A DNA stretch of 64,000 nt from Salinivirgaceae bacterium (GTDB lineage: Bacteria; Bacteroidota; Bacteroidia; Bacteroidales; SZUA-534). The notes under the pieces were generated by a model. That model did no database searches, had not been told where the DNA came from, and saw only the letters and a list, made by a program, of their open reading frames with translations. The position numbers and the translations under genes are program-made. The stretch is from the NCBI GenBank assembly GCA_017557605.1, contig JAFYYJ010000049.1, positions 4,664 through 68,663 on the forward strand, read 5' to 3'. This document shows, piece after piece, positions 1 to 64,000 of this stretch. Position 1 is the stretch's first letter. Each line of letters opens with the position of its first letter.

Positions 1-1
1 C

Positions 2-367
2 GTTGTGGGGCTTTATTTCTACCCGAACAGTGTGGTTGAAATTGCCAAACACATCAAACCGTCAGCACGCGGCGAGCTCGAGATTACCACTGTAAATCAG
101 GAATATCTGACCAAAGGCGACCTTCAGGTTGAGATTATGGGCCGCGGTTTCGCCTGGCTCGATACTGGCACCTACAGCAGCCTGATTGAGGCAAGCAATT
201 TTGTTGAGACACTGCAAAAACGTACAGGTCTAATGGTTAGCTGCCCCGAAGAGATTGCCTACAAACGTGGTTTTATCAATCGCGAACAGTTGGCTGAACT
301 GGCAAAACCTCTTATGAAAAACGATTACGGCCAATATTTGATGAAACTGGTCAACAACAAAGCATAA
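2..367 (+). CDS. rmlA: glucose-1-phosphate thymidylyltransferase, C-terminal ~120 aa (5' end outside window)
   Basis: The ORF is open to the window edge. The tail ([38 protein letters not shown]) matches RmlA/RfbA C-termini, and rmlC and rmlB follow. Confidence 0.85.
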
Positions 368-390
368 AGATTGATTAACAGCTGAATACA

Positions 391-957
391 ATGAATTTTA
401 TAAAGACTGATATCGACGGAGTGGTGATAATGGAGCCGCAAATTTTCGGTGACCATAGAGGATATTTCTGCGAGACATTCCGCGAGAATCAATTTATTGA
501 AAATGTGTGCAATACTCGGTTCATTCAAGATAATGAATCATCATCGACTGGCGGCGTGCTGCGTGGCTTGCATTACCAAATGCACCCCTACTCCCAGTCG
601 AAACTTGTACGAGTGATTGAAGGCGAAGTGTACGATGTAGCTGTCGATATTCGTAAGGGCTCGCCAACCTTCGGGAAATACGTCGGAGTTGTGTTGAGTG
701 CCGAGAACAAGCGTCAGTTCTTTATTCCTCGCGGATTTGCACACGGATTTTTGGTTTTGAGCGAACACGCAACATTTGTCTATAAATGTGACAATTACTA
801 CAACAAGGCCAGCGAGCGCGGTATCCGTTTCGATGACCCAGACTTAAATATTCAATGGCCGAAAGTGAATTTTGAATTAAATTTGTCGGACAAAGATTTA
901 GCGGCTGTCAATTTGAAAGACGCTGATTTATTTAACTTTACGGATAAATTATATTAA
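391..957 (+). CDS. rmlC: dTDP-4-dehydrorhamnose 3,5-epimerase
   Basis: 188 aa with an ATG start. RmlC cupin motifs are present (FGDHRGYF.E, RGLHYQ, QSKLVRV..G.V.DV.VD.R..SPTFG, IP.GFAHGF). Confidence 0.9.
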   Translation: MNFIKTDIDGVVIMEPQIFGDHRGYFCETFRENQFIENVCNTRFIQDNESSSTGGVLRGLHYQMHPYSQSKLVRVIEGEVYDVAVDIRKGSPTFGKYVGVVLSAENKRQFFIPRGFAHGFLVLSEHATFVYKCDNYYNKASERGIRFDDPDLNIQWPKVNFELNLSDKDLAAVNLKDADLFNFTDKLY

Positions 958-960
958 AAT

Positions 961-1974
961 ATGAGCGTATCGATATTAGTAACAGGTGGAGCTGGATTTA
1001 TCGGCTCAAACTTCATTCCTTTTTTTATTGAAAAACATTCTGATTATCACATTATTAACCTTGACAAACTGACCTATGCTGGCAATCTGGCCAACCTGTC
1101 AGAGGTTGAGGATAGTGACCAGTATACATTTGTTCAAGGCGATATCTGCAACCGCGAACTTGTTGAGTACCTGTTCCGTCAGTACGATATCCGCGGTGTG
1201 ATTCACTTTGCCGCTGAGTCGCACGTCGACAATTCAATAAATGGTCCTGAAATCTTTATCAAGACGAACATCAACGGCACATTTACGTTGCTCGATGTTG
1301 CCCGTAAATATTGGATGGACGCGCCGTTCAAATACAAAAAAGAGTACGAAGGCTGCCGTTTCCACCACATCTCGACCGACGAAGTTTATGGTACTTTGGG
1401 CGAGACAGGATTCTTTACGGAAACAACACCTTACGCACCCAACAGCCCATATTCAGCTGCAAAAGCAAGTTCCGACCTGATTGTGCGTGCTTATCATCAC
1501 ACCTATGGAATGAACGTCACAACGAGCAACTGCTCAAACAATTACGGTCCGAAACAGCATAACGAGAAGTTGATTCCAACAATCATCCGCAAGGCTTTGG
1601 CAGGTGAAAATATTCCAATCTACGGCGACGGCAAGAACATCCGCGACTGGTTGTATGTGATTGACCACTGCGCTGGCATCGACCTTATCTACCATCGCGG
1701 CAAGGCTGGCGAGACCTATAATATTGGTGGCCGCAACGAGCGTACCAACCTACAGATTGTTGATACCATCTGCAACATTCTCGACGACCAACGTCCACGC
1801 ACTGACGGTAAGTCATATAAAGAGTTGATTACCTTTGTTAAAGACCGTGCCGGCCACGACCGCCGCTACGCCATCGACGCGACCAAAATTGAGAAGGAGT
1901 TGGGCTGGCGTGCCGATGAGAATTTCGAGAGCGGAATTCTGAAAACCGTGGAATGGTATTTGAATCGGAAATAG
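961..1974 (+). CDS. rmlB: dTDP-glucose 4,6-dehydratase
   Basis: 337 aa. It has the GGAGFIGSN Rossmann motif, the YSAAKASSD catalytic YxxxK and a HISTDEVYG motif. It lies 3 nt after rmlC. Confidence 0.92.
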   Translation: MSVSILVTGGAGFIGSNFIPFFIEKHSDYHIINLDKLTYAGNLANLSEVEDSDQYTFVQGDICNRELVEYLFRQYDIRGVIHFAAESHVDNSINGPEIFIKTNINGTFTLLDVARKYWMDAPFKYKKEYEGCRFHHISTDEVYGTLGETGFFTETTPYAPNSPYSAAKASSDLIVRAYHHTYGMNVTTSNCSNNYGPKQHNEKLIPTIIRKALAGENIPIYGDGKNIRDWLYVIDHCAGIDLIYHRGKAGETYNIGGRNERTNLQIVDTICNILDDQRPRTDGKSYKELITFVKDRAGHDRRYAIDATKIEKELGWRADENFESGILKTVEWYLNRK

Positions 1975-2000
1975 TCACACAATCTGACAAATTGCAACAA

Positions 2001-2031
2001 AAAAAGAGGATTCATTAGAATCCTCTTTTTT
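2001..2031. terminator. bidirectional rho-independent terminator between convergent rmlB and the OM barrel gene
   Basis: Perfect hairpin aaaaagaggattc-atta-gaatcctcttttt, flanked by an A-run and a T-run. Confidence 0.6.
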
Positions 2032-2049
2032 GTATGTGTACCTCTCAAA

Positions 2050-3501
2050 TCAGAATTTGAATCCAATAGTAAACACAACATTGCTTTGCTTCGAATTCAG
2101 GCTGGCCATTGTCGAAGCGTCATACAAGAAATGCTTCTCTTTTTTAGCTGCAATATTGTAGCCGAAATCGAAGTAGGCATTCGGACCGCGCCAACCCAAG
2201 CCAAGGCTGTAAACCTGCTGGTTTGCCGACTTATTGGCCTCGCTGCTCACATATGGACTGCCGTAATAGCCGAAACCAGCACGCAACGCCAAAGCGTTAA
2301 GCGACAGCTCACCTCCTATTCTAAGATTGACTGTGGTGTGATAAATATCAGATATTGCATTATTTACCAAATCCATATTATCATCATCGCCGTCATCACT
2401 CTCCATCGAAGTAGCTGAATAGTCAATCACTTCGCAATCGACATCTACTAGGCCGATATTTGGAAAGACAAACGCCGCGCTGCCCACAAACTTACCTGGC
2501 AAAGTCAGATTCCAGTCAAAGCCTCCCCTTGATTTGCCTGTCTGCTGCTGCAATTCATAGGTTGAACCGTTGGTGGTGTACCATACAGCCGACTCGACAC
2601 GTGTTGAATAATCGTCGCTCATATCGATGATTGTTGGGGTATGGAAAGCGGCACCGAAACGCACGTTTTCATTCAGCCAATAGATGAGTCCCAGTTTCAT
2701 ATTCAAACCACGGCCAAGACTTTGGAAATAGTCGGTAACGCTATAGCTTTGCAAGTCAAACTCCTCATCGTCAGACGCTTCGCTATATTTCTGTGTCTGT
2801 TCGTAATTGATGCGGACAATGTTGACAGAACCACCAAAATAGAATGACTCGTTAAAGTTGGCGCCAAGCGCAAACGAATACTCCCCTACAGAGCCACTCG
2901 AGCGGATGCTCTTTGTCTGCGTAGCTCCATAACGGTCGGCAAGCTGATAATCATTATAGTATTTACCATCGATTGAATCATATATGAACAAATCGGCTTT
3001 ATAGAACACATTGCCCTCGTCGAAATAGTTGTTGAACGCTGCCACTTCGCCGTCAAGCTCCGATGATAAGTCGTTGTAGCCGCTTATGAGCGTGTTGCGG
3101 TAAAGATTTGCCGTCCGGTTATATGAAAACGAGAAATTGAATGATTTGCAGCCTGTTTCGTTTCCTGTTTGAAACACCGAGGCAAAGCCAATATTCGACA
3201 TATTGAAGCTGTTTTTAGTAGCATTGTTAGTGCTACCATTGTACGAGCCTTTCACCTTGGCCTTTGTCCATTCAGGCGACACTGAAATCTGGTCGGTCCG
3301 ATAGATAGCCAGACCCGCCGGATTTATAGTTATTGACGAGAAATCGGCACCAAGCGCGCCTGATGCGCCTGCCATTGATATAAACTTGGCCGTTCCCAAT
3401 GGATTCACATTCGAGTAACGAATCGCATCATCGGCATTTTGCGCCATACCATACATCGATGTAGCGCAAAGCATTAATAAAAGTATCTTTTTCATTTTCA
3501 A
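2050..3501 (-). CDS. outer-membrane beta-barrel protein, FadL/OMPP1/TodX-like (family-level guess)
   Basis: 483 aa with signal peptide MKMKKILLLMLCATSMYGMAQ. The N-terminal motif G.AKFISMAGASGALGADFSSITINPAGLA resembles the FadL hatch region. It shows alternating beta-strand patterns and a C-terminal ...FTIGFKF. Confidence 0.6.
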   Translation of the reverse strand: MKMKKILLLMLCATSMYGMAQNADDAIRYSNVNPLGTAKFISMAGASGALGADFSSITINPAGLAIYRTDQISVSPEWTKAKVKGSYNGSTNNATKNSFNMSNIGFASVFQTGNETGCKSFNFSFSYNRTANLYRNTLISGYNDLSSELDGEVAAFNNYFDEGNVFYKADLFIYDSIDGKYYNDYQLADRYGATQTKSIRSSGSVGEYSFALGANFNESFYFGGSVNIVRINYEQTQKYSEASDDEEFDLQSYSVTDYFQSLGRGLNMKLGLIYWLNENVRFGAAFHTPTIIDMSDDYSTRVESAVWYTTNGSTYELQQQTGKSRGGFDWNLTLPGKFVGSAAFVFPNIGLVDVDCEVIDYSATSMESDDGDDDNMDLVNNAISDIYHTTVNLRIGGELSLNALALRAGFGYYGSPYVSSEANKSANQQVYSLGLGWRGPNAYFDFGYNIAAKKEKHFLYDASTMASLNSKQSNVVFTIGFKF

Positions 3502-3519
3502 TAGTTTTTAAGTGTCAAA

Positions 3520-4878
3520 CTAACGACGTCCGCGACTGCCCCCACCACTGCTGTGCGATGAGCCACCACTGCCGCTACGTGAACCGCCGCTGAAACTGCT
3601 GCCCGATGAGCTGCTCGACGGTGTATAGCTTGAACGCGAAGGTGTGTAACTAGAACGCGAAGGTGTGCTACTGCTGCTACTACGCGACGACGAGCTCGAA
3701 TTGTATGAACGAGTTGTGTTTGATGTGCTGCTACTGCTACGCACCTGGCTGCCCGGATTGCTATAATATGAGCTGCTAGACGGTGTGTAGCTTGAACGCG
3801 AAGATGTGCTGCTGCTGCTGCTGCGCGTCGACGAGCTCGAATTGTAAGAACGAGTGGTGTTTGATGTGCTGCTACTGCTGCGCACCTGACTGCTCGGATT
3901 GCTATAATCAGAGCGGCGTGTTGCATTGTTTGGCGAGCTTGTCAGGCTGCTTGAGCGCTGAACTGAATTTGAGTTCGACGAGCGTGTCGTATTTGTCGTG
4001 TTGCCGCTACGCACCTGGTTGTTCTGATTGTTATAAACAATACGGCGTGTCGCGTTTGTCGCCTTTGTCGAAGTTGATGTTGAGCTGCTGCGTGTCGCAT
4101 TTGCTGAGTTGATATCGCTCTGCGAAGGAGCCACACGTCCGCGCACCGATTTGGTTGTTGGAGCACCGCCAGCCACTCCCGAAGAGTGTGCCACCGAAGC
4201 ACCTCCACCGCTCACACCCGAGCTGTTGCCGCGCGTAACCGTGCCGCCGCCAATCGTATGACGCTGCCCGTAGTGATAATTGCGAGTTTTGTATTCATTG
4301 TCGCGCGAGAAAGCATAATGGTGATGATGATGACTGTAATACGGACGATAGTAAGCCACATACGGATAGTAGTGATGATAATACCATGGGTCGTAATAGC
4401 CATAATACCAATAAGAATATGAGTAAGGATAATACCAATGCCGATAGTAGTGATGCGGATAATAACCGTACCAATCGTAGTACCACGAATAATACGGATA
4501 GTCCCACAACCAGCTGCGATAGCCGTAGCCAAGATAGATGTTCACATTAACTGGCTCGGAATCGGTCTCTCCTTCTTCAAAATACTTGCCCTGATAATCA
4601 TCGCTGAAGCGGGCTATACGGCGTTCGTACTCCCCTACCTCAACTTCTTCGACATCATCAGAATCAGACGCTTCGGCGTCATAGCTACGGTCGACAGCGG
4701 TAGACTTCGCCGCATTAGTTTTATTACCAGCAAACTGATTGTCAGCTACATAATAATCGGTTTTTGGATTAAAATAAACGTCATCGTAATAATAACCAGA
4801 CAATCCGGCTGTTGAACCACACGAGGCCGCAAATCCCATTGCCGCCGTCGCTACTAATAATAAAGTCAGATTTTTCAT
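3520..4878 (-). CDS. low-complexity lipoprotein with an acidic N-region, a Tyr/Trp/His-rich core and a Ser/Thr/Arg/Asn-rich repeat tail
   Basis: 452 aa with a lipobox-like signal ([17 protein letters not shown]). Its stop lies 18 nt upstream of the barrel gene start. The overlapping ORFs in other frames are repeat shadows. Confidence 0.7.
3600..3910 (-). repeat. in-frame tandem repeat, period 141 nt (47 aa), about 2 good copies plus degenerate flanks
   Basis: The word cgacgagctcgaattgta.gaacgagt.gtgtttgatgtgctgctactgct.cgcacctg.ctgc.cggattgctataat occurs at both 3688 and 3829. It encodes ...[33 protein letters not shown]... Confidence 0.75.
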
Positions 4879-4904
4879 AGTTGTAATGTTTTACGTAAAA
4901 CTTT

Positions 4905-4912
4905 TAATTTTG
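4905..4912 (+). promoter_or_regulatory. candidate Bacteroidota -7 promoter element (TAnnTTTG) for proS
   Basis: TAATTTTG lies 50 nt upstream of the proS ATG in an AT-rich intergenic region. Confidence 0.35.
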
Positions 4913-4962
4913 CACACTGTTATAACGCAAAAATCTATATAAAAGTATTAAATAAAATAACG

Positions 4963-6435
4963 ATGGGCAAATTTTTAACATCAAGAAGCGAGAATTATTC
5001 GCAATGGTACAACGAATTGGTTGTAAAAGCCGACTTGGCCGAGAACTCAGCAGTCAGGGGCTGTATGGTGATAAAACCTTATGGATATGCAATTTGGGAG
5101 AAGATGCACGACGCTTTGGACAAGATGTTCAAGGAGACAGGGCACGTGAACGCATATTTTCCGCTGTTCATCCCGAAATCGTTCCTTAGCCGCGAGGCCG
5201 ACCACGTTGAGGGCTTTGCCAAAGAGTGCGCCGTGGTTACCCACTACCGCCTGAAAACCAATCCCGACGGCTCGGGTGTGATTGTTGACCCCGAAGCCAA
5301 ACTCGAGGAGGAGCTGATTGTCCGCCCAACATCGGAGACCATCATCTGGAGCACATATAAAAACTGGATTCAGTCGTACCGCGACCTTCCGATTCTGTGC
5401 AACCAATGGGCCAACGTGGTTCGCTGGGAGATGCGCACCCGCTTGTTCCTTCGCACAGCCGAATTCCTTTGGCAGGAAGGCCACACAGCTCACGCCACCA
5501 AAGAGGAGGCCGAGGTTGAGGCTCGCAAGATGCTTGATGTTTATGCAAAATTCGCCGAAGAGTTTATGGCCGTGCCAGTTATCAAAGGCGTGAAGACCGC
5601 AAACGAGCGTTTTGCCGGCGCTCTCGACACCTATTGCATCGAGGCTCTGATGCAGGACGGCAAGGCTCTGCAAGCCGGAACATCACACTTCCTTGGTCAG
5701 AATTTCGCGAAAGCGTTCGATGTTAAATTCCTGAACAAAGAGGGCAAGCAAGAGTTGGTTTGGGCTACAAGCTGGGGCGTTTCAACTCGCTTGATGGGCG
5801 CGCTCATCATGTCGCACTCTGACGACAACGGCCTTGTGCTGCCGCCGAAACTTGCTCCGATTCAGGTTGTTATTGTGCCTATCTTTAAAGGCGACGAGGA
5901 GAACGCAAAAATGCGCGAGCTTGGCAACAAACTCAAAGCCGACCTTGAGGCCAAAGGCCTGTCAGTCAAGTTCGACGACCGCGACACACAGAAACCAGGC
6001 TGGAAATTTGCTCAATACGAGTTGCAAGGTGTTCCGGTACGTATCGCCTTTGGCGCACGCGACCTTGAGAACAGCACCGTTGAGATTGCCCGCCGCGACA
6101 CTCTCGAGAAAGAGACCTATCCGGTTGACCAGGCTGTTGACATCTGCACCAAACTGATGGACGACATTCAAGCCAACATCTACAAGAAAGCGCTCGATTT
6201 CCGCACCGCCAACATCACCAAAGTTGACACTTGGGAAGAGTTTGAGGCAGCTCTCGAGAAAGGCGGTTTTGTATCGGCTCACTGGGACGGCACCACCGAA
6301 ACCGAGGTTGCTATCAAAGAGAAAACAAAGGCCACTATCCGCTGCATTCCGTTGGGCAACCCGCTCGAGGAAGGCAAGTGCATCCTGACCGGCAAACCGT
6401 CGAAGCAGAGAGTGTTGTTTGCGATAGCTTATTAG
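4963..6435 (+). CDS. proS: proline--tRNA ligase (archaeal/eukaryote-like type found in Bacteroidota)
   Basis: 490 aa. The N-terminus ([38 protein letters not shown]) and the class II motifs ([25 protein letters not shown]) are characteristic. Confidence 0.95.
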
Positions 6436-6478
6436 GCATAAGCCATAAGGCAAAGGACATAAGCCATAAGTTGATAAG

Positions 6479-6527
6479 AAACGTAAATGGCAAGTGGGTG
6501 TACCACTGCTGTTTACGTTTTTTTTGT
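6479..6527 (+). terminator. rho-independent terminator after proS
   Basis: Stem aaacgtaaa...tttacgttt with inner pairing agtgg/ccact, followed by a T8 run. Confidence 0.5.
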
Positions 6528-6556
6528 TAGCGTTTTTGTCAGCGTCAGTGTCAGCG

Positions 6557-7069
6557 TTATTCCCCGTACTTCGTTTCCTGTTCTGCGGCCATTGGCATAG
6601 GTTCTTCATCAGGCAGAGCGTAAGTACGAGGCTTGTTGTTGATAGATAAGAAGTTGCGATTGAGCAGAATTTCAACTTCCCACATTGTATGCTCGAAACG
6701 GGCTGGTGTGAGTTGACATTCCCAAACCACAATCACCTGCCAACCGTTCTGCTGCAATATCTGGTAATTCTGCTGGTCGCGCTCGCGGTTACGCTCGATT
6801 TTTGCCTGCCAGAACTCCTCGTTGCTTTTCGGCATACGGAACTTGTCGCAACCGTCGTGGCCGTGCCAGAAGCAGCCGTTTACAAAGATTGCCGTACGGT
6901 AGCGGCGCAACACCACATCGGGTTTGCCGGGAACGCTGCGCACATTGAGCCGGTAGCGGTAGCCACGTTGCCACAGCCACTGGCGCACCTTCAGCTCGGG
7001 CTTGGTGTTGCGGCTGCGGATATGCGACATACAACGGTGCCGCTGTTCGGGTGTTAAAGGGTCTGGCAT
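6557..7069 (-). CDS. vsr: very short patch repair endonuclease
   Basis: 170 aa with Vsr motifs: RSRNTKPELKVRQ.L...G.RYRLN...PGKPD.V..RYR.AIFVNGCFWHGH, and ...W.V..VWECQL. Confidence 0.9.
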   Translation of the reverse strand: MPDPLTPEQRHRCMSHIRSRNTKPELKVRQWLWQRGYRYRLNVRSVPGKPDVVLRRYRTAIFVNGCFWHGHDGCDKFRMPKSNEEFWQAKIERNRERDQQNYQILQQNGWQVIVVWECQLTPARFEHTMWEVEILLNRNFLSINNKPRTYALPDEEPMPMAAEQETKYGE

Positions 7070-7152
7070 AGATTTGTGTTTAAATTAAAAACACCATACC
7101 AGCCTTTGGTATTAAGGCATGGTATGGTGTCAAATATTGCAGCGTTTTCCGT

Positions 7153-8175
7153 CTATTTATATGTAGGAATTTCAAACATTCGCATAGCGTCGGTAAAATA
7201 CTGAGATGCAGTCATTTGAGGATAGTTCAGCAAAGCCGAAATCAAATCTTGATGCTGAGCGCGGATTGGCACCATTTCCTTCTCAATTTTCTCTGCTGCC
7301 GGAATCTGCTCGTCCATACGTATCTTCATGGCATCGATAGCGGCCTTACGCAAGATTGGGGCAACCTCGCCATAGTATTTAAGCGCCGCCGATTTGTAAG
7401 AAGCCGCATCCTCCGACTCAAGGTCCTTGGCATATTTGGCATATATCGGTTTGCACTGATTGTCAGCTTCTTCAAATATCTTGTCAGCCTTCTTCCCTAT
7501 CGCTTCCCACTCATCAATCATAGGTTGCAGAGGCTCCAAATATTTGCTTGCGTCAAGCGCCTGCTCCATAATTGCAGCCTCGGCCTGTCCTTGTCTGTAA
7601 TGTGTTGCGAGATAGGCTTGTTGCTCCTCTTCCGACATTTCGGCCAGCTTGTCCAACTCCTCGCGGCTCAAGCCGGTCATCAGTTCTGCATTTTTGTAGA
7701 CTGCCTCTGTCAGAGTGGCGCTATCGAGGGTGTATGAGAATGCCAGCGCTTCAATCATCAACGATGCCGATTGGGTTTTGAATGTTGTAACCGGACTCGA
7801 CAGCAGTCTGATTGTCTGCTCGTTAAGCTCAGCCGACTTATAGCTTGTCAGTTGCTGAACGGTTGGTATGGCAGGCAGCCGTTTCATTATATCGACAATC
7901 GACTGAGGTTGTACCGGCTCTTGCGACTGGGTCTGAGATTGCGATTGCGACTGAGATTGTGCTGGTGACTCTTGTGCCGGCTCGCTTTGCGTACCTTTGT
8001 CAATTTCTTTATCGATTGCATCGACAGCCTTATCGGTGGCTTTGTCAATGGCTTTCTCGGTGGTTCTTTGTGCGGCTTTGCTTGCAGCCTGTTTCAACAT
8101 GCTACTGCCAAATTGCGCGTTGGCGGTGAAAGCACATGCAGCAACGCACATAACGGAAAGTAAAAGCTTCTTCAT
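7153..8175 (-). CDS. secreted hypothetical protein, helical, with an SQ/TQ dipeptide repeat
   Basis: 340 aa with signal peptide MKKLLLSVMCVAACAFTANAQ. The SQSQSQSQTQSQ run is encoded by imperfect hexamer repeats around 7924-7965. Confidence 0.6.
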   Translation of the reverse strand: MKKLLLSVMCVAACAFTANAQFGSSMLKQAASKAAQRTTEKAIDKATDKAVDAIDKEIDKGTQSEPAQESPAQSQSQSQSQTQSQEPVQPQSIVDIMKRLPAIPTVQQLTSYKSAELNEQTIRLLSSPVTTFKTQSASLMIEALAFSYTLDSATLTEAVYKNAELMTGLSREELDKLAEMSEEEQQAYLATHYRQGQAEAAIMEQALDASKYLEPLQPMIDEWEAIGKKADKIFEEADNQCKPIYAKYAKDLESEDAASYKSAALKYYGEVAPILRKAAIDAMKIRMDEQIPAAEKIEKEMVPIRAQHQDLISALLNYPQMTASQYFTDAMRMFEIPTYK

Positions 8176-8302
8176 AGTTCAGCAATTTTATGATTAAACA
8201 TTCTCAAAGATATACATTTTTTTATTGTTAATCATTTGCGATATAGATTATTGCATTTTGCCACCATTAACAACACTGGCTGGACTTACGCACCACAATT
8301 AT

Positions 8303-8689
8303 CTATGTTGTCTTTATCAAATCGACAACTACCCTATCAGCTGGCAACCATGCCACGCTGTCGAGTTCGTTTGCCGACAACCATTTAGCAGCTTCGTGCT
8401 CTTTCAATATGAGCGAGCCGCTAACCACGTGGCAAAGGTAGCAGTGCATTGTCAGATGAAACGCCGGATAGTCCCATTCAACTGTTTTCAGAAGGCGCTC
8501 AACAGCGATGTCGGTGTCTAACTCTTCTCGAATTTCGCGCTGTAAGGCAGCTTCGGGTGTCTCGCCCGGTTTAATCTTTCCGCCAGGAAACTCCCAACCG
8601 CCCTCCATATCGCCATATCCGCGCTGCGTAGCAAAAATGCGGCCTGCGTTGTCGTGGATTATTGCAGCGGAGACTTGAATTTGTTTCAT
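8303..8689 (-). CDS. NUDIX hydrolase (MutT-like 8-oxo-dGTP diphosphatase family)
   Basis: 128 aa with the Nudix box GGWEFPGGKIKPGETPEAALQREIREELD. Confidence 0.8.
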   Translation of the reverse strand: MKQIQVSAAIIHDNAGRIFATQRGYGDMEGGWEFPGGKIKPGETPEAALQREIREELDTDIAVERLLKTVEWDYPAFHLTMHCYLCHVVSGSLILKEHEAAKWLSANELDSVAWLPADRVVVDLIKTT

Positions 8690-8744
8690 AGTGCAAACTT
8701 ACAATTTTGCAAGATTGTATCACAATTCTTTCAATCCTAATGAT

Positions 8745-8953
8745 TTGAGATATTGGTATGTTCCATTGTAAAACTCGGAAAGGCGTGTCGGGTCTTCGGG
8801 GAAACCTTCATTGGTCTTTTTGTCGTTCCCTTCGGGCACACAAATTCATATATCGGCGGTCGATTTCGACATCGTTGGCGAATTTCTCTTGCGTCAGACC
8901 GCGCAGCTTGCGTAGCTGAATAATGGTTTGCCTAGTTTTTCCTGTAGTGTCAT
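8745..8953 (-). pseudogene. possible degraded XRE-family helix-turn-helix gene
   Basis: The minus-strand translation gives TIIQLRKLRGLTQEKFANDVEIDRRYMNLCARRERQ, an HTH_3-like stretch. The only ATG (8953) is in a different frame, and the HTH frame hits TGA and then continues as ..FRVLQWNIPISQII. Confidence 0.3.
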
Positions 8954-9146
8954 TTTTGTGTTATATCGTTTCTTCAACAAAAGAACACCATTGTGGACGG
9001 TAATTCAACGGCCAATTGGTCGTGATGCTCGTTTTACGACTTACAATACTCGTAACACCCCATTATTTCACTTTTTTTCATCAAAATTGTATCCTTATTA
9101 TTATTTTTTCGTATGTTCGTGACTGGGAAACAAAAAAAAGGTAACA

Positions 9147-9383
9147 ATGGAGAATGATGTTTGTAAAAATCTTGATAAATGCCCAATTTTCGTGAAGGGC
9201 ATTCTGGTGAATGATTTTGCTGATTTGGCTTACAAAAACATGTACTGCCTGGTACCGGGGAAATACAAAACGTGCAAGCGTTATCTGGCGGCACAGGCAA
9301 CAGGCAAGCCCGTTCCGGAAAGCATCATGCCCAACTCGAGCAAGAGCCTTGAGGAGATTATCCAGATTATCAATTCAAAATAA
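9147..9383 (+). CDS. small hypothetical protein (78 aa, 4 Cys)
   Basis: ATG-initiated ORF in an otherwise empty intergenic region, with normal composition. I recognise no family. Confidence 0.45.
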   Translation: MENDVCKNLDKCPIFVKGILVNDFADLAYKNMYCLVPGKYKTCKRYLAAQATGKPVPESIMPNSSKSLEEIIQIINSK

Positions 9384-9396
9384 GACTCCTCTCCTT

Positions 9397-11088
9397 TCAA
9401 ACTTCCTTTATTTTATACACCACTCCGCTCATTGGCGGCATTTGCACGAACAAACCTGTTTCGTCGATGCTTTGTGCCGATTGCCGAATACTCAGGCTAC
9501 CGCCAAAAACAGCGGTAACCGAAACTTCGCCCATAGTGTTGAAGCCCATTGTCTGCCAGGCATGATTCGGAATATGAATATTGAAATCGCGGTCACTGCA
9601 AGCATCAAAATTGACAACAACAAGCATCGCTTCGCCCTCAACATGACGCAGATAAGCGTAAATCTTTGAACTGTCGACATTGCTGTTGGCCCACATCAAA
9701 TCGTAGAAGGCGCCGTCGGTAAAGCATTTTTCGGCTGTCGCCATTCGCAAAATTGAGACATATGTATCGCGCAGCCGGCGCTCACTGTCACTAAGCAAGG
9801 CGCTATCGGCCTTTCCGCCGTTATACCAGCGTTGAAAAGCCGGAACGTTGTAATAATCGAAGATTGTGGTGCGTCCGTCGTCGCCGCTAAAGCCCGATTC
9901 TCCATTGGCCGGTTCGCCCACCTCCTGCCCGAAATAGAGCATCAGCGCACCTTGGTTGATTGTAGCTGTGACTAGCATTGCCGGAATGGCTTTTTCGGCG
10001 CAACCCGCAAAGAAACGCGAGGCGATACGCTGCTCATCGTGGTTCTCCAAAAAACGGAGCATCTTATTGTTGATACCTTCAAGATTTTTCCAAGTTTGGG
10101 TGATGTCATAGGCTGGCGCGCCCCAGCAAGTTATTCCTCGCAACGTGTCGTAAAGGCCAACCTTGTCGTAGAGATAATCAAATCCACCCGTAAAAATATA
10201 ATCGCGATACATATTCGGATTATATACCTCAGCAACAAACTGAATGTCAGGATATTGAGATTTAACTTTGGCTATCGCGAAATGCCAGAACTCAACCGGC
10301 ACCATTTCGGCCATGTCGCAACGGAAGGCATCGACGCCTTTCTGCGCCCAATAGAGTAGAATATCAACCATTTTCGGCCACAAGACGGGCATCGGAGCAA
10401 ACTGCTTATGCTGATTGTTCATGTAATCGACACCATAGTTGAGCTTCACCGTCTCGTACCAATCATTAATCGACGGCCAAGCCGAGAACTGGTCGTTGCC
10501 GGTGGCTTTAGCCGGATTTTCCTCGTAAGTTGTCTGCAAATCGATATTGGTGCCCGAGCCGAATGGCAGATGCAACGGCTCGCCGGTGTAGTAGAAATCG
10601 TTGAGCGGCGAGAAATGCCACTCCTGACAGTCGTTTAGCCCGAAATCGGCCTCTGGCTTGACATCGGAATGATACTGACGCGCCACATGGTTTGGTACAA
10701 AATCAATGATAAACTTCAGACCTGCGGCGTGTGTACGTTTCACTAAATCGGCAAATTCTTGCATACGGTTAGGCACCGAAACCGCCAAATCGGGGTCGAT
10801 GTCATAATAATCGGTTATGGCATAGGGCGAACCGGCGCGGCCCTTGACTATGCGCGGATTGCCGCCAGGTATGCCGAATTTGTCGTCGGCTGTGCAACGG
10901 GCGTGCTCAATAAGCCCCGTGTACCAGATGTGGGTAAATCCCATTGACTTTATCTGCTTGAGAATGTGTGGAGTAAAATCGTTCATCTTCCCCACCCCGT
11001 TCTCCTCGCGCGAGCCGTTCAAAACCGGATTAGTGTTCTTGTTTCCGAACAATCGCGGCAAAACCTGATATATTGATATTAGTGACAT
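9397..11088 (-). CDS. GH13 alpha-amylase-family glycosidase, cytoplasmic (no signal peptide)
   Basis: 563 aa with the GH13 conserved regions FIIDFVPNHVA, GVDAFRCDMAEMVP, FVAEVYN and FLENHDEQR. Confidence 0.85.
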   Translation of the reverse strand: MSLISIYQVLPRLFGNKNTNPVLNGSREENGVGKMNDFTPHILKQIKSMGFTHIWYTGLIEHARCTADDKFGIPGGNPRIVKGRAGSPYAITDYYDIDPDLAVSVPNRMQEFADLVKRTHAAGLKFIIDFVPNHVARQYHSDVKPEADFGLNDCQEWHFSPLNDFYYTGEPLHLPFGSGTNIDLQTTYEENPAKATGNDQFSAWPSINDWYETVKLNYGVDYMNNQHKQFAPMPVLWPKMVDILLYWAQKGVDAFRCDMAEMVPVEFWHFAIAKVKSQYPDIQFVAEVYNPNMYRDYIFTGGFDYLYDKVGLYDTLRGITCWGAPAYDITQTWKNLEGINNKMLRFLENHDEQRIASRFFAGCAEKAIPAMLVTATINQGALMLYFGQEVGEPANGESGFSGDDGRTTIFDYYNVPAFQRWYNGGKADSALLSDSERRLRDTYVSILRMATAEKCFTDGAFYDLMWANSNVDSSKIYAYLRHVEGEAMLVVVNFDACSDRDFNIHIPNHAWQTMGFNTMGEVSVTAVFGGSLSIRQSAQSIDETGLFVQMPPMSGVVYKIKEV

Positions 11089-11112
11089 AGCTGAAGTTAT
11101 AAGTTACATTCC

Positions 11113-13149
11113 TTACTTTCTTCCCAGCAACCGCTGATAAACATTTGGTATGAACTGCCGTTGTAAGACGATTGCCGAACGCGCTGGTATATAGAGCTTT
11201 ATAGTCGATTTATCGTCAACGCTGGCAACCGAAGTCGGATACGACATAGCCTCATCGATGCGGCCGAAACCGCCAAACTGCAGCTCATCAGTGCTGAGCA
11301 ATATCTTGTATTTGCCCTCAACCACAGGTATCTCGAAATCGGTGTAGCTGCGTGTCGGATGAAAATTGAAGACAAACAGCAAATCACCGCGTGAGAACGA
11401 CAGAACCATATTCTCCTGGCTTACCAGCTGCGCGTAGAACGGGAAAATCTTGAGCAAATGACGCTCGCGAAGAAGATGCACAATAGCAACATCGAAAGCA
11501 TCCAAATATTTGTATTTCAAGTCATCGCGGTCAGCAAGACTCCATTGGCGCATTGCATATTTGTACGACCAATTGTTGCCCTCGCGCGGGAAGTCAATCC
11601 ATTCAGGATGCCCGAACTCGTTACCCATAAAATTCAGATAGCCGCCGCCGGCAGTAGCCATTGTCAGCAATCTTATCATCTTATGCAAGGCGATGCCGCG
11701 ATCAATCTGAAGGTTCTGCGTCGTGACAAGCATGCTGAAATACATCTCCTTGTCCATCAGCCAGAAAGCAATGGTCTTATCGCCCACAAGTGCCTGGTCG
11801 TGCGACTCGGCATACGAGATTGTCCGCTCGTCGGCACGTTTCGAGGTCAGTTCGTGGTAGATGTGTCCCAAATCCCATGACTCATCGTTCGGACTCTCTT
11901 TCAGCACTTTAATCCACATATCGGGAATTCCCATCGCCAGACGGTAGTCAAAACCTACACCGCCGTCGGCCAATGGCATCGCCAAACCTGGATAACCGCT
12001 CATCTCCTCAGCAATCGATATTGATTCTGGGTTAACCTGTTTTATCAACTTGTTGGCAAGCATAAGATAGACAATGGCGTCCTCGTCTTGCGTGCCGTTG
12101 AAATAAAGCTCATACGATGTAAAATCCTCACCCAAGCCATGGTTCAGATAAATCATGCTGGTAACACCGTCGAAGCGGAAACCGTCGAAATGGAACTCCT
12201 CAAGCCAGTATTTTATATTCGACAACAGGAAATGGATAACCTCGTCTTTCCCATAGTTGAAACAGTACGAATCCCACGCCGGATGCACGCCGCGGTCCCC
12301 GCTGTGGAAGAACTGATAGCGCGTTCCGTCGTAAAGGCCAAGACCTTCGTTTTCGTTCTTAACCGCATGAGAATGGACCAAATCCATAACCACACGGATA
12401 CCATTCTGATGACATTCGTCGATAAGGGCCTTGAGGTCGTCTGGCGTGCCAAACCGCGACGAAACAGCAAAGAAACTCGAAACGTGATATCCGAACGAGC
12501 CATAGTATGGATGCTCCTGAATGGCCATCATCTGAATGGTGTTGTAGCCAAGTTTTATGACGCGCGGCAGCACATTGCGGCGAAAATCGTTGAATGTGCT
12601 TACGGCCTCCTTCTCGCCTGCCATGCCCACATGAACCTCGTAGATGAATGGCTCGTCGGCTTTCGGACGTTCAGTGCATTTCCACTCATAAGGCTGCGGT
12701 GGACACCACACCTGCGCGCTGAAGATATTGGTTTTCGAATCCTGAACCACCCTTCGCGACCAAGCCGGAATGCGCTCACCCTCGCCACCGTTCCAGTAAA
12801 CCTTCAGACGGAAAATAGAGCCATGCCCGAACTGCGCTGCCGGCAGTTTCAATTCCCAGTTGCCACCATCGAGCGGTTTAAAATCGAAATCGGCACTCTC
12901 CTGCCAACCGTTTATGTCGCCAATAAGCGTAACCCGCATCGCATTGGGCAGCCATTCGCGGATAGTTGTTGTTTGTCCGTCGCAAAAAGTACCGTAATAC
13001 ATATAACCGTTGGCAAAATCGTAAAGCGACTGCTTGCCGCCACCCGTCAAGTGGGCCTCAACATCGGCGCAGTGCTGCATTCTGTCTGTAATTACTTGTC
13101 GGTAAGGATTCAACCAAGGGTCGTCCTTAACAATTTTTGGCACTTTCAT
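11113..13149 (-). CDS. glgB: 1,4-alpha-glucan branching enzyme (GH13, eukaryote-like subfamily)
   Basis: 678 aa with motifs VVMDLVHSHA, GFRFDGVTSM, IAEEMSGYPG and YAESHDQALVGDK. It lies 24 nt upstream of the GH13 gene. Confidence 0.9.
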   Translation of the reverse strand: MKVPKIVKDDPWLNPYRQVITDRMQHCADVEAHLTGGGKQSLYDFANGYMYYGTFCDGQTTTIREWLPNAMRVTLIGDINGWQESADFDFKPLDGGNWELKLPAAQFGHGSIFRLKVYWNGGEGERIPAWSRRVVQDSKTNIFSAQVWCPPQPYEWKCTERPKADEPFIYEVHVGMAGEKEAVSTFNDFRRNVLPRVIKLGYNTIQMMAIQEHPYYGSFGYHVSSFFAVSSRFGTPDDLKALIDECHQNGIRVVMDLVHSHAVKNENEGLGLYDGTRYQFFHSGDRGVHPAWDSYCFNYGKDEVIHFLLSNIKYWLEEFHFDGFRFDGVTSMIYLNHGLGEDFTSYELYFNGTQDEDAIVYLMLANKLIKQVNPESISIAEEMSGYPGLAMPLADGGVGFDYRLAMGIPDMWIKVLKESPNDESWDLGHIYHELTSKRADERTISYAESHDQALVGDKTIAFWLMDKEMYFSMLVTTQNLQIDRGIALHKMIRLLTMATAGGGYLNFMGNEFGHPEWIDFPREGNNWSYKYAMRQWSLADRDDLKYKYLDAFDVAIVHLLRERHLLKIFPFYAQLVSQENMVLSFSRGDLLFVFNFHPTRSYTDFEIPVVEGKYKILLSTDELQFGGFGRIDEAMSYPTSVASVDDKSTIKLYIPARSAIVLQRQFIPNVYQRLLGRK

Positions 13150-13306
13150 ATCTTCAAAATTTTACTAAATCTACAAAAAAAAGCAAGACACAAGCGGAAA
13201 AGTTCCGTTTTTCTGCATTTATCGGAATATTATCAAATAAAATCTCTTTTTTTTGAAGTTTCTACCTAAGTTTCTTTATTTTTAGGAGATGTAAAAACAC
13301 GTGTTT

Positions 13307-14521
13307 ATGCAAGATGATATTCAGAAATCGATTATGCTGCTCCGCCAAGTTGAATTGTTCCGCGATTTCGACGAGGATGCGCTAACGGCATTGGCAAGCA
13401 ACATGAAAGAGGTTCATTATAAGAAAGATGAGCTATTGTTTGTCAAAGGGTCACCGGGCAAGTCGATGTACATAATTGTCGACGGAAGCGTGAAAATCCA
13501 CAATAATGAACACACCTTCGCCGTACTCAACAGTCATCAGTATTTCGGCGAATACGCGCTCATCGACGAGTCGCCGCGCTCAACCAGCGTGACAACCCTG
13601 CACGGCTCTACATTCCTAATTCTGACACGTGAAAGGTTCAGCCAAGTGGTGGCGCAACGCCCCGACTTGTGGGAGAAAATGATGATTTCGCTGCTGGGCC
13701 GCCTGCGCAACTTCAACAATCGCGAGGAGGCTATGACTCAGAAGGCCAACGAGATACAAAAAGAACAGGAGAAGCTTGTTGTTGAAAAACGCAATCTGGA
13801 GAAACAGAAAAACGAACTAGAACAGAAAAACGCCGCCAAAGACAAGTTCTTCACAATTATCTCGCATGACCTGAAGAACCCATTCTCGGCTATCATCAAC
13901 ATTACCGACTTGATGCTGAGCGGGATATACCAATCGAATCCGCACAAAGACCATGAGTACATCAAACAGATAAACTTCTACTCACACAAGATTTTCGGTT
14001 TGCTCGAGAACCTGCTGCAATGGGCGCGCTCGCAGACCGGACAAATAAAAATCAACTTCAAGAGCGTCAACCTTAACAGCGTCATAAACAGCGTTGTAGA
14101 GCAACAGGCAGGCGTCATCAAAGAGAAAAACATAAACATCGACATTGAAGCCGACCCCTATCTCGACATCTACGCCGACCAAGATATGACCACGTTTGTG
14201 ATTCGCAACATTGTGTCGAACGCACTGAAATTCAGTCCGCGAAACAGCTCTATCAGCATCAAGGCGCGCGAGATTGAAGACGATATGGTGGAGGTCAGCA
14301 TTGCCGACCAAGGCCCCGGAATGGACGAGGAACAGCTGGCCAAAGTGTTCCGCATCGACAGCCGAAGCCTGAGCCACAACGAAAACAACGAGTTGGAAGG
14401 CACCGGACTCGGGCTGATTCTCTGCAAGGAGTTTGTCGAGAAAAACAACGGAAAAATCTGGGCCACAAGCACTAAAGACAGCGGAAGCACGTTCTTGTTT
14501 ACGATGCCTAAGGCGATGTAA
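13307..14521 (+). CDS. soluble cyclic-nucleotide-binding-domain histidine kinase
   Basis: It has a CAP_ED-like N-domain (..GSPGKSMYIIVDGSVKI...FGEYALIDESPRSTSV), a coiled coil, an H-box (FFTIISHDLKNPFSAI) and HATPase G-boxes (DQGPGMD, GTGLGLILC). There is no TM segment. ATG 13307 is preferred over the GTG at 13301. Confidence 0.85.
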   Translation: MQDDIQKSIMLLRQVELFRDFDEDALTALASNMKEVHYKKDELLFVKGSPGKSMYIIVDGSVKIHNNEHTFAVLNSHQYFGEYALIDESPRSTSVTTLHGSTFLILTRERFSQVVAQRPDLWEKMMISLLGRLRNFNNREEAMTQKANEIQKEQEKLVVEKRNLEKQKNELEQKNAAKDKFFTIISHDLKNPFSAIINITDLMLSGIYQSNPHKDHEYIKQINFYSHKIFGLLENLLQWARSQTGQIKINFKSVNLNSVINSVVEQQAGVIKEKNINIDIEADPYLDIYADQDMTTFVIRNIVSNALKFSPRNSSISIKAREIEDDMVEVSIADQGPGMDEEQLAKVFRIDSRSLSHNENNELEGTGLGLILCKEFVEKNNGKIWATSTKDSGSTFLFTMPKAM

Positions 14522-14576
14522 ATGATGTTATAAGTATTTAAGTTTTAAGTTTTGAGTCAACTTGTTCAACTTATTT

Positions 14577-14584
14577 TATATTTG
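14577..14584 (+). promoter_or_regulatory. candidate -7 promoter element (TAnnTTTG)
   Basis: TATATTTG lies 25 nt upstream of the ATG at 14609. Confidence 0.35.
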
Positions 14585-14608
14585 CACACATAAAAAACAC
14601 GATAAAAC

Positions 14609-16048
14609 ATGGCAAATTTCAGTTTCGCACTGCGTTTAGCATTTGGCCTGCTGCCAAAAACAGAAAAAATAGAAAACGACCGCAAACAGCTTATCGATGA
14701 ATACAATAGGTTGGAGGAATTTAAGAAATCAGACACGCTGAAAACCTTCAACAAGTTGCAGGAATACGTCGATTCGGCTGAATTCAAGAAGATAAAAAGC
14801 GATGTTACCTCGCTCAAATACGCTGATTCTGAATATTACAAAAAGGAACAGCAATACATTGCGCTTGAGAAGGACAAACGCGTGAAAAACTATTTCAGCG
14901 TAAGCCAGTCGGCTGATTTAAAACGATTTGAATCTGCCGCTAACTCCGACGCTCTGAAACGCATGAAGGAATTGGCAGAGACCGTAAACAGCGCCGATTT
15001 CCAACAGGCAAAATCCGATAAATCGAATCCGGAGAAAATGGCCGAATGCAAGAGCCTGCAGCAAGAATACAAATCGCTGACAAAAAATTCGGAAATAAAA
15101 TTCTGGACAAAATACCAGAAAAAATCGGCCTACAAAATGTATGTCGAAACCAGCAACTCATCGTTGATTGCTGATTACGAAGAACTTAAAGCATACGTCA
15201 ACTCTGAAGAGTTCAAAAGCCAGAAAGCCTATCTTCTTGACAAAGACCGCTTTAGCAAGACTGATGAGGCTAAACGCGAGCAGCAGTTCATCGAGATGCA
15301 GAATTCGGAAGAGATAAAATGGTATCAAGCCACCGTCAACTCGAACAAATTCGACGAATTGAAGGCCTGGAAACTGACTTTTGAGGACAATTTTGACGAG
15401 ACAAAAGTTGACGAGCAGAAGTGGATGAACTCATTCTTCTGGGGCAAGATGATGCTGAACGACCGCTACGTGCTGGCTGGCGACAAGCAGTATTACACTG
15501 ACAACAAGAACGTTGACATTAAAAATTCGGTTTTGAGCATCGTTACCAAAAAAGAGAAAGCCACAGGCAAGGTATGGGACGCAAAACACGGCTTCTTCAC
15601 ACAAGATTTTGACTACACTTCGGGCTTGCTGAGCACCGCTAACAGCTTCCGCCAGCAATACGGCCGCTTCGAAGCCAAAATAAAAATAAACGCCGAAGCA
15701 CCTGTTTATCAAGCTTTCTGGCTGAAAGGCGAAAACAAGGAACCTGAGATTGACATTTTCAAATACAACATCAAAAAAGGTCAGATGCAATTGTCAGCCT
15801 ACAATAAGGGTGCCGCCGCAGGCAACAAATTCGGCGGTTCGGGTTTGGCTAAAGACTTCTTCATCTATACCGTCGATTGGTCGTCTGACAAAATCAGCTG
15901 GAAAATAAATGGTTACGAGGTTGCTTCAGCAACAAACAACATCAACGAACCATTATTCATAATGCTTTCGGCCGGTTTGAACAAAGACGCAGACAATCTA
16001 CCTGCAGCAATGCAAGTTGATTGGGTTCGCTGCTACGAAAAAGCATAA
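14609..16048 (+). CDS. GH16-fold (concanavalin-like glucanase) domain protein with an N-terminal helical repeat region, probably non-catalytic
   Basis: 479 aa. The C-terminal 230 aa has GH16 hallmarks (YTSGLLST..F...YGRFEAKIK, AFWL, FFIYTVDW..DKISWKING). The active-site strand reads EIDIFKY rather than ExDx(x)E. Confidence 0.65.
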   Translation: MANFSFALRLAFGLLPKTEKIENDRKQLIDEYNRLEEFKKSDTLKTFNKLQEYVDSAEFKKIKSDVTSLKYADSEYYKKEQQYIALEKDKRVKNYFSVSQSADLKRFESAANSDALKRMKELAETVNSADFQQAKSDKSNPEKMAECKSLQQEYKSLTKNSEIKFWTKYQKKSAYKMYVETSNSSLIADYEELKAYVNSEEFKSQKAYLLDKDRFSKTDEAKREQQFIEMQNSEEIKWYQATVNSNKFDELKAWKLTFEDNFDETKVDEQKWMNSFFWGKMMLNDRYVLAGDKQYYTDNKNVDIKNSVLSIVTKKEKATGKVWDAKHGFFTQDFDYTSGLLSTANSFRQQYGRFEAKIKINAEAPVYQAFWLKGENKEPEIDIFKYNIKKGQMQLSAYNKGAAAGNKFGGSGLAKDFFIYTVDWSSDKISWKINGYEVASATNNINEPLFIMLSAGLNKDADNLPAAMQVDWVRCYEKA

Positions 16049-16069
16049 AATCAAAAAGATACAAACAAA

Positions 16070-16097
16070 GAAGGCTGCCGTGTGCGGCCTTTTTTGT
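16070..16097 (+). terminator. rho-independent terminator
   Basis: Hairpin aaggctgc-cgtgt-gcggcctt followed by ttttttg, about 20 nt after the stop codon. Confidence 0.5.
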
Positions 16098-16171
16098 TAG
16101 ATTTAACTACGGAACACACGATTTTATTCAATCCCTAAATTAATCTATCAGTCAATTAATCAATTAATAAC

Positions 16172-17152
16172 ATGTATAGCAAGGAATCGTTGAGAATAGT
16201 TTTTATGGGTACGCCCGACTTTGCGGTTGAGAGTCTTAAAGCGCTTATTGACAACGGGTACAACGTGGTTGGCGTAGTCACCACGCCTGATAAGCCGGCT
16301 GGCCGCGGACAGAAGTTGAGCGAAAGTGCCGTGAAGCAATTCGCCGTGAGCAAAGGTCTGCCTATTCTGCAACCCGAAAAACTGAAAGACACAGATTTTC
16401 AAGACACTCTGCGCAGTTGGAAGGCTGATTTGCAAGTGATTGTGGCGTTCCGAATGCTGCCCGAAAGCGTGTGGAATATGCCTCCACTGGGCTCAATAAA
16501 TGTTCATGCATCGCTCCTGCCCAACTATCGCGGCGCTGCGCCCATAAACCGTGCCATTATGAACGGCGAGACGGAATCGGGCGTAACCACATTTCTGCTG
16601 AAACACGAGATTGACACGGGCGACATTCTGCAATTTGAGCGCACGCCCATATCACCCGACGACAATGCCGGAACTCTCCATGACCGACTGATGATGATTG
16701 GAGCGGGACTGCTTATCAAAACTGTTGAGCAGATTTGCGCTGGCAACACCAAAGGCACGCCACAGAGCGAACTAATGCCCTCTGATGGGATTCTGAAAAA
16801 CGCTCCAAAAATATTCAAAGACGACTGCCGGATTGATTGGAATACGCCAGCCGCCACCATTATAAACCAAATCCGCGGCCTAAGCCCCTATCCTGCCGCT
16901 TTCAGCAACCTGCAGAAAGACAACGAAGAACCACAACCAATGAAAATCTACAACGGCCAATTTGAGCAATGCATTCACAACCAACCGTTAGGAAAGGTTA
17001 GCACCGATGGCAAAAGTTACTTTAAAGTATACGTCAACGGCGGCACAATCGCACTTGGCGATGTGCAACTTGCTGGTAAGAAACGGATGCCTGTAGCCGA
17101 CTTCCTACGCGGATTTAAGACAGAAGGATGTGAATTGAAGTTTACAAATTAA
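16172..17152 (+). CDS. fmt: methionyl-tRNA formyltransferase
   Basis: 326 aa with motifs IVFMGTPDFAV, VVTTPDKPAGRGQKL and INVHASLLPNYRGAAPI. Confidence 0.93.
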   Translation: MYSKESLRIVFMGTPDFAVESLKALIDNGYNVVGVVTTPDKPAGRGQKLSESAVKQFAVSKGLPILQPEKLKDTDFQDTLRSWKADLQVIVAFRMLPESVWNMPPLGSINVHASLLPNYRGAAPINRAIMNGETESGVTTFLLKHEIDTGDILQFERTPISPDDNAGTLHDRLMMIGAGLLIKTVEQICAGNTKGTPQSELMPSDGILKNAPKIFKDDCRIDWNTPAATIINQIRGLSPYPAAFSNLQKDNEEPQPMKIYNGQFEQCIHNQPLGKVSTDGKSYFKVYVNGGTIALGDVQLAGKKRMPVADFLRGFKTEGCELKFTN

Positions 17153-17160
17153 ACTTCTCC

Positions 17161-18117
17161 CTATTTCTTCTTCGCCTTCTTCCGTAACTGGATTATATCA
17201 CCCTCGTTCGGCTGAGTACCCTCATCCATCAAGTTGAGTTTGTAAAGGGCCTTTAATCTGATAGCGTACTGCTGCGATATGTCGTGCATTGTCTCGCCTT
17301 TCTTCACGGTATGAGTCTTGTATTGCTTCTCGGCCTTCGATTGTTTACGGCTGATATACAAACGCTGACCTGTTTTAAGCTTGACAGATTTTGAATCAAT
17401 ATCGTTAAACATTCGTAACTGCCACGGTTCCATCTCGTAACGTGCGGCTACAGACTCAAGATTATCGCCAGGAAGCACCTCTACATAATCAACTCCGTTG
17501 TTGGTTTTGATGTTACCAAATGGCGAAACCTCCATATCGTTCACGTCAACCTCGACAAAGTTGTTAGTCTGTTCGGCTATTTCAGTTTGTTTTTCAGGTG
17601 TTGTCGAGGGTTGCACGGCCTTGTCGAATCGTTGTAAATTGTTTTGCTCAATAATTTGAATCAAACGGTCGGCATAAGTAGGACTTGTTGCGTAACCCGC
17701 TTGTTTCAAGCCTTTTGCCCAGCTTTTATAGTCGGTAGTGCCATATTTGAACAGAAACGCGTAACGCTGATGTGTGCAAAGAAACTCCGAATGGTCCACA
17801 AACGACTGATTCGCATCCTTATACGAACGGAAGCACTCGTTGGGGCGGTCATCATCGCGGTACATCGACTCGCCTTTCCAATCCTTGTGGCACTTGATAC
17901 CGAAGTGGTTGTTAGCCTTGCGGGCCAACGTGCTGTTGCCGTCACCCGACTCAAGAATACCCTGAGCCAGCGTTATGCTTGCCGGAATACCCACGCGCTG
18001 CATCTCGCGGACAGCTATCTTGTTGTATTTATCGATGTATTGCGCTCGCGTTTGCCTCTGTGCCACAGATAGTTGCGACAAAAACGCACAAAGCGTCAGT
18101 AATAGTATTTTTCTCAT
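17161..18117 (-). CDS. GH73 N-acetylglucosaminidase-domain protein with two C-terminal LysM domains
   Basis: 318 aa with a signal peptide. It has the glucosaminidase motif LAQGILESGDGNSTLARKANNHFGIKC and two LysM-like segments (YVEVLPGDNLESVAARY; HTVKKGETMHDISQQY). Confidence 0.85.
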   Translation of the reverse strand: MRKILLLTLCAFLSQLSVAQRQTRAQYIDKYNKIAVREMQRVGIPASITLAQGILESGDGNSTLARKANNHFGIKCHKDWKGESMYRDDDRPNECFRSYKDANQSFVDHSEFLCTHQRYAFLFKYGTTDYKSWAKGLKQAGYATSPTYADRLIQIIEQNNLQRFDKAVQPSTTPEKQTEIAEQTNNFVEVDVNDMEVSPFGNIKTNNGVDYVEVLPGDNLESVAARYEMEPWQLRMFNDIDSKSVKLKTGQRLYISRKQSKAEKQYKTHTVKKGETMHDISQQYAIRLKALYKLNLMDEGTQPNEGDIIQLRKKAKKK

Positions 18118-18161
18118 CAGTCGATTTCTTTCAATTGGTTAATTCAATGTTTATCTGTCAC

Positions 18162-18836
18162 TTAATCAGCCGCAAAACGTTTCATATCATCGAGTGCGCC
18201 CATAAGCACTATAATATCATTCTCACGGAAGATGTAATTGTCATCAGGCATAAGCGTTGTCTTAATCTGGTCACGCGAAAGCAATCCCTTCTTTTCCTGC
18301 GATTTAACAGCGATAACTTTCAGTTTGAAACGCGAGTTGAGGTTTGCCGTACCCAGCGTGTGTGTCAGGTATTTTTGCGGCACGCGGAACTCCACAATCA
18401 CATTATTAGCGTCTATCTCAGTGATTTTCAATGCATTTTTTATCTGCAACTGAAGACTTATAAGCACGGCTGTCTGCGACTCGGGATGAACGGTGTTTTC
18501 AATGCCAATCTGGTTTAGGATATTCTTGTGTATCGGGCTGATAATGCGGCCGATAATGTTTTTCACGCCAAGTTTTTTCAATATCGATAGCGACAGAATT
18601 GACGAGCCTATGTCCTCGCCAATGGCAACAATCACAGCGTCGGTATCGTTCAGAGGCAATGTCTTCAACGCATTCTCGTTGGTTGCCTCCATTTCCATAA
18701 CACTGGTAATCTGATTTTTAAGCTCATCAATGCGCTCATAACGGTTGTCAATACCAATTACTTCGTGTCCCTGTTCGGTCAAACGGGTGGCTAATGTTGC
18801 ACCAAAATAACCCAAACCGATAACTATAAATTTCAT
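18162..18836 (-). CDS. trkA: Trk potassium uptake system, NAD-binding subunit
   Basis: 224 aa with MKFIVIGLGYFGATLA Rossmann/TrkA_N and TrkA_C segments. It lies 15 nt after trkH. Confidence 0.85.
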   Translation of the reverse strand: MKFIVIGLGYFGATLATRLTEQGHEVIGIDNRYERIDELKNQITSVMEMEATNENALKTLPLNDTDAVIVAIGEDIGSSILSLSILKKLGVKNIIGRIISPIHKNILNQIGIENTVHPESQTAVLISLQLQIKNALKITEIDANNVIVEFRVPQKYLTHTLGTANLNSRFKLKVIAVKSQEKKGLLSRDQIKTTLMPDDNYIFRENDIIVLMGALDDMKRFAAD

Positions 18837-18851
18837 CGCTATATATTTTAA

Positions 18852-20696
18852 TTAGTTTATTGTCAAGTTTTTATATGGATATTTAGCGTATTTCGGCTTA
18901 CGCGACACAAACATTCCAGACAGCAATGTCAACGGTCCAACACGACCGACAAACATAAGTATCATTGTCAATATGCGCGAAGGCATCGAAAGCTCGGTTG
19001 TTCCTATAAGTGAGAGTCCTGTTGTGCTGTAAACCGACACCGTGTCGAAGAACAAGTCGAAAGGATTCTTGTCAGGTTCGAAAACAGTGAACATAATAAA
19101 CGCGCTGAAAATAACAATAAGCGATATGAATATGAACGCAAGCACACGCAGTATTGTCTCAAAACCAATACGATGATAACCAATTTCAATATAACGGTTA
19201 CCGCGCACGAAACTTACTATTGCGCATAGTGCCAAGGCAAATGTTGTTGTTTTTATGCCGCCGCCCGTCGAGCCTGGCGAGGCTCCAATCCACATTATCG
19301 CCATAATAAGAACGATTGTTCCGTTACTCCAGCTGGAGACATCGGAAACATTGAAACCGGCAGTACGGGCCGTGGCACAGCAGAAAAACGATTTCACCCA
19401 ACTAGTAAAAGCATCGTCGCTGACAAGCGTGTTCTTGATTTCGAGCGAATAATAGCTCAAGGTGCCGATTATCAGAATGGCTATAGTGGTAACGAGTGCA
19501 ATACGTGTGGCCATGTGCGAGCCTGTGGCATTAGGTATGTGGCTTGTCGACAGATGAAACAACTTGCGAGTATTGTAAGTTGTTATCTGATAGATAGATA
19601 TAAGCACGGGAAAGCCGATACCGCCAAGCGTTGTCAGTATTGCTATCGACAAAAGCAGCATGTTGTTGCCCTCAACAAGCGGATTGGCGAAACCATTTGG
19701 AAGAGTGGAAATTCCACAGTTACAAAACGCTGATACCGAGTGGAATATCGAAAAGAATACCGGATTAGGAATATTGCTTTCTGCAATGCTTAAATAGATG
19801 ACGGCAGCGCCTATCAACTCAAAAAGCAGTGTTATTGAAATCACTTTAGCCAAAAAGGCGAAAACATCGCTCATAGCATCTGATGAGAACATGTCTTTCA
19901 GCATCATACGGTCTTTGAACGACACGTTTCCTGTAAACGCATAGGCGAACAAACCTGTAAATACCATTATACCCAAACCGCCAACCTGAAACAAAACCAA
20001 CAGTAAACAATTACCATTCAAAGTAAGCGTGGCCGGCAAATCGACAATGGACAACCCTGATACGCAAATAGTGCTTGTAGCCGTGAAAAGCGCCTCAAAG
20101 TAGCTCATCTGGCCAATGCGAATATCGGGCAGCATGAGCAGACCGGAGCCAATGAAAATAAGTATCAAGAAGCTGACAGCAAAGAACATCGGGGGCGATA
20201 ACTTGGCCAGCATCAAGAATTTAGACACTTTGTAGAATTCCGATATGAAAATCAGAACCAGCACAAACGATATGGCTACAAAACCTGACAGGAAAGTTCC
20301 GTTAAGTGACTGAAACCAAGCTATTTCAGTATTGGCGAACAACACTATCGTGGCAAGCAGTGTTGCCGAAATGTCAATCCACCTAGCCCACCCTTTCCTA
20401 TTGACAATTTGAATAGTGCCGTCAGGATTGCGGGCAATGTATGTTACGAAAATCTTTGAGCAATAGGTCACAAACAAGATATTGCGCATGAGCGACACCA
20501 AATTGTCCTGCACAATCTGATGATTGTAGAAACCGAGTCTGGCAATGAGCAGCGTGGCGAACAAAAAGCCGCACAGCACTATCACAACGTTACAAAGTCC
20601 GGCCACCAGCACACCCAACTTCCGCGATAAATCTTGAAAAATCAGGAAGTACTTGGTGAATAGCTCTCTAATCTTGAAAAACCTGTTGCCCTTCAT
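18852..20696 (-). CDS. trkH: Trk-type potassium transporter membrane subunit (TrkH/KtrB family) with an N-terminal extension
   Basis: 614 aa and polytopic. It has selectivity-filter-like repeats (ATARTAGFN, GASPGSTGGGIKTTT, VYSTTGLS). Confidence 0.85.
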   Translation of the reverse strand: MKGNRFFKIRELFTKYFLIFQDLSRKLGVLVAGLCNVVIVLCGFLFATLLIARLGFYNHQIVQDNLVSLMRNILFVTYCSKIFVTYIARNPDGTIQIVNRKGWARWIDISATLLATIVLFANTEIAWFQSLNGTFLSGFVAISFVLVLIFISEFYKVSKFLMLAKLSPPMFFAVSFLILIFIGSGLLMLPDIRIGQMSYFEALFTATSTICVSGLSIVDLPATLTLNGNCLLLVLFQVGGLGIMVFTGLFAYAFTGNVSFKDRMMLKDMFSSDAMSDVFAFLAKVISITLLFELIGAAVIYLSIAESNIPNPVFFSIFHSVSAFCNCGISTLPNGFANPLVEGNNMLLLSIAILTTLGGIGFPVLISIYQITTYNTRKLFHLSTSHIPNATGSHMATRIALVTTIAILIIGTLSYYSLEIKNTLVSDDAFTSWVKSFFCCATARTAGFNVSDVSSWSNGTIVLIMAIMWIGASPGSTGGGIKTTTFALALCAIVSFVRGNRYIEIGYHRIGFETILRVLAFIFISLIVIFSAFIMFTVFEPDKNPFDLFFDTVSVYSTTGLSLIGTTELSMPSRILTMILMFVGRVGPLTLLSGMFVSRKPKYAKYPYKNLTIN

Positions 20697-20740
20697 AAAA
20701 AAAGAAGCACACCGCCGGCATGCCAGCGGTGCGCCTTAAA

Positions 20741-22792
20741 TTATTCTGTACTCAACACCTTAAATTCGACACGACGGTTCATTGCACGTCCCTCCTTGGT
20801 GGAGTTGTCGGCCACTGGCTGGTCGAAAGCGTAGCCCTTGTACTCAAGACGGCTTGCATCGACGCCTTCCGAAATCAGGAAGTCGACAACGGCCTTGGCA
20901 CGAGCCTCCGACAGGCGCTGGTTGGTAACCTTGCTGCCTTGGTTGTCGGTGTGGCCTGAAATCTCGATACGCATTGCCGGCATGTCGCTCATCATCTTTG
21001 TCAGACGACCCAGCTCGGCGTACGATGTCGGTTTCAACTTGGCACTACCTGTCTCAAAGAAGACGTTTTTCAAGATTATCTTCACGTCCTTCTTGATGTT
21101 GTTCAACGCTATATCCTTATCAATCTCCTGATATTCAGTTGCTGCCGGAATATCGAAGTTTTCCGAATGGAACAAGTAGTTATCGGCTTTCACTGCCAGA
21201 CCATAGTTCTTACCAGAAGGCAGCGAAACAAGGAATTTACCGGTAGCGGAGTTAGTTTGCGAGGTAAAGATGACCTCATTCTTCTCATTATCAATAATAT
21301 CAATAGTTGCGCTTACTGGGTCGTTGCTGATAGCGTCACGGACTGTACCCTTGACAATTGTCAGGCGAATGGTGACAAGCTCAACCGAGGCCTCCATAAC
21401 CATATCGGAAACCGGTTGCGAACGCGCCGAAATCAGATTGTCCTCACCCGACAGAGTATACGGTTTTTCAGGTCCGAGGAAGGTTACACGATAGATATCC
21501 AAACCGCCAGAACCGTCAGGACGGGTGCTACTGAAATAGCCATGGCGTCCGTTTGCCGAAATCACAAAGCAAAGGTCGTGGTCCGACGAGTTGATAGGAT
21601 AGCCCAGATTGACTGGCTCGCTCCATTTTCCGCTGTCATCCATTCTTGATGTGAAGATGTCGTAACCGCCCATTGTGTTGTGGCCGGTCGAGCTGAAATA
21701 TAGTGTACGGCCGTCAGGATGCATAAACACAGCCTCCTCGTCATATTCCGAATTGATAGTCGGGCCAAGGTTCACCGGCTCGCTCCATTTGTCTTTCAGG
21801 CCGCGGGTGCTCACATAAATATCGCTGCCACCGTATCCGCCCGGACGGTCACTCACGAAATAGATTTGCCGTCCGTCAGGCGAGAAGCATGCTGACGTCT
21901 CACGATATTCAGTGTTGATTGGTTTTGGCATAGACTTAGGGTACTCCCACTTGTCACCTTTCAGCGAGCAAACCTCAATGTCGCCACTACCCTTACGTCC
22001 GTTGTAGATGAGCAATTGCTGGCCGTCGGGGAACAAGCCCACGGTGGCATCGTCGAACTGCGTGTTAATAGGCTCTCCGATTGACTCCGGAACCTTCCAG
22101 TTTTTGTCAGCATTGATGCTGGTGTAAATATCCTCGTCGTACTGTCCGTCGTAGCCGTTGACAGAACGTCCGTTGTTACGCGTCGAGGTGAAAATCATCA
22201 TCGATTCGTCGGCTGAAATCAGCGGACTGTGGTCGTTAAAGCGCGAGTTAAGCACTGAGCCGGCATTATCGACAAAAGCGCGGGCCTGGTCTTCAATCAT
22301 GGCTTTTCCGGCGTTGCACTCTGCAATGTATTTCTCAATCAGCGGGCGCTCTTGCGGCGCATCAACCGGCGGAATTACAGCTATGTGAGCCTTGTATTCC
22401 GCAACGGCTTTATCAAACTGATTGTTAAGATGATAGCTGCGAGCAAGCATCAAATGGATATCATCGGCAACATCGCGGCGCAACTGATAGGCCTTCTCAA
22501 AATACTCAAGGCTTTTGTATTTGGCCGATAGATTCATATAGCACACACCTATACGATAGTTCAATGTTGAGAAATTCGGATTAAACTTCTGAGCCTCAAG
22601 ATAATATTGAAGAGCCTCGTAGTACTGCTCCTTGTTGTAATACGATTCGCCGTCTTTCAGGTTGTTGTTTGCCTCCTTAAAAGCTTCTTTCTGATTCTGG
22701 AATAAATTCTTATCGAAAGGAACATCTTGCGCAAATGCGGCTGAGCTGCACAAAACCGCAATCAAAACAATATATAACTTTTTCATATTCAT
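20741..22792 (-). CDS. OmpA-family protein with TPR, PD40/TolB-like beta-propeller, CarboxypepD_reg-like and OmpA_C domains
   Basis: 683 aa with a signal peptide. PD40 repeats are present (FSPDGRQIYFVSDRPGGYGGSDIYVS), as is the OmpA_C motif (ISGHTDNQGS...NRRVEFKV). Confidence 0.85.
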   Translation of the reverse strand: MNMKKLYIVLIAVLCSSAAFAQDVPFDKNLFQNQKEAFKEANNNLKDGESYYNKEQYYEALQYYLEAQKFNPNFSTLNYRIGVCYMNLSAKYKSLEYFEKAYQLRRDVADDIHLMLARSYHLNNQFDKAVAEYKAHIAVIPPVDAPQERPLIEKYIAECNAGKAMIEDQARAFVDNAGSVLNSRFNDHSPLISADESMMIFTSTRNNGRSVNGYDGQYDEDIYTSINADKNWKVPESIGEPINTQFDDATVGLFPDGQQLLIYNGRKGSGDIEVCSLKGDKWEYPKSMPKPINTEYRETSACFSPDGRQIYFVSDRPGGYGGSDIYVSTRGLKDKWSEPVNLGPTINSEYDEEAVFMHPDGRTLYFSSTGHNTMGGYDIFTSRMDDSGKWSEPVNLGYPINSSDHDLCFVISANGRHGYFSSTRPDGSGGLDIYRVTFLGPEKPYTLSGEDNLISARSQPVSDMVMEASVELVTIRLTIVKGTVRDAISNDPVSATIDIIDNEKNEVIFTSQTNSATGKFLVSLPSGKNYGLAVKADNYLFHSENFDIPAATEYQEIDKDIALNNIKKDVKIILKNVFFETGSAKLKPTSYAELGRLTKMMSDMPAMRIEISGHTDNQGSKVTNQRLSEARAKAVVDFLISEGVDASRLEYKGYAFDQPVADNSTKEGRAMNRRVEFKVLSTE

Positions 22793-22804
22793 CGTATTAG
22801 CAGA

Positions 22805-23863
22805 TTATTCGTAGAATGAGATATAGTTTTTAGCTTTGGTGATGCCAAGCTTGTAAGCCATGCGCCAGTCGGCAACGGCGTCTTCAAACTTGCGCTGCAT
22901 CTCAAGGCACGAGCCGCGGTTCAGATAGGCCTCGGCAAAATTCTCGTTTACCTGAATGGCCTTGCTGAACGACTGGTAAGCCGCATCATAGTCTTTCTTC
23001 TTCATCTGGGCGATACCCATATTATTATATGCGTAAGCGTAGTTCGGATTTATCTCGACAGCCTTCTGGCAATCGGCTATCATGCCGTCGAAGTCGTTCT
23101 TCTCGAACTTTGCGCGGGCGCGGTTGTTGTAGGCGATGACATATTCCTGGTCGAGACCGATAGCCAAGCCGTAGTTGCTTATGGCATCGTCGATGTTGCC
23201 TTTCTTGAGCAACGCGCTCGCAAGATTGTTGTATGCTGTAGCCAGCTTCGGGTCAATCTTGATAGCCTGCTGATAATCGGCAATGGCGCCGTCGTAATCC
23301 TCCTTCATACGCTTGGCGCTGCCGCGGTCGTTGTAGGCCTGGGCGTTGTTGCCGTCGAAGGTGATTGAAAGCGTCAGATTGTTGACACTCTCCTCGTAGT
23401 TGCCGCACTCAAAATGAGCGACACCGGCATAATAGTAAACCTTAGCCTCGTCGTAGCCGGCTTTTATGGCAAGCTCGAAATCGTTGAGAGCGTCGCTCGA
23501 GTTGTTCTGGTTGAAGTAAGCCAAACCACGTCCGTAGTAAGCCACAGGCGACTCCTCAAGCTCAATTGCCATTGTGAAATCGGTTATGGCGCCATTATAA
23601 TCAGCCATTTCCGACTTGGCGAAAGCCCTGTTAACCATGGCCTTGGTAAATTTCGGGTTAACCGACAAGGCTTTTGTAAAGCTGTTTATCGCCTCTTGAT
23701 AATTCTTTTGTGCAACAAAATCGTTGCCGGCATTAAATGCCACTTCGGCCTCCTGATTGTCGGCCACTACAAGTGTGGAATCCTTATTGACGGCGTTTTG
23801 AGCCATTCCCGACAGGGAAATCAACAGTGTTCCAGCAATGGAAATAAGTCGTAATCTTGTCAT
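22805..23863 (-). CDS. secreted tetratricopeptide-repeat protein
   Basis: 352 aa with a signal peptide and about 9 consecutive 34-aa TPR units (..A..Y...A.....P..A.AYNN.G..). Confidence 0.85.
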   Translation of the reverse strand: MTRLRLISIAGTLLISLSGMAQNAVNKDSTLVVADNQEAEVAFNAGNDFVAQKNYQEAINSFTKALSVNPKFTKAMVNRAFAKSEMADYNGAITDFTMAIELEESPVAYYGRGLAYFNQNNSSDALNDFELAIKAGYDEAKVYYYAGVAHFECGNYEESVNNLTLSITFDGNNAQAYNDRGSAKRMKEDYDGAIADYQQAIKIDPKLATAYNNLASALLKKGNIDDAISNYGLAIGLDQEYVIAYNNRARAKFEKNDFDGMIADCQKAVEINPNYAYAYNNMGIAQMKKKDYDAAYQSFSKAIQVNENFAEAYLNRGSCLEMQRKFEDAVADWRMAYKLGITKAKNYISFYE

Positions 23864-23927
23864 AATATTGAACTTAAATGTTATTCAAATTCATTTACTG
23901 AAAAACGCTAAAATTATAAAGTTCGGC

Positions 23928-24725
23928 CTAAAAACAAAAAGCCATTACCTTAAATGTGGTGTTATTTTTTACAGAATAACGCTGATTGGTGTCAAACAGC
24001 CAATTCCACTCCTTTTTTTCGCCCACATCGGGGAGTTTGCAATGAAGAAGATTGGTTGTGGCGGTAACAGCGCCGTCCAAATCGGTATCAATCTGCTGAT
24101 AATCAGTTATAAGGCAACTTTTTCCAACAGGCAGACTGTCGATGTGGCGCTGCTGCACCATGGCTCGCACTGGCTCAAGTTGCTGACTGTCAACCTTAAA
24201 ACGTTCTTGCAGATAATCACATAATATTATATCAAGCTGGTTTAGCAAATTGACCGACACCACAAAATCGTATCCAGACAACTCCGCATCAGGCTTGATA
24301 TTCTTCAGATTGTCAAGAAATTGCAGAAACGAACGGGCATTGACGGCCTGCTGTACAGCTCCGCCGGTGATATCGGCCTCCACCAAACGCACATTGCCTA
24401 ATTTGCGCGCTCGCACTTTGACCGGTTCTGGGTGAACAATATCGATAAGGCACACATCTTCAAACATTTGCGACAATTCGTCGACAGGCACATCTAGTAG
24501 CCAGCCGCTGCCAAGCACCGCCACCGACTTGTGGCTTGCCGCTTTGCGCGCCGACTCTACAACAAACCCTCGCGTGTTATCGATATGCTGCTGCCAAGAC
24601 TCCTGTTCGCGCTCATAACGCCGACGGATGCCCGTCTGGTCTTTCAAATAACCGGCCCGGCGCATGGCTACAGAAAGATTTTTCGCAGGAAACAATCTGT
24701 TTATCAACCTATTGATAAAAGACAT
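23928..24725 (-). CDS. hypothetical protein, possibly a Rossmann/SAM-methyltransferase-like fold
   Basis: 265 aa. A glycine-rich strand-loop (SVAVLGSGWLLDVP) is followed by an acidic strand end (LIDIVH). The family is not recognised. Confidence 0.5.
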   Translation of the reverse strand: MSFINRLINRLFPAKNLSVAMRRAGYLKDQTGIRRRYEREQESWQQHIDNTRGFVVESARKAASHKSVAVLGSGWLLDVPVDELSQMFEDVCLIDIVHPEPVKVRARKLGNVRLVEADITGGAVQQAVNARSFLQFLDNLKNIKPDAELSGYDFVVSVNLLNQLDIILCDYLQERFKVDSQQLEPVRAMVQQRHIDSLPVGKSCLITDYQQIDTDLDGAVTATTNLLHCKLPDVGEKKEWNWLFDTNQRYSVKNNTTFKVMAFCF

Positions 24726-24769
24726 AATTCAAAAACGGATTTAATAGTTTGCAATAAAAGTAAAAATCA

Positions 24770-24777
24770 TAACTTTG
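24770..24777 (+). promoter_or_regulatory. candidate -7 promoter element (TAnnTTTG)
   Basis: TAACTTTG lies 24 nt upstream of the ATG at 24801. Confidence 0.35.
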
Positions 24778-24800
24778 AATATCACAAATAAAGCGAAACG

Positions 24801-27263
24801 ATGACTTCAAACAAAATTTGTGTAAAAAGTTTAATCGGTAAGATTGCGGTCGGCATTTTATTGCTGACGGTAAGTCATCATGCTGTCGCCCAGTATTCGC
24901 AGTCGGAGCGCAAGTTGTTCAAGACGGCGCACAACTACTTCACCGCCGGACAGTACGAGAAGGCGCTTCCGCTCTATCTTAAACTCGATTCGATAATCGA
25001 CGACATCAACCTGCCTTATCACATCGGCATATGCTACCTTAACTCGCAGGCCAACAAATACCAGTCGATAAAATATCTGGAAGAGGTGGAACCGTCATCG
25101 GGCTCACTCATACCAATGGACGCGATAATCTATCTGGGCGACGCCTACCATGTCGAATATCGATTTGAAGACGCCATAAAGGAATACAACAAATACATTG
25201 CGAAGACCGCAAAAAGCAACAATGCCGACATCAACAAGCTGAACTACTGCAAACGCATGATTACGGTTTGCGAGACAGCAATAAAGATAATGGACCGGCC
25301 CTACAAAGTGAAGATTGAAGCCGTAAGCGGCCTGTTCTCGACCGAATCGGACTATTTTCCGCTTATTAGCGCCGATGAAAGCATAATGTTGCTGATGCGC
25401 GAATACAATTTCGGCAAGGGCGTGCCAACAACTAAAAGCATAATGATTTCGACCAAAGACTCGCTCGACAATTGGCGACGGGCGGAAAAGGTTGAGATTG
25501 TAGCCGAACACAAGCTGCTGAACCACGAGATACGCCTTGCCGGCCTCTCGCCCGACGGACGCTCGGTTTTCCTAAACATAGGCGACGGACTTAACCAAGA
25601 CATCTACATAGGGCAGCTGCAAGGCAAAACCATTAGCGACATCAAGAAGCTGAACAAGAACATAAACACACCTTATTATGAAGGCGCAGCCAGCATCACC
25701 CCCGACGGCACCAAACTCTATTTTGTGAGCGACCGTCCCGGCGGACTTGGTGGCCGCGACATCTACGTGTCGACTATCAACAAGAAAGGAGAATGGGGCG
25801 AGCCCGAAAACCTTGGAGACAAAGTGAACACCAAATATGACGAGGACGCGCCAACCATACACTACGACGGACGCACGCTCTTCTTCAGCTCCGAAGGCCA
25901 CAAGACAATGGGCGGACGCGACATCTTCCGCACCACACGGCAGTTCAACGGCTGGACCGACCCTGAGAACATGGGATTCACCAACACCACGCTCGACGAC
26001 TTCAATTTTATGCTGAACGCAAGCGGCGAGACAGGCTATTTTGCGTCGTCGAAGAACAATCCTTACAACAGACAGTCGATAATGAAGGCCGACTACACCG
26101 ACCCAATTCCGCTGACTCTTGTGAAAGGAACTGTGAAAGCCGGCAACACTGGCAAACCCTTGAAAGTTGACATAAAAGTGTATGACAAAAACACCCAGGA
26201 GGAGGTGAAATATGTCTACACACCTGATTCAAAAACAGGCAAATACCTGATGATTTTCCCGCCGGCAAAGAACTACCAACTGGTGATTTCGACACCCAAC
26301 TTCATGCCGCAGCTCATCAGCGTCCACATCCCCTACCAAAACTATTTCTACGAGCTGTACCAAGAGATAACGCTTTCTCCTATCGAGCTTAACAACAAGA
26401 ATATAGGCGAGGAAGTGGTTGTCAACAACATCTTCTACGACATCTACCAGACAAATGAAGCTGACTCGATAAAACAGAACGACTCACTCAAGCAACCGCT
26501 ATACTACGAGCATCTGCTTGATTTGGTGGAAAATATAATCCAAACCTCGGACACCATAAGCAAACTTAACTACTCCGACGCCACTTACACGAAGGGTAAC
26601 AAACAGAAGCTGAAGGAGAACACCGACAATCTGCTCAACATGATTGAGGACGCCATTAACACCAACGACCCCGTGACGCTGAGCATACTTGACGCCAACT
26701 CGAAACAGAAAGGCAAAGTGACCGAGACGCACTTCTACACCGACGGCGACCAAAACAACTCTCGGACAATGCAAGTCATAGGCCGCGACACATTCTACAC
26801 TGCCGCTCCTATCGACCTCAGCCGCCGTTACTCTCATCCCCGACGGGTTGCCAGCAACGAAGAAAAGAAAGAGAGCAAACTGGCTCAGTTCAAGACATCA
26901 CAACAGGAACAGCGTAAAATCGTCTACACACACACCATATATTATGGCAACGATTTGAGCGAACTGACATCCAAAGACAAAAAAGACCTTCAGCAGATTA
27001 TCAACCTGCTGATTGACAACGATAAAATAGGCGCCGAAATTAACGGCTACGCCGACAAACTTGGCGAGACTGAGCACAACTACAGCCTGTCGCAACGACG
27101 GGCGCAAAACGTGCTCAAATATCTGCTCGAACAGAATGTCGACGGACGCAAGATAATAACACAAGGCCATGGCGAATCGACCGAACACGGACGCTACGAA
27201 GCCAAAACGCGCGAAATGAACTACCGCCGCGTCGAGATAAACCTTTTCGAACTTAAAGATTAA
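24801..27263 (+). CDS. OmpA-family protein with TPR, PD40 beta-propeller, CarboxypepD_reg-like and OmpA_C domains; paralog of 20741..22792
   Basis: 820 aa. The segments ITPDGTKLYFVSDRPGGLGGRDIYVS and RTLFFSSEGHKTMGGRDIF closely match the paralog. The C-terminal OmpA_C motif is degenerate (INGYADKLGE...NYRRVEINL). Confidence 0.85.
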   Translation: MTSNKICVKSLIGKIAVGILLLTVSHHAVAQYSQSERKLFKTAHNYFTAGQYEKALPLYLKLDSIIDDINLPYHIGICYLNSQANKYQSIKYLEEVEPSSGSLIPMDAIIYLGDAYHVEYRFEDAIKEYNKYIAKTAKSNNADINKLNYCKRMITVCETAIKIMDRPYKVKIEAVSGLFSTESDYFPLISADESIMLLMREYNFGKGVPTTKSIMISTKDSLDNWRRAEKVEIVAEHKLLNHEIRLAGLSPDGRSVFLNIGDGLNQDIYIGQLQGKTISDIKKLNKNINTPYYEGAASITPDGTKLYFVSDRPGGLGGRDIYVSTINKKGEWGEPENLGDKVNTKYDEDAPTIHYDGRTLFFSSEGHKTMGGRDIFRTTRQFNGWTDPENMGFTNTTLDDFNFMLNASGETGYFASSKNNPYNRQSIMKADYTDPIPLTLVKGTVKAGNTGKPLKVDIKVYDKNTQEEVKYVYTPDSKTGKYLMIFPPAKNYQLVISTPNFMPQLISVHIPYQNYFYELYQEITLSPIELNNKNIGEEVVVNNIFYDIYQTNEADSIKQNDSLKQPLYYEHLLDLVENIIQTSDTISKLNYSDATYTKGNKQKLKENTDNLLNMIEDAINTNDPVTLSILDANSKQKGKVTETHFYTDGDQNNSRTMQVIGRDTFYTAAPIDLSRRYSHPRRVASNEEKKESKLAQFKTSQQEQRKIVYTHTIYYGNDLSELTSKDKKDLQQIINLLIDNDKIGAEINGYADKLGETEHNYSLSQRRAQNVLKYLLEQNVDGRKIITQGHGESTEHGRYEAKTREMNYRRVEINLFELKD

Positions 27264-27269
27264 GCTATT

Positions 27270-27818
27270 ATGAAGACAATCAGAAACATAACGATAGTCG
27301 GAGCGATAGCGGTCTTAAGCTTGATTGCTGGCAGCGCGCATGCGCAATATTCAGAATATGAGGTGAAAGCGGCCTACGTATTCAACTTTGCTAAATTCAT
27401 CGAGTGGCCTGAGAGCTACATCGGCGACACAATACAACTGTGCATCTACAAAGACGACCCGTTCGGTATCATACTGGAAAAGACCATGATAGGACGCAAG
27501 GCCAATGGCCGCAACTGGAACATCAGACGGGTGAGCAACATTAACGATATTGGAAACTGCCACATATTGATTCTTTCGGGCACCAAACAGCATGAGATAA
27601 TGCAGGTTCTGAAAGCAATCGACAAGAAGCCGATAGTGACCATTGGCGACGAAATGGCGGGATTCTGCATGCTGGGCGGAGTTATCAATTTCATGCCACA
27701 GTTCTCAAAGCACCAGTTTGAGATAAACAAAGACGCCGCCGACGGTATCGGTGTGAAAATCAGTCCGAAACTACTGTTGCTCGCAAAAATAATATCGACC
27801 AAGGAAGATGAGTTTTAA
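27270..27818 (+). CDS. YfiR/DUF4154-family periplasmic protein
   Basis: 182 aa with a signal peptide. DUF4154 signature segments are present ([40 protein letters not shown]...[14 protein letters not shown]). Confidence 0.7.
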
Positions 27819-30117
27819 GGATTTATCGATACGTACGAAAATCACCATACTTGTGATGATAATCAGCTTTATCGCCATTGTCATAGCAAGTATCATCTTT
27901 GCCAAGTACGACAAGCGGCAGTTCAACCGCCAGGCACTCAACAACCTGACAATACTTGCCGACATTGCCGGCAGCAACAATACCGCAAACATCACATTCG
28001 GTTACCCCGAGGAAGCGCAGACCGTACTGCAGACACTCAGCGTCGACACAAACATCTGCGCCGCACGAATCTACGACAACAACAACCGGATTTTTGCCGA
28101 ATACACCAAATCGGCCGCCTACAGCAACACAAACCTCGATTTCATTTCGGAGCGCGACACGTTCGCCTTTGTCGATAACGCGCTGCTTGTCAGCCGGATA
28201 ATAATACTCGACGACGAAAAAATCGGCTCCATATTCCTGCAAGCCAGCCTCGACGAGTATCACATGCACATAAAACAGCTAGCGCAAGTGGTGCTGATAA
28301 TGATAATCGTGTCGATGATTATCGCTCTGCTGCTGTCGAGCAAGATGCAGGATGCCATTACAAACCCAATCATCGACCTGACAATAACCATGCGCACAAT
28401 GTCAGATATCACTGACTATCAGGTCAAAAAGATTGAAAAGCGCAACGATGAGATTGGCGAGTTGATGAAAGGCTTCAACATGATGATTCGGCAGATAAAA
28501 AAGCAGAACATCGACCTGACGATAGCCAAGGAGCAAGCCGAGAACCTGGCAAAAGTGAAAGACCAGTTCCTTGCCAACATGAGCCACGAGATACGTACGC
28601 CTATGAACGGAATTGTGGGTATGGCGCGACTGCTTAACGAGACCAACCTGACCGAGGAACAACACACTTTCCTTAACAACATCACCATATCGGCCAACAA
28701 TCTGCTGATAATCATAAACGACATTCTCGACTTCTCGAAAATTGAGGCCGGAAAAATGGAGATTGAGAACATCAGTTTCAATCTGCACAATATAATCGAG
28801 AATCTGTCAGCCATTTACACGCAGCACACCAAAAACAAAGGTCTGTACTTCAAAGTGAACACCGACCCGCGCACGCCAGAGAACGTTATTGGCGACCCGA
28901 CAAGGCTGAACCAGATTCTGAACAATCTGCTGAGCAACGCGCTCAAATTCACCGAATATGGCGGCATCACACTGACAGTCAGCGTAGTAAGCCAGACCAA
29001 AAACACCAGCAAACTGCAATTCATTGTTCACGACACCGGCATCGGAATACCGAAAGACAAGCAAGAGCTTATCTTCTCTAGCTTCTCGCAAGCCAGCAGC
29101 GACACAACCCGCAAATACGGCGGCACAGGCTTGGGACTGACAATATCAAAACAACTTGCCGAGCTGCAGGGCGGCAATATTACGCTCAAGAGCGAGAACG
29201 GACTGGGTAGCAGTTTCTGTCTGGAGATAACTTACAAGCACAGCAAAGAGCCTGTCGAGATAAAAGTACCTGAAGCAATCACTTACAAACAAGAAAAACT
29301 ACTCGATTACACGCCCAACATATTGCTGGCCGAAGACAACGAAATAAACCAATTATTTGTAAAGACAATCTTGAAAAAAGACTTCAACATAATGGTTGCG
29401 CCTAACGGAAAGGTTGTCATCGACCTGCTCAACAAAGAACCTTTCGACCTGATACTTATGGACTTACACATGCCGGAAATGGACGGCTACACTGCCACAT
29501 CAGTCATCAGGAAAATGGAAAACCCGGAAAAACGCTCCGTACCAATCATTGCGCTAACCGCAGCAGCAATAAAAGGCGAAAAAGAGAAATGCATTGCCGC
29601 AGGAATGGACGATTACATTTCGAAACCATTTGAGACACAAGACCTTATAAACCTGATTCATAAGCATATCGGCAAAAAGGCTCCTGTCGCCGAGCAACAG
29701 CCTAAAACGGAAACCGTTACGGAAGATAACAATTTCAAATTCATCAATCCGGCTCATTTAGAATCGATTACTGGGGGCGACAACAAATTCAAACAAGAGC
29801 TGATTGATGTATTTGTGCAGCAGATGCCTATTCTGGCCGTAAATCTTGAAAAGGCACTGCAGGAAAAGAACTACACGCAACTTGGTGCGATAGCGCACAA
29901 GACCAAATCGTCGGTGGCGCTTATGGGTATTGAGTCGTTGCGTCTCGATATGGCCACACTTGAGAAGAAAACCAAAATCGGCGAAGACATCGACTCGTAT
30001 GCAGGAATAGTAACCAACTTCATATCAGTAAGCACCGATGTGTTGTCGGAAATAGAATTGCTGCGGCAAAGCATAAAAAACGAAAACACTAACTCTGACA
30101 CTGACAAAAACTCATAA
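27808..30117 (+). CDS. hybrid sensor histidine kinase/response regulator with a C-terminal Hpt domain
   Basis: 769 aa with TM-periplasmic-TM-HAMP architecture, an H-box ([16 protein letters not shown]), HATPase ([17 protein letters not shown]), REC ([10 protein letters not shown]...[14 protein letters not shown]) and Hpt (AHKTKSS). It overlaps the yfiR-like gene by 11 nt. Confidence 0.9.
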
Positions 30118-30164
30118 CTTTCTAACTACAACTTTAAACTTAGAACTCTTATAACTCTTTAACT

Positions 30165-30509
30165 ATGATTCAGATAAACAACGAAATTGCAGGTTGCGCC
30201 ATAGTAACCCCAATGCCGGAAAACAACCGCCTTACGGTTACGAGCGACAATGAGATAAAGAATCAGCTGAACGAGCTTGTCGACCAGCATTATTACCTTT
30301 CAATTCTTGTCGACATGAGCAACATCGAGGTTATCGACAGTACCGGATTAGGCACATTGATAAGCATTTTCAATCACTCGCGCAACAACAACTGCAAGCT
30401 GAAATTCTTCAATCTGAGCCAGTCGGTAAACAATGTGATAACAATGACCCGCATTAATCAGATTCTTGACATTTACAGCAATTTGGACGAAGCAATTGCC
30501 TCGTTATAA
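30165..30509 (+). CDS. STAS-domain anti-sigma-factor antagonist (SpoIIAA/RsbV-like)
   Basis: 114 aa with the STAS motif (VDMSNIEVIDSTGLGTLIS), including the phosphorylatable Ser/Thr position. Confidence 0.8.
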   Translation: MIQINNEIAGCAIVTPMPENNRLTVTSDNEIKNQLNELVDQHYYLSILVDMSNIEVIDSTGLGTLISIFNHSRNNNCKLKFFNLSQSVNNVITMTRINQILDIYSNLDEAIASL

Positions 30510-30518
30510 GCTAATTAT

Positions 30519-31943
30519 ATGCCTGATAACACAATAGAACGGCTTTTTCAGGAGAGATTTGGCGAACCGTACAAAAAATGTGAGCCGCTACCCCACTCCG
30601 GCTCAAACCGGCGCTACTACCGCCTGACTGCCTCCGACGGCACAACGGTTTTAGCCGTTCACAACGATGACGCATCAGAAAACAAAGCATATTTATCTTT
30701 TACACAAACATTTACCGACTGTGGAATAAGTGTGCCAAAGGTGCTATCTCATGATGACACCTTATGCTATTATTTGGTGGAAGACATTGGCCGCGAGACA
30801 CTCTATGATTTGGTAACGGCAGCCGACGGCAATCCCGACAACGAACTTATAAAGCTGTTTTCCAAAGTTTTAGACGATTTGGCCAAAATACAGATTTCGG
30901 CCGGACAGAAAATTGATTACAGCTTATGCATAGGCTCTCAAAACTTTGACCAAACGGCCATTCAATGGGACCTTAACTACTTCAAATACTGTTATTTAAA
31001 AAACGCTCACATCAACTTCGACGAGCAAAAACTTGAAACCGACTTTGAGACAATAAAACAAGCCGTTGCCGGCACTGACAATCATTACTTTATGTTCCGT
31101 GATTTTCAATCGAGGAATATCATGCTGAAAAACGGAACACCGTATTACATTGATTTTCAAGGTGGCAAGCATGGGCCATTGGCTTACGATGTGGCTTCAC
31201 TATTATATCAGGCAAAAGCCAAACTAAGCGAGGAAACACGCAATCTATTGTTCGACAAATATTTAGATTCAATACAAAAGCTGATAGATATTGACACTGC
31301 GCAACTGAAGCGCGAATTCAAGATATTCGCACTAATAAGAACTCTGCAAGTGCTTGGCGCTTACGGATATAGAGGCTACTACGAGAAAAAACAGCATTTT
31401 ATCGAAAGCATTCCGTTTGCACTGACAAACCTTAAAAACTTACTAGCACTCAACATTTTGCCTCTACCCCATTTATGCGAGATAGCCGACAAAATTGAGA
31501 TTAAAGAACCAGAAAAAGATGACTACAACGGACTGACAGTAACCGTTGTCAGCTTCTCGTACAAAAAAGGCATTCCGACAGACGCGGAAACCGGTGGCGG
31601 CTTTGTGTTCGACTGCCGCGGGCAGCACAATCCCGGACGCTACGATGAATACAAAATGCTTACCGGCCGCGACCAGCCCGTAATAGACTTTCTGAAAGCG
31701 AACTCCACAATCGACAATTTTCTGGCGCAAGCTATTGATATTGTTACACCTACAATTGAAAAATACATAGAGCGTGGATTTACCAAACTTATGGTTTGCT
31801 TTGGTTGCACCGGTGGCCAACACCGCTCAGCATATTGTGCGCAGAACTTTGCCGAAGCAATCAGCAAAAAGCACAACATCCGCGTAAGACTCATTCATCG
31901 TGAATTGAAAATCAATCAGTTATTCACTCCTTCAATCAGTTAA
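30519..31943 (+). CDS. fusion protein: AmgK-like (APH-fold) sugar kinase N-domain plus RapZ C-terminal-like domain
   Basis: 474 aa. The N-half has APH/AmgK motifs (FRDFQSRNIML, YYIDFQGGKHGPLAYDVASLL). The C-half matches the RapZ C-domain pattern (VVSFSYKKGIP....FVFDCRG.HNPGR....LTGRD..V..FL....CFGCTGGQHRS). Confidence 0.7.
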   Translation: MPDNTIERLFQERFGEPYKKCEPLPHSGSNRRYYRLTASDGTTVLAVHNDDASENKAYLSFTQTFTDCGISVPKVLSHDDTLCYYLVEDIGRETLYDLVTAADGNPDNELIKLFSKVLDDLAKIQISAGQKIDYSLCIGSQNFDQTAIQWDLNYFKYCYLKNAHINFDEQKLETDFETIKQAVAGTDNHYFMFRDFQSRNIMLKNGTPYYIDFQGGKHGPLAYDVASLLYQAKAKLSEETRNLLFDKYLDSIQKLIDIDTAQLKREFKIFALIRTLQVLGAYGYRGYYEKKQHFIESIPFALTNLKNLLALNILPLPHLCEIADKIEIKEPEKDDYNGLTVTVVSFSYKKGIPTDAETGGGFVFDCRGQHNPGRYDEYKMLTGRDQPVIDFLKANSTIDNFLAQAIDIVTPTIEKYIERGFTKLMVCFGCTGGQHRSAYCAQNFAEAISKKHNIRVRLIHRELKINQLFTPSIS

Positions 31944-31954
31944 TCAATCTGTCA

Positions 31955-32674
31955 ATGGAAGCCATGATATTTGCCGCCGGACTGGGCACACGCCTGCGGC
32001 CGCTGACAAACGACAAGCCGAAAGCCTTGGTTGAAGTATGCGGAAAAACACTTCTACAGCATAGTATTGAAATGCTGATTAAGAACGGTGTCACGCATAT
32101 TGTAATCAATGTGCACCACTTTGCCGATATGATGAAAAACTACATTTCAAATCTGAAATACGACATCGATATTCAGATTTCAGATGAAAGCGATTTGTTA
32201 CTGGACACGGGCGGCGGACTGAAAAAAGCCATTGGTTTGTTTAGTGGCAAAGCTCCAATTATGATAACAAACGTCGATATTCTGACAAACATCGACTTGC
32301 AAAAAATGCTGCGCCGACACATCGAGTCGAAAGCAGACGCGACACTGGCTGTAAGGGAACGAAAAAGCTCACGTTATCTTTTGTTTGACAACAACTTACA
32401 ATTGAAAGGCTGGCAGAATACCAAGACATGCGAAGCCATATACGTAGCGGAAAAATCGGGGCTTTCGCAGTATGCTTTCAGCGGCATTCACATCATTTCG
32501 CCAAATATTATTGATAAATTTCCCAGTGACGATGTCTTCCCAATTATTCCACATTATTTGAAACTTGCAGCCACCCACAAAATTATCGGCTATCCGCATC
32601 AAAGCGACTATTGGTTCGATGCTGGCTCGGTTGAGAAGATTGCCGAAGCCGAAGCGTTTCTGAAAAACAATTAG
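31955..32674 (+). CDS. sugar-1-phosphate nucleotidyltransferase, MurU-like (MurNAc-1-P uridylyltransferase family)
   Basis: 239 aa with the NTP_transferase N-motif (MIFAAGLGTRLRPLTNDKPKALV). It lies 11 nt after the AmgK-like gene. Confidence 0.75.
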   Translation: MEAMIFAAGLGTRLRPLTNDKPKALVEVCGKTLLQHSIEMLIKNGVTHIVINVHHFADMMKNYISNLKYDIDIQISDESDLLLDTGGGLKKAIGLFSGKAPIMITNVDILTNIDLQKMLRRHIESKADATLAVRERKSSRYLLFDNNLQLKGWQNTKTCEAIYVAEKSGLSQYAFSGIHIISPNIIDKFPSDDVFPIIPHYLKLAATHKIIGYPHQSDYWFDAGSVEKIAEAEAFLKNN

Positions 32675-32722
32675 CACAAAAAAGAAAAATCGCTCCAAAC
32701 GAACAACTTTACCTACAATAAT

Positions 32723-32730
32723 TATCTTTG
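32723..32730 (+). promoter_or_regulatory. candidate -7 promoter element (TAnnTTTG)
   Basis: TATCTTTG lies 49 nt upstream of the ATG at 32779. Confidence 0.35.
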
Positions 32731-32778
32731 TCGGAAAGCATTTACAAACAGTAATTTACACTGCAAAAACTTCACAAT

Positions 32779-33984
32779 ATGAAAGATTTCAAGTACTACG
32801 CGCCAACCGAGGTAATCTTCGGTCGCGATTCGGAAAGCCAAATAGCCGCAATGGTTCAAAAATACGGCGGCAAAAAAGTGCTCTTCCACTACGGCGGACA
32901 AAGCGCCGAACGGTCTGGATTGCTTAATGTTGTACGCAAAAGCCTTGATTCTGTTGGAATTAAATACGTCGAATTGGGCGGTGTGGTGCCCAATCCGCGC
33001 CTGTCGCTCGTACGCAAAGGCATCGAACTTTGCAAGGCTGAGAATGTCGATTTTTTGCTTGCCGTAGGCGGCGGTTCCGTCATCGACTCTGTCAAAGCCA
33101 TTGGCTATGGTCTTGATTATAAAGGCGATGTATGGGATTTGTTCATCGGCAAAGGCGAAGCTGACACATGCCGCCCGCTAGGCGTGGTGCTTACAATTCC
33201 TGCCGCAGGTTCAGAGATGAGCGAAGGCTGCGTCATTACCAAAGAAGCTGAACAAGAGCCAGTTACATCAACCGATATGAAACGCTCGTACGATGTCGAT
33301 TTATGCCGTCCGCGCTTCGCAATAATGAATCCTGAACGCACATTGACTTTGCCTCCATACCAAACAGCTTGCGGAGTCACCGACATAATGATGCACACTA
33401 TGGAACGCTACTTCTCGCACGATGATGATATGCTTATTACCGATGCGGTTGCCGAATCAATTTTGAAAACCGTTCGGCAATGCGGACCTAAAGTCCTGGC
33501 TGACCCTTCAAATTATCACCTGCGCGCACAAATTATGTGGGCCGGTTCCATTGCGCACAATGGTCTGACTGGCTGCGGCACAACGGGCGACTGGGCGACA
33601 CACTGCATCGAGCACGAACTGTCGGCATTGTACAATGTAGCGCACGGAGCCGGACTGGCCGCCATTTGGCCGCATTGGGCAGAATATGTACTAGACGAGA
33701 ATCCGACACGTTTCGCGCAATTTGCTGTAAATGTGCTTGATGTACCCAACAATTTCCGTTCGGCAAAAGAGACAGCCATTGAAGGCATTGCCGCTATGAA
33801 GCAATTCTACCACAGCATTGGTATGCCAACATCTATTCAGGAACTGATAGGGCGAAAAGCAACAGAAGAGGAAATGCAGCTAATGGCCGACAAATGCTCA
33901 ATTGGAAAGACATCCACTGTGGGCAATCTCAAAAAACTGGCATACAACGATATACTGAAAATATATCAGTTGGCTAACAGATAA
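32779..33984 (+). CDS. iron-containing (group III) alcohol dehydrogenase, butanol-dehydrogenase-like
   Basis: 401 aa with the Fe-ADH motifs AVGGGSVIDSVKAI and metal-binding His residues (H..EH.LSALY.VAHGAGLA). Confidence 0.9.
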   Translation: MKDFKYYAPTEVIFGRDSESQIAAMVQKYGGKKVLFHYGGQSAERSGLLNVVRKSLDSVGIKYVELGGVVPNPRLSLVRKGIELCKAENVDFLLAVGGGSVIDSVKAIGYGLDYKGDVWDLFIGKGEADTCRPLGVVLTIPAAGSEMSEGCVITKEAEQEPVTSTDMKRSYDVDLCRPRFAIMNPERTLTLPPYQTACGVTDIMMHTMERYFSHDDDMLITDAVAESILKTVRQCGPKVLADPSNYHLRAQIMWAGSIAHNGLTGCGTTGDWATHCIEHELSALYNVAHGAGLAAIWPHWAEYVLDENPTRFAQFAVNVLDVPNNFRSAKETAIEGIAAMKQFYHSIGMPTSIQELIGRKATEEEMQLMADKCSIGKTSTVGNLKKLAYNDILKIYQLANR

Positions 33985-34006
33985 CACCAACTTAAAACAG
34001 AAAGAG

Positions 34007-34034
34007 AACGCGGTCGAATGGCCGCGTTTTTTTT
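34007..34034 (+). terminator. rho-independent terminator after the adh gene
   Basis: Hairpin aacgcggtc-gaat-ggccgcgtt followed by a T8 run. Confidence 0.55.
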
Positions 34035-34109
34035 GTTTGCGAAGGTTACGCCCCCGCATTTTGGCGCAGATTTTGCTTCAAGCCGCTCGAATTTTTAAAA
34101 CAACATTAT

Positions 34110-36149
34110 ATGAAACAGAAAAAGCGATGTCTCGGACAGAGACTTGTCCATTTCTCGCAATGGACGCGAAAGCCGTATGCCACTTTTTGCAGCATCGGCA
34201 AAGTGATTAAAATCTGCGTTTTGGTTGACACACTGACAGTTGTGGCCACGCAGGCAAAGTGCGAATCGTTGATTGACACGGCGCAGGTAAGCAGTCATAT
34301 CGACATTGACGAAGTGATTGTGGCCACCGACCGAACGCCCGTAACCTTCACACAAATGGTGCTGCAGCCAACCGTTATCAGCACACGCCAGCTCGACGCC
34401 GCCCCCCAGCAGAGCCTAACCGATTTCCTTGAGTACATTCCCTCCTTAGACATCAGGCAGCGCGGAACAAACGATGTGCAGGCCGACCTTTCAATCCGCG
34501 GTGGTTCAACCGACCAGAACGCAATCATAATCAACAAAATAAACTTCAGCGACCCGCAAACGGGACACAACAATTTCGCCTTGCCAATCGACCTTGGCAA
34601 CACGCAGAAAATTGAGATTGTAAGCGGTGCGCAAAGTCGAATCTTAGGCACCAACGCTCTCAACGGCGCCGTTTGCTTCAGCACACCGTCCGACACCGCC
34701 AACTCCGCCATTGCAAGGCTCACCATTGGCGACTACGGGTTATACAAAATATCAGCGGCCACAAACTTGACATTCAATAGGTTGAGCAATTTTGCCGCTG
34801 TCGCGAAATCGCACTCCAACGGCTACACCGACAACACCGATTTCGACATTCAAACCGTCTATTACAGAGGCGTTTATAAAGCCAAAAACATCAGCCTTAA
34901 CGCTCAATTCGGCCTGACCGACAAGAAATTCGGCAGCAACGGCTTTTACACGCTCTCCTATCCTACTCAGTATGAAGAAAATATGCTGACAATCGGCAGC
35001 ATCGGTATAGAAACCGGACAACGGGTGAAAGTTGCCGCAAACGTGTATGGCCGCCGCCTGCGCGACTATTACGTGCTTGTGCGCGACAATCCGAACATCT
35101 ACCAAAACCACCACCTTACCGATGTCTTGGGCGCAAATCTGGCACTTGAGACTAGCAGCTGCATTGGCCGCACAACGCTGAACGCCGAGTACCGCAACGA
35201 GCGCATCAGCAGCAACCGACTTGGCAACATCGATGCAAGCCGCAGCCGACGCGCCCGAACATCGGACTCAATTCGTTACGACCATTTTTACGAGCGCGGC
35301 TATCTAACTGTCGCACTGAACAATAAATACACAGCCAACAAGTTCTCGATGTCAGTTGGTGCGGCCATTCTGCAACACAAAGGCACCGAAATCTATCCGG
35401 GCATCGACCTGAGCTACGCTGTCGGCAACAACCTACGGCTCTATGCTGCGGCCAACCGTTCGTTCCGCCTGCCGACATTCACCGACCTGTTCTATAACGA
35501 CCCGAAACACAAGCAAAATCCTAACCTAAAAGCCGAAAAAGCAACCACTTACGAGTTCGGACTCAGGGCGAAAAAGTCGATTTTCGAGATGAGCGGCAAC
35601 ATCTATTTCCGCCACGGCAAAAATATCATCGACTGGGCTCGCACATCGAGCATCGAACTATATGAGGCACAGAACATTACCGAGTTAAACACTTTAGGGC
35701 AGGAAGTGCAAATTATTGCACGGCCAGCGGAAATCGCTAAAAGCAAATGGCTGACTGTCAATTCGGTGGAATGCGGTTACTCGCACATCGATGTCTCGAA
35801 AACAGCAAGCGGCTACGAGTCGCTCTACGCAATGGACCAACTGAAGCACAAATTCACAGCGGCAATAAACCTGCAATCAGATGACCGACTGAAAGTTGAC
35901 ATACGCGTCGTGTATCAGAAACGCAACGGCAACTACGACTCAGCCAACGCCGACGGAACTGTCGAAACGCACCCTTACAACGGCTTCTGGACGTTTGACG
36001 CCGGCGCATCGTACAAAATTAAATGGCTGTCGGTGTTTGCCGAAGCTACGAATATTGGCAACAGCAAATGCTTCGATTTCAGCGGTTTGCAACTGCCAGG
36101 ACGATGGATTAAAGGCGGTGTGAAAATCAGCATCGAAGAACTTCGATAA
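34110..36149 (+). CDS. TonB-dependent receptor (small, about 680 aa, BtuB/CirA-size class)
   Basis: It has a plug domain (DEVIVATDR, LTDFLEYIPSLDIRQRG...DLSIRGGSTDQ), a 22-strand-like barrel and a C-terminal aromatic region. The N-terminal 30 aa are atypical, so the start is uncertain. Confidence 0.85.
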   Translation: MKQKKRCLGQRLVHFSQWTRKPYATFCSIGKVIKICVLVDTLTVVATQAKCESLIDTAQVSSHIDIDEVIVATDRTPVTFTQMVLQPTVISTRQLDAAPQQSLTDFLEYIPSLDIRQRGTNDVQADLSIRGGSTDQNAIIINKINFSDPQTGHNNFALPIDLGNTQKIEIVSGAQSRILGTNALNGAVCFSTPSDTANSAIARLTIGDYGLYKISAATNLTFNRLSNFAAVAKSHSNGYTDNTDFDIQTVYYRGVYKAKNISLNAQFGLTDKKFGSNGFYTLSYPTQYEENMLTIGSIGIETGQRVKVAANVYGRRLRDYYVLVRDNPNIYQNHHLTDVLGANLALETSSCIGRTTLNAEYRNERISSNRLGNIDASRSRRARTSDSIRYDHFYERGYLTVALNNKYTANKFSMSVGAAILQHKGTEIYPGIDLSYAVGNNLRLYAAANRSFRLPTFTDLFYNDPKHKQNPNLKAEKATTYEFGLRAKKSIFEMSGNIYFRHGKNIIDWARTSSIELYEAQNITELNTLGQEVQIIARPAEIAKSKWLTVNSVECGYSHIDVSKTASGYESLYAMDQLKHKFTAAINLQSDDRLKVDIRVVYQKRNGNYDSANADGTVETHPYNGFWTFDAGASYKIKWLSVFAEATNIGNSKCFDFSGLQLPGRWIKGGVKISIEELR

Positions 36150-36226
36150 TAAAATTGTGTCCGGCTATCCGTTTTTCTCGAAATTCTTGCTGATATTTGG
36201 AATTATTTAACGAACACAATGTGAAT

Positions 36227-38236
36227 ATGAAACTACTAAGACAAAGCATTTTAGCAATCGCCACACTGTTGGTTTGCTCAGCCAGCGCACAGATACAGAA
36301 CCCTGTCAAATGGGATATCAGCAGCCAGAAGACTGGTGAAAACGAGTATCAAATCAACTTTAAAGCGAAAATCGACGCCAACTGGCACATCTTTGCGCAA
36401 TATCTGCCCAAAGGCAATTACTCGCTGCCAACAAGTTTCACATTCGAGAAACTGACTGATGTTGAGTTGGTTGACACTGTTCGTGAATTGTCGAAAGTGA
36501 CTGAAGAGAAAGACGAATATGCCGGCGCAATTGTGCGTTTCTTCGTCAACGAAGCCGTTTTTGCGCAGACGGTCAAAGTAACCGGCCCCGCTCCCGTTGT
36601 AAGCGGCAAAATTGAGTACCAGACTTGCTCCGACGAACAATGCGTAATGGGCGACAAAGAGTTCAATCTGTCGCTATTGGATGGCGGGCAAAGTGCGGTT
36701 CCTGCACCAACCGAGTCTTCTGATGGCGCAAAATTAACTGAAAGTGAACCTGTTGTGCACACTGCCAACTCAAACTCTATCTGGAAGGTGATTCTTGAAG
36801 CCATTCTGTGGGGATTTGCGGCATTGCTCACACCTTGCGTCTTCCCGATGGTGCCGATGACGGTGTCGTTCTTTCTGAAAAACGAACAGAACAAAGGCCG
36901 TTCAAAGTCGATGGCGTCAGCATTCGGGCTGTCGATAGTGGCACTCTACACCATTCCAATCGCAATCATAATTGTTGCCACATATCTGATTGGCGGGCAA
37001 TCAGTTACAGCTGACATCTTCAACTGGCTGTCGACTCACTGGCTGCCTAACGTGCTGTTTTTCATCATTTTTATGGTGTTTGCAGCATCGTTTCTGGGCG
37101 CGTTTGAGATTGTTCTGCCCAGCTCGCTAATCAACAAAGCCGATTCAAAATCGAACAACGGCGGACTTGTGGGCGTGCTTTTTATGGCTCTGACACTGGT
37201 TTTGGTGTCGTTCTCGTGCACCGGCCCCATTGTGGGAACAATCCTTGTGAAATCAACTCAAGGCGACATTTGGGAACCGATTATCACAATGCTGGCCTTC
37301 TCGGCGGCTTTCGCGCTACCGTTCACTCTGCTGGCGTTCTTCCCTTCGTGGCTGACAAAACTGCCCAAATCAGGCAGTTGGCTCAACACCGTGAAGGTTA
37401 CACTCGGTTTCATTGAAATTGCGCTTGGCTTGAAATTCCTGAGCGTGGCCGACCAAACCTACCACTGGGGCATCTTGGACCGCGAAGTTTATCTTGCAAT
37501 TTGGATTGCCGATTTCGCTCTGTTGGCGCTGTTTCTACTCGGAAAACTGCAGATTGGCGAGACAAAAAACGACCCGCCGAAAGTGTTCCGTTTGCTGCTC
37601 GGCCTGCTCACATCGGCATTTACAATCTACCTGATTCCCGGAATGTGGGGTGCGCCGCTAAAAGCCCTTTCGGGATATCTGCCGCCGCAGACAACAATTG
37701 ACTTCGACCTTTCGGCAAAAACCACTGCTGCCGCAGACGATTATGAATCAGCATTATGCGAGACTCCCAAATATGCCGACCTGCTGCATCTTCCGCACGG
37801 ACTGCAAGGTTATTTTGATTATAACCAAGCACTTGAGTGTGCCAAAGAGCAAGGCAAACCGCTGTTTATCGACTTCACCGGCCACGGCTGCGTCAACTGC
37901 CGCGAAATGGAAGCCCGCGTATGGTCCGATGCCGAAGTGCTCGACCGCCTGCGCAACAATTTTGTTGTTGTGGCGCTTTATGTCGATGACAAGACTACAC
38001 TGCCCGAAAGCGAATGGGTGACATCGGACTATGACGGAAAAGTGAAGAAAAGCATCGGCAAGGTGAACGCCGATTTTCAAATCAGCCGCTTCAAAATCAA
38101 CGCACAGCCATACTACTGCCTGCTCGACACCGATGGCAACCTGCTCACCGACCCAATGGGTTACAATCTGAATGTCAACGAGTTTGTAGAGTTTTTGGAT
38201 AAGGGAATTGATGAATTCAAAAAATTATCGGAATAA
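36227..38236 (+). CDS. dsbD: thiol:disulfide interchange protein DsbD-like (N-domain, CcdA-type TM domain, C-terminal thioredoxin)
   Basis: ATG 36227 yields signal peptide MKLLRQSILAIATLLVCSASAQ; the track start at 36197 is TTG. It has TM Cys motifs (LLTPCVFPM, SFSCTGP) and a thioredoxin CxxC (GHGCVNC). Confidence 0.85.
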   Translation: MKLLRQSILAIATLLVCSASAQIQNPVKWDISSQKTGENEYQINFKAKIDANWHIFAQYLPKGNYSLPTSFTFEKLTDVELVDTVRELSKVTEEKDEYAGAIVRFFVNEAVFAQTVKVTGPAPVVSGKIEYQTCSDEQCVMGDKEFNLSLLDGGQSAVPAPTESSDGAKLTESEPVVHTANSNSIWKVILEAILWGFAALLTPCVFPMVPMTVSFFLKNEQNKGRSKSMASAFGLSIVALYTIPIAIIIVATYLIGGQSVTADIFNWLSTHWLPNVLFFIIFMVFAASFLGAFEIVLPSSLINKADSKSNNGGLVGVLFMALTLVLVSFSCTGPIVGTILVKSTQGDIWEPIITMLAFSAAFALPFTLLAFFPSWLTKLPKSGSWLNTVKVTLGFIEIALGLKFLSVADQTYHWGILDREVYLAIWIADFALLALFLLGKLQIGETKNDPPKVFRLLLGLLTSAFTIYLIPGMWGAPLKALSGYLPPQTTIDFDLSAKTTAAADDYESALCETPKYADLLHLPHGLQGYFDYNQALECAKEQGKPLFIDFTGHGCVNCREMEARVWSDAEVLDRLRNNFVVVALYVDDKTTLPESEWVTSDYDGKVKKSIGKVNADFQISRFKINAQPYYCLLDTDGNLLTDPMGYNLNVNEFVEFLDKGIDEFKKLSE

Positions 38237-38296
38237 AAAACGAAACAAGATTTTGCAAAACGGATTTTGCTAAATTAGTCGAGATAAAAACTGAGT

Positions 38297-40870
38297 ATGA
38301 GAAGAATAATATTGCTGACGATTTTTGTGGTGACCGCAATGGGGCTGAAAGCCAATGTGGTTATCAACAAAGCGAACCGCAACGGCAAGATTGACCTTGC
38401 CGAACATTTCTTCGTGTACGAAGACCCGACAAACACTCTCACCATTGATGATGCCATATCGGAGAGGTTCTTCCGCAATTTCTCGCAGTCGGCAAGCGAC
38501 CAGATAAACATCGGCGGCGGCCGTAACAACATGTGGGTGCTCATCGACATAAACAACACCACAAACGAAAATTTCACCGCCTTCCTGACCCTCGACAACC
38601 CTCTGATTACCGAAATAATCTTTTACAACGGCATTGACTCGACAACGTTCAACACAGGTCTGCTCTACCCTTACCAACGCTACGTCTACTCGCAATACTT
38701 CACCTTCAAGATAAACCTGGAGCCGAAACAAAAAGGCCGATACTGCATAAAACTGTCGAAACAGACATCGTTGTGCAGCGTCAAATTGGAAATGTGGAGC
38801 CGCGACAGCTTCATGAACGAAGGCAACACCCAGAAACGCACAAACGGTTTTGCGTATGGTCTGGTGATTGCAGTGCTGATTATCAGTCTGATGAGCTATC
38901 TGTCGGAACGCAACAAAATGTATATCAGCAATGCACTGCTGCTGCTAAGCACCATGCTGCTGGCTTTGTGGTACGACACTACACTGTTCAAATATCTGGC
39001 ACCCGACACGCCGGCGAACAACATTATGATGTTCCATTTCATAGTGCCGGCCGCATTTGCCGCATTTGCCTATTACACAAAGTGGAATTTCACACCTAAA
39101 AAATCGAATCACAGGTACACTTCACCCTCAATGATAATAACCTACGTATGCATCATTGCAACTATTGTCAATATGCTGTCAAGGTTAAGGATGCTGTTCA
39201 CAGAGCTAATCTGCACGCTGATTCTGGCGGTATTGGCATATTTCATCTACTGCGTTGTGACAACCGAGCGCCGCACAGATTTCTTCAAGCTGAGAGTCGG
39301 CGTATCGGCTTTGATTCTGGCGGAGATGTCGATAAAATACTTCTTCTACTCGTCGAGCATCGGTTATCTGCACTCCGACGAGGATTTCGCCTTTACAGCG
39401 ATGATGACAACCGCACTGCTGCTGCTGTACATCTTCGGGCGGAAATTTGTGAGGGCTCGCAGCGAGTATATCAAAGTGAGCCAGAACATGGAAGAAGGCA
39501 TAAAGAAGCGCACAGAACTGATTAACCTGCAAAAAGAGGAACTGAGCTCGCAACGCGAGGAACTGATTCAGCAACGTGACACTCTGCAGACGCAACGCGA
39601 GGAGCTGCGCGCGCAAAAGGAGCTGCTGCAGATGCGCAACGCCGACCTAAGCAAAATATCGACCGTGACCAACATGTCGAACAACATGATTGTAATCTAC
39701 AAGCCTAACGGCGACATCGACTGGTACAACGCCGCCTACGGCAAACGGCTCAACATCGACATTGAAGACTACAAATTCCTTGAAAAACCAATAAACGTGA
39801 CCACAGTGAGCTCGAACAAGAACCTGAAACACGTAATTGCATCGGTATTGAAAGAAAAAAACGTGGTTGCCTACGAGTCGGAGATGAAAAACGAGAACGA
39901 CCAACGCTGGCTGCAAACCACACTCACCCCTATCCTTGACGACAACGACGAGGTGAAACTGATTATATCGGTGGACACCGACATAACGCAGATTAAGCAG
40001 TACGAAAAAAAGATTGAACAACAGAAAAACGAAGCCGAGACGCAACGCAATCTGGCTCTTGTGCAGAAAAACGAGATAGAAAACCGACAGAACGAGATGT
40101 TCGGCAGCATACGCTATGCAAAACGCATTCAGACATCTATCCTACCCAAACCCAAGCAGATACACCGCGACTTCAATGATAGTTTTGTGCTGTTTATGCC
40201 GAAAGACATTGTGAGCGGCGACTTCTATTGGTATCATCGCATTGAGAACAAATATTTTATAGCAGCCGTCGATTGCACGGGGCACGGCGTTCCTGGTGCG
40301 TTTCTGTCGATTATCGGCAGCTACCTGCTCAATTCAATAGTGATTCACAACGGGATACACACGCCAGCCGACATATTGAAAAACCTGAACCGCAAAATCA
40401 AAATATCGCTCAAAAGCGACTCCCAAGAGCAGAACAACGATGGTATGGACATTGCTTTCGCTGTGATTGACAAAGAGTTGCATACGCTCGAATACAGCGG
40501 AGCGATGCGTCCACTCTATCTGTTCAACCACAACGGTTTTGAGGAAATTAAAGGTGACAAGATTCCTATAAGTAGCAATATTACAGGCACTTCAATCAAC
40601 ACCACATACTACAACAACGTGCGCACATTCAATCCCGGCGACCAGTTCTACATCTTCTCCGACGGCATCACCGACCAGTTTGGCGGCGACGACGGCAAGA
40701 AATACCTGACACGCCGGTTCAAAGACCTACTCGAGAGCATCAAAGACAAGCCGATGCGTGAACAGAAAGACCTGATACGAATAGCCAATGAAGAGTGGCG
40801 TGGCACAAAATATGACCAGGTTGACGATATTCTGGTGATAGGAATACGATATACTACAATGGATTTGTAG
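38297..40870 (+). CDS. 7TMR-DISM receptor fused to coiled coil, PAS and PP2C/SpoIIE serine phosphatase
   Basis: 857 aa with a 7TMR-DISMED2-like exodomain, 7 TM helices, a heptad region (QKEELSSQREELIQQRDTLQTQREELRAQKE) and a SpoIIE motif (GDFYWY...AAVDCTGHGVPGAFLS). Confidence 0.85.
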   Translation: MRRIILLTIFVVTAMGLKANVVINKANRNGKIDLAEHFFVYEDPTNTLTIDDAISERFFRNFSQSASDQINIGGGRNNMWVLIDINNTTNENFTAFLTLDNPLITEIIFYNGIDSTTFNTGLLYPYQRYVYSQYFTFKINLEPKQKGRYCIKLSKQTSLCSVKLEMWSRDSFMNEGNTQKRTNGFAYGLVIAVLIISLMSYLSERNKMYISNALLLLSTMLLALWYDTTLFKYLAPDTPANNIMMFHFIVPAAFAAFAYYTKWNFTPKKSNHRYTSPSMIITYVCIIATIVNMLSRLRMLFTELICTLILAVLAYFIYCVVTTERRTDFFKLRVGVSALILAEMSIKYFFYSSSIGYLHSDEDFAFTAMMTTALLLLYIFGRKFVRARSEYIKVSQNMEEGIKKRTELINLQKEELSSQREELIQQRDTLQTQREELRAQKELLQMRNADLSKISTVTNMSNNMIVIYKPNGDIDWYNAAYGKRLNIDIEDYKFLEKPINVTTVSSNKNLKHVIASVLKEKNVVAYESEMKNENDQRWLQTTLTPILDDNDEVKLIISVDTDITQIKQYEKKIEQQKNEAETQRNLALVQKNEIENRQNEMFGSIRYAKRIQTSILPKPKQIHRDFNDSFVLFMPKDIVSGDFYWYHRIENKYFIAAVDCTGHGVPGAFLSIIGSYLLNSIVIHNGIHTPADILKNLNRKIKISLKSDSQEQNNDGMDIAFAVIDKELHTLEYSGAMRPLYLFNHNGFEEIKGDKIPISSNITGTSINTTYYNNVRTFNPGDQFYIFSDGITDQFGGDDGKKYLTRRFKDLLESIKDKPMREQKDLIRIANEEWRGTKYDQVDDILVIGIRYTTMDL

Positions 40871-40888
40871 GATTGCATTTTTTACGCC

Positions 40889-41092
40889 TCACTCCTCGTC
40901 ATTCATCTTAGCTTCAAGCTCATCAACAACAGCACGGGCATCGGTGAGTTTCTTTTTGCATTTGGCAAGCAATTCGCCAACGCGGGCAACGGCATCGGTC
41001 AATTGGTCAACATCCAAACGGTTGTTTTCTATATCATCGATAATCGCCTCAATTTCAGCGACAGTCTTTTCGTATGAGAATTTTGCGGTCAT
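40889..41092 (-). CDS. xseB: exodeoxyribonuclease VII small subunit
   Basis: 67 aa with a typical XseB pattern (YEKTVAEIEAIIDDIENNRLDVDQL......GELLAKCKKKL). Confidence 0.8.
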   Translation of the reverse strand: MTAKFSYEKTVAEIEAIIDDIENNRLDVDQLTDAVARVGELLAKCKKKLTDARAVVDELEAKMNDEE

Positions 41093-41094
41093 GG

Positions 41095-42075
41095 CTATTG
41101 TTGTTTTTGTGAGTTTTCTTTTGCAATGCGCTTACGCTCAAGATGTTGACGAAGAATCTCAGGTGTGGTTTTCCAACGCTCATGCATCCACACCCACTGT
41201 TCGGGATGCTCACGGATTATCTGCTCAATGGCGTCGTTGTGTTTCTGCGTATTGTATCTGATTGTCTCCAAATCGGTTTCTTTGCGTTCAAAGGGAATCT
41301 CGGGCAACATCTTGAAAACGTATGTGTCATCATCGTTGCGATAAGTGTACATAGGCACAACCGCCGCACCTGTATCCATGGCCAAACGGGCGCATCCTAT
41401 CGGTGTATATGCCTCTTTTCCAAAGAATTTAAGAAACTCGCCTCGGATATTCTTGCTGTCTTGGTCAATCATTATTATCAAGCACTCGCCTTTCTTAAGC
41501 CGCTCCACAAGCGTATCATAGCAATGGTCACGAGTGATGTTGGCCATGCCGCGTGACTCACGCAGACCAATCATCAGCTTGTTGAGCGCCGGATTTTTAA
41601 TGCGGCTGCTCACTCCCATCGATTTATAACCCAGCACCGGCGGCATGAAAGCTGAAAACTCCCAACCCGACGTGTGCGTAACCAAACACAGCACGCCTTT
41701 GCCCTTCTCGTAGGCGGCTTTCAGGTTTTCTTCGCCCTCAAAACGGAAATAACGTGAGAACTGCTCGCGGGTTTTCATCTTCCAAAACAACGCATAGTCG
41801 GTAAAAGTCTTCCCGAGCGACACAAACATCTGTTGTCCAATACAATGATACTCGCCTTTCCGCTTTTCGGGACCAAAGGCAATGGCAAGGTTTTGCTCGA
41901 CAATCCGGCGAGTTTTTTTCAGCATCCGATAGACAATTTTGGCCAGCACGCCATGCCACCAAAGCAAGGGCCGGCGCGGCATGAACTGTCCTAAAACAAA
42001 AATCGAATGCAGCAAATGGTAGATTACGAAATTTCTGACAGGACGAATGATATAAACTTTAAACTTTGTTGCCAT
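41095..42075 (-). CDS. LpxL/HtrB-family lipid A (lysophospholipid) acyltransferase
   Basis: 326 aa with an N-terminal TM segment and the acyltransferase HX4D-type motif (LVTHTSGWEF). It lies 2 nt upstream of xseB. Confidence 0.8.
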   Translation of the reverse strand: MATKFKVYIIRPVRNFVIYHLLHSIFVLGQFMPRRPLLWWHGVLAKIVYRMLKKTRRIVEQNLAIAFGPEKRKGEYHCIGQQMFVSLGKTFTDYALFWKMKTREQFSRYFRFEGEENLKAAYEKGKGVLCLVTHTSGWEFSAFMPPVLGYKSMGVSSRIKNPALNKLMIGLRESRGMANITRDHCYDTLVERLKKGECLIIMIDQDSKNIRGEFLKFFGKEAYTPIGCARLAMDTGAAVVPMYTYRNDDDTYVFKMLPEIPFERKETDLETIRYNTQKHNDAIEQIIREHPEQWVWMHERWKTTPEILRQHLERKRIAKENSQKQQ

Positions 42076-42174
42076 TGTGTCTGTTTTGCGGCCGCAAATG
42101 TAATTTTATTTTAGAAGATGAGTAAAGTGTAAAGTATCGCTTTCGTAATTCGTTATTCTGAATTTCTATTTCCT

Positions 42175-44880
42175 TTAAATCAGCCTGTTGCTTTCCTCAA
42201 GCATTGCTCTGATGCGCGAATTGAACGCCTTCATTCCACACAACCGCTCAATACCGACATGCATGCGGTATTTCCAATAGTTACGCGGGTTGGCGGGGAT
42301 GTTAATCCTCTCCTGCTCCACATTTTTCACCCGCAATTCTGGCTCAAGCGCGAAGAAATCCTGAATAGGCATCATCACACACAAGGCCGGCGACTGCAAG
42401 TGCTGCTCAATTATCTGCTTGCAAATATTTTCGTTGGCATGTACTGGCGCTTTGCCTTTCTGGTTCAGCCAGTTGTTATAATAGCGTTGTGTCGATTCGT
42501 GGTTCTCCTCCCACCAACCGCGTATTGTTGATGTGTCGTGCGACGATGTGGCGCAAATAGAAGTGTACGGAATCGACTCTAAATGAGCGAATTCGGTGAA
42601 TGTCTTTGGCATCCGTTGAATCTCGAGACTCAAAATGCCGAGCTGCTCCATAACAGGTTTCACACAATCGGGAATCATGCCCAAATCCTCACCGCAAACA
42701 AGCATCTCTGATGACTGCAACAACGCCGTAAGTTTCTGTATTGCAAGATGTTCCCAAAATTGATTATGTCTATGGTAAAAGAAATCCTCATATAGTGCGT
42801 CGAGCACTTTCCTCTGGCATTCGGCAAGACGCTTGTAGGCTGTAGTCTTCTGCAAATCTATGCGCAGATGATAGCCACCTTGCTCTCGGTCTTTCAGCAA
42901 CAGCACATCCGAGGCTATTGTTGTTAGCCCGTCGAGCAGAGTTCGAGTGCGCTTTGTAAGCTTTTCGGGCGCACGATGTCCCACAACCTTCTCGTAAATC
43001 TGGCGCTGCGTTGCAAATTCGGGCTTCAACGAGAAAAGACCGTTTTTCTGCGGCTCAAGGTATGTCTGTTTAACTTTTTCAGCCTGAACACCAAATAGTT
43101 GGTCGATATATTCAGCAGAAACTTGAGGCTTGCAGGCCGCATCGAAGTCGAGCAACACTCCTGCCTTAAATAGCTCCGCCTCACTAAGCGGCAAAGCCGG
43201 GCGGAAATGCCCCAACATCCCGTAAATGGCCGATGTCGGTATCTCCCAAATGCGGAAGAAACCGAGTATATGGTCGATGCGATAGGCGTCGAAATAGTCG
43301 TTCATTTTTACCAACCGCTGACGCCACCAAGCATAGCCGTCTTTGGCCATTTCCTCCCAATTGTATGTGGGGAAGCCCCAATTCTGCCCGTTTTCAGAGA
43401 AGAAATCAGGCGGAGCTCCAGCCTGTCCGTCGAAATGGAAAAGGTGCGGATTGCTCCACGCATCAACGCTGCAACGGCTTATGCCAATCGGAATGTCGCC
43501 TTTTAGAATAACACCATGCTTGCGGGCGTAGGCTGTAGCCTCACGCAACTGCTTGTCGAGCGCAAATTGCATATAGCACCAGAACATTGCGTTGCGATAG
43601 TATAAATGGCTGGGCTGAAAGAACTTAGCAATGGCTTTTGCAGAATAAACCGAATATTTCTGCCACCTATGGAAATCGCCCGTATGGTTTATGTCGCGCA
43701 GAAGGCTGAACGCCGAGTATGGCATAAGCCAATCCGAATTTTCTTTTATAAACTTCCGAAAATCAACTGCATTTACATTCTCATCAAAGTTGCTTTCGAA
43801 AATTGCCCGGCAGTATGCCAATTTCTGGCTGATGACCTGATTGTAATCAACGTCAGGATTGCTGTTGAGCGAGCTCCGAGCAGCCTCATACTCGGCCATA
43901 AACTTTGCGCCGGGCTGTCGTCCGAATTTCAGCACATCGACAAAAAGCGGATTCAACGCAAAAACCGAAATAGCATTGTATGGATACGAATCAAGGAACG
44001 AATATGTTGATATTGTGTCGTTTATGGGCAGAATTTGAATCATCTTCAGCCCCACTTTCGACGCCCAATCGACAAGTTTTCGCAAATCGCTGAAATCGCC
44101 AACGCCGAAACTGTTTTCGGTGCGTAATGAGAAAACCGGCACATTGACGCCCGCAAAACGAGGCTTGTCATGGTTTACATCGATAATGCCGTCATCAATT
44201 TTTATGCTGATTGGCGAATCGCCGTAAATGTTGACAAAACGGTGGTTTGGACCGTCAGTCCACACTACTGACTCCGGATTGTCGGTATCTTTAATTATGA
44301 ATTTGTACTCGAACTCAGCCGGTAACACCTTCATATTGAAACGGATTGTCCATTTAGCCTGATTCTCGACAGACATTGGAATGTGGTTCCGCCAATCGCC
44401 AAGTTGTTCGCAATCACCTGACAAACAGACAAATTGCGAAGGCTTTAGTTTTGGAACGCAACAGCTAATCTCAATCTGCTGTACAGCGTTCAGACTCGTT
44501 TTTTTGGTAACAAACCGTTTCTCGGCTTTGAAAAGGACTTTTGTGAAAGCCGAGCTCAGAAAGGCCGCATATTCGGTTTCAAGATTCTGCCAAGTATCTA
44601 CACAACAACAAGTTCCGTTCTTTTTCAATATTGCCGCTGACTTGCGCGAAGGACGCACCTCAACAGACTGTGTGCCGTTTTTTGCATCAACAAGAATGTA
44701 TTTGTACTGTACCGGCTCCTCCACCGCACACTCAACGGTTGTGCGCCACCTATTCAGCTCGCAGCACTCAAGCGGCAAGGCTTTATCGACATCCCAGTTG
44801 CCAAGTTCAGGCGCCGAACCAACCACTTTCAGGCTTTGTCCCCACTCCGTCGGGCAGTAACAGTCAAATTTCAAAATCAT
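42175..44880 (-). CDS. malQ: 4-alpha-glucanotransferase (GH77 amylomaltase) with N-terminal CBM20 starch-binding modules
   Basis: GH77 motifs are present (GDIPIGISRCSVDAW, GAPPD.FS..GQNWGFP, YRIDHILGFFRIWEIP, CGEDLGMIP). ATG 44880 is preferred because the track start at 44919 overlaps trxB. Confidence 0.9.
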   Translation of the reverse strand: MILKFDCYCPTEWGQSLKVVGSAPELGNWDVDKALPLECCELNRWRTTVECAVEEPVQYKYILVDAKNGTQSVEVRPSRKSAAILKKNGTCCCVDTWQNLETEYAAFLSSAFTKVLFKAEKRFVTKKTSLNAVQQIEISCCVPKLKPSQFVCLSGDCEQLGDWRNHIPMSVENQAKWTIRFNMKVLPAEFEYKFIIKDTDNPESVVWTDGPNHRFVNIYGDSPISIKIDDGIIDVNHDKPRFAGVNVPVFSLRTENSFGVGDFSDLRKLVDWASKVGLKMIQILPINDTISTYSFLDSYPYNAISVFALNPLFVDVLKFGRQPGAKFMAEYEAARSSLNSNPDVDYNQVISQKLAYCRAIFESNFDENVNAVDFRKFIKENSDWLMPYSAFSLLRDINHTGDFHRWQKYSVYSAKAIAKFFQPSHLYYRNAMFWCYMQFALDKQLREATAYARKHGVILKGDIPIGISRCSVDAWSNPHLFHFDGQAGAPPDFFSENGQNWGFPTYNWEEMAKDGYAWWRQRLVKMNDYFDAYRIDHILGFFRIWEIPTSAIYGMLGHFRPALPLSEAELFKAGVLLDFDAACKPQVSAEYIDQLFGVQAEKVKQTYLEPQKNGLFSLKPEFATQRQIYEKVVGHRAPEKLTKRTRTLLDGLTTIASDVLLLKDREQGGYHLRIDLQKTTAYKRLAECQRKVLDALYEDFFYHRHNQFWEHLAIQKLTALLQSSEMLVCGEDLGMIPDCVKPVMEQLGILSLEIQRMPKTFTEFAHLESIPYTSICATSSHDTSTIRGWWEENHESTQRYYNNWLNQKGKAPVHANENICKQIIEQHLQSPALCVMMPIQDFFALEPELRVKNVEQERINIPANPRNYWKYRMHVGIERLCGMKAFNSRIRAMLEESNRLI

Positions 44881-44887
44881 AGTCTGT

Positions 44888-45826
44888 TTATTTCGAAAGC
44901 AGATAACGCTCGGCATCAAGCGCGGCCTTGCAGCCCGAACCCGCAGCTACAATAGCTTGACGGTAAGTACGGTCCATAACATCGCCACAGGCAAAAACGC
45001 CTGGCACATTGGTGCGACCTGAGTTTGGCTCGGTAAGAATATATCCGTCCTCGTCAGTCTTCACAAATGGCTGGAAAACAGTGCTATTAGGATGATGACC
45101 TATGGCAAGGAAGAAACCGTCAATCTTAATCTGGCGCTTCTGCTCATCGGACGTGCCCTGACGATAAACCAAGTTAGCGCCTTCGACAACACCGTCACCA
45201 AACAGGTCTAACGTGTTGTGTTCGAACAATATCTCGATGTTGGGTGTGTTCATCACACGGTTTTGCATTGCTTTTGAAGCACGCAGATAGTTTTTGCGGA
45301 CAATCATATAAACCTTGTTGCAAAGGTGCGCCAGATAGGTAGCCTCCTCGCAGGCTGTGTCACCGCCACCAACCACCGCCACATCCTTCTTTCGGTAGAA
45401 AAAGCCGTCGCAAGTGGCGCAGGCCGACACTCCACTGCCTTTGTATTTCTCCTCCGAGGGTAAACCGAGATATTTGGCTGTAGCACCGGTGGCAATAATA
45501 ACCGCCTCTGCGTCAATCACTTTATCGCCATCTACAGTTACAAGGTGCTTGCCGTCGGCAAAATCAACTTTTGTAACCACACCAAAACGGATATCGGTTC
45601 CCAAACGCTCAGCCTGCTGACGGAACTCTTCCATCATCTGATTACCGTCAACACCATTCGGATAACCCGGAAAGTTCTCAATCTCAGTTGTTTGCGTAAG
45701 TTGTCCACCGGCTTGCAAGCCTTGTATCAAAACCGGCTGCAAGTTGGCCCGCGAAGCATAGATAGCGGCAGTGTATCCTGCTGGTCCTGAACCAATTATC
45801 AGGACTTTCACTTTTTCTGTTTCCAT
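44888..45826 (-). CDS. trxB: thioredoxin-disulfide reductase
   Basis: 312 aa with IIGSGPAGYTAAIYA, the redox-active CATCDG and the NADPH motif VVGGGDTACEEA. Confidence 0.95.
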   Translation of the reverse strand: METEKVKVLIIGSGPAGYTAAIYASRANLQPVLIQGLQAGGQLTQTTEIENFPGYPNGVDGNQMMEEFRQQAERLGTDIRFGVVTKVDFADGKHLVTVDGDKVIDAEAVIIATGATAKYLGLPSEEKYKGSGVSACATCDGFFYRKKDVAVVGGGDTACEEATYLAHLCNKVYMIVRKNYLRASKAMQNRVMNTPNIEILFEHNTLDLFGDGVVEGANLVYRQGTSDEQKRQIKIDGFFLAIGHHPNSTVFQPFVKTDEDGYILTEPNSGRTNVPGVFACGDVMDRTYRQAIVAAGSGCKAALDAERYLLSK

Positions 45827-45855
45827 ATAATCAGTTTTTACAATTCAACCATGTT

Positions 45856-46029
45856 TCAGACGGAAGCTTTATCCGCCTTCAACTCGCTGATTTTCAATTT
45901 AAATTCATCTTCTGGCATAAAAACACCCAACTCAGCAAGAGTTTGTTTCCTGCTAGTCCGGTTTTCTGTGCCCGAGGTTTCAATTTTCGACTCTATCTTT
46001 CGAAATTTGAAGATTTTAGGTAGCATCAT
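45856..46029 (-). CDS. possible small protein (57 aa), below the ORF-track cutoff
   Basis: My own translation of the minus strand is MMLPKIFKFRKIESKIETSGTENRTSRKQTLAELGVFMPEDEFKLKISELKADKASV. It is on the same strand as its neighbours and looks more protein-like than the listed plus-strand ORF. Confidence 0.3.
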   Translation of the reverse strand: MMLPKIFKFRKIESKIETSGTENRTSRKQTLAELGVFMPEDEFKLKISELKADKASV

Positions 46030-46062
46030 AAAGTTTATGTTTAAAGTAGTCTTTTTCTAAAT

Positions 46063-47757
46063 TCAAAAGGCGTATGTCAACCCCAGCATGAAATTGAAGC
46101 GCTGATTGGCATACTGGTTCCACTGGTAGTAACGGCTGCCCGTTATGTTGTTCAAATCGAGGAAACCCGAGAACCGTTTGGTGATGCGGTACTCCACTCC
46201 CAGATTGATGTCAACGACACCGTCGAGCTCTTTAGCAACAGGCAAAACTTTGCCCGGCCCGTCAACCTGATAGAGACAGGCCTGGCGGCGGCTTACGGCA
46301 TAAACATTAGCCGTGGCTATTATCTTGTTCGACAGGTTGTAGCTCGCATCGAGGCTGATGTTATAGGTTGGCAAGTGCCATGCCTCCAGCTCCGTCGACA
46401 TGTCATAGATATAATAGTGTCCCTTCAAACCAATCTTGAATTTCTCGCTCGTCTTGTACGATATTTCGCCCAAGATGTGAGTACGCATAATGTCGTCGTA
46501 CACAACAAAGAATTTCTCATGCAACATAGTAGATGTGTCGTTCACGAAGAAATACTGATTGTCGATTTTAGCATATTCGGCTTTGACGTTGAATGCGATA
46601 CGCGAGCTGATGTTGCCTCGGAAACCCACCGCAAGATTGATTCGTGTCTTGGTCGGGTTTATCCGCAAATCAGATTTCACAAACTGATTCTCGAAGTACA
46701 TATCTTTGTAATCGTGCACTTTATAGTTGCCGTTCAGTTCAAGATACGGCAGCAGGAAATAGTCGATTATGTTATACTGCATGCTGATGTCGGGGAAGAA
46801 CATATACTTTTGATTGCGCTGGTCGTAGAAGGTGTTGACACCCGCCTTGACGCGCCATTTGCGACCGTAAGCGCCCACCCACGGATTGAAATTAACAACC
46901 GCCGAGTTGACATCATTCGCAAGCCCCTGTGTTTTGTAATTGTCAATCACACATTTAACGCCCAAGAACTCTTTATCAAGCAGATAGCTTATATATCCGT
47001 CGAAGTGGATATTATTCTCGCTCTTGCTGTCCTTGGTTTTCAATCCATTGTAGCCAAGCGACACCTTATAGTCGATTTCAGCCGAATCGAGATTTGTCGA
47101 ATAGACCGTTGCCCCTATGTTGTAGTAATTAACACTTTGTTTCTCAATATCTTTCCGTTTCAGGGGAATAATTGAATCGGGCAGATTGAGCTCTGTGGCA
47201 TAACCATAATAATAATTGCCACGATTGCCATAACCTGCTGATATTGAAGCCGCCATATCGTTTTTGAAAAAGCGGTGCACACTGCCGTTGATGTCGAACT
47301 TCGACAATCCGGCATAAACCCGCTTGTCGTCTTCGTTCTTAACCTTGGCACTGCTCGAAGTGTAGTTCATATTGGCGTTCCACAACCACTTCTCCGACCT
47401 CTGGCTGCCTGTGTAGATGTTGAGCAACGGCGTAGTATACATTCCGAAACCGCCTTTCACATACACGTTGTATAGCTTCGGAAGCGGCTCAGCAACAAGC
47501 TTTGCTGGCTTCATCTGCTTTGGTTTGTATTTGGTTTTGTACATCTCAGGAGTAACGCCGTCGTCGTAGTCAAAAGTTGGCGTGACGTTGAGTGTGTCAA
47601 CAATCTTTGGCAGCGAGCTGATTTTATACGCATCGTTGATTACCGGCTCGTATGCCTTTATCACTTTCACCTCTTGGTTCAAGTTGTTGTTCTGCGCGAA
47701 TGCTGTTGTTGCGCCTAACAATATGATAGTCAATATACTTATTCTATTACTTTTCAT
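46063..47757 (-). CDS. outer-membrane beta-barrel protein ('putative porin'-like)
   Basis: 564 aa with a signal peptide (ILLGATTAFAQ), pervasive alternating beta-strand patterns and the C-terminal segment FNFMLGLTYAF. It lies 13 nt after the TPR gene. Confidence 0.6.
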   Translation of the reverse strand: MKSNRISILTIILLGATTAFAQNNNLNQEVKVIKAYEPVINDAYKISSLPKIVDTLNVTPTFDYDDGVTPEMYKTKYKPKQMKPAKLVAEPLPKLYNVYVKGGFGMYTTPLLNIYTGSQRSEKWLWNANMNYTSSSAKVKNEDDKRVYAGLSKFDINGSVHRFFKNDMAASISAGYGNRGNYYYGYATELNLPDSIIPLKRKDIEKQSVNYYNIGATVYSTNLDSAEIDYKVSLGYNGLKTKDSKSENNIHFDGYISYLLDKEFLGVKCVIDNYKTQGLANDVNSAVVNFNPWVGAYGRKWRVKAGVNTFYDQRNQKYMFFPDISMQYNIIDYFLLPYLELNGNYKVHDYKDMYFENQFVKSDLRINPTKTRINLAVGFRGNISSRIAFNVKAEYAKIDNQYFFVNDTSTMLHEKFFVVYDDIMRTHILGEISYKTSEKFKIGLKGHYYIYDMSTELEAWHLPTYNISLDASYNLSNKIIATANVYAVSRRQACLYQVDGPGKVLPVAKELDGVVDINLGVEYRITKRFSGFLDLNNITGSRYYQWNQYANQRFNFMLGLTYAF

Positions 47758-47770
47758 CGGTATATCTCCT

Positions 47771-50700
47771 TTATTCTTGTTCTTGTATTTCAGCCTCGTC
47801 TTGTTCCTGATTATCGTTATCCGACTCTGTATCAGGTTGCTCTGTATTCTGTTCCTGCGGTTCCTCTGCTTGAGGCTCTACTACTTCAGGTTCGCTCTCG
47901 GCATTTGTTGATTCGGTTTCATCAGCCGACTGACTTTCAGTTTCTGTCTGTGTGCCAACATCCTCGGTTGTTTCGGTCTCCTGCTGATTTTCGTTTTCAG
48001 TCGGCACAACCTGCTCAGTTTCGGTCTTTTGCGGCTCTACCACTTGCATCGATTCGGTTTTTGGAGCCTCCTCAACAGCTGGTTCGGAGGCTGGTTCCGG
48101 CTGAGCTTCTTCTTCGTCATCATCCTCCGACTCCATTTCCGAATTGTTCTCATTGAACTTAATCACAACCTCCTGCGTCGAATTGTCCTCAACAAACTTC
48201 TCGTTCTCCTCGTCGGTAATGAGTTTCAGTTTGGCGTTGCCTTCGTCAACAATTCCGTCGGAAGTGTCGCCGTAGTTTTCAATCACACTCTGCAAGTTGG
48301 CTTTGGCCTGGAAACGGTCGCCGCGCTCCATGCAGATGTCCGACAACAGGAAGAACGCTTTTGCAATCCAATAGAAATGCGATGTTCCCGACGAAATGAG
48401 TGCGTTGACAGCCTCCTCTGACTTTTGCAACTCGCCCTGCTCAAACAGCATTCGGGCAACCATATACTGCGACTCCGCTCCTTCCTTGCTTGTCATGTCG
48501 AGCGCCAGAATGCGGAACTGCGTTATTGCCGGGTCGGATTGGTGTGTTTGATAGTAGCTAACGGCCATTACATAACGCGCACGGCGAATCTGCTCCTCGG
48601 TTATCTTATCGGTTATCAGTACTTTACGTGCCGCCTCTATTGCCGCGTTGAAATTGCTGTCGGCAAAGGCGTTTTGCATCTGGCCTTCACGCGCAATCAT
48701 AAGGTTCGATTTCACTTCAGCGTTGTCTTCCAACTTCTTATAAAGCTCTACAGCCTGTTTGTAGTCCTTTGCACCCTCGGCAAGCGATGCGGCACTCAGC
48801 AACGACGCTTCAGTAAACATATTCTTCGGACGTGCTGCTATAGCCTCGAAATCCTCGCGGGCTTTGTCGTTGTTGCGCATCTTCAAGTTGCAATCACCGC
48901 GATAATAGGTGGCGTTGAGTGAGAATTTGCCTTCGGGAAATTTGTCGAGATAGCTGTCGAACAAACCGCCGGCCTCTCGCCAATTGCCTGTCATATAAAC
49001 CTTTTCGGCTGAAGCATATGTAAGAGAATCGCGTTCCGACATATCGACATCGGTCAGGTTGCCGCGGCTATTAGCATAGTCGAAATAGTCGTCAACCTTG
49101 TTCATATCGACATAGACATTCTTCAAGGCGAAAAGCGCCTCGTCGGCCTCAGATGTGCCCGGATACTTCTCAATTACACTCTTGAAATTGTCGATAGCCA
49201 GATAGTTCTGACCGTCGGCATAATACAGCAAGCCTGTCTGCAACATCGACTTAACAACATAGGAGCTGTTTGGGTAGTTCTTGACAAGCGTATGGAAATC
49301 GTTGATTGCCAGCTGTGTAGAATCAATAATGGTGTAGGCGCGCGCACGCTCGAAAAGCGCGTCGGCGGCATAGTTCGATTTCGGGTAACGGCGAAGCAAA
49401 TCGCTCATTGTCTTTATCTTGCCGGTCAAATCCTTTCCAAGTCCCATTGCAAAACCTTTCTGGAACAATGCGTATTCAACATCGAATGCGTTAAGGTCGG
49501 CAGCCATGCCATAGAACAACGATGCGTCGCTGAACTTCGACGTCACAAAGTAACAATCACCTATGCGGATGTAGCTGTCAGCCAGCTTGGCAGTGTCGGC
49601 ATCGCTGGTTTTCTCGGTGTATTTGCGATACCAGTCGGCTGCCTTTGTGTAGTCTTTATTTTTGAAATGGCAGTAGCCGATGTTGTAATAGCAAGTCTTA
49701 TACTCAGGCATGGTGTAGGCTCCGGGCGTTGTCAAAAGCTGGTTGTAGGCTTCGGCAGCATCGGTGTATTTCTCAAGCCGATATAGCGCCTCACCTTTCC
49801 AGTATTGTGCCAAAGCTCTGATTTCCTTGTCATAAGCCTTAAGTTCGATAACTTTATCGAACGCCACAACCGACTCCTCAAATTTCAGGTTATTGTAGAG
49901 CTCCAAGCCACGGAAATAGGCCACACGCTGCCACGCAGACTGCATCTCAGCGGTCTTATTCTTGATTTTGGCAATCGACTCAAGCGCCGCCTGATAGTTC
50001 TTCGACGACAGATAAGCCTTCACCAAATACTCATACGCCTCGTCGCGATGAACCGAGTTGGGATATTGCTCCAGATATTGATTAAAAGCCTTAATTGTCT
50101 CATTGAAAGGTGAATACGAAAGCTCATACGACAATTTCGCGTAGTTGAGCAGAGACTGTTCTTTTATCCGCTCATTGAAATCGTACTTCGATGCTGCGGC
50201 AAAAGCCATGCGCGCCTGCTCCTTCTGCTGAAGCTGCATATTTGAGTAGGCGATATGGAAATAGGCGTTCTGAGTCAGTTCGTCGTTAATGTTTGTGACA
50301 TTCGACATTGTGGTTGTCGCCTGCTGATAGTTGCCTGTCTTATAATATGCGTATCCAAGCTGATAGATGTCCTCGCGAGTATAGTTGTCGGCCTTGCTCT
50401 TGTAAATCTCCAGATAGGGAACTGCCTCGGTGTACATCTCCTTGTTGTAGAGAGCCTCTCCCACTATGCGCGACATCTCAGCCTGGCGCTTGGCATCGGT
50501 TTGGTCGAACATCGCCTTTCCAAGCTCAATAACCTTGTCGTCCTTTCCTTGGATAAAGTAAATCTGCAGTCTGTAGTAAGGCACCACCGGCGCAAATGTC
50601 GGGTCTGACTCAATCTTTTGCAGATTGTTGAGTGCCGTCTCGTAATTCTTGTTGGTGTAGGCTATGTGAGCATAAAAATAGATAGCAGGATTGGCGTATT

Positions 50701-51226
50701 TGCTTTTTCCGTCGATAAGTTCGTAGAACATCTTCGACGCACGGTCGTACTGTTTCAGCTTGAAATAGCTGTAACCCTTCTTGAAATAAAGTTCGGCAAG
50801 CTGCTCCTTGTTCAGATTCTGCTTCCACACACGGTCGAAATAGTCGAGCGCCTCTTTATAATGATTGGCCCGATACTGATAGCGGCCCATTTCAAAATAG
50901 GCTGTGCGTGTGCGCGGACTTTCGGGATAGTCGTTGATGAACTTGCCTATACGATATTCGGCATCGCTGTTGAAGAGCTCGAGTGCGCACAATGCCGCAT
51001 AATACTCCGCATCGGCTTTGATGTCAGAAAACTCGTTACCATAATGCGCCACAACGCGCTCAAAGAACTGCTGTGCCTGCGAATAGTGCTGCTTGTTGAA
51101 CAAATCGACCCCTATTCGATAGTCGTAATCCTCATCAAGATAGATTTGTGTCTTTTGGGCGGAAACGCCAAGTGCCGTCAACAGAAATACGGCAATTAAG
51201 ACATTGGTTAATATCGTTTTACGCAT
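47771..51226 (-). CDS. giant secreted TPR-repeat protein with an acidic Glu/Thr/Gln-rich C-terminal tail
   Basis: 1151 aa with a signal peptide and about 1000 aa of TPR-like repeats. The last ~150 aa are low complexity (..TETEQVVPTENENQQETETTEDVGTQTETESQ..). Confidence 0.85.
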   Translation of the reverse strand: MRKTILTNVLIAVFLLTALGVSAQKTQIYLDEDYDYRIGVDLFNKQHYSQAQQFFERVVAHYGNEFSDIKADAEYYAALCALELFNSDAEYRIGKFINDYPESPRTRTAYFEMGRYQYRANHYKEALDYFDRVWKQNLNKEQLAELYFKKGYSYFKLKQYDRASKMFYELIDGKSKYANPAIYFYAHIAYTNKNYETALNNLQKIESDPTFAPVVPYYRLQIYFIQGKDDKVIELGKAMFDQTDAKRQAEMSRIVGEALYNKEMYTEAVPYLEIYKSKADNYTREDIYQLGYAYYKTGNYQQATTTMSNVTNINDELTQNAYFHIAYSNMQLQQKEQARMAFAAASKYDFNERIKEQSLLNYAKLSYELSYSPFNETIKAFNQYLEQYPNSVHRDEAYEYLVKAYLSSKNYQAALESIAKIKNKTAEMQSAWQRVAYFRGLELYNNLKFEESVVAFDKVIELKAYDKEIRALAQYWKGEALYRLEKYTDAAEAYNQLLTTPGAYTMPEYKTCYYNIGYCHFKNKDYTKAADWYRKYTEKTSDADTAKLADSYIRIGDCYFVTSKFSDASLFYGMAADLNAFDVEYALFQKGFAMGLGKDLTGKIKTMSDLLRRYPKSNYAADALFERARAYTIIDSTQLAINDFHTLVKNYPNSSYVVKSMLQTGLLYYADGQNYLAIDNFKSVIEKYPGTSEADEALFALKNVYVDMNKVDDYFDYANSRGNLTDVDMSERDSLTYASAEKVYMTGNWREAGGLFDSYLDKFPEGKFSLNATYYRGDCNLKMRNNDKAREDFEAIAARPKNMFTEASLLSAASLAEGAKDYKQAVELYKKLEDNAEVKSNLMIAREGQMQNAFADSNFNAAIEAARKVLITDKITEEQIRRARYVMAVSYYQTHQSDPAITQFRILALDMTSKEGAESQYMVARMLFEQGELQKSEEAVNALISSGTSHFYWIAKAFFLLSDICMERGDRFQAKANLQSVIENYGDTSDGIVDEGNAKLKLITDEENEKFVEDNSTQEVVIKFNENNSEMESEDDDEEEAQPEPASEPAVEEAPKTESMQVVEPQKTETEQVVPTENENQQETETTEDVGTQTETESQSADETESTNAESEPEVVEPQAEEPQEQNTEQPDTESDNDNQEQDEAEIQEQE

Positions 51227-51360
51227 AAAAAATGAAGCTAATAAACCGAAATCAAAATAAATGCATTTGAGAGCCTATAATCGGCCTCTGCAAGGTTTTA
51301 ATTAACAATTGAATGTTTATTAAATGAGCGGTTTATCACAAATGCGACACCTCTAAATCT

Positions 51361-51368
51361 TACTTTTG
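51361..51368 (+). promoter_or_regulatory. candidate -7 promoter element (TAnnTTTG)
   Basis: TACTTTTG lies 26 nt upstream of the ATG at 51394. Confidence 0.35.
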
Positions 51369-51393
51369 AAACGTTGAAAAAATTTTGCGAAGT

Positions 51394-52104
51394 ATGGAAA
51401 TGGATACCAAAATAGAATTGCTGAACGCCACAATAGCTCAGCCCGACAACATAATAATGTCGAACATCAACCTTGAGATTAAAAGCGGCGAGCTTGTCTA
51501 TTTGATTGGACGAACCGGCAGCGGCAAGAGCAGCCTGCTCAAAACGCTTTATGCCGAGCTGCCGCTGGCCAAAGGCACTGGCACCGTGGCAGGATTCCAA
51601 CTTGAGAAAATCAAAAACAAACAGATACCATTTCTACGGCGCAAGTTAGGCATTGTGTTTCAGGATTTTCAACTGCTGACAGACCGCAATGTGAACGAGA
51701 ATCTGAAATTTGTGCTGAAAGCCACAGGCTGGAAAAACAAAATAGAGATTGACCGCCGCATTCAGGAAGTGCTTGAAAAAGTGGGTCTTGCACAAAAGGG
51801 CTACAAAATGCCGAATGAACTTTCCGGCGGCGAGCAACAGCGTGTGGTTATCGCCAGGGCTCTGCTCAACAATCCTGAGATTATCCTTGCCGACGAGCCT
51901 ACCGGCAACCTCGACCCTGACACATCGCGCGGCATCATGCAGATTCTGACAAAAATCAGCGCCACCGGCCGCGCCGTTGTAATAGCCACTCACGACTATC
52001 CGCTTATCAAGGAGTTTCCGGGCCGCGTAATCAAATGCGACAACAACGAACTTGTAGAGATGCAACAGTCTGACAATGAGCCGATAATACTGCTCGATGA
52101 TTGA
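51394..52104 (+). CDS. ftsE: FtsE-like ABC transporter ATP-binding protein
   Basis: It has Walker A (GRTGSGKSS), the signature LSGGEQQRV and Walker B ([11 protein letters not shown]). No permease gene is adjacent. ATG 51394 is preferred over the TTG at 51385. Confidence 0.8.
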
Positions 52105-52157
52105 TTCTTGCAACCTGATAGCTTTGATAAACTGATTAGCACAGATATTTACAAAAC

Positions 52158-52194
52158 AAAAAATCCACGGTAACGATGTTACCGTGGATTTTTT
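52158..52194. terminator. bidirectional rho-independent terminator
   Basis: Perfect 17-bp hairpin aaaaaatccacggtaac-gat-gttaccgtggatttttt between convergent genes. Confidence 0.7.
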
Positions 52195-52222
52195 GTTTGT
52201 GCTGCTATGGCAGAAACACCTA

Positions 52223-53038
52223 TTAGCGAACAACTTGTGTGAATTCCGGTTTTTCGTTTTCTTTTGCCAGAACGTAAATCTGCGACTTCATACCGCCCTG
52301 ACCTTCAACAGTGAAGAGGTATTCGGTACCGCCTTTTATCAGGCGTGAACCAACAGTTACAGGGCTGCCAAGAGGCATTTGGTAATCGCTGCAAGCCTGA
52401 TTGAAGATTTCCTTCTCGCTGTCAGAAACTTCTTTCTGCTCAGAGAAATCAGGCAACTGCTCAACCTCACCTTCCTTGAAACCAAGTTTAATAAGGAATT
52501 GCTCAACTTCGGCCGGTGCTGCGGCAACACGTGCCTGACGAACACCATAGCCGTCGAGAATCTGCGCGTTTTGTGCGCTGTTCTGCAAAGCTGCAACACT
52601 GGTGTTAAGTCCGCCGCTGCCGAATGTGCAGAACGGAACAAGTTTCTTTCCTGCGAAATCAGTGTTTTTCAGGAAAGTAGCCACAGGAATAGCGTATGTG
52701 CCGCCCCAAATTGGGTAACCCAAAAAGATTACGTCATAATCCTTTATGTCCTTTGCAAGCGGTTTGATTTCAGGCAGAGTGCCTTCCTGCTGTTCTTTCT
52801 GCCAGCGTTGTATGGTCTGGCCAAAATCGCCAGAATACGGTTCAACACACTCAATTTCAGCAATGTCACAATTCAGTTGTTTTTGAATCTCTTGAGCCAC
52901 TGTGCGAGTGGTGTTGCTCTGCGAGTAGAATACAACCAATGTTTTTGGTTTTGCAGCTTCGGCCTTCTTTGCTGATGAAGAGCACGAAACTAATGCTGCC
53001 AACGTTGTTGCCACAATAAGCAAATTTTTGATTTTCAT
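52223..53038 (-). CDS. flavodoxin-fold lipoprotein with an extra C-terminal domain
   Basis: 271 aa with a lipobox (LAALVSCSS). It has flavodoxin-like segments (TLVVFYSQSNTTRTVA, YDVIFLGYPIWGGT) and a ~90-aa C-terminal domain that I do not recognise. Confidence 0.7.
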   Translation of the reverse strand: MKIKNLLIVATTLAALVSCSSSAKKAEAAKPKTLVVFYSQSNTTRTVAQEIQKQLNCDIAEIECVEPYSGDFGQTIQRWQKEQQEGTLPEIKPLAKDIKDYDVIFLGYPIWGGTYAIPVATFLKNTDFAGKKLVPFCTFGSGGLNTSVAALQNSAQNAQILDGYGVRQARVAAAPAEVEQFLIKLGFKEGEVEQLPDFSEQKEVSDSEKEIFNQACSDYQMPLGSPVTVGSRLIKGGTEYLFTVEGQGGMKSQIYVLAKENEKPEFTQVVR

Positions 53039-53064
53039 ACAAATAGTTTTTTAGTTTAAATCAT

Positions 53065-53757
53065 TTATTTCAGATAATAGTCGATAGTGGTAACCACTCT
53101 GACTTTCTTTATATGCGGTGTTGTATATTCCTCATTGATAGAGAATTGTCCTTGCGAAGCGAACTTAATGCTGCCCAAATCGCAACCAGCGTCCTGTGCG
53201 AATTTTTCAGCCACCTGACGGGCATTGCGCGTTGCCTCCTCAATCATCTCGGGTTTGAGAGAATTAAGGTTAGTGTACTGATATTCTGTCTGATTCTCAT
53301 ATGAATTTCCGCCAATGGCCACGCCCTTTTTCAGCAACTCCTGCTGCATTTTCATAATCGACATAACCTTTGGCACATCTGACGAAATGACGGTTATGGT
53401 GCAACTCGTCTGATAGCGCTCGCGCACGTTGTCCTGCGCCCAAGTCTGTGCCAGACGGTCAAGTACCGACGGAGCCGAAATGGTAATCTCATCGTCTTTT
53501 ATCCCATTCTGTTTCAAAAAGTTGACTATGGTGCGCTGTTTGGTTTCAATCAGGTCGTAGAGTTGGTGCATATCGTTGCCCACCTCGTTGAACGACAGAG
53601 GCCAAACAACTCTGTCTGCCAGGACCTCACGCTCCGCCAAACCTTTCACCGATACAAATCGGTCTTTATGCGCGTAATTGTCTATTCCGCAATAAATTAG
53701 GAAGCTGCCCAACACTATGCTGGCACCTAACACTAATGAATTAATATGCTCTTTCAT
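53065..53757 (-). CDS. SIMPL-domain (DUF541) protein
   Basis: 230 aa with an N-terminal TM/signal anchor. The sequence pattern is typical of SIMPL/BP26-like proteins (..VSVKGLAEREV.AD...W......). This is a family-level guess. Confidence 0.65.
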   Translation of the reverse strand: MKEHINSLVLGASIVLGSFLIYCGIDNYAHKDRFVSVKGLAEREVLADRVVWPLSFNEVGNDMHQLYDLIETKQRTIVNFLKQNGIKDDEITISAPSVLDRLAQTWAQDNVRERYQTSCTITVISSDVPKVMSIMKMQQELLKKGVAIGGNSYENQTEYQYTNLNSLKPEMIEEATRNARQVAEKFAQDAGCDLGSIKFASQGQFSINEEYTTPHIKKVRVVTTIDYYLK

Positions 53758-53841
53758 TTATTTTAAAATTTGAATGTTTCGCAAATATACACAGAATTCA
53801 GAATTGTGTTTTGTGTTTGCGTTTAAGTTTACGTTCGACTC

Positions 53842-54558
53842 TCACCCTCTCCGCTGATTCTTCACAAAAACATCAAAGAAATCGTCTCTAAAGCTCTCAC
53901 CTATAGCAATTTCGTACTGGCCAATGAATATATCGTTGTTGTCGAAGGCATCGATATGGGTGGTGTTGACAATGTACGATTTGCTGACACGCATAAACAT
54001 TGACTGCGGCAGCAAGGCCGATATGTTTTTCAGATTCATCCGGGTGATAATCTTCTGATTCTCAAGTTGAAGAACCACATAATCCTTCAGCCCTTCGACA
54101 AAGAGAATGTCGGCGAAGCAAACTTTACAGAACTTGCGGTCCGACTTGACGAAAAAGTAATCGTCGGCACCTGGCTCAATGTTCTGCTTGTCGCCCTGCG
54201 TAAGCAATTTGAAGTATGACACCGCCTTATCGACGGCCTTGTGAAAACGCTCTTTCTCAACGGGTTTCACAAGAAAATCGACGGCATCGACCTCATAACT
54301 ATCAATGGCATATTCGGAATAGGCCGTGGTGAAAATCACAAGCGTCTGCGGCGAAATGGTGTGCGCGAACTCAATGCCCGTGAGCCCTGGCATCTGAATG
54401 TCGAGAAAGGCCAAATCGACTTGCGTCTGCGACAGGAAACGCTGCGCTGCCAATGCGCTGCCAAACGTTCCCACAAGCGTCAGTTCGGGTTCCGACTCAA
54501 GAAGAATCTCAATCGCCTCGCGCGCAAGTGGCTCATCGTCAACTATTATGCAGTTCAT
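53842..54558 (-). CDS. LytR/AlgR-family response regulator (REC + LytTR DNA-binding domain)
   Basis: 238 aa with REC (MNCIIVDDEPLARE...DLAFLDIQMPGLTG) and LytTR (FFVKSDRKF.KV...ILFVEGLKDYV...SKSYIVN). Confidence 0.9.
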   Translation of the reverse strand: MNCIIVDDEPLAREAIEILLESEPELTLVGTFGSALAAQRFLSQTQVDLAFLDIQMPGLTGIEFAHTISPQTLVIFTTAYSEYAIDSYEVDAVDFLVKPVEKERFHKAVDKAVSYFKLLTQGDKQNIEPGADDYFFVKSDRKFCKVCFADILFVEGLKDYVVLQLENQKIITRMNLKNISALLPQSMFMRVSKSYIVNTTHIDAFDNNDIFIGQYEIAIGESFRDDFFDVFVKNQRRG

Positions 54559-54605
54559 TGTTGAAGGGTTAGGGGTGAGTGTTTAGTGGTGAGAAGTTTG
54601 TGGGT

Positions 54606-55007
54606 TTAACTGATATAAACCAATCCGTCTTCGCGATACAAATCCACTTTACTGTCCGACGAAACGAGCGTGTAATTGTCTGCAATAGAGAGCGATATCA
54701 GGAATCTGTCAAAAGGGTCTTTGTGCTTTTCTTTTTTAGGAAGCCTTTTGTACTGTTCGACAGCCGACACGGGCAATTGAATTATCTCAATATTTTGCTC
54801 GTTGCAAAACTGCACTAAATCAGATATTTCCAATCCTTGCAAATCTAATTTCCCGATTGAAAGTTTGATTGCGATTTCCCAAAGGGATACGGTGGAAACA
54901 AATACCTTGTTTTCAGGATTTTCCAATATACGAAGCACCCCTTTCGAGATTTCTTGCGGTGATATTGCAAGCCATATAAGAATGTGAGTGTCAATCAGAT
55001 ATTTCAT
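54606..55007 (-). CDS. vapC: PIN-domain toxin (VapC family)
   Basis: MKYLIDTHILIW...SLWEIAIKLSIGKL...HKDPFDRFLISLS carries the PIN acidic residues. Its ATG overlaps the antitoxin stop as ATGA (55007..55004). Confidence 0.85.
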   Translation of the reverse strand: MKYLIDTHILIWLAISPQEISKGVLRILENPENKVFVSTVSLWEIAIKLSIGKLDLQGLEISDLVQFCNEQNIEIIQLPVSAVEQYKRLPKKEKHKDPFDRFLISLSIADNYTLVSSDSKVDLYREDGLVYIS

Positions 55008-55216
55008 AAAATGCACATTTCTTCTTCGGTCATTTCCCAATTATCGGAAAAATGCGCTTTTGCGGTTTTTGAGAACTTTCCGAACACACGTTTCGTTGTT
55101 GGTTTGTTTTTAGGCGTCATATTGAGTTTATAAAGCGATAACGCCAAATCGTAAACCATTAACTGCTGCTGTTCAGTCAGTGTTTTATAGGTCTTTTCAA
55201 GAACATCGAAACTCAT
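55004..55216 (-). CDS. cognate antitoxin (DUF2281-like small protein)
   Basis: 70 aa, translationally coupled upstream of the PIN gene. It has a helical N-part and a C-terminal DNWEMTEEE-type tail. Confidence 0.6.
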   Translation of the reverse strand: MSFDVLEKTYKTLTEQQQLMVYDLALSLYKLNMTPKNKPTTKRVFGKFSKTAKAHFSDNWEMTEEEMCIL

Positions 55217-55242
55217 ACTCTTACCTATTTAAAATTGACTTA

Positions 55243-55250
55243 CAAATATA
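55243..55250 (-). promoter_or_regulatory. candidate -7 promoter element (TAnnTTTG) for the toxin-antitoxin pair
   Basis: The minus strand reads TATATTTG 27 nt upstream of the antitoxin ATG. Confidence 0.3.
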
Positions 55251-55347
55251 TAAAAAAGCGTTTGTCACAATTCCCTTACAACTAATTTTGAACTTACGCG
55301 CGACAATGCAATTGTCTAACATTAACTCTTCTCTTAAGTTTTCAGTT

Positions 55348-56688
55348 CTATTCTGGTGTTAACGGTGGAAAATTTCCCCCATCATCTCCTTCATAAATGG
55401 GTGGACATTCAACACAGTCGCCAAGACCTTCACTTTCCCATATCCACGCATTGGCGTACCAATGTGCCTCCATCGAACGCCACTTATTGATTGCCGCTTG
55501 AGCATTTGAACGGGTGGAAAAGCAACCGTCGCACAGGCGATAGACTGTCTTACCATTTGACGTGCATTTATATATCCAACACTCCATTCCATCGGGTAGC
55601 CATCCATTATGTATCCGAGCACTGTCCAATGTGCTGTGACTTTGCAAAACAACATAGTAAACCGTAGGAAGCCCGTTTATTTTGACAGGTGTGTTGCTCA
55701 ACTTGACATACTTGCTGTTGACATAGCCCTCAACATCGCCGATACGAACCTTCCACCACGCGCCCTGATTGCTTATCAGTTTTGCTCCATCAAGATTGGT
55801 TGCAAGCACGCCAACCACGTCAGAATCGGCATCGGGAAAGTACCTGATATTCACATAACCATCATCTGCTATCGAATATACAAGTTCTTCGCCAACGGAA
55901 ACCGCTTCCTTCTTTTTAGCCAAATTTGCATCGGTAACATCATCGCTCTCCTCAACAATCAGCCAATTCCCTTTTATCTTTTTGATAACTAAATATGAAG
56001 GATAGTTTTTTCTGTCCTCTTTGGGTGAAGTCTGCACCAACTTGTTGAAATGCACTTTTATACTACCATCAGAAGCGTTCGTCACTTCAAAATTTGAAAT
56101 CATTTGCAAGAAATTAGGTGTTTTGGTAAACAAGTCACGCTTCGATTTAACAATCATTTCGGGCGTATAGGTCTGTTGGTAGTATTTTACTTGGGGCGCG
56201 TAAATATTGATAAAGTCTTCGGCTTTTTTCGATGTGTGTACGTCATCCCATTTTTTTGCTAATTCTATGGCAATATCGTTTGTTGTAATGGTCTTAACGG
56301 ATTGTTCCGTTTTATTGTTGCTGTTTGTTACTGATTGTTCCGTTTTATTGCTGCTGTTTGTTCCCGATTCTTTCGTCACAAGCATAGTTACCAACCCGAC
56401 AACAACCACTAATGCAATTATGCACAGGGTAATCATCAAACCTTTTTTGACCTTTTTGTTTTGAATCTCTTTATTCATCGCGACAAAAAGGTCATAATAT
56501 GGGTCGTCTTTTATATTCCCTGTGTCAATTGAATTATTTTGTATACCCCCATTAGTTTGTGCATCGTCATTTGAATTATTATCGCTGACAATGTTTTCTT
56601 CAGGCAACCACTGCTTACAGAACTTACACTTTTTTGCTACTGCAAGAATCTCATTGCCGCAATATGGACATATCTTCGTTTCGCTCAT
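55348..56688 (-). CDS. zinc-ribbon / TM / NTF2-like / SH3b / SPOR-domain membrane protein (last gene of the candidate operon)
   Basis: 446 aa. It has the ribbon CPYCGNEILAVAKKCKFC and the TM segment LMITLCIIALVVVVGLVTMLV. An SH3b-like segment (YVNIRYFPDADSDVVGVL...WWKVRIGDVEGYVNSKYV) and a SPOR-like C-terminus (YYVVLQSH..LDSA......YRLCDGCFSTRSNAQAAINK) follow. Confidence 0.7.
   Translation of the reverse strand: MSETKICPYCGNEILAVAKKCKFCKQWLPEENIVSDNNSNDDAQTNGGIQNNSIDTGNIKDDPYYDLFVAMNKEIQNKKVKKGLMITLCIIALVVVVGLVTMLVTKESGTNSSNKTEQSVTNSNNKTEQSVKTITTNDIAIELAKKWDDVHTSKKAEDFINIYAPQVKYYQQTYTPEMIVKSKRDLFTKTPNFLQMISNFEVTNASDGSIKVHFNKLVQTSPKEDRKNYPSYLVIKKIKGNWLIVEESDDVTDANLAKKKEAVSVGEELVYSIADDGYVNIRYFPDADSDVVGVLATNLDGAKLISNQGAWWKVRIGDVEGYVNSKYVKLSNTPVKINGLPTVYYVVLQSHSTLDSARIHNGWLPDGMECWIYKCTSNGKTVYRLCDGCFSTRSNAQAAINKWRSMEAHWYANAWIWESEGLGDCVECPPIYEGDDGGNFPPLTPE
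56297..56362 (-). repeat. 33-nt in-frame tandem duplication (2 copies, 2 mismatches)
   Basis: The units are acggattgttccgttttattgttgctgtttgtt and actgattgttccgttttattgctgctgtttgtt. They encode (S/T)NSxNKTEQSV twice in the extracytoplasmic linker. Confidence 0.85.
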
Positions 56689-56704
56689 AACACTCTTTTA
56701 TTCA

Positions 56705-57112
56705 TCAATTACGTGGAAACGAGCGGATTAATGTGATTGCTGCGTTTATCTCATCGGCATCGTTGAACCATTCTGACGAACTTGCTTCGCTTGCAACCAT
56801 TTCGTTTTCAACCGATGAGTTTTCCACTACTTGTTGTGTATCGATGTTTGAATCTATCAATTGAGTTTCATCTTCATTAGCAATTGGGGATTCAGTAACA
56901 TCCTCACTCTCTTGTGTTCGAGTATCATCAAGTCTCTCTCCACAATATGGGCAAACATCAGCGTTGCTGTCGATTTCTTCACCGCAAAACGGGCAAACTT
57001 TTTTTTCGACGGCAATTTCTTCGGATTCAAGTTGCTCGCCGCAAATTGGGCAAACCACAGCGTTGCTGTCAATTTCCTCGCCGCAATATGGACATTGTTT
57101 GTTTTGGCTCAT
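56705..57112 (-). CDS. soluble double zinc-ribbon protein with an acidic C-terminal tail
   Basis: 135 aa. The two ribbons CPYCGEEIDSNAVVCPICGEQL and CPFCGEEIDSNADVCPYCGERL reflect a 99-nt internal duplication (gcgttgctgt at 56961 and 57060). There is no TM segment. Confidence 0.75.
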   Translation of the reverse strand: MSQNKQCPYCGEEIDSNAVVCPICGEQLESEEIAVEKKVCPFCGEEIDSNADVCPYCGERLDDTRTQESEDVTESPIANEDETQLIDSNIDTQQVVENSSVENEMVASEASSSEWFNDADEINAAITLIRSFPRN

Positions 57113-57115
57113 ATC

Positions 57116-58084
57116 CTAATCTCTTAACAATTCGCCCATCGAGAACGAACCTGATATTTCCTGTATCTCAATCTGCCCACGCAAAATGGCGAAGAAAAAC
57201 TCACGTATGTTTTCATAAGTCAAAGGTTTAGTCGTTCCGTCAGCCGACGGACCAAGGTCGTACGCTTTAAGCAATTGTGTCCCTAATGCAGCTGCCGTTA
57301 GCAGAAAATGATTTTGGAATTTGTCAACGTCAAGCATATCGGCTGCCAAAACTTTTCCGACAACAGTATATGAATAATATGATTTCTGCGTATTTTCATC
57401 GGTCAGGCTTGTCTTAACGTTATCAGCATCAATATTCATCGGTATTCTACCTGATTCGGGTGCTTGTTGGTTACCTTTGAACAGACCGCCAAGGTCGGCA
57501 AGTGAAAGATTGAAGAATTTAGTGTCGGCGGCGACAATCATTCTTTCCTGTGAAAAGGCAGTCGGTAAGAGAAGTTGAATGATTCCGCTTGAGTTTACCG
57601 ATGGTGCGTTGAATGTGCCTATAATGCAATCTTTCAACTCGATTGTATTGGTGGCAAACACACCGCCAATTACAACGCAGTTGTCTAATACAACATCATC
57701 GGCATACACGCTGCCAGCCACAAATGCGTTTGTGAGCGTAACTTCTTTTGCGTTAACATCAGAGCAGAACGACACAGCAGCATTCATTGCCCTTGATGTT
57801 ACGCTTTTGGCTGACGCTACTGATTTCAAGAAACTTACAGTTCCTTCAGCACTTGAATTGACATATATTTCCTGTTGTGCGAAAACCGCGCCTTTTATCT
57901 CAACATTGCCACTTTCAACAGTGATTTTGTTGGCATAAACGGCACCTTCAACAATGGTGTCTTTCTGAATGGTTACTGTTCGCGACAGTTCCGTAATCTT
58001 TTCGGGAAGTATTCCGCTTTTAACAAGGTTTCCGTTAAGTTTAAGGTCGTTCCCATTTACTCTTATTTCTTTTAGCCCGTCCAT
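57116..58084 (-). CDS. bactofilin-like beta-helix protein with an unassigned C-terminal domain
   Basis: ATG 58084 is preferred; the track start at 58096 is TTG. Residues ~45-165 show repeated short beta-rungs (IVEGAVYANKITVESGNVEIKGAVFAQQEIYV...VAGSVYADDVVLDNCVVIGGVFATNTIELKDCIIG). Confidence 0.6.
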   Translation of the reverse strand: MDGLKEIRVNGNDLKLNGNLVKSGILPEKITELSRTVTIQKDTIVEGAVYANKITVESGNVEIKGAVFAQQEIYVNSSAEGTVSFLKSVASAKSVTSRAMNAAVSFCSDVNAKEVTLTNAFVAGSVYADDVVLDNCVVIGGVFATNTIELKDCIIGTFNAPSVNSSGIIQLLLPTAFSQERMIVAADTKFFNLSLADLGGLFKGNQQAPESGRIPMNIDADNVKTSLTDENTQKSYYSYTVVGKVLAADMLDVDKFQNHFLLTAAALGTQLLKAYDLGPSADGTTKPLTYENIREFFFAILRGQIEIQEISGSFSMGELLRD

Positions 58085-58088
58085 AGTG

Positions 58089-59297
58089 TTATCCAATAAA
58101 AAGTTTGCTGATAGTATTAGTTACGCGTAAGTTATGCTCGCTATTTGAGTTGTTGTATGCGCTTTGCATCATTGCATTGAAAAATTTCTTCACATTTTCT
58201 TGTTCCAAATCGCTGTGTGTCTGCGTGTTGTTCGACAAAAACACATTGTCGGCAACACCTTGCACCACTTGCTCTGGCAACTGCTTTTTGTCGTATGCGC
58301 ACAACTGATTGACAATGTTCCCCTTGTCTGTTGTTTCAAAGTAGCACACTGGCAGATAATATTCATAATCACCCGCCCTGATGCTTGTTATTGAACTCAA
58401 TTGGATAGCTTTGTCGGTTTGTTTTTGAATCGACAGGAAATCGAGTGCTTGCGTCATTGTCCGTTGCGCTCTCTTTTTGGCACTTGCCGCAAGTATTTGT
58501 GAAGTCAGAACTGAATTTTCGCTGGCAACGATTGACGATACTTCTGCCGAGCCTGTATCAAGCATTCGTTTACTCGAATTGTCAACCAAGGCCGACATTT
58601 TGAATATTGGCTCATCAATCGCTTTCACTCTGTTTTCGAGTTCTTTATTGAGGTCGGTTATTGTTTTGGTATATCTCGCTTTTACTCGTTGATATTCGCT
58701 TTCCATCTGCTCTTTCAAAGCAACCAGCCGTTTTTTCTGCTCGTGCAGATGCATAAGCCTTGACTCAACGCGCTGGCTCAATTCAAGGATTTTTGTGCTG
58801 ATTTCGGATTGCACATTCTTGAAAAAGCCTGTGATTATGGTTGATGCTACTTGTCTTGAATTTGCGGTTATCGAAGCCACTTGCGCGGCTTCGGTAGCGG
58901 CGACACTGCCCGTCAGCAAGTTTATATTATTGTTGCACCCCGATATGCTATTGTCGAAAGGATTAGTGTCAACATCAATGTTTACCTCAACAGTTTCCTC
59001 GTGAGAAAGGTCGTGATTGTCAGATTCTCCTTCATAACCAATGTCGATATGGCTCTTATCGCCATTGAAATTGATTTTAATAGAGCCTTGCCTTAAAGTT
59101 AAGAAATCTCGTATATCGGTTCTCACAACCTCAACATGGTCATAATCTAAATCAGGAATGGTATGACCATTCTTGTCCAGAATAAAGTAAGACCCTGGGC
59201 GAAGCACGATTCTATCCTTTATCCTTACTAAAGGTTCTTCAACCTCAACATTCAGCGGAATATTGATGTTTTTCTCAAATTGTTCTGTGTAACTCAT
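58089..59297 (-). CDS. hypothetical coiled-coil protein, paralog B (402 aa, extra N-terminal domain)
   Basis: ATG 59297 is preferred; the track start at 59345 is GTG and overlaps the upstream gene. The core aligns with 59308..60222 (GFF..VQSEISTKI...RVESRLMHLHEQKKRLVALKEQMESEYQRVKARY..TITDLNKELENRVKAIDEPIF). Confidence 0.7.
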   Translation of the reverse strand: MSYTEQFEKNINIPLNVEVEEPLVRIKDRIVLRPGSYFILDKNGHTIPDLDYDHVEVVRTDIRDFLTLRQGSIKINFNGDKSHIDIGYEGESDNHDLSHEETVEVNIDVDTNPFDNSISGCNNNINLLTGSVAATEAAQVASITANSRQVASTIITGFFKNVQSEISTKILELSQRVESRLMHLHEQKKRLVALKEQMESEYQRVKARYTKTITDLNKELENRVKAIDEPIFKMSALVDNSSKRMLDTGSAEVSSIVASENSVLTSQILAASAKKRAQRTMTQALDFLSIQKQTDKAIQLSSITSIRAGDYEYYLPVCYFETTDKGNIVNQLCAYDKKQLPEQVVQGVADNVFLSNNTQTHSDLEQENVKKFFNAMMQSAYNNSNSEHNLRVTNTISKLFIG

Positions 59298-59307
59298 AGC
59301 CGTACAA

Positions 59308-60222
59308 TTAGAGAGTTTGCATTTGTGAGTTCTCGAACAAGGCACTTGTCATTTCCCGCACTCTTTCAGAAGTCTCGCTTGCGGCAACAAGTTTTGAAAA
59401 TTCCTGACGCACAATGTCATTTGTGCCTGAATCAACCCAATTAAGGTCTGATGCCATTTCGTATATCCGACTGTTTATTTCTTTAACATTCTGGCTTGTA
59501 GTGTTTTCTGGAACAAACGCTTCGTATGCTGTATTCCCTCGGTTGTCTATTTGTGATTCGATAATGGCAACAGGCAGATGTTCAACGCCTTCCGAACTCT
59601 TAATGCTGCGAAGCAATATCTTTTCAGATATTATTTTCTGCTCATTCATCTGCCGCAAAAAATCCTTTGTCGATTCTATAACTTTTGTGCTGTTATATTT
59701 CATATTCGACATTGCAATTTGCTGGCTCGCAGTAATATTTTCAGCTTGGCATATTGGCACGATGGCCGACAAATGCTGATTACGTCCGAAATTGCAAGCC
59801 ACATCGCGTGTGGCAAAATTGAATATCGGTCGGTCGAGTTCCATCACACGTTGTTTCAGAGCTTTGTTCAACCCTGTAATAATGCGCATATATCGAGCTA
59901 CTATCATTTCGTAGTTGTGTTCCATTGCCGTCTTTACTGCGACAAGCCTCTTCTTTTGTGCTACAAGTTCCATCAAAAGCGAATCGACACGGCTCTGGTG
60001 GGCTGCTATTTTCTGCGAAATCTGCGAATGCATCAGCGAGAAGAATCCCAAGTTCACGTTTTTGCACACGTGGTCCGCACCTTCCTTTTCTGCTAACACC
60101 ACTGCCGACTGGAAAGTAACAACAGCCGCTGTTGTGGTTTTGACGTGCGCAGATACGGTTTCGATGCTTTCGGCCATCGGCTTGGTATCAACTACGCAAT
60201 CTATTGTATGTGTTGTGGACAT
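59308..60222 (-). CDS. hypothetical coiled-coil protein, paralog A (304 aa)
   Basis: The core is GFFSLMHSQISQKIAAHQSRVDSLLMELVAQKKRLVAVKTAMEHNYEMIVARYMRIITGLNKALKQRVMELDRPIF. I recognise no family. Confidence 0.7.
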   Translation of the reverse strand: MSTTHTIDCVVDTKPMAESIETVSAHVKTTTAAVVTFQSAVVLAEKEGADHVCKNVNLGFFSLMHSQISQKIAAHQSRVDSLLMELVAQKKRLVAVKTAMEHNYEMIVARYMRIITGLNKALKQRVMELDRPIFNFATRDVACNFGRNQHLSAIVPICQAENITASQQIAMSNMKYNSTKVIESTKDFLRQMNEQKIISEKILLRSIKSSEGVEHLPVAIIESQIDNRGNTAYEAFVPENTTSQNVKEINSRIYEMASDLNWVDSGTNDIVRQEFSKLVAASETSERVREMTSALFENSQMQTL

Positions 60223-60253
60223 AATTTCTCATTTAACTGTTATCAATCGGAAT

Positions 60254-62500
60254 TTATTTCTTGCGTTTACGTTTTTCTTCCTTTTTCTTCTCTTCAATCA
60301 GTGTGTCCATTAGATTCTGTACACTTTGTTTTTTCTCCGAATCCAATTCTATGTGGGTATCAGTTTCTTCCTGCGTCTCGTCTGCCGCAACAGTTGGTTC
60401 TTCTTGTGCATCATTTGGTGTTTCTGTCGGTTCTTCCTGTGTCTCATCTGGTGTATCTGTTGGTTCTTCCTGAACATCTTCGTTAGATTCCTCAACAAAT
60501 TTGAACCCTTCGTTGTCCAGTGTTTCCTCTTCCTCTGTATCCGCTACATTTTCCTGATTATCATCAGTATTGGCATCTTCGGCATTTTCCGCACCTTTTG
60601 CATCTTGCGTTTCGACGGCACCTTCATCTTTTGCTTCATTGTCTTCAGGTGCTCCGACAATAAACATATCGTTCAAATCCTGAAGGGCGTTATCGGCAAG
60701 TGCCGTCAGATTCAGCGACAAATCATCGAATGTGGCATCTTCAACTTTCGGCATCGGCGGCAGCTCGGAATCTTTAGCAAGCAACGGGTTAATTGATGCA
60801 AGCGGTTTACGACGTTCATCGAGTTGCGACACTTCGTTCGATGCAACGGCCACTTTGTTAGAGTATCCGTCTTGCAGTTTTGCATCGTAATACTCAACGT
60901 GACCAAATTCGGTGGCACGGTTTTCGATGTCCTCTTGCAAGCGGTCCATAAAATCATTGAAGTCGTCTTGGACAGCTTGGAATTCCGATGCTTGCAATTC
61001 AAACGAAGCCGCAGTTTCTACCGAATTATCGGCTTCTTGCACAATGGCAGAATCCAAACCACCCTCACGCTTCATTGTTTCTTCGGTCTTTTTCAATTGC
61101 GTTAGAGTGTTGAAAGCCTCAACATATTCGCTCAACGTTCTTTGCATATTGTTGATAATGTCGGCGCTTTGCTCTTGGCTCGAACGATAGAAAGCATCCA
61201 CATCCTGATGCCATTTGTTTACATAGCTTACCTTCTGGTCGTGAATTTGATTGTAAATTTTCAGACGCTCTATGCGGTTCTCGCCCATAAGATTATGAAC
61301 CACGGGCGCAACGATTTCCTCATATATCTGGTGAACACCAAATGGCACAATTGTATTGCTACCATCTTCAGCTGCCCACATATCCGACAGCAAATTGTAA
61401 CGAACCCGCGAACTTTCGCGCAGTGTAAATGGTTCGTAACCTTGAACCGAGTCGGAATAATCAAATCTTTCATTTTTGATACGTTGTATTTCCTCGGCTT
61501 CAAGAATCGGCGAATAATGGTTGTATGGTGATTTTAATAACTTAAACAACAAGTTGTTAGATTTGTTAACCATTTTGTCAGTCGATGCCAATTTCATCGA
61601 TGATATTGTTTGAATCGACCTTGCCACAGTTGAGATTAACTTTTGCAGAACATCCTCGAAATTCTGTGTTTCCGATGACAATGAATCTTTCAACTTATTG
61701 AGCTCCTGGAATTTCTTCACGCTCTGCTCATATCTTTCCTTGTCAAACACATCAATTACGGTAGCATTCTCTGGCAAGGTGTTGGTGGCATATTCCTGCA
61801 AATAATTCAAATATTCGCTGTTGTCGTGAACAAGCGGCAGGTTGACAGAGTTTGTTTCTATATCATTCATACAGAAAGCGATAGTCCGCATCGAACGGTC
61901 GAGCTGCCCCGTGTAATCGCCTTGATTGACTTCCTGAATCGAAAGCGAGTATTGGTCGGTTTCAATTGTTTCTGGCTCGTTTGATGTCTCAACAACAGGC
62001 ACATTTTCCGACAGATAATTAAGTTGAGAAATGGCGTTGGCTAACAATTCATTCTGCCGCGACATTTGCAGCGTTACCTGACTTTGTGCCACGTTGCCCG
62101 AATAATCGACAATGAAACTGTTGTCGTCATACTTTATTTGTTCTGCAACAGGCACGTAGGCAACACCCATTTTGGTGACTTTGTAGTCACGGAATATGTT
62201 TTGGTGTTTGGTTTTCTCCTCGTCAATCTTTTGGTCGATTGCCGCAATCTGCTTTGTGTATTGGCTCTTTTTAACCCAATACATAAAGAATGCCACAATT
62301 GTGAGAAGCCATTTCCACGAAGCGGAACGCGCTTGTTCCACAACCGCCTTGTCCTCTTCCAATTCTTCGATTCTTTTTTCAATCTTCTCTTCCTCTGCCA
62401 CTATGCGCTCTGCGGCTTGCTGGTAATAGTTGAAGAGAATTTTGGCCTCGTCTTGATAAATATTACTCGACTCCTTAAAAATTTTACCTGTTGCTGGCAT
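60254..62500 (-). CDS. 748-aa single-pass membrane protein with an N-terminal coiled coil, a large unassigned domain and an acidic repeat tail
   Basis: The ATG start was checked. The TM segment is WKWLLTIVAFFMYWV (about aa 62-76). The C-terminus has QEEPTxTP repeats and ends EEKKKEEKRKRKK. Confidence 0.75.
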   Translation of the reverse strand: MPATGKIFKESSNIYQDEAKILFNYYQQAAERIVAEEEKIEKRIEELEEDKAVVEQARSASWKWLLTIVAFFMYWVKKSQYTKQIAAIDQKIDEEKTKHQNIFRDYKVTKMGVAYVPVAEQIKYDDNSFIVDYSGNVAQSQVTLQMSRQNELLANAISQLNYLSENVPVVETSNEPETIETDQYSLSIQEVNQGDYTGQLDRSMRTIAFCMNDIETNSVNLPLVHDNSEYLNYLQEYATNTLPENATVIDVFDKERYEQSVKKFQELNKLKDSLSSETQNFEDVLQKLISTVARSIQTISSMKLASTDKMVNKSNNLLFKLLKSPYNHYSPILEAEEIQRIKNERFDYSDSVQGYEPFTLRESSRVRYNLLSDMWAAEDGSNTIVPFGVHQIYEEIVAPVVHNLMGENRIERLKIYNQIHDQKVSYVNKWHQDVDAFYRSSQEQSADIINNMQRTLSEYVEAFNTLTQLKKTEETMKREGGLDSAIVQEADNSVETAASFELQASEFQAVQDDFNDFMDRLQEDIENRATEFGHVEYYDAKLQDGYSNKVAVASNEVSQLDERRKPLASINPLLAKDSELPPMPKVEDATFDDLSLNLTALADNALQDLNDMFIVGAPEDNEAKDEGAVETQDAKGAENAEDANTDDNQENVADTEEEETLDNEGFKFVEESNEDVQEEPTDTPDETQEEPTETPNDAQEEPTVAADETQEETDTHIELDSEKKQSVQNLMDTLIEEKKKEEKRKRKK
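60393..60480 (-). repeat. imperfect 33-nt in-frame tandem repeat (about 3 copies) encoding the acidic QEEPTxTPxxx tail
   Basis: The units start at 60393, 60426 and 60459 (gttggttcttc.tgtg.atcat.tggtgt.tct). Confidence 0.6.
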
Positions 62501-62515
62501 ATCATTGGGTATTTA

Positions 62516-63232
62516 TTAGTTATACATTTTTTTGCGGTTCTCAACTATATGTTTGAGCAAACCTATCTGTTTGGCTATGTTTGTCTCGTTTGCTTTGTAA
62601 TTGTAAAAAGCGGCGGTCACTTCATCGGCTTTTTCCACAAAACTCTTCTCGATTTCGTGTGCGGCATCGGTTCTCAATGGCGATATGAAACGGATGTCGC
62701 GTTGTAAGCCTTCAATCATATTTCTGATGCTTGGGTCAACACCTTCGGTGATGAATGCCGAATCTTGCAGTCTTTGTGCTGCATTTTTCATTTCGGTTAG
62801 ATACTCGGTTTGCTGTTGCTTGCTCTTGCCAACATTCCTAACCTGTTCGGCTGCCGAATAACTGAAATATTGGAACAGAACCAAGAAAAAGATAAGTATG
62901 CCGTGTATAAGAAGTTGGTATTTGATGCTTACTGGCGATATGAACGGCAAATAATTCATAAACAGTACAAGCGCGATTGCCACAATCGAGTACACATTGA
63001 GCGATACAAGGTTGATTCCCAACGAGCCTATCCACGAATCGTCTTCGTCGTTGCTGCGCTCCCATTTCACAAACAGAATCCAAACGAAAGTCACGTATGC
63101 GAGTGAGCAAACTATTCCGTTCAACCACAGAATGTTATTGGGTAAATTGCCTCTGAACAACAAAAGCAGCGCAATAATCAGCACCTCGCCTAAAAGCGCT
63201 GCAAAAACCGCAAAGAATTTTCTCATATTCAT
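62516..63232 (-). CDS. four-TM membrane protein with a helical cytoplasmic C-terminal half
   Basis: 238 aa with four hydrophobic helices in the first ~125 aa and then an amphipathic helical region. Its start lies 3 nt after the stop of the SPFH gene. Confidence 0.7.
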   Translation of the reverse strand: MNMRKFFAVFAALLGEVLIIALLLLFRGNLPNNILWLNGIVCSLAYVTFVWILFVKWERSNDEDDSWIGSLGINLVSLNVYSIVAIALVLFMNYLPFISPVSIKYQLLIHGILIFFLVLFQYFSYSAAEQVRNVGKSKQQQTEYLTEMKNAAQRLQDSAFITEGVDPSIRNMIEGLQRDIRFISPLRTDAAHEIEKSFVEKADEVTAAFYNYKANETNIAKQIGLLKHIVENRKKMYN

Positions 63233-63235
63233 AAC

Positions 63236-64000
63236 TTATTGACGTTTAAAACCACACGAAGGACAAAAAACGGCTGTCGGTTGAAGTCTAACACCACAAC
63301 GCGGACACACATTAGGGTCGGCAGTTGCCACAGGCGTGCCGCAGACACTGCAAAAAGCGGCTCCTGCGGCTAATGGCGTTCCACAATTACTGCAAGTACT
63401 TGCGGTTGCACCAGCATCGGTATTGCCTAACTGTGCCCCACAACTCACACATCTTTTTGCATTTTTCCTATTATCGGCTCCACAACGTGGACAAGGGTTG
63501 TATTCCGTCCCGCAGTTGGGGCAGAACCGTTCTGTCGATAATCTTTTCTTTGAACAATTTGAACAGAAGATTGTTTTGGGCTTGTTGTTTTGCTGCGCTG
63601 CCGCTGCCATTCCTTGCTGCCCAACATTCTGCGCTCCGCCTTGTGCGCCAAACGGTTGATTGTATTGTGGTTGAATCAATCCGCCACCCATCGAGCCCTG
63701 CATATTGTTCATCATATTCAGCGCCATCAAACTACCTAAAAGACCACCTCCACCTTGATTGCCCATTTCTCCAATTTTATCAAGGGCTTTATCGTATAAA
63801 TCAAAGGCTCGTTCTTGTTGATAAGTGTGGCCTTTAAGTTTATATTTCGTTTGTTCGGCAAAACTCTGGCGAATGTCTTTTCCGAGTTCTGTAGACTCGT
63901 CAATTTCAATATTTGTAATACGGAATAATAGCATTTTTATGCCGTATTCTTCCCAAAAATCCGAAACGCAATCCTTCAAATAATTTGACAATGGTATTAA
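63236..64000 (-). CDS. SPFH/Band-7 (YdjI-type, 'virion core protein-like') protein fused to four zinc ribbons; N-terminus outside the window
   Basis: The ORF is open to the window edge; the track start at 63991 is only an internal TTG. The end of an SPFH-like domain (FWEEYGIKMLLFRITNIEIDES..LGKDIRQ) is followed by a Gly/Gln/Met-rich linker and then 4x CxxC-N11-13-CxxC. Confidence 0.6.
   Translation of the reverse strand, partial: LIPLSNYLKDCVSDFWEEYGIKMLLFRITNIEIDESTELGKDIRQSFAEQTKYKLKGHTYQQERAFDLYDKALDKIGEMGNQGGGGLLGSLMALNMMNNMQGSMGGGLIQPQYNQPFGAQGGAQNVGQQGMAAAAQQNNKPKTIFCSNCSKKRLSTERFCPNCGTEYNPCPRCGADNRKNAKRCVSCGAQLGNTDAGATASTCSNCGTPLAAGAAFCSVCGTPVATADPNVCPRCGVRLQPTAVFCPSCGFKRQ

Follow-up and report, generated by a model that had tools for sequence, protein, structure and literature searches.

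SPFH proteins form closed cages on membranes (cited in PMC10936438), and bactofilins are morphogenetic scaffolds (PMC10945521). In the SamGHI/YdjGHI system of B. subtilis, membrane proteins recruit the SPFH protein YdjI, which is soluble and needs YdjG/H for its membrane recruitment, and YdjI in turn recruits the polymer PspA (PMC8581546; bioRxiv 10.64898/2026.02.06.704340). By analyzing a 64,000-nt stretch of DNA from a Salinivirgaceae bacterium (the window), we identified a six-gene operon of Bacteroidota that is previously undescribed, strongly conserved and horizontally mobile, and on which no publication was found. Compared with SamGHI/YdjGHI, a bactofilin and a coiled-coil pair are proposed to take the place of PspA; assignment to a Psp/Sam operon was rejected because neither PspA nor YdjH is encoded.

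Eight open reading frames were located on the minus strand at 55348-64000 of the window, and re-deriving their coordinates and intergenic gaps (3, 15, 31, 10, 4, 3 and 16 nt, when counted from the ATG starts of the original prediction) reproduced the single tight operon that had been claimed. Gene 1 does run off the window, its frame having no stop codon up to base 64000, and the longer contig placed the operon start at this gene, which is preceded by a 330-nt spacer and then by unrelated genes, with no further operon genes upstream. Just 5′ of gene 1, a Bacteroidota-type TAnnTTTG box was observed in many loci; at the other end, the toxin-antitoxin pair 3′ of gene 8 carries its own TATATTTG box, and the operon therefore ends at gene 8. 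Of the claim of at least eight genes, the eight reading frames are real, but the conserved unit comprises six genes, not eight or more. These six core genes (genes 1–6) occurred in the same order and strand in ~70 loci of Bacteroidales, Flavobacteriales, Chitinophagales and Sphingobacteriales, with median gaps of 9–22 nt, and among 80 genome loci the order was kept in essentially every one with enough upstream DNA. This synteny across Bacteroidota is very strong, and chance is excluded as the cause of the gene order. Variants carrying genes 3–6 without adjacent genes 1 and 2 were found at three loci (L052, L053 and L063), so the SPFH platform is not strictly required beside genes 3–6.

Gene 1 (3′ part at 63236..64000) encodes a soluble protein of SPFH (Band_7_1) type, which also has a linker rich in Gly, Gln and Met and four zinc ribbons. 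It is 438 aa long in full, with its 5′ part and most of the SPFH domain beyond the window (L001:5671-6987); at full length it matched Band_7_1 at 121.3 bits (E = 5.8e-35), the part inside the window gave four Zn_Ribbon_1 and two DZR matches in Pfam, and no hydrophobic segment was found at the hydropathy threshold. The protein is present in ~64 loci. In common with YdjI/SamI, it has a Band_7_1 domain, no transmembrane (TM) segment, a linker of low complexity and ribbons at the C-terminus, confirming its predicted YdjI/SamI type (PMC8581546). Gene 6 (57116..58084) encodes a 322-aa protein, in which a divergent bactofilin-type β-helix is combined with a highly conserved C-terminal helical region bearing the motif DKFQNHF. 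The window copy scored 19.8 bits against Pfam Bactofilin, under the 27.9 cut-off, and all 27 of its 27 tested orthologues matched this family (best 8e-6). An AlphaFold2 model (pLDDT 82, pTM 0.84) placed the β-helix at ~36–240 and aligned with BacA (2n3d) at a TM-score on target of 0.67 (rmsd 3.1 Å, 23% identity), so that the model and the orthologues both bear out the bactofilin-like β-helix first suggested. Its 1583 relatives are spread phylum-wide at ~57–65% identity, and differences at codon positions 1, 2 and 3 are distributed as 10:2:91, a coding-type substitution pattern.

Between these two proteins' genes lies a pair of long-helix paralogues, gene 4 (59308..60222; here ‘parA’) and gene 5 (58089..59297; here ‘parB’), encoding 304-aa and 402-aa core proteins. 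Their predicted paralogy was verified by BLASTP (33% identity over 224 aa, E = 3e-27), and gene 5 is always the next gene after gene 4, at a median distance of 9 nt; its product has an N-terminal extension of ~100 aa in this lineage, and orthologues elsewhere have 332–355 aa. The AlphaFold2 model of the gene 4 orphan (pLDDT 79, pTM 0.30) comprises a very long helix (14–147), a second helix (160–202) and a small C-terminal α/β domain (219–300), of which the first, a 134-residue helix at pLDDT > 90, looks as would be expected of a coiled-coil rod in both paralogues. No match to this model was returned by Foldseek against PDB, nor any by a PDB profile search, and hhalign gave a probability of 0.2% against PspA; the gene 4 profile collected 649 representatives among 1.84 billion proteins.

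The other two core genes encode orphans as well. Gene 2 (62516..63232), always positioned between genes 1 and 3, encodes a membrane protein of 238 aa, in which hydropathy placed four TM segments in the N-terminal part (7–25, 37–55, 68–98 and 101–119), followed by a soluble C-terminal region of ~110 aa that is probably cytoplasmic; no significant Pfam, NCBIfam, PADLOC or PHROG match was obtained, and a consistent Pfam match was found in none of 43 orthologues. Gene 3 (60254..62500) encodes a 748-aa protein (620–845 aa among orthologues), consisting of an N-terminal ~55 aa, a short hydrophobic anchor, ~550–600 strongly conserved residues and a variable acidic tail. The conserved part has a mean column identity of 73% (610 aa, 34 orthologues), numerous His, Asp, Glu and Cys positions in it do not vary, and Pfam and PDB profile searches gave no match; ~1981 relatives were collected, every taxon named by a source being Bacteroidota. 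The 138-aa tail, with 32 Glu and 17 Asp residues, has a basic patch at its end, and the whole protein carries a net charge of −75. Thus, of the predicted ‘single-TM coiled coil with acidic tail’ the tail was upheld, the coiled coil alone gave way to a large conserved orphan domain, and the TM segment proved weak in the window copy (KD19 0.92). Among 34 orthologues, the anchor reached KD19 ≥ 1.6 in 21, and the cassette clade described below has an amphipathic helix in its place; Lys/Arg averaged 3.2 after versus 1.9 before this conserved segment, and these flank charges and the helix swap fit association with the cytoplasmic face. By hydropathy, the products of genes 1 and 3–6 showed no signal-like hydrophobic segment at the N-terminus.

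Four core proteins out of six were without a match in Pfam, NCBIfam, PADLOC, PHROG or PDB. Across all eight proteins, Pfam, NCBIfam, PADLOC and PHROG searches detected no enzyme, ATPase or nuclease domain, profile searches and a motif scan detected no NTPase, protease, TIR or Sir2-type module, and a regex scan detected no Walker A motif, as the original prediction of an enzyme-free operon had stated; the same scan counted four, two and one CxxC...CxxC ribbons in three proteins, in agreement with Pfam and with the seven ribbons predicted. No assignment to an enzyme or to a known defence, phage, Psp, Ter or TelA module resulted from Pfam, NCBIfam, PADLOC or PHROGs, from PDB sequence/profile searches (genes 1, 3, 4/5, 6 and 8) or from Foldseek (models of genes 4 and 6). 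In particular, PADLOC models matched none of the eight proteins, and identity with a listed defence system was rejected. Gene 3 could nonetheless encode an effector or an enzyme that escaped recognition, in which case the ‘purely structural’ reading would fall.

Relatives were found in only 205 of 185,579 species-representative genomes (the collection scanned, all phyla), and genomes closely related to carriers lack it. One clade of relatives carries the operon as an integron-type cassette that moves as a whole (7.8 kb), with attC-like ends and a location in cassette arrays; copies 100% identical over 7811 nt occurred in unrelated contexts, frequently next to restriction, GmrSD or Pycsar genes, and nucleotide identity between different orders reached 87–90%, stopping at the module edges. 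As an accessory trait, the operon has spread by horizontal transfer; its being phage- or plasmid-borne was considered and rejected. Conflict-type genes were found in at least 8 of ~16 distinct contexts, a count biased to two recently mobile lineages, and included restriction-modification genes in two cases (EcoO109I-type and Eco57I-type), three independent GmrSD genes, Pycsar (PycTM plus cyclase), SLFN/AlbA_2 (SLFN_AlbA_2) and REase-ARP; the window itself has Fic/Bro-N and a PIN toxin-antitoxin pair. Neither the mobility nor the adjacency of defence genes had been noticed in the original prediction. Many resident copies with matching GC are located among housekeeping genes (ribosomal, rpoC, Rnf or LpxB), a setting equally compatible with an ordinary role in the cell and with a protective one. 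Given the mobility and the frequent defence-gene neighbours, a defence or conflict role is therefore as plausible as that of a housekeeping scaffold.

We tentatively propose that genes 1–6 build a mobile, enzyme-free protective scaffold beneath the membrane, at the cytoplasmic face of the inner membrane. The 4-TM gene 2 protein and the hydrophobic or amphipathic anchor of gene 3 would fix the complex to the membrane and recruit the soluble gene 1 protein, which would oligomerize as SPFH proteins do and interact through its four zinc ribbons. The resulting platform might nucleate or hold a polymer of the gene 6 protein and the gene 4/gene 5 pair, and so stabilize or repair membranes under attack from phage, from toxins (secreted or contact-dependent) or from membrane-active stress. 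Since no relative of known function could be detected for four of the six core proteins, genes 1 and 6 by themselves carry this scaffold model, and a protective role is proposed because the module is a horizontally spread accessory trait, often among defence genes. Defence and immunity genes are known to be stored in integron cassettes (10.1101/2024.07.02.601686; 10.1101/2024.07.02.601719) and in the recombinase-associated arrays of Bacteroidales (10.1101/471110).

The patchy distribution and the transfer as a discrete cassette also speak for the main rival, a dedicated system of anti-phage immunity that would work through abortive infection or a DNA-entry block, in which the SPFH-ribbon and cytoskeletal parts would sense infection at the membrane and gene 2 and/or gene 3 would be the effector collapsing the membrane or blocking entry; its output would be exclusion or killing by immunity in place of membrane maintenance. 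Phage-defence systems are reported to abound in integron cassettes (10.1101/2024.07.02.601686; 10.1101/2024.07.02.601719), which, together with the adjoining conflict genes, suits an immune role. However, defence models were only mildly in excess among 142 immediate neighbours (~45 genome loci), the conservation is very strong (genes 3 and 6 ~60% identical phylum-wide, with GC adapted to the host in the range 0.32–0.58), many copies reside in the housekeeping settings above, and neither a PADLOC match nor a nuclease, ATPase, NTPase, protease, TIR or Sir2-type module was found. A defence system of six proteins, all without a recognizable catalytic domain, would also be unusual, and we regard the immune reading as rather unlikely.

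Another explanation drawn from the same gene content, and a highly improbable one, is that the operon encodes a shell or skeleton for some transferable structure, intracellular or derived from the membrane, for example a membrane microcompartment or a vesicle-forming apparatus; a patch of membrane would then be enclosed or shaped by SPFH cages and a lattice of filaments. The module is self-complete, transferable and free of recognizable enzymes, resembling other organelle-type gene clusters, and the acidic tail of gene 3 could bind cations or basic cargo; the closed membrane cages mentioned at the outset point the same way. Against it, no cargo, transporter or enzyme gene was consistently linked in the loci examined, and the data show no sign of a lumen or cargo, which leaves this explanation as speculation from composition.

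Whether the proposed scaffold extends to the cell wall, as was originally claimed for the whole system, depends on genes 7 and 8, both lineage-specific accessories. Gene 8 (55348..56688) encodes a zinc ribbon, one TM segment (86–104 by hydropathy) and an ectodomain with SH3b and probable SPOR domains: the predicted SH3b stood above threshold (SH3_3, 31.4 bits versus the Pfam cut-off of 27), and the predicted SPOR remained weak (18.3 bits, under the cut-off of 21; DamX 2lfv, E = 0.17). With a bactofilin-type fold in gene 6, rod-like long helices in genes 4 and 5, housekeeping neighbours and a standard promoter box of its own at many loci, the operon may recall a cytoskeletal module serving the shape, division or polarity of the cell, with membrane-anchored bactofilin and intermediate-filament-like coiled coils, which in Salinivirgaceae would couple to septal peptidoglycan through the SH3b-SPOR protein, in line with bactofilins being morphogenetic scaffolds (PMC10945521). 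This alternative is improbable, since a trait of only 205 species representatives that is absent from close relatives cannot be a core morphogenetic machine; cassette transfer between orders and the identical copies in different contexts also argue against it, and peptidoglycan enzymes and ParA/MinD-type or FtsZ-linked partners never occurred in the operon in the loci examined. Gene 8 itself was found only in Salinivirgaceae, and in the relatives at L011 and L012 its ribbon-TM head is kept with a WG-repeat ectodomain instead. Gene 7 (56705..57112), whose soluble 135-aa product combines a double zinc ribbon (DZR, Zn_ribbon_3 and Zn_Ribbon_1 in Pfam) with an acidic tail, has orthologues only at the Salinivirgaceae loci L011–L013, apparent matches outside this family being rejected as they landed on the gene 1 ribbons. 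Because genes 7 and 8 occur only in Salinivirgaceae, any reach to the cell wall is a lineage-specific add-on and not a property of the system. The 5′ coding DNA of gene 7 is 79% identical to that of gene 8.

Eight minus-strand ORFs were found from window base 64000 down to 55348 at exactly the coordinates of the original prediction, and the gaps between consecutive genes (3, 15, 31, 10, 4, 3 and 16 nt) were reproduced when the same ATG starts were used. As had also been foreseen, the frame of gene 1 stays open up to base 64000 and runs past the window edge. The contig was found in a public metagenome assembly as well (L001, 157.9 kb), and extending it past 64000 located the operon start at gene 1, with none of the further operon genes that had been allowed for. 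Gene 1 was assigned as the first gene because it is preceded by a 330-nt spacer and then, outside the window, by a small ORF judged HTH-like by eye (L001:5193-5474), a Bro-N/Fic gene (L001:3974-4843) and two LytS-type kinases. At the other end, gene 8 is followed by a 131-nt spacer that carries a TATATTTG box ahead of a VapBC-like pair, i.e. a 70-aa ORF and a PIN-domain gene (window 54606-55216, minus strand), lying directly downstream with this box as its own; gene 8 was therefore taken as the operon end. The GC content of the ~54-64 kb stretch is 0.41-0.43 versus 0.467 in the remainder of the window, with the module itself ~4 points under its surroundings, which suggests that the stretch is a genomic island.

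One genome per GTDB species was scanned with gene 6, yielding relatives in 205 species, from which 80 loci were taken for comparison. By tblastn, genes 1-6 were found in one order and on one strand in essentially all loci with enough upstream DNA, and the core gaps had medians of 9-22 nt across loci, so the expected synteny within Bacteroidota holds for a core of six genes. Four-gene variants comprising genes 3-6 only, with genes 1 and 2 not adjacent, were found at L052, L053 and L063 (about 6175-10981); these three are preceded by a secreted HAD acid phosphatase and followed by TPR-LuxR and Kelch proteins. All-against-all BLAST of the flanking ORFs revealed no additional flanking genes conserved beyond close relatives. 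Genes 7 and 8, counted at first as members of the same unit, were confined to four Salinivirgaceae loci in tblastn with the window proteins.

The core is widespread, with 1583 relatives of gene 6 and ~1981 of gene 3, while a search of 1.84 billion proteins gave 649 representatives (50% clustering) for the gene 4/5 family. The names given by the sources for these relatives are nearly all Bacteroidota, the few exceptions being MAG bins labelled Clostridia, Bacilli or Deltaproteobacteria. Carriers among the loci belong to Bacteroidales, Flavobacteriales (Capnocytophaga granulosa ATCC 51502, C. periodontitidis and Lutibacter), Chitinophagales and Sphingobacteriales, and include Labilibaculum, Draconibacterium and Dysgonomonas, while a Salinivirgaceae MAG of buffalo rumen origin comes closest to the window. 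Module GC content follows host GC content from locus to locus (range 0.32-0.58), indicating that most copies are long-term residents. In public records gene 1 is called 'SPFH domain-containing', genes 2-5 'hypothetical', and gene 6 'hypothetical', 'polymer-forming' or 'CcmA'. Genes 2, 3, 4 and 5 gave no credible match in Pfam, NCBIfam, PHROGs or PADLOC, and the only core members belonging to a known family are gene 1 (Band_7_1) and, loosely, gene 6 (bactofilin).

Full-length gene 1 encodes 438 aa (L001:5671-6984), the N-terminal part of which matches Band_7_1 (121.3 bits, E = 5.8e-35); a G/Q/M-rich linker visible in the sequence and four zinc ribbons at the C terminus complete it, and it has no TM segment. 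This bears out its identification as a YdjI-type SPFH protein. YdjI/SamI, encoded in the Bacillus subtilis pspA-ydjGHI (samGHI) operon, shares family and architecture with gene 1 (PMC8581546) and is the sole experimentally understood relative: this soluble SPFH protein depends on membrane proteins for its recruitment and itself recruits the polymer PspA (PMC8581546; bioRxiv 10.64898/2026.02.06.704340). The logic of the two operons is alike as well, in that each encodes membrane proteins and a polymer-forming protein alongside a soluble SPFH protein. They differ in host phylum, Firmicutes versus Bacteroidota, in the mobility of the present module, and in the number of ribbons, YdjI having one zinc-finger motif (PMC8581546) or C-terminal ZnR domains (PMC11237479) in place of four. 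As originally predicted, PspA/IM30 is absent, with no PspA match in Pfam or NCBIfam for all eight proteins, and the families listed for 57 members of the gene 4/5 family do not include PspA; no TPM match, as expected of a YdjH-type protein, was obtained in gene 2 or its 43 orthologues. The operon thus lacks both PspA and YdjH, by which a Psp/Sam operon is defined. Of the six core genes, five have no counterpart in that operon, where the original prediction had put the figure at five of eight genes.

SPFH genes beside a multi-TM partner, here gene 2, are likewise known from flotillin-NfeD and HflK/C-FtsH, and a role as an oligomeric membrane platform is likely shared with these SPFH cages; unlike them, gene 1 lacks a membrane anchor of its own and no protease client such as FtsH is encoded here, and an NfeD match is absent in gene 2.

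The ribbons had been predicted to number seven, and a regex scan for CxxC...CxxC located them in gene 1 (four), gene 7 (two) and gene 8 (one), in agreement with Pfam; Walker A motifs are absent from all eight proteins by the same kind of scan. In the Salinivirgaceae, gene 8 adds a ribbon-TM protein reminiscent of YdjG (PMC11237479), but YdjG has two zinc ribbons, a TM segment and an NTF2-like ectodomain, whereas gene 8, limited to this family, has one ribbon and a TM segment. Of the ectodomain predicted for gene 8, the SH3b part was recovered (SH3_3, 31.4 bits), SPOR was weak (18.3 bits against a cut-off of 21), and the NTF2-like part was not detected by Pfam. Ribbon-TM proteins follow the core at window 55348-57112, L011:10972-13281 and L012:11400-13724, and the ectodomain has been exchanged while the ribbon-TM head was kept, being SH3b-SPOR in the window and WG repeats in L011 and L012. 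The DNA of the gene 7 and gene 8 5′ ends is 79% identical, showing that the ribbon module was duplicated.

Gene 2 has four TM segments followed by a ~110-aa tail, which we infer to be cytoplasmic; none of its 43 orthologues had a consistent family match. A TelA/XpaC-like pair was considered and dropped, only 1 of the 43 gene 2 orthologues touching Halogen_Hydrol (E = 0.003). Gene 3 is the larger orphan, with ~600 residues at 73% mean column identity, many invariant positions and no match in Pfam or PDB searches, and could be an unrecognised enzyme. Of 34 gene 3 orthologues, 21 have a hydrophobic segment that qualifies well as a TM segment, and an amphipathic helix replaces this anchor in the cassette clade, i.e. 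the relatives whose whole core sits in an integron-type cassette. Lys and Arg are more numerous after the segment than before it, which probably places most of the protein in the cytoplasm. The tail of gene 3 (window 60254-60670) is acidic and variable in length, and in some orthologues (P0444, P0489, P0411 and L119:5667-8018) ends in a Rho_N/LEM-like HeH, a zinc ribbon or a ribosomal L12 C-terminal domain. A link to TerB was examined since UniRef calls the Dysgonomonas termitidis orthologue (P0413) 'TerB-C domain-containing', and was rejected, Pfam giving no TerB_C there or in nine others.

Genes 4 and 5 are paralogues as predicted (33% identity, E = 3e-27). The AlphaFold2 model of gene 4 (pLDDT 79, pTM 0.30) consists of a 134-residue helix, a second helix and a small alpha/beta domain, and gene 4 has no structural or sequence neighbour in PDB. 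A PspA/ESCRT-III identity was rejected for the pair: hhalign of the gene 4/5 profile against E. coli PspA returned a probability of 0.2%, PDB profile matches were zero, and the gene 4 model lacks an ESCRT-III-type helical hairpin.

The AlphaFold2 model of gene 6 (pTM 0.84) has continuous beta-strands at ~36-240, predicting a long beta-helix, and then a conserved helical end. In Foldseek, the superposition on the bactofilin BacA (2n3d) reached a target TM-score of 0.67 with rmsd 3.1 Å over 118 columns at 23% identity, the E-value not being significant; with this as the only meaningful superposition of a confident model, the bactofilin-like beta-helix of the original prediction is supported at the level of modelling. 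The Pfam Bactofilin profile (PF04519) scored 19.8 bits on the window protein, under its 27.9 cut-off, was matched by all 27 gene 6 orthologues at E <= 0.1 (best 8.1e-6), and is a precomputed hit in two orthologues. A left-handed acyltransferase helix was discarded, Foldseek TM-scores to LpxA and GlmU being just 0.13-0.17. Compared with bactofilins (BacA, CcmA), the gene 6 helix is about twice as long (~200 aa) and is followed by an extra conserved C-terminal region of ~80 aa unique to it (DKFQNHF...). Known partners of bactofilins include PBPs and ParAB/PadC, to which M23 peptidases are to be added (PMC10945521). None of these three is present here, and the constant neighbours of gene 6 are instead four orphan proteins and an SPFH protein. 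A cytoskeleton for cell shape or division, to which the likeness to bactofilins might point, appears rather improbable to us.

The mobility of the module was evident in relatives. Together with a ~290-nt leader and a ~350-nt tail, it is 87-90% identical at the nucleotide level among a Chitinophagales MAG, Bacteroidales MAGs and Labilibaculum filiforme, and this similarity ends at the module edges. Exact-protein look-ups placed one cassette in many contexts: L099:6707-14517 and L105:185-7995 are 100.000% identical over 7811 nt with unrelated flanks, and the copies at L091:2209-9796, L094:4822-12409 and L095:4754-12409 share 99.5-100% nucleotide identity in unrelated genomic contexts. The cassette start of one clade is GTTACAAG / GTTACAAGC and its end ...CATACCGCnnnCCG|TTR, identity between copies breaking at G|TT. 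The last ~130 nt (L091:9662-9800) form an imperfect attC-like inverted repeat with TAAC...GTTR ends, reading TTGTAAC...CGGTAT...TTGCCGA // TCGGCAA...ATACCG...CCG|TTR, and the L099/L105 identity breaks exactly there; a single strand of the tail folds as a bulged hairpin. The relatives thus carry an attC-like end with RYYYAAC / GTTRRRY-type ends and G|TT recombination. Around the module in the window, cassette ends and the attC-like motif are absent.

Downstream of the cassette, L091-L097 contain arrays in which short ORFs stand singly and a 250-280-nt repeat with CTAAC...GTTAG ends comes after every one of them. The array at L091:10540-14445, with SIMPL, a 167-aa ORF, an AhpC-like ORF and a 178-aa ORF, has the look of an integron-like array of cassettes on Bacteroidales-type contigs; in L092 the end of the preceding repeat abuts the cassette start. 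Typical integron cassettes consist of one promoterless ORF, whereas this one is unusual in its 7.8 kb, six genes and conserved 290-nt leader, and in the L029 module (Chitinophagales MAG) a TAnnTTTG box precedes gene 1 by 164 nt. In the Labilibaculum filiforme isolate, a co-directional tyrosine recombinase (L027:2308-3390, plus strand) lies 90 nt upstream of the cassette start, the only adjacent recombinase among the loci examined. Residues 67-357 of this 360-aa protein aligned at 27% identity to residues 4-330 of IntI1, and the IntI-specific region coincides exactly with a gap of 30 residues. A rAID-1 array consists of a 5′ XerD-like recombinase, co-directional low-GC genes and integron-like intergenic repeats, its recombinase having at least 44% identity to BF9343_RS08045 (10.1101/471110). 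This architecture fits the co-directional recombinase of L027 and the repeat arrays of L091-L097, and since the L027 recombinase lacks the IntI-specific insertion, the arrangement looks nearer to Bacteroidales rAID-1 arrays than to a classical integron.

The leader and tail (L107:501-770 and L099:14168-14521, with equivalents in about 23-30 loci) had been called as 'genes' of 88-89 and 117-129 aa in the cassette clade, and were rejected as coding because substitutions are spread evenly over the codon positions and indel lengths are not divisible by three. They diverge by about 6-10% versus 28% at gene 6 synonymous sites, i.e. the noncoding parts are the more conserved. A 22-bp hairpin directly 3′ of gene 6 (L029:10985-11068) keeps its pairing via compensatory changes, and Rfam holds no family matching the leader or tail. 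A sigma-54 promoter in the leader (TGGCAC...TTGC) was rejected by eye for its wrong spacing. The AAA+ ATPase genes bracketing the module in L099-L103 are an insertion site and no extra component, because the AAA frame enters the noncoding leader and the same cassette occurs elsewhere without AAA.

Conflict genes lie within a few genes of the module in at least 8 of ~16 distinct annotated contexts, a small count biased to two mobile lineages; they comprise EcoO109I-type and Eco57I-type restriction-modification, REase-ARP, GmrSD three times independently, Pycsar, SLFN_AlbA_2, Fic twice and the PIN pair. GmrSD-type (DUF262) genes closely follow the module in three lineages that are independent of one another (L107:8410-10236, L119:12146-13837 and L073 about 9698), and a Pycsar pair (PycTM and cyclase) follows it in L105 and L106. 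Other contexts contain ribosomal, rpoC, LpxB or Rnf genes, and housekeeping genes predominate among the 142 nearest neighbours at the genome loci, only a few of which match PADLOC strongly. The eight proteins themselves had no credible match in PADLOC-DB v2.0.0, the best being LmuB (E = 0.0018), which falls on the gene 7 acidic tail or ribbons, and ZorA (E = 0.0039), which covers a coiled-coil stretch. Zorya and Kiwa are multi-protein anti-phage complexes anchored in the inner membrane, located in defence islands and spread horizontally; the likeness is one of analogy only. The present operon lacks a MotAB-like stator and any effector domain, nuclease or other. That it is a true immune system acting through a membrane effector, for which the conflict neighbours might speak, we rank as unlikely. 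An origin from prophage, plasmid or virus was ruled out: PHROGs matches were generic zinc ribbons only, gene 6 found none by tblastn in 50,697 phage and 72,556 plasmid records and none in IMG/VR, and Foldseek against BFVD returned nothing significant.

Given these negative family tests and a literature search that found no paper naming bactofilin together with SPFH or describing this operon, we rate it, judging from sequence, as probably outside every described kind of system, being neither Psp/Sam nor flotillin-NfeD, a PADLOC system or phage/plasmid cargo. When the logic of YdjI/SamI is transposed to it, genes 2 and 3 would be membrane anchors, gene 1 an SPFH platform, and the polymer would consist of gene 6 and the gene 4/5 pair, the whole making a scaffold without recognisable enzyme on the inner, cytoplasmic side of the membrane. 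Its distribution, which is accessory, mobile and associated with defence, suggests that such a scaffold may guard against phage, toxins or membrane stress, a reading that we put forward tentatively and at less than even confidence. In another version, the SPFH platform would hold a bactofilin and coiled-coil lattice under the membrane as a physical defence, so that the six genes would form a new kind of immune or protective machine without recognisable enzyme, directed against phage entry or membrane-targeting toxins and spread as an integron-type cassette by a non-IntI recombinase; this we regard as possible and on the doubtful side. The same platform and polymer might be imagined to build an organelle-like structure, to which we give very little credence.

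If the scaffold model is right, the operon would represent a new type of membrane-associated protein machine common to hundreds of Bacteroidota species, in which the SPFH and bactofilin scaffold families are combined with four protein families of unknown fold; its carriers include bacteria of the human mouth and gut and of the rumen. The model would make testable a role for soluble YdjI-type SPFH proteins without PspA, a bactofilin function beyond cell shape, and membrane reinforcement as a transferable physical defence. Were the lattice version true, a bacterial cytoskeletal polymer would act directly in defence, and integron-like capture in Bacteroidota could move whole multi-gene machines. 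A six-gene operon as an integron-type cassette beside a non-IntI recombinase also bears on how Bacteroidota capture and exchange adaptive genes. Experiments are feasible because cultured carriers exist, i.e. Capnocytophaga granulosa ATCC 51502, Labilibaculum filiforme, Dysgonomonas termitidis and Barnesiella sp. An55.

Several minor features of the neighbourhood were also recorded. A SIMPL gene (PF04402) is the next cassette after the module at L091:9851-10573 and likewise in L092, L093, L095 and L097, and the window has a SIMPL gene at 53065-53757, 1.6 kb downstream of the operon; the shared neighbour may be coincidence, since the two SIMPL proteins gave no tblastn match to each other (that of L091 did not hit L001). 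The rpsL-rpsG-fusA operon repeatedly adjoins the module in both orientations and in different lineages (downstream in L007, L022 and L024, upstream in L025, L095, L096 and L098), and its side may be a preferred insertion site. In the Chitinophagales MAG, a 191-nt direct repeat of 85% identity (L029:3396-3586 and 11027-11217) flanks the module, and its upstream copy is a truncated cassette tail fused straight to the cassette start.
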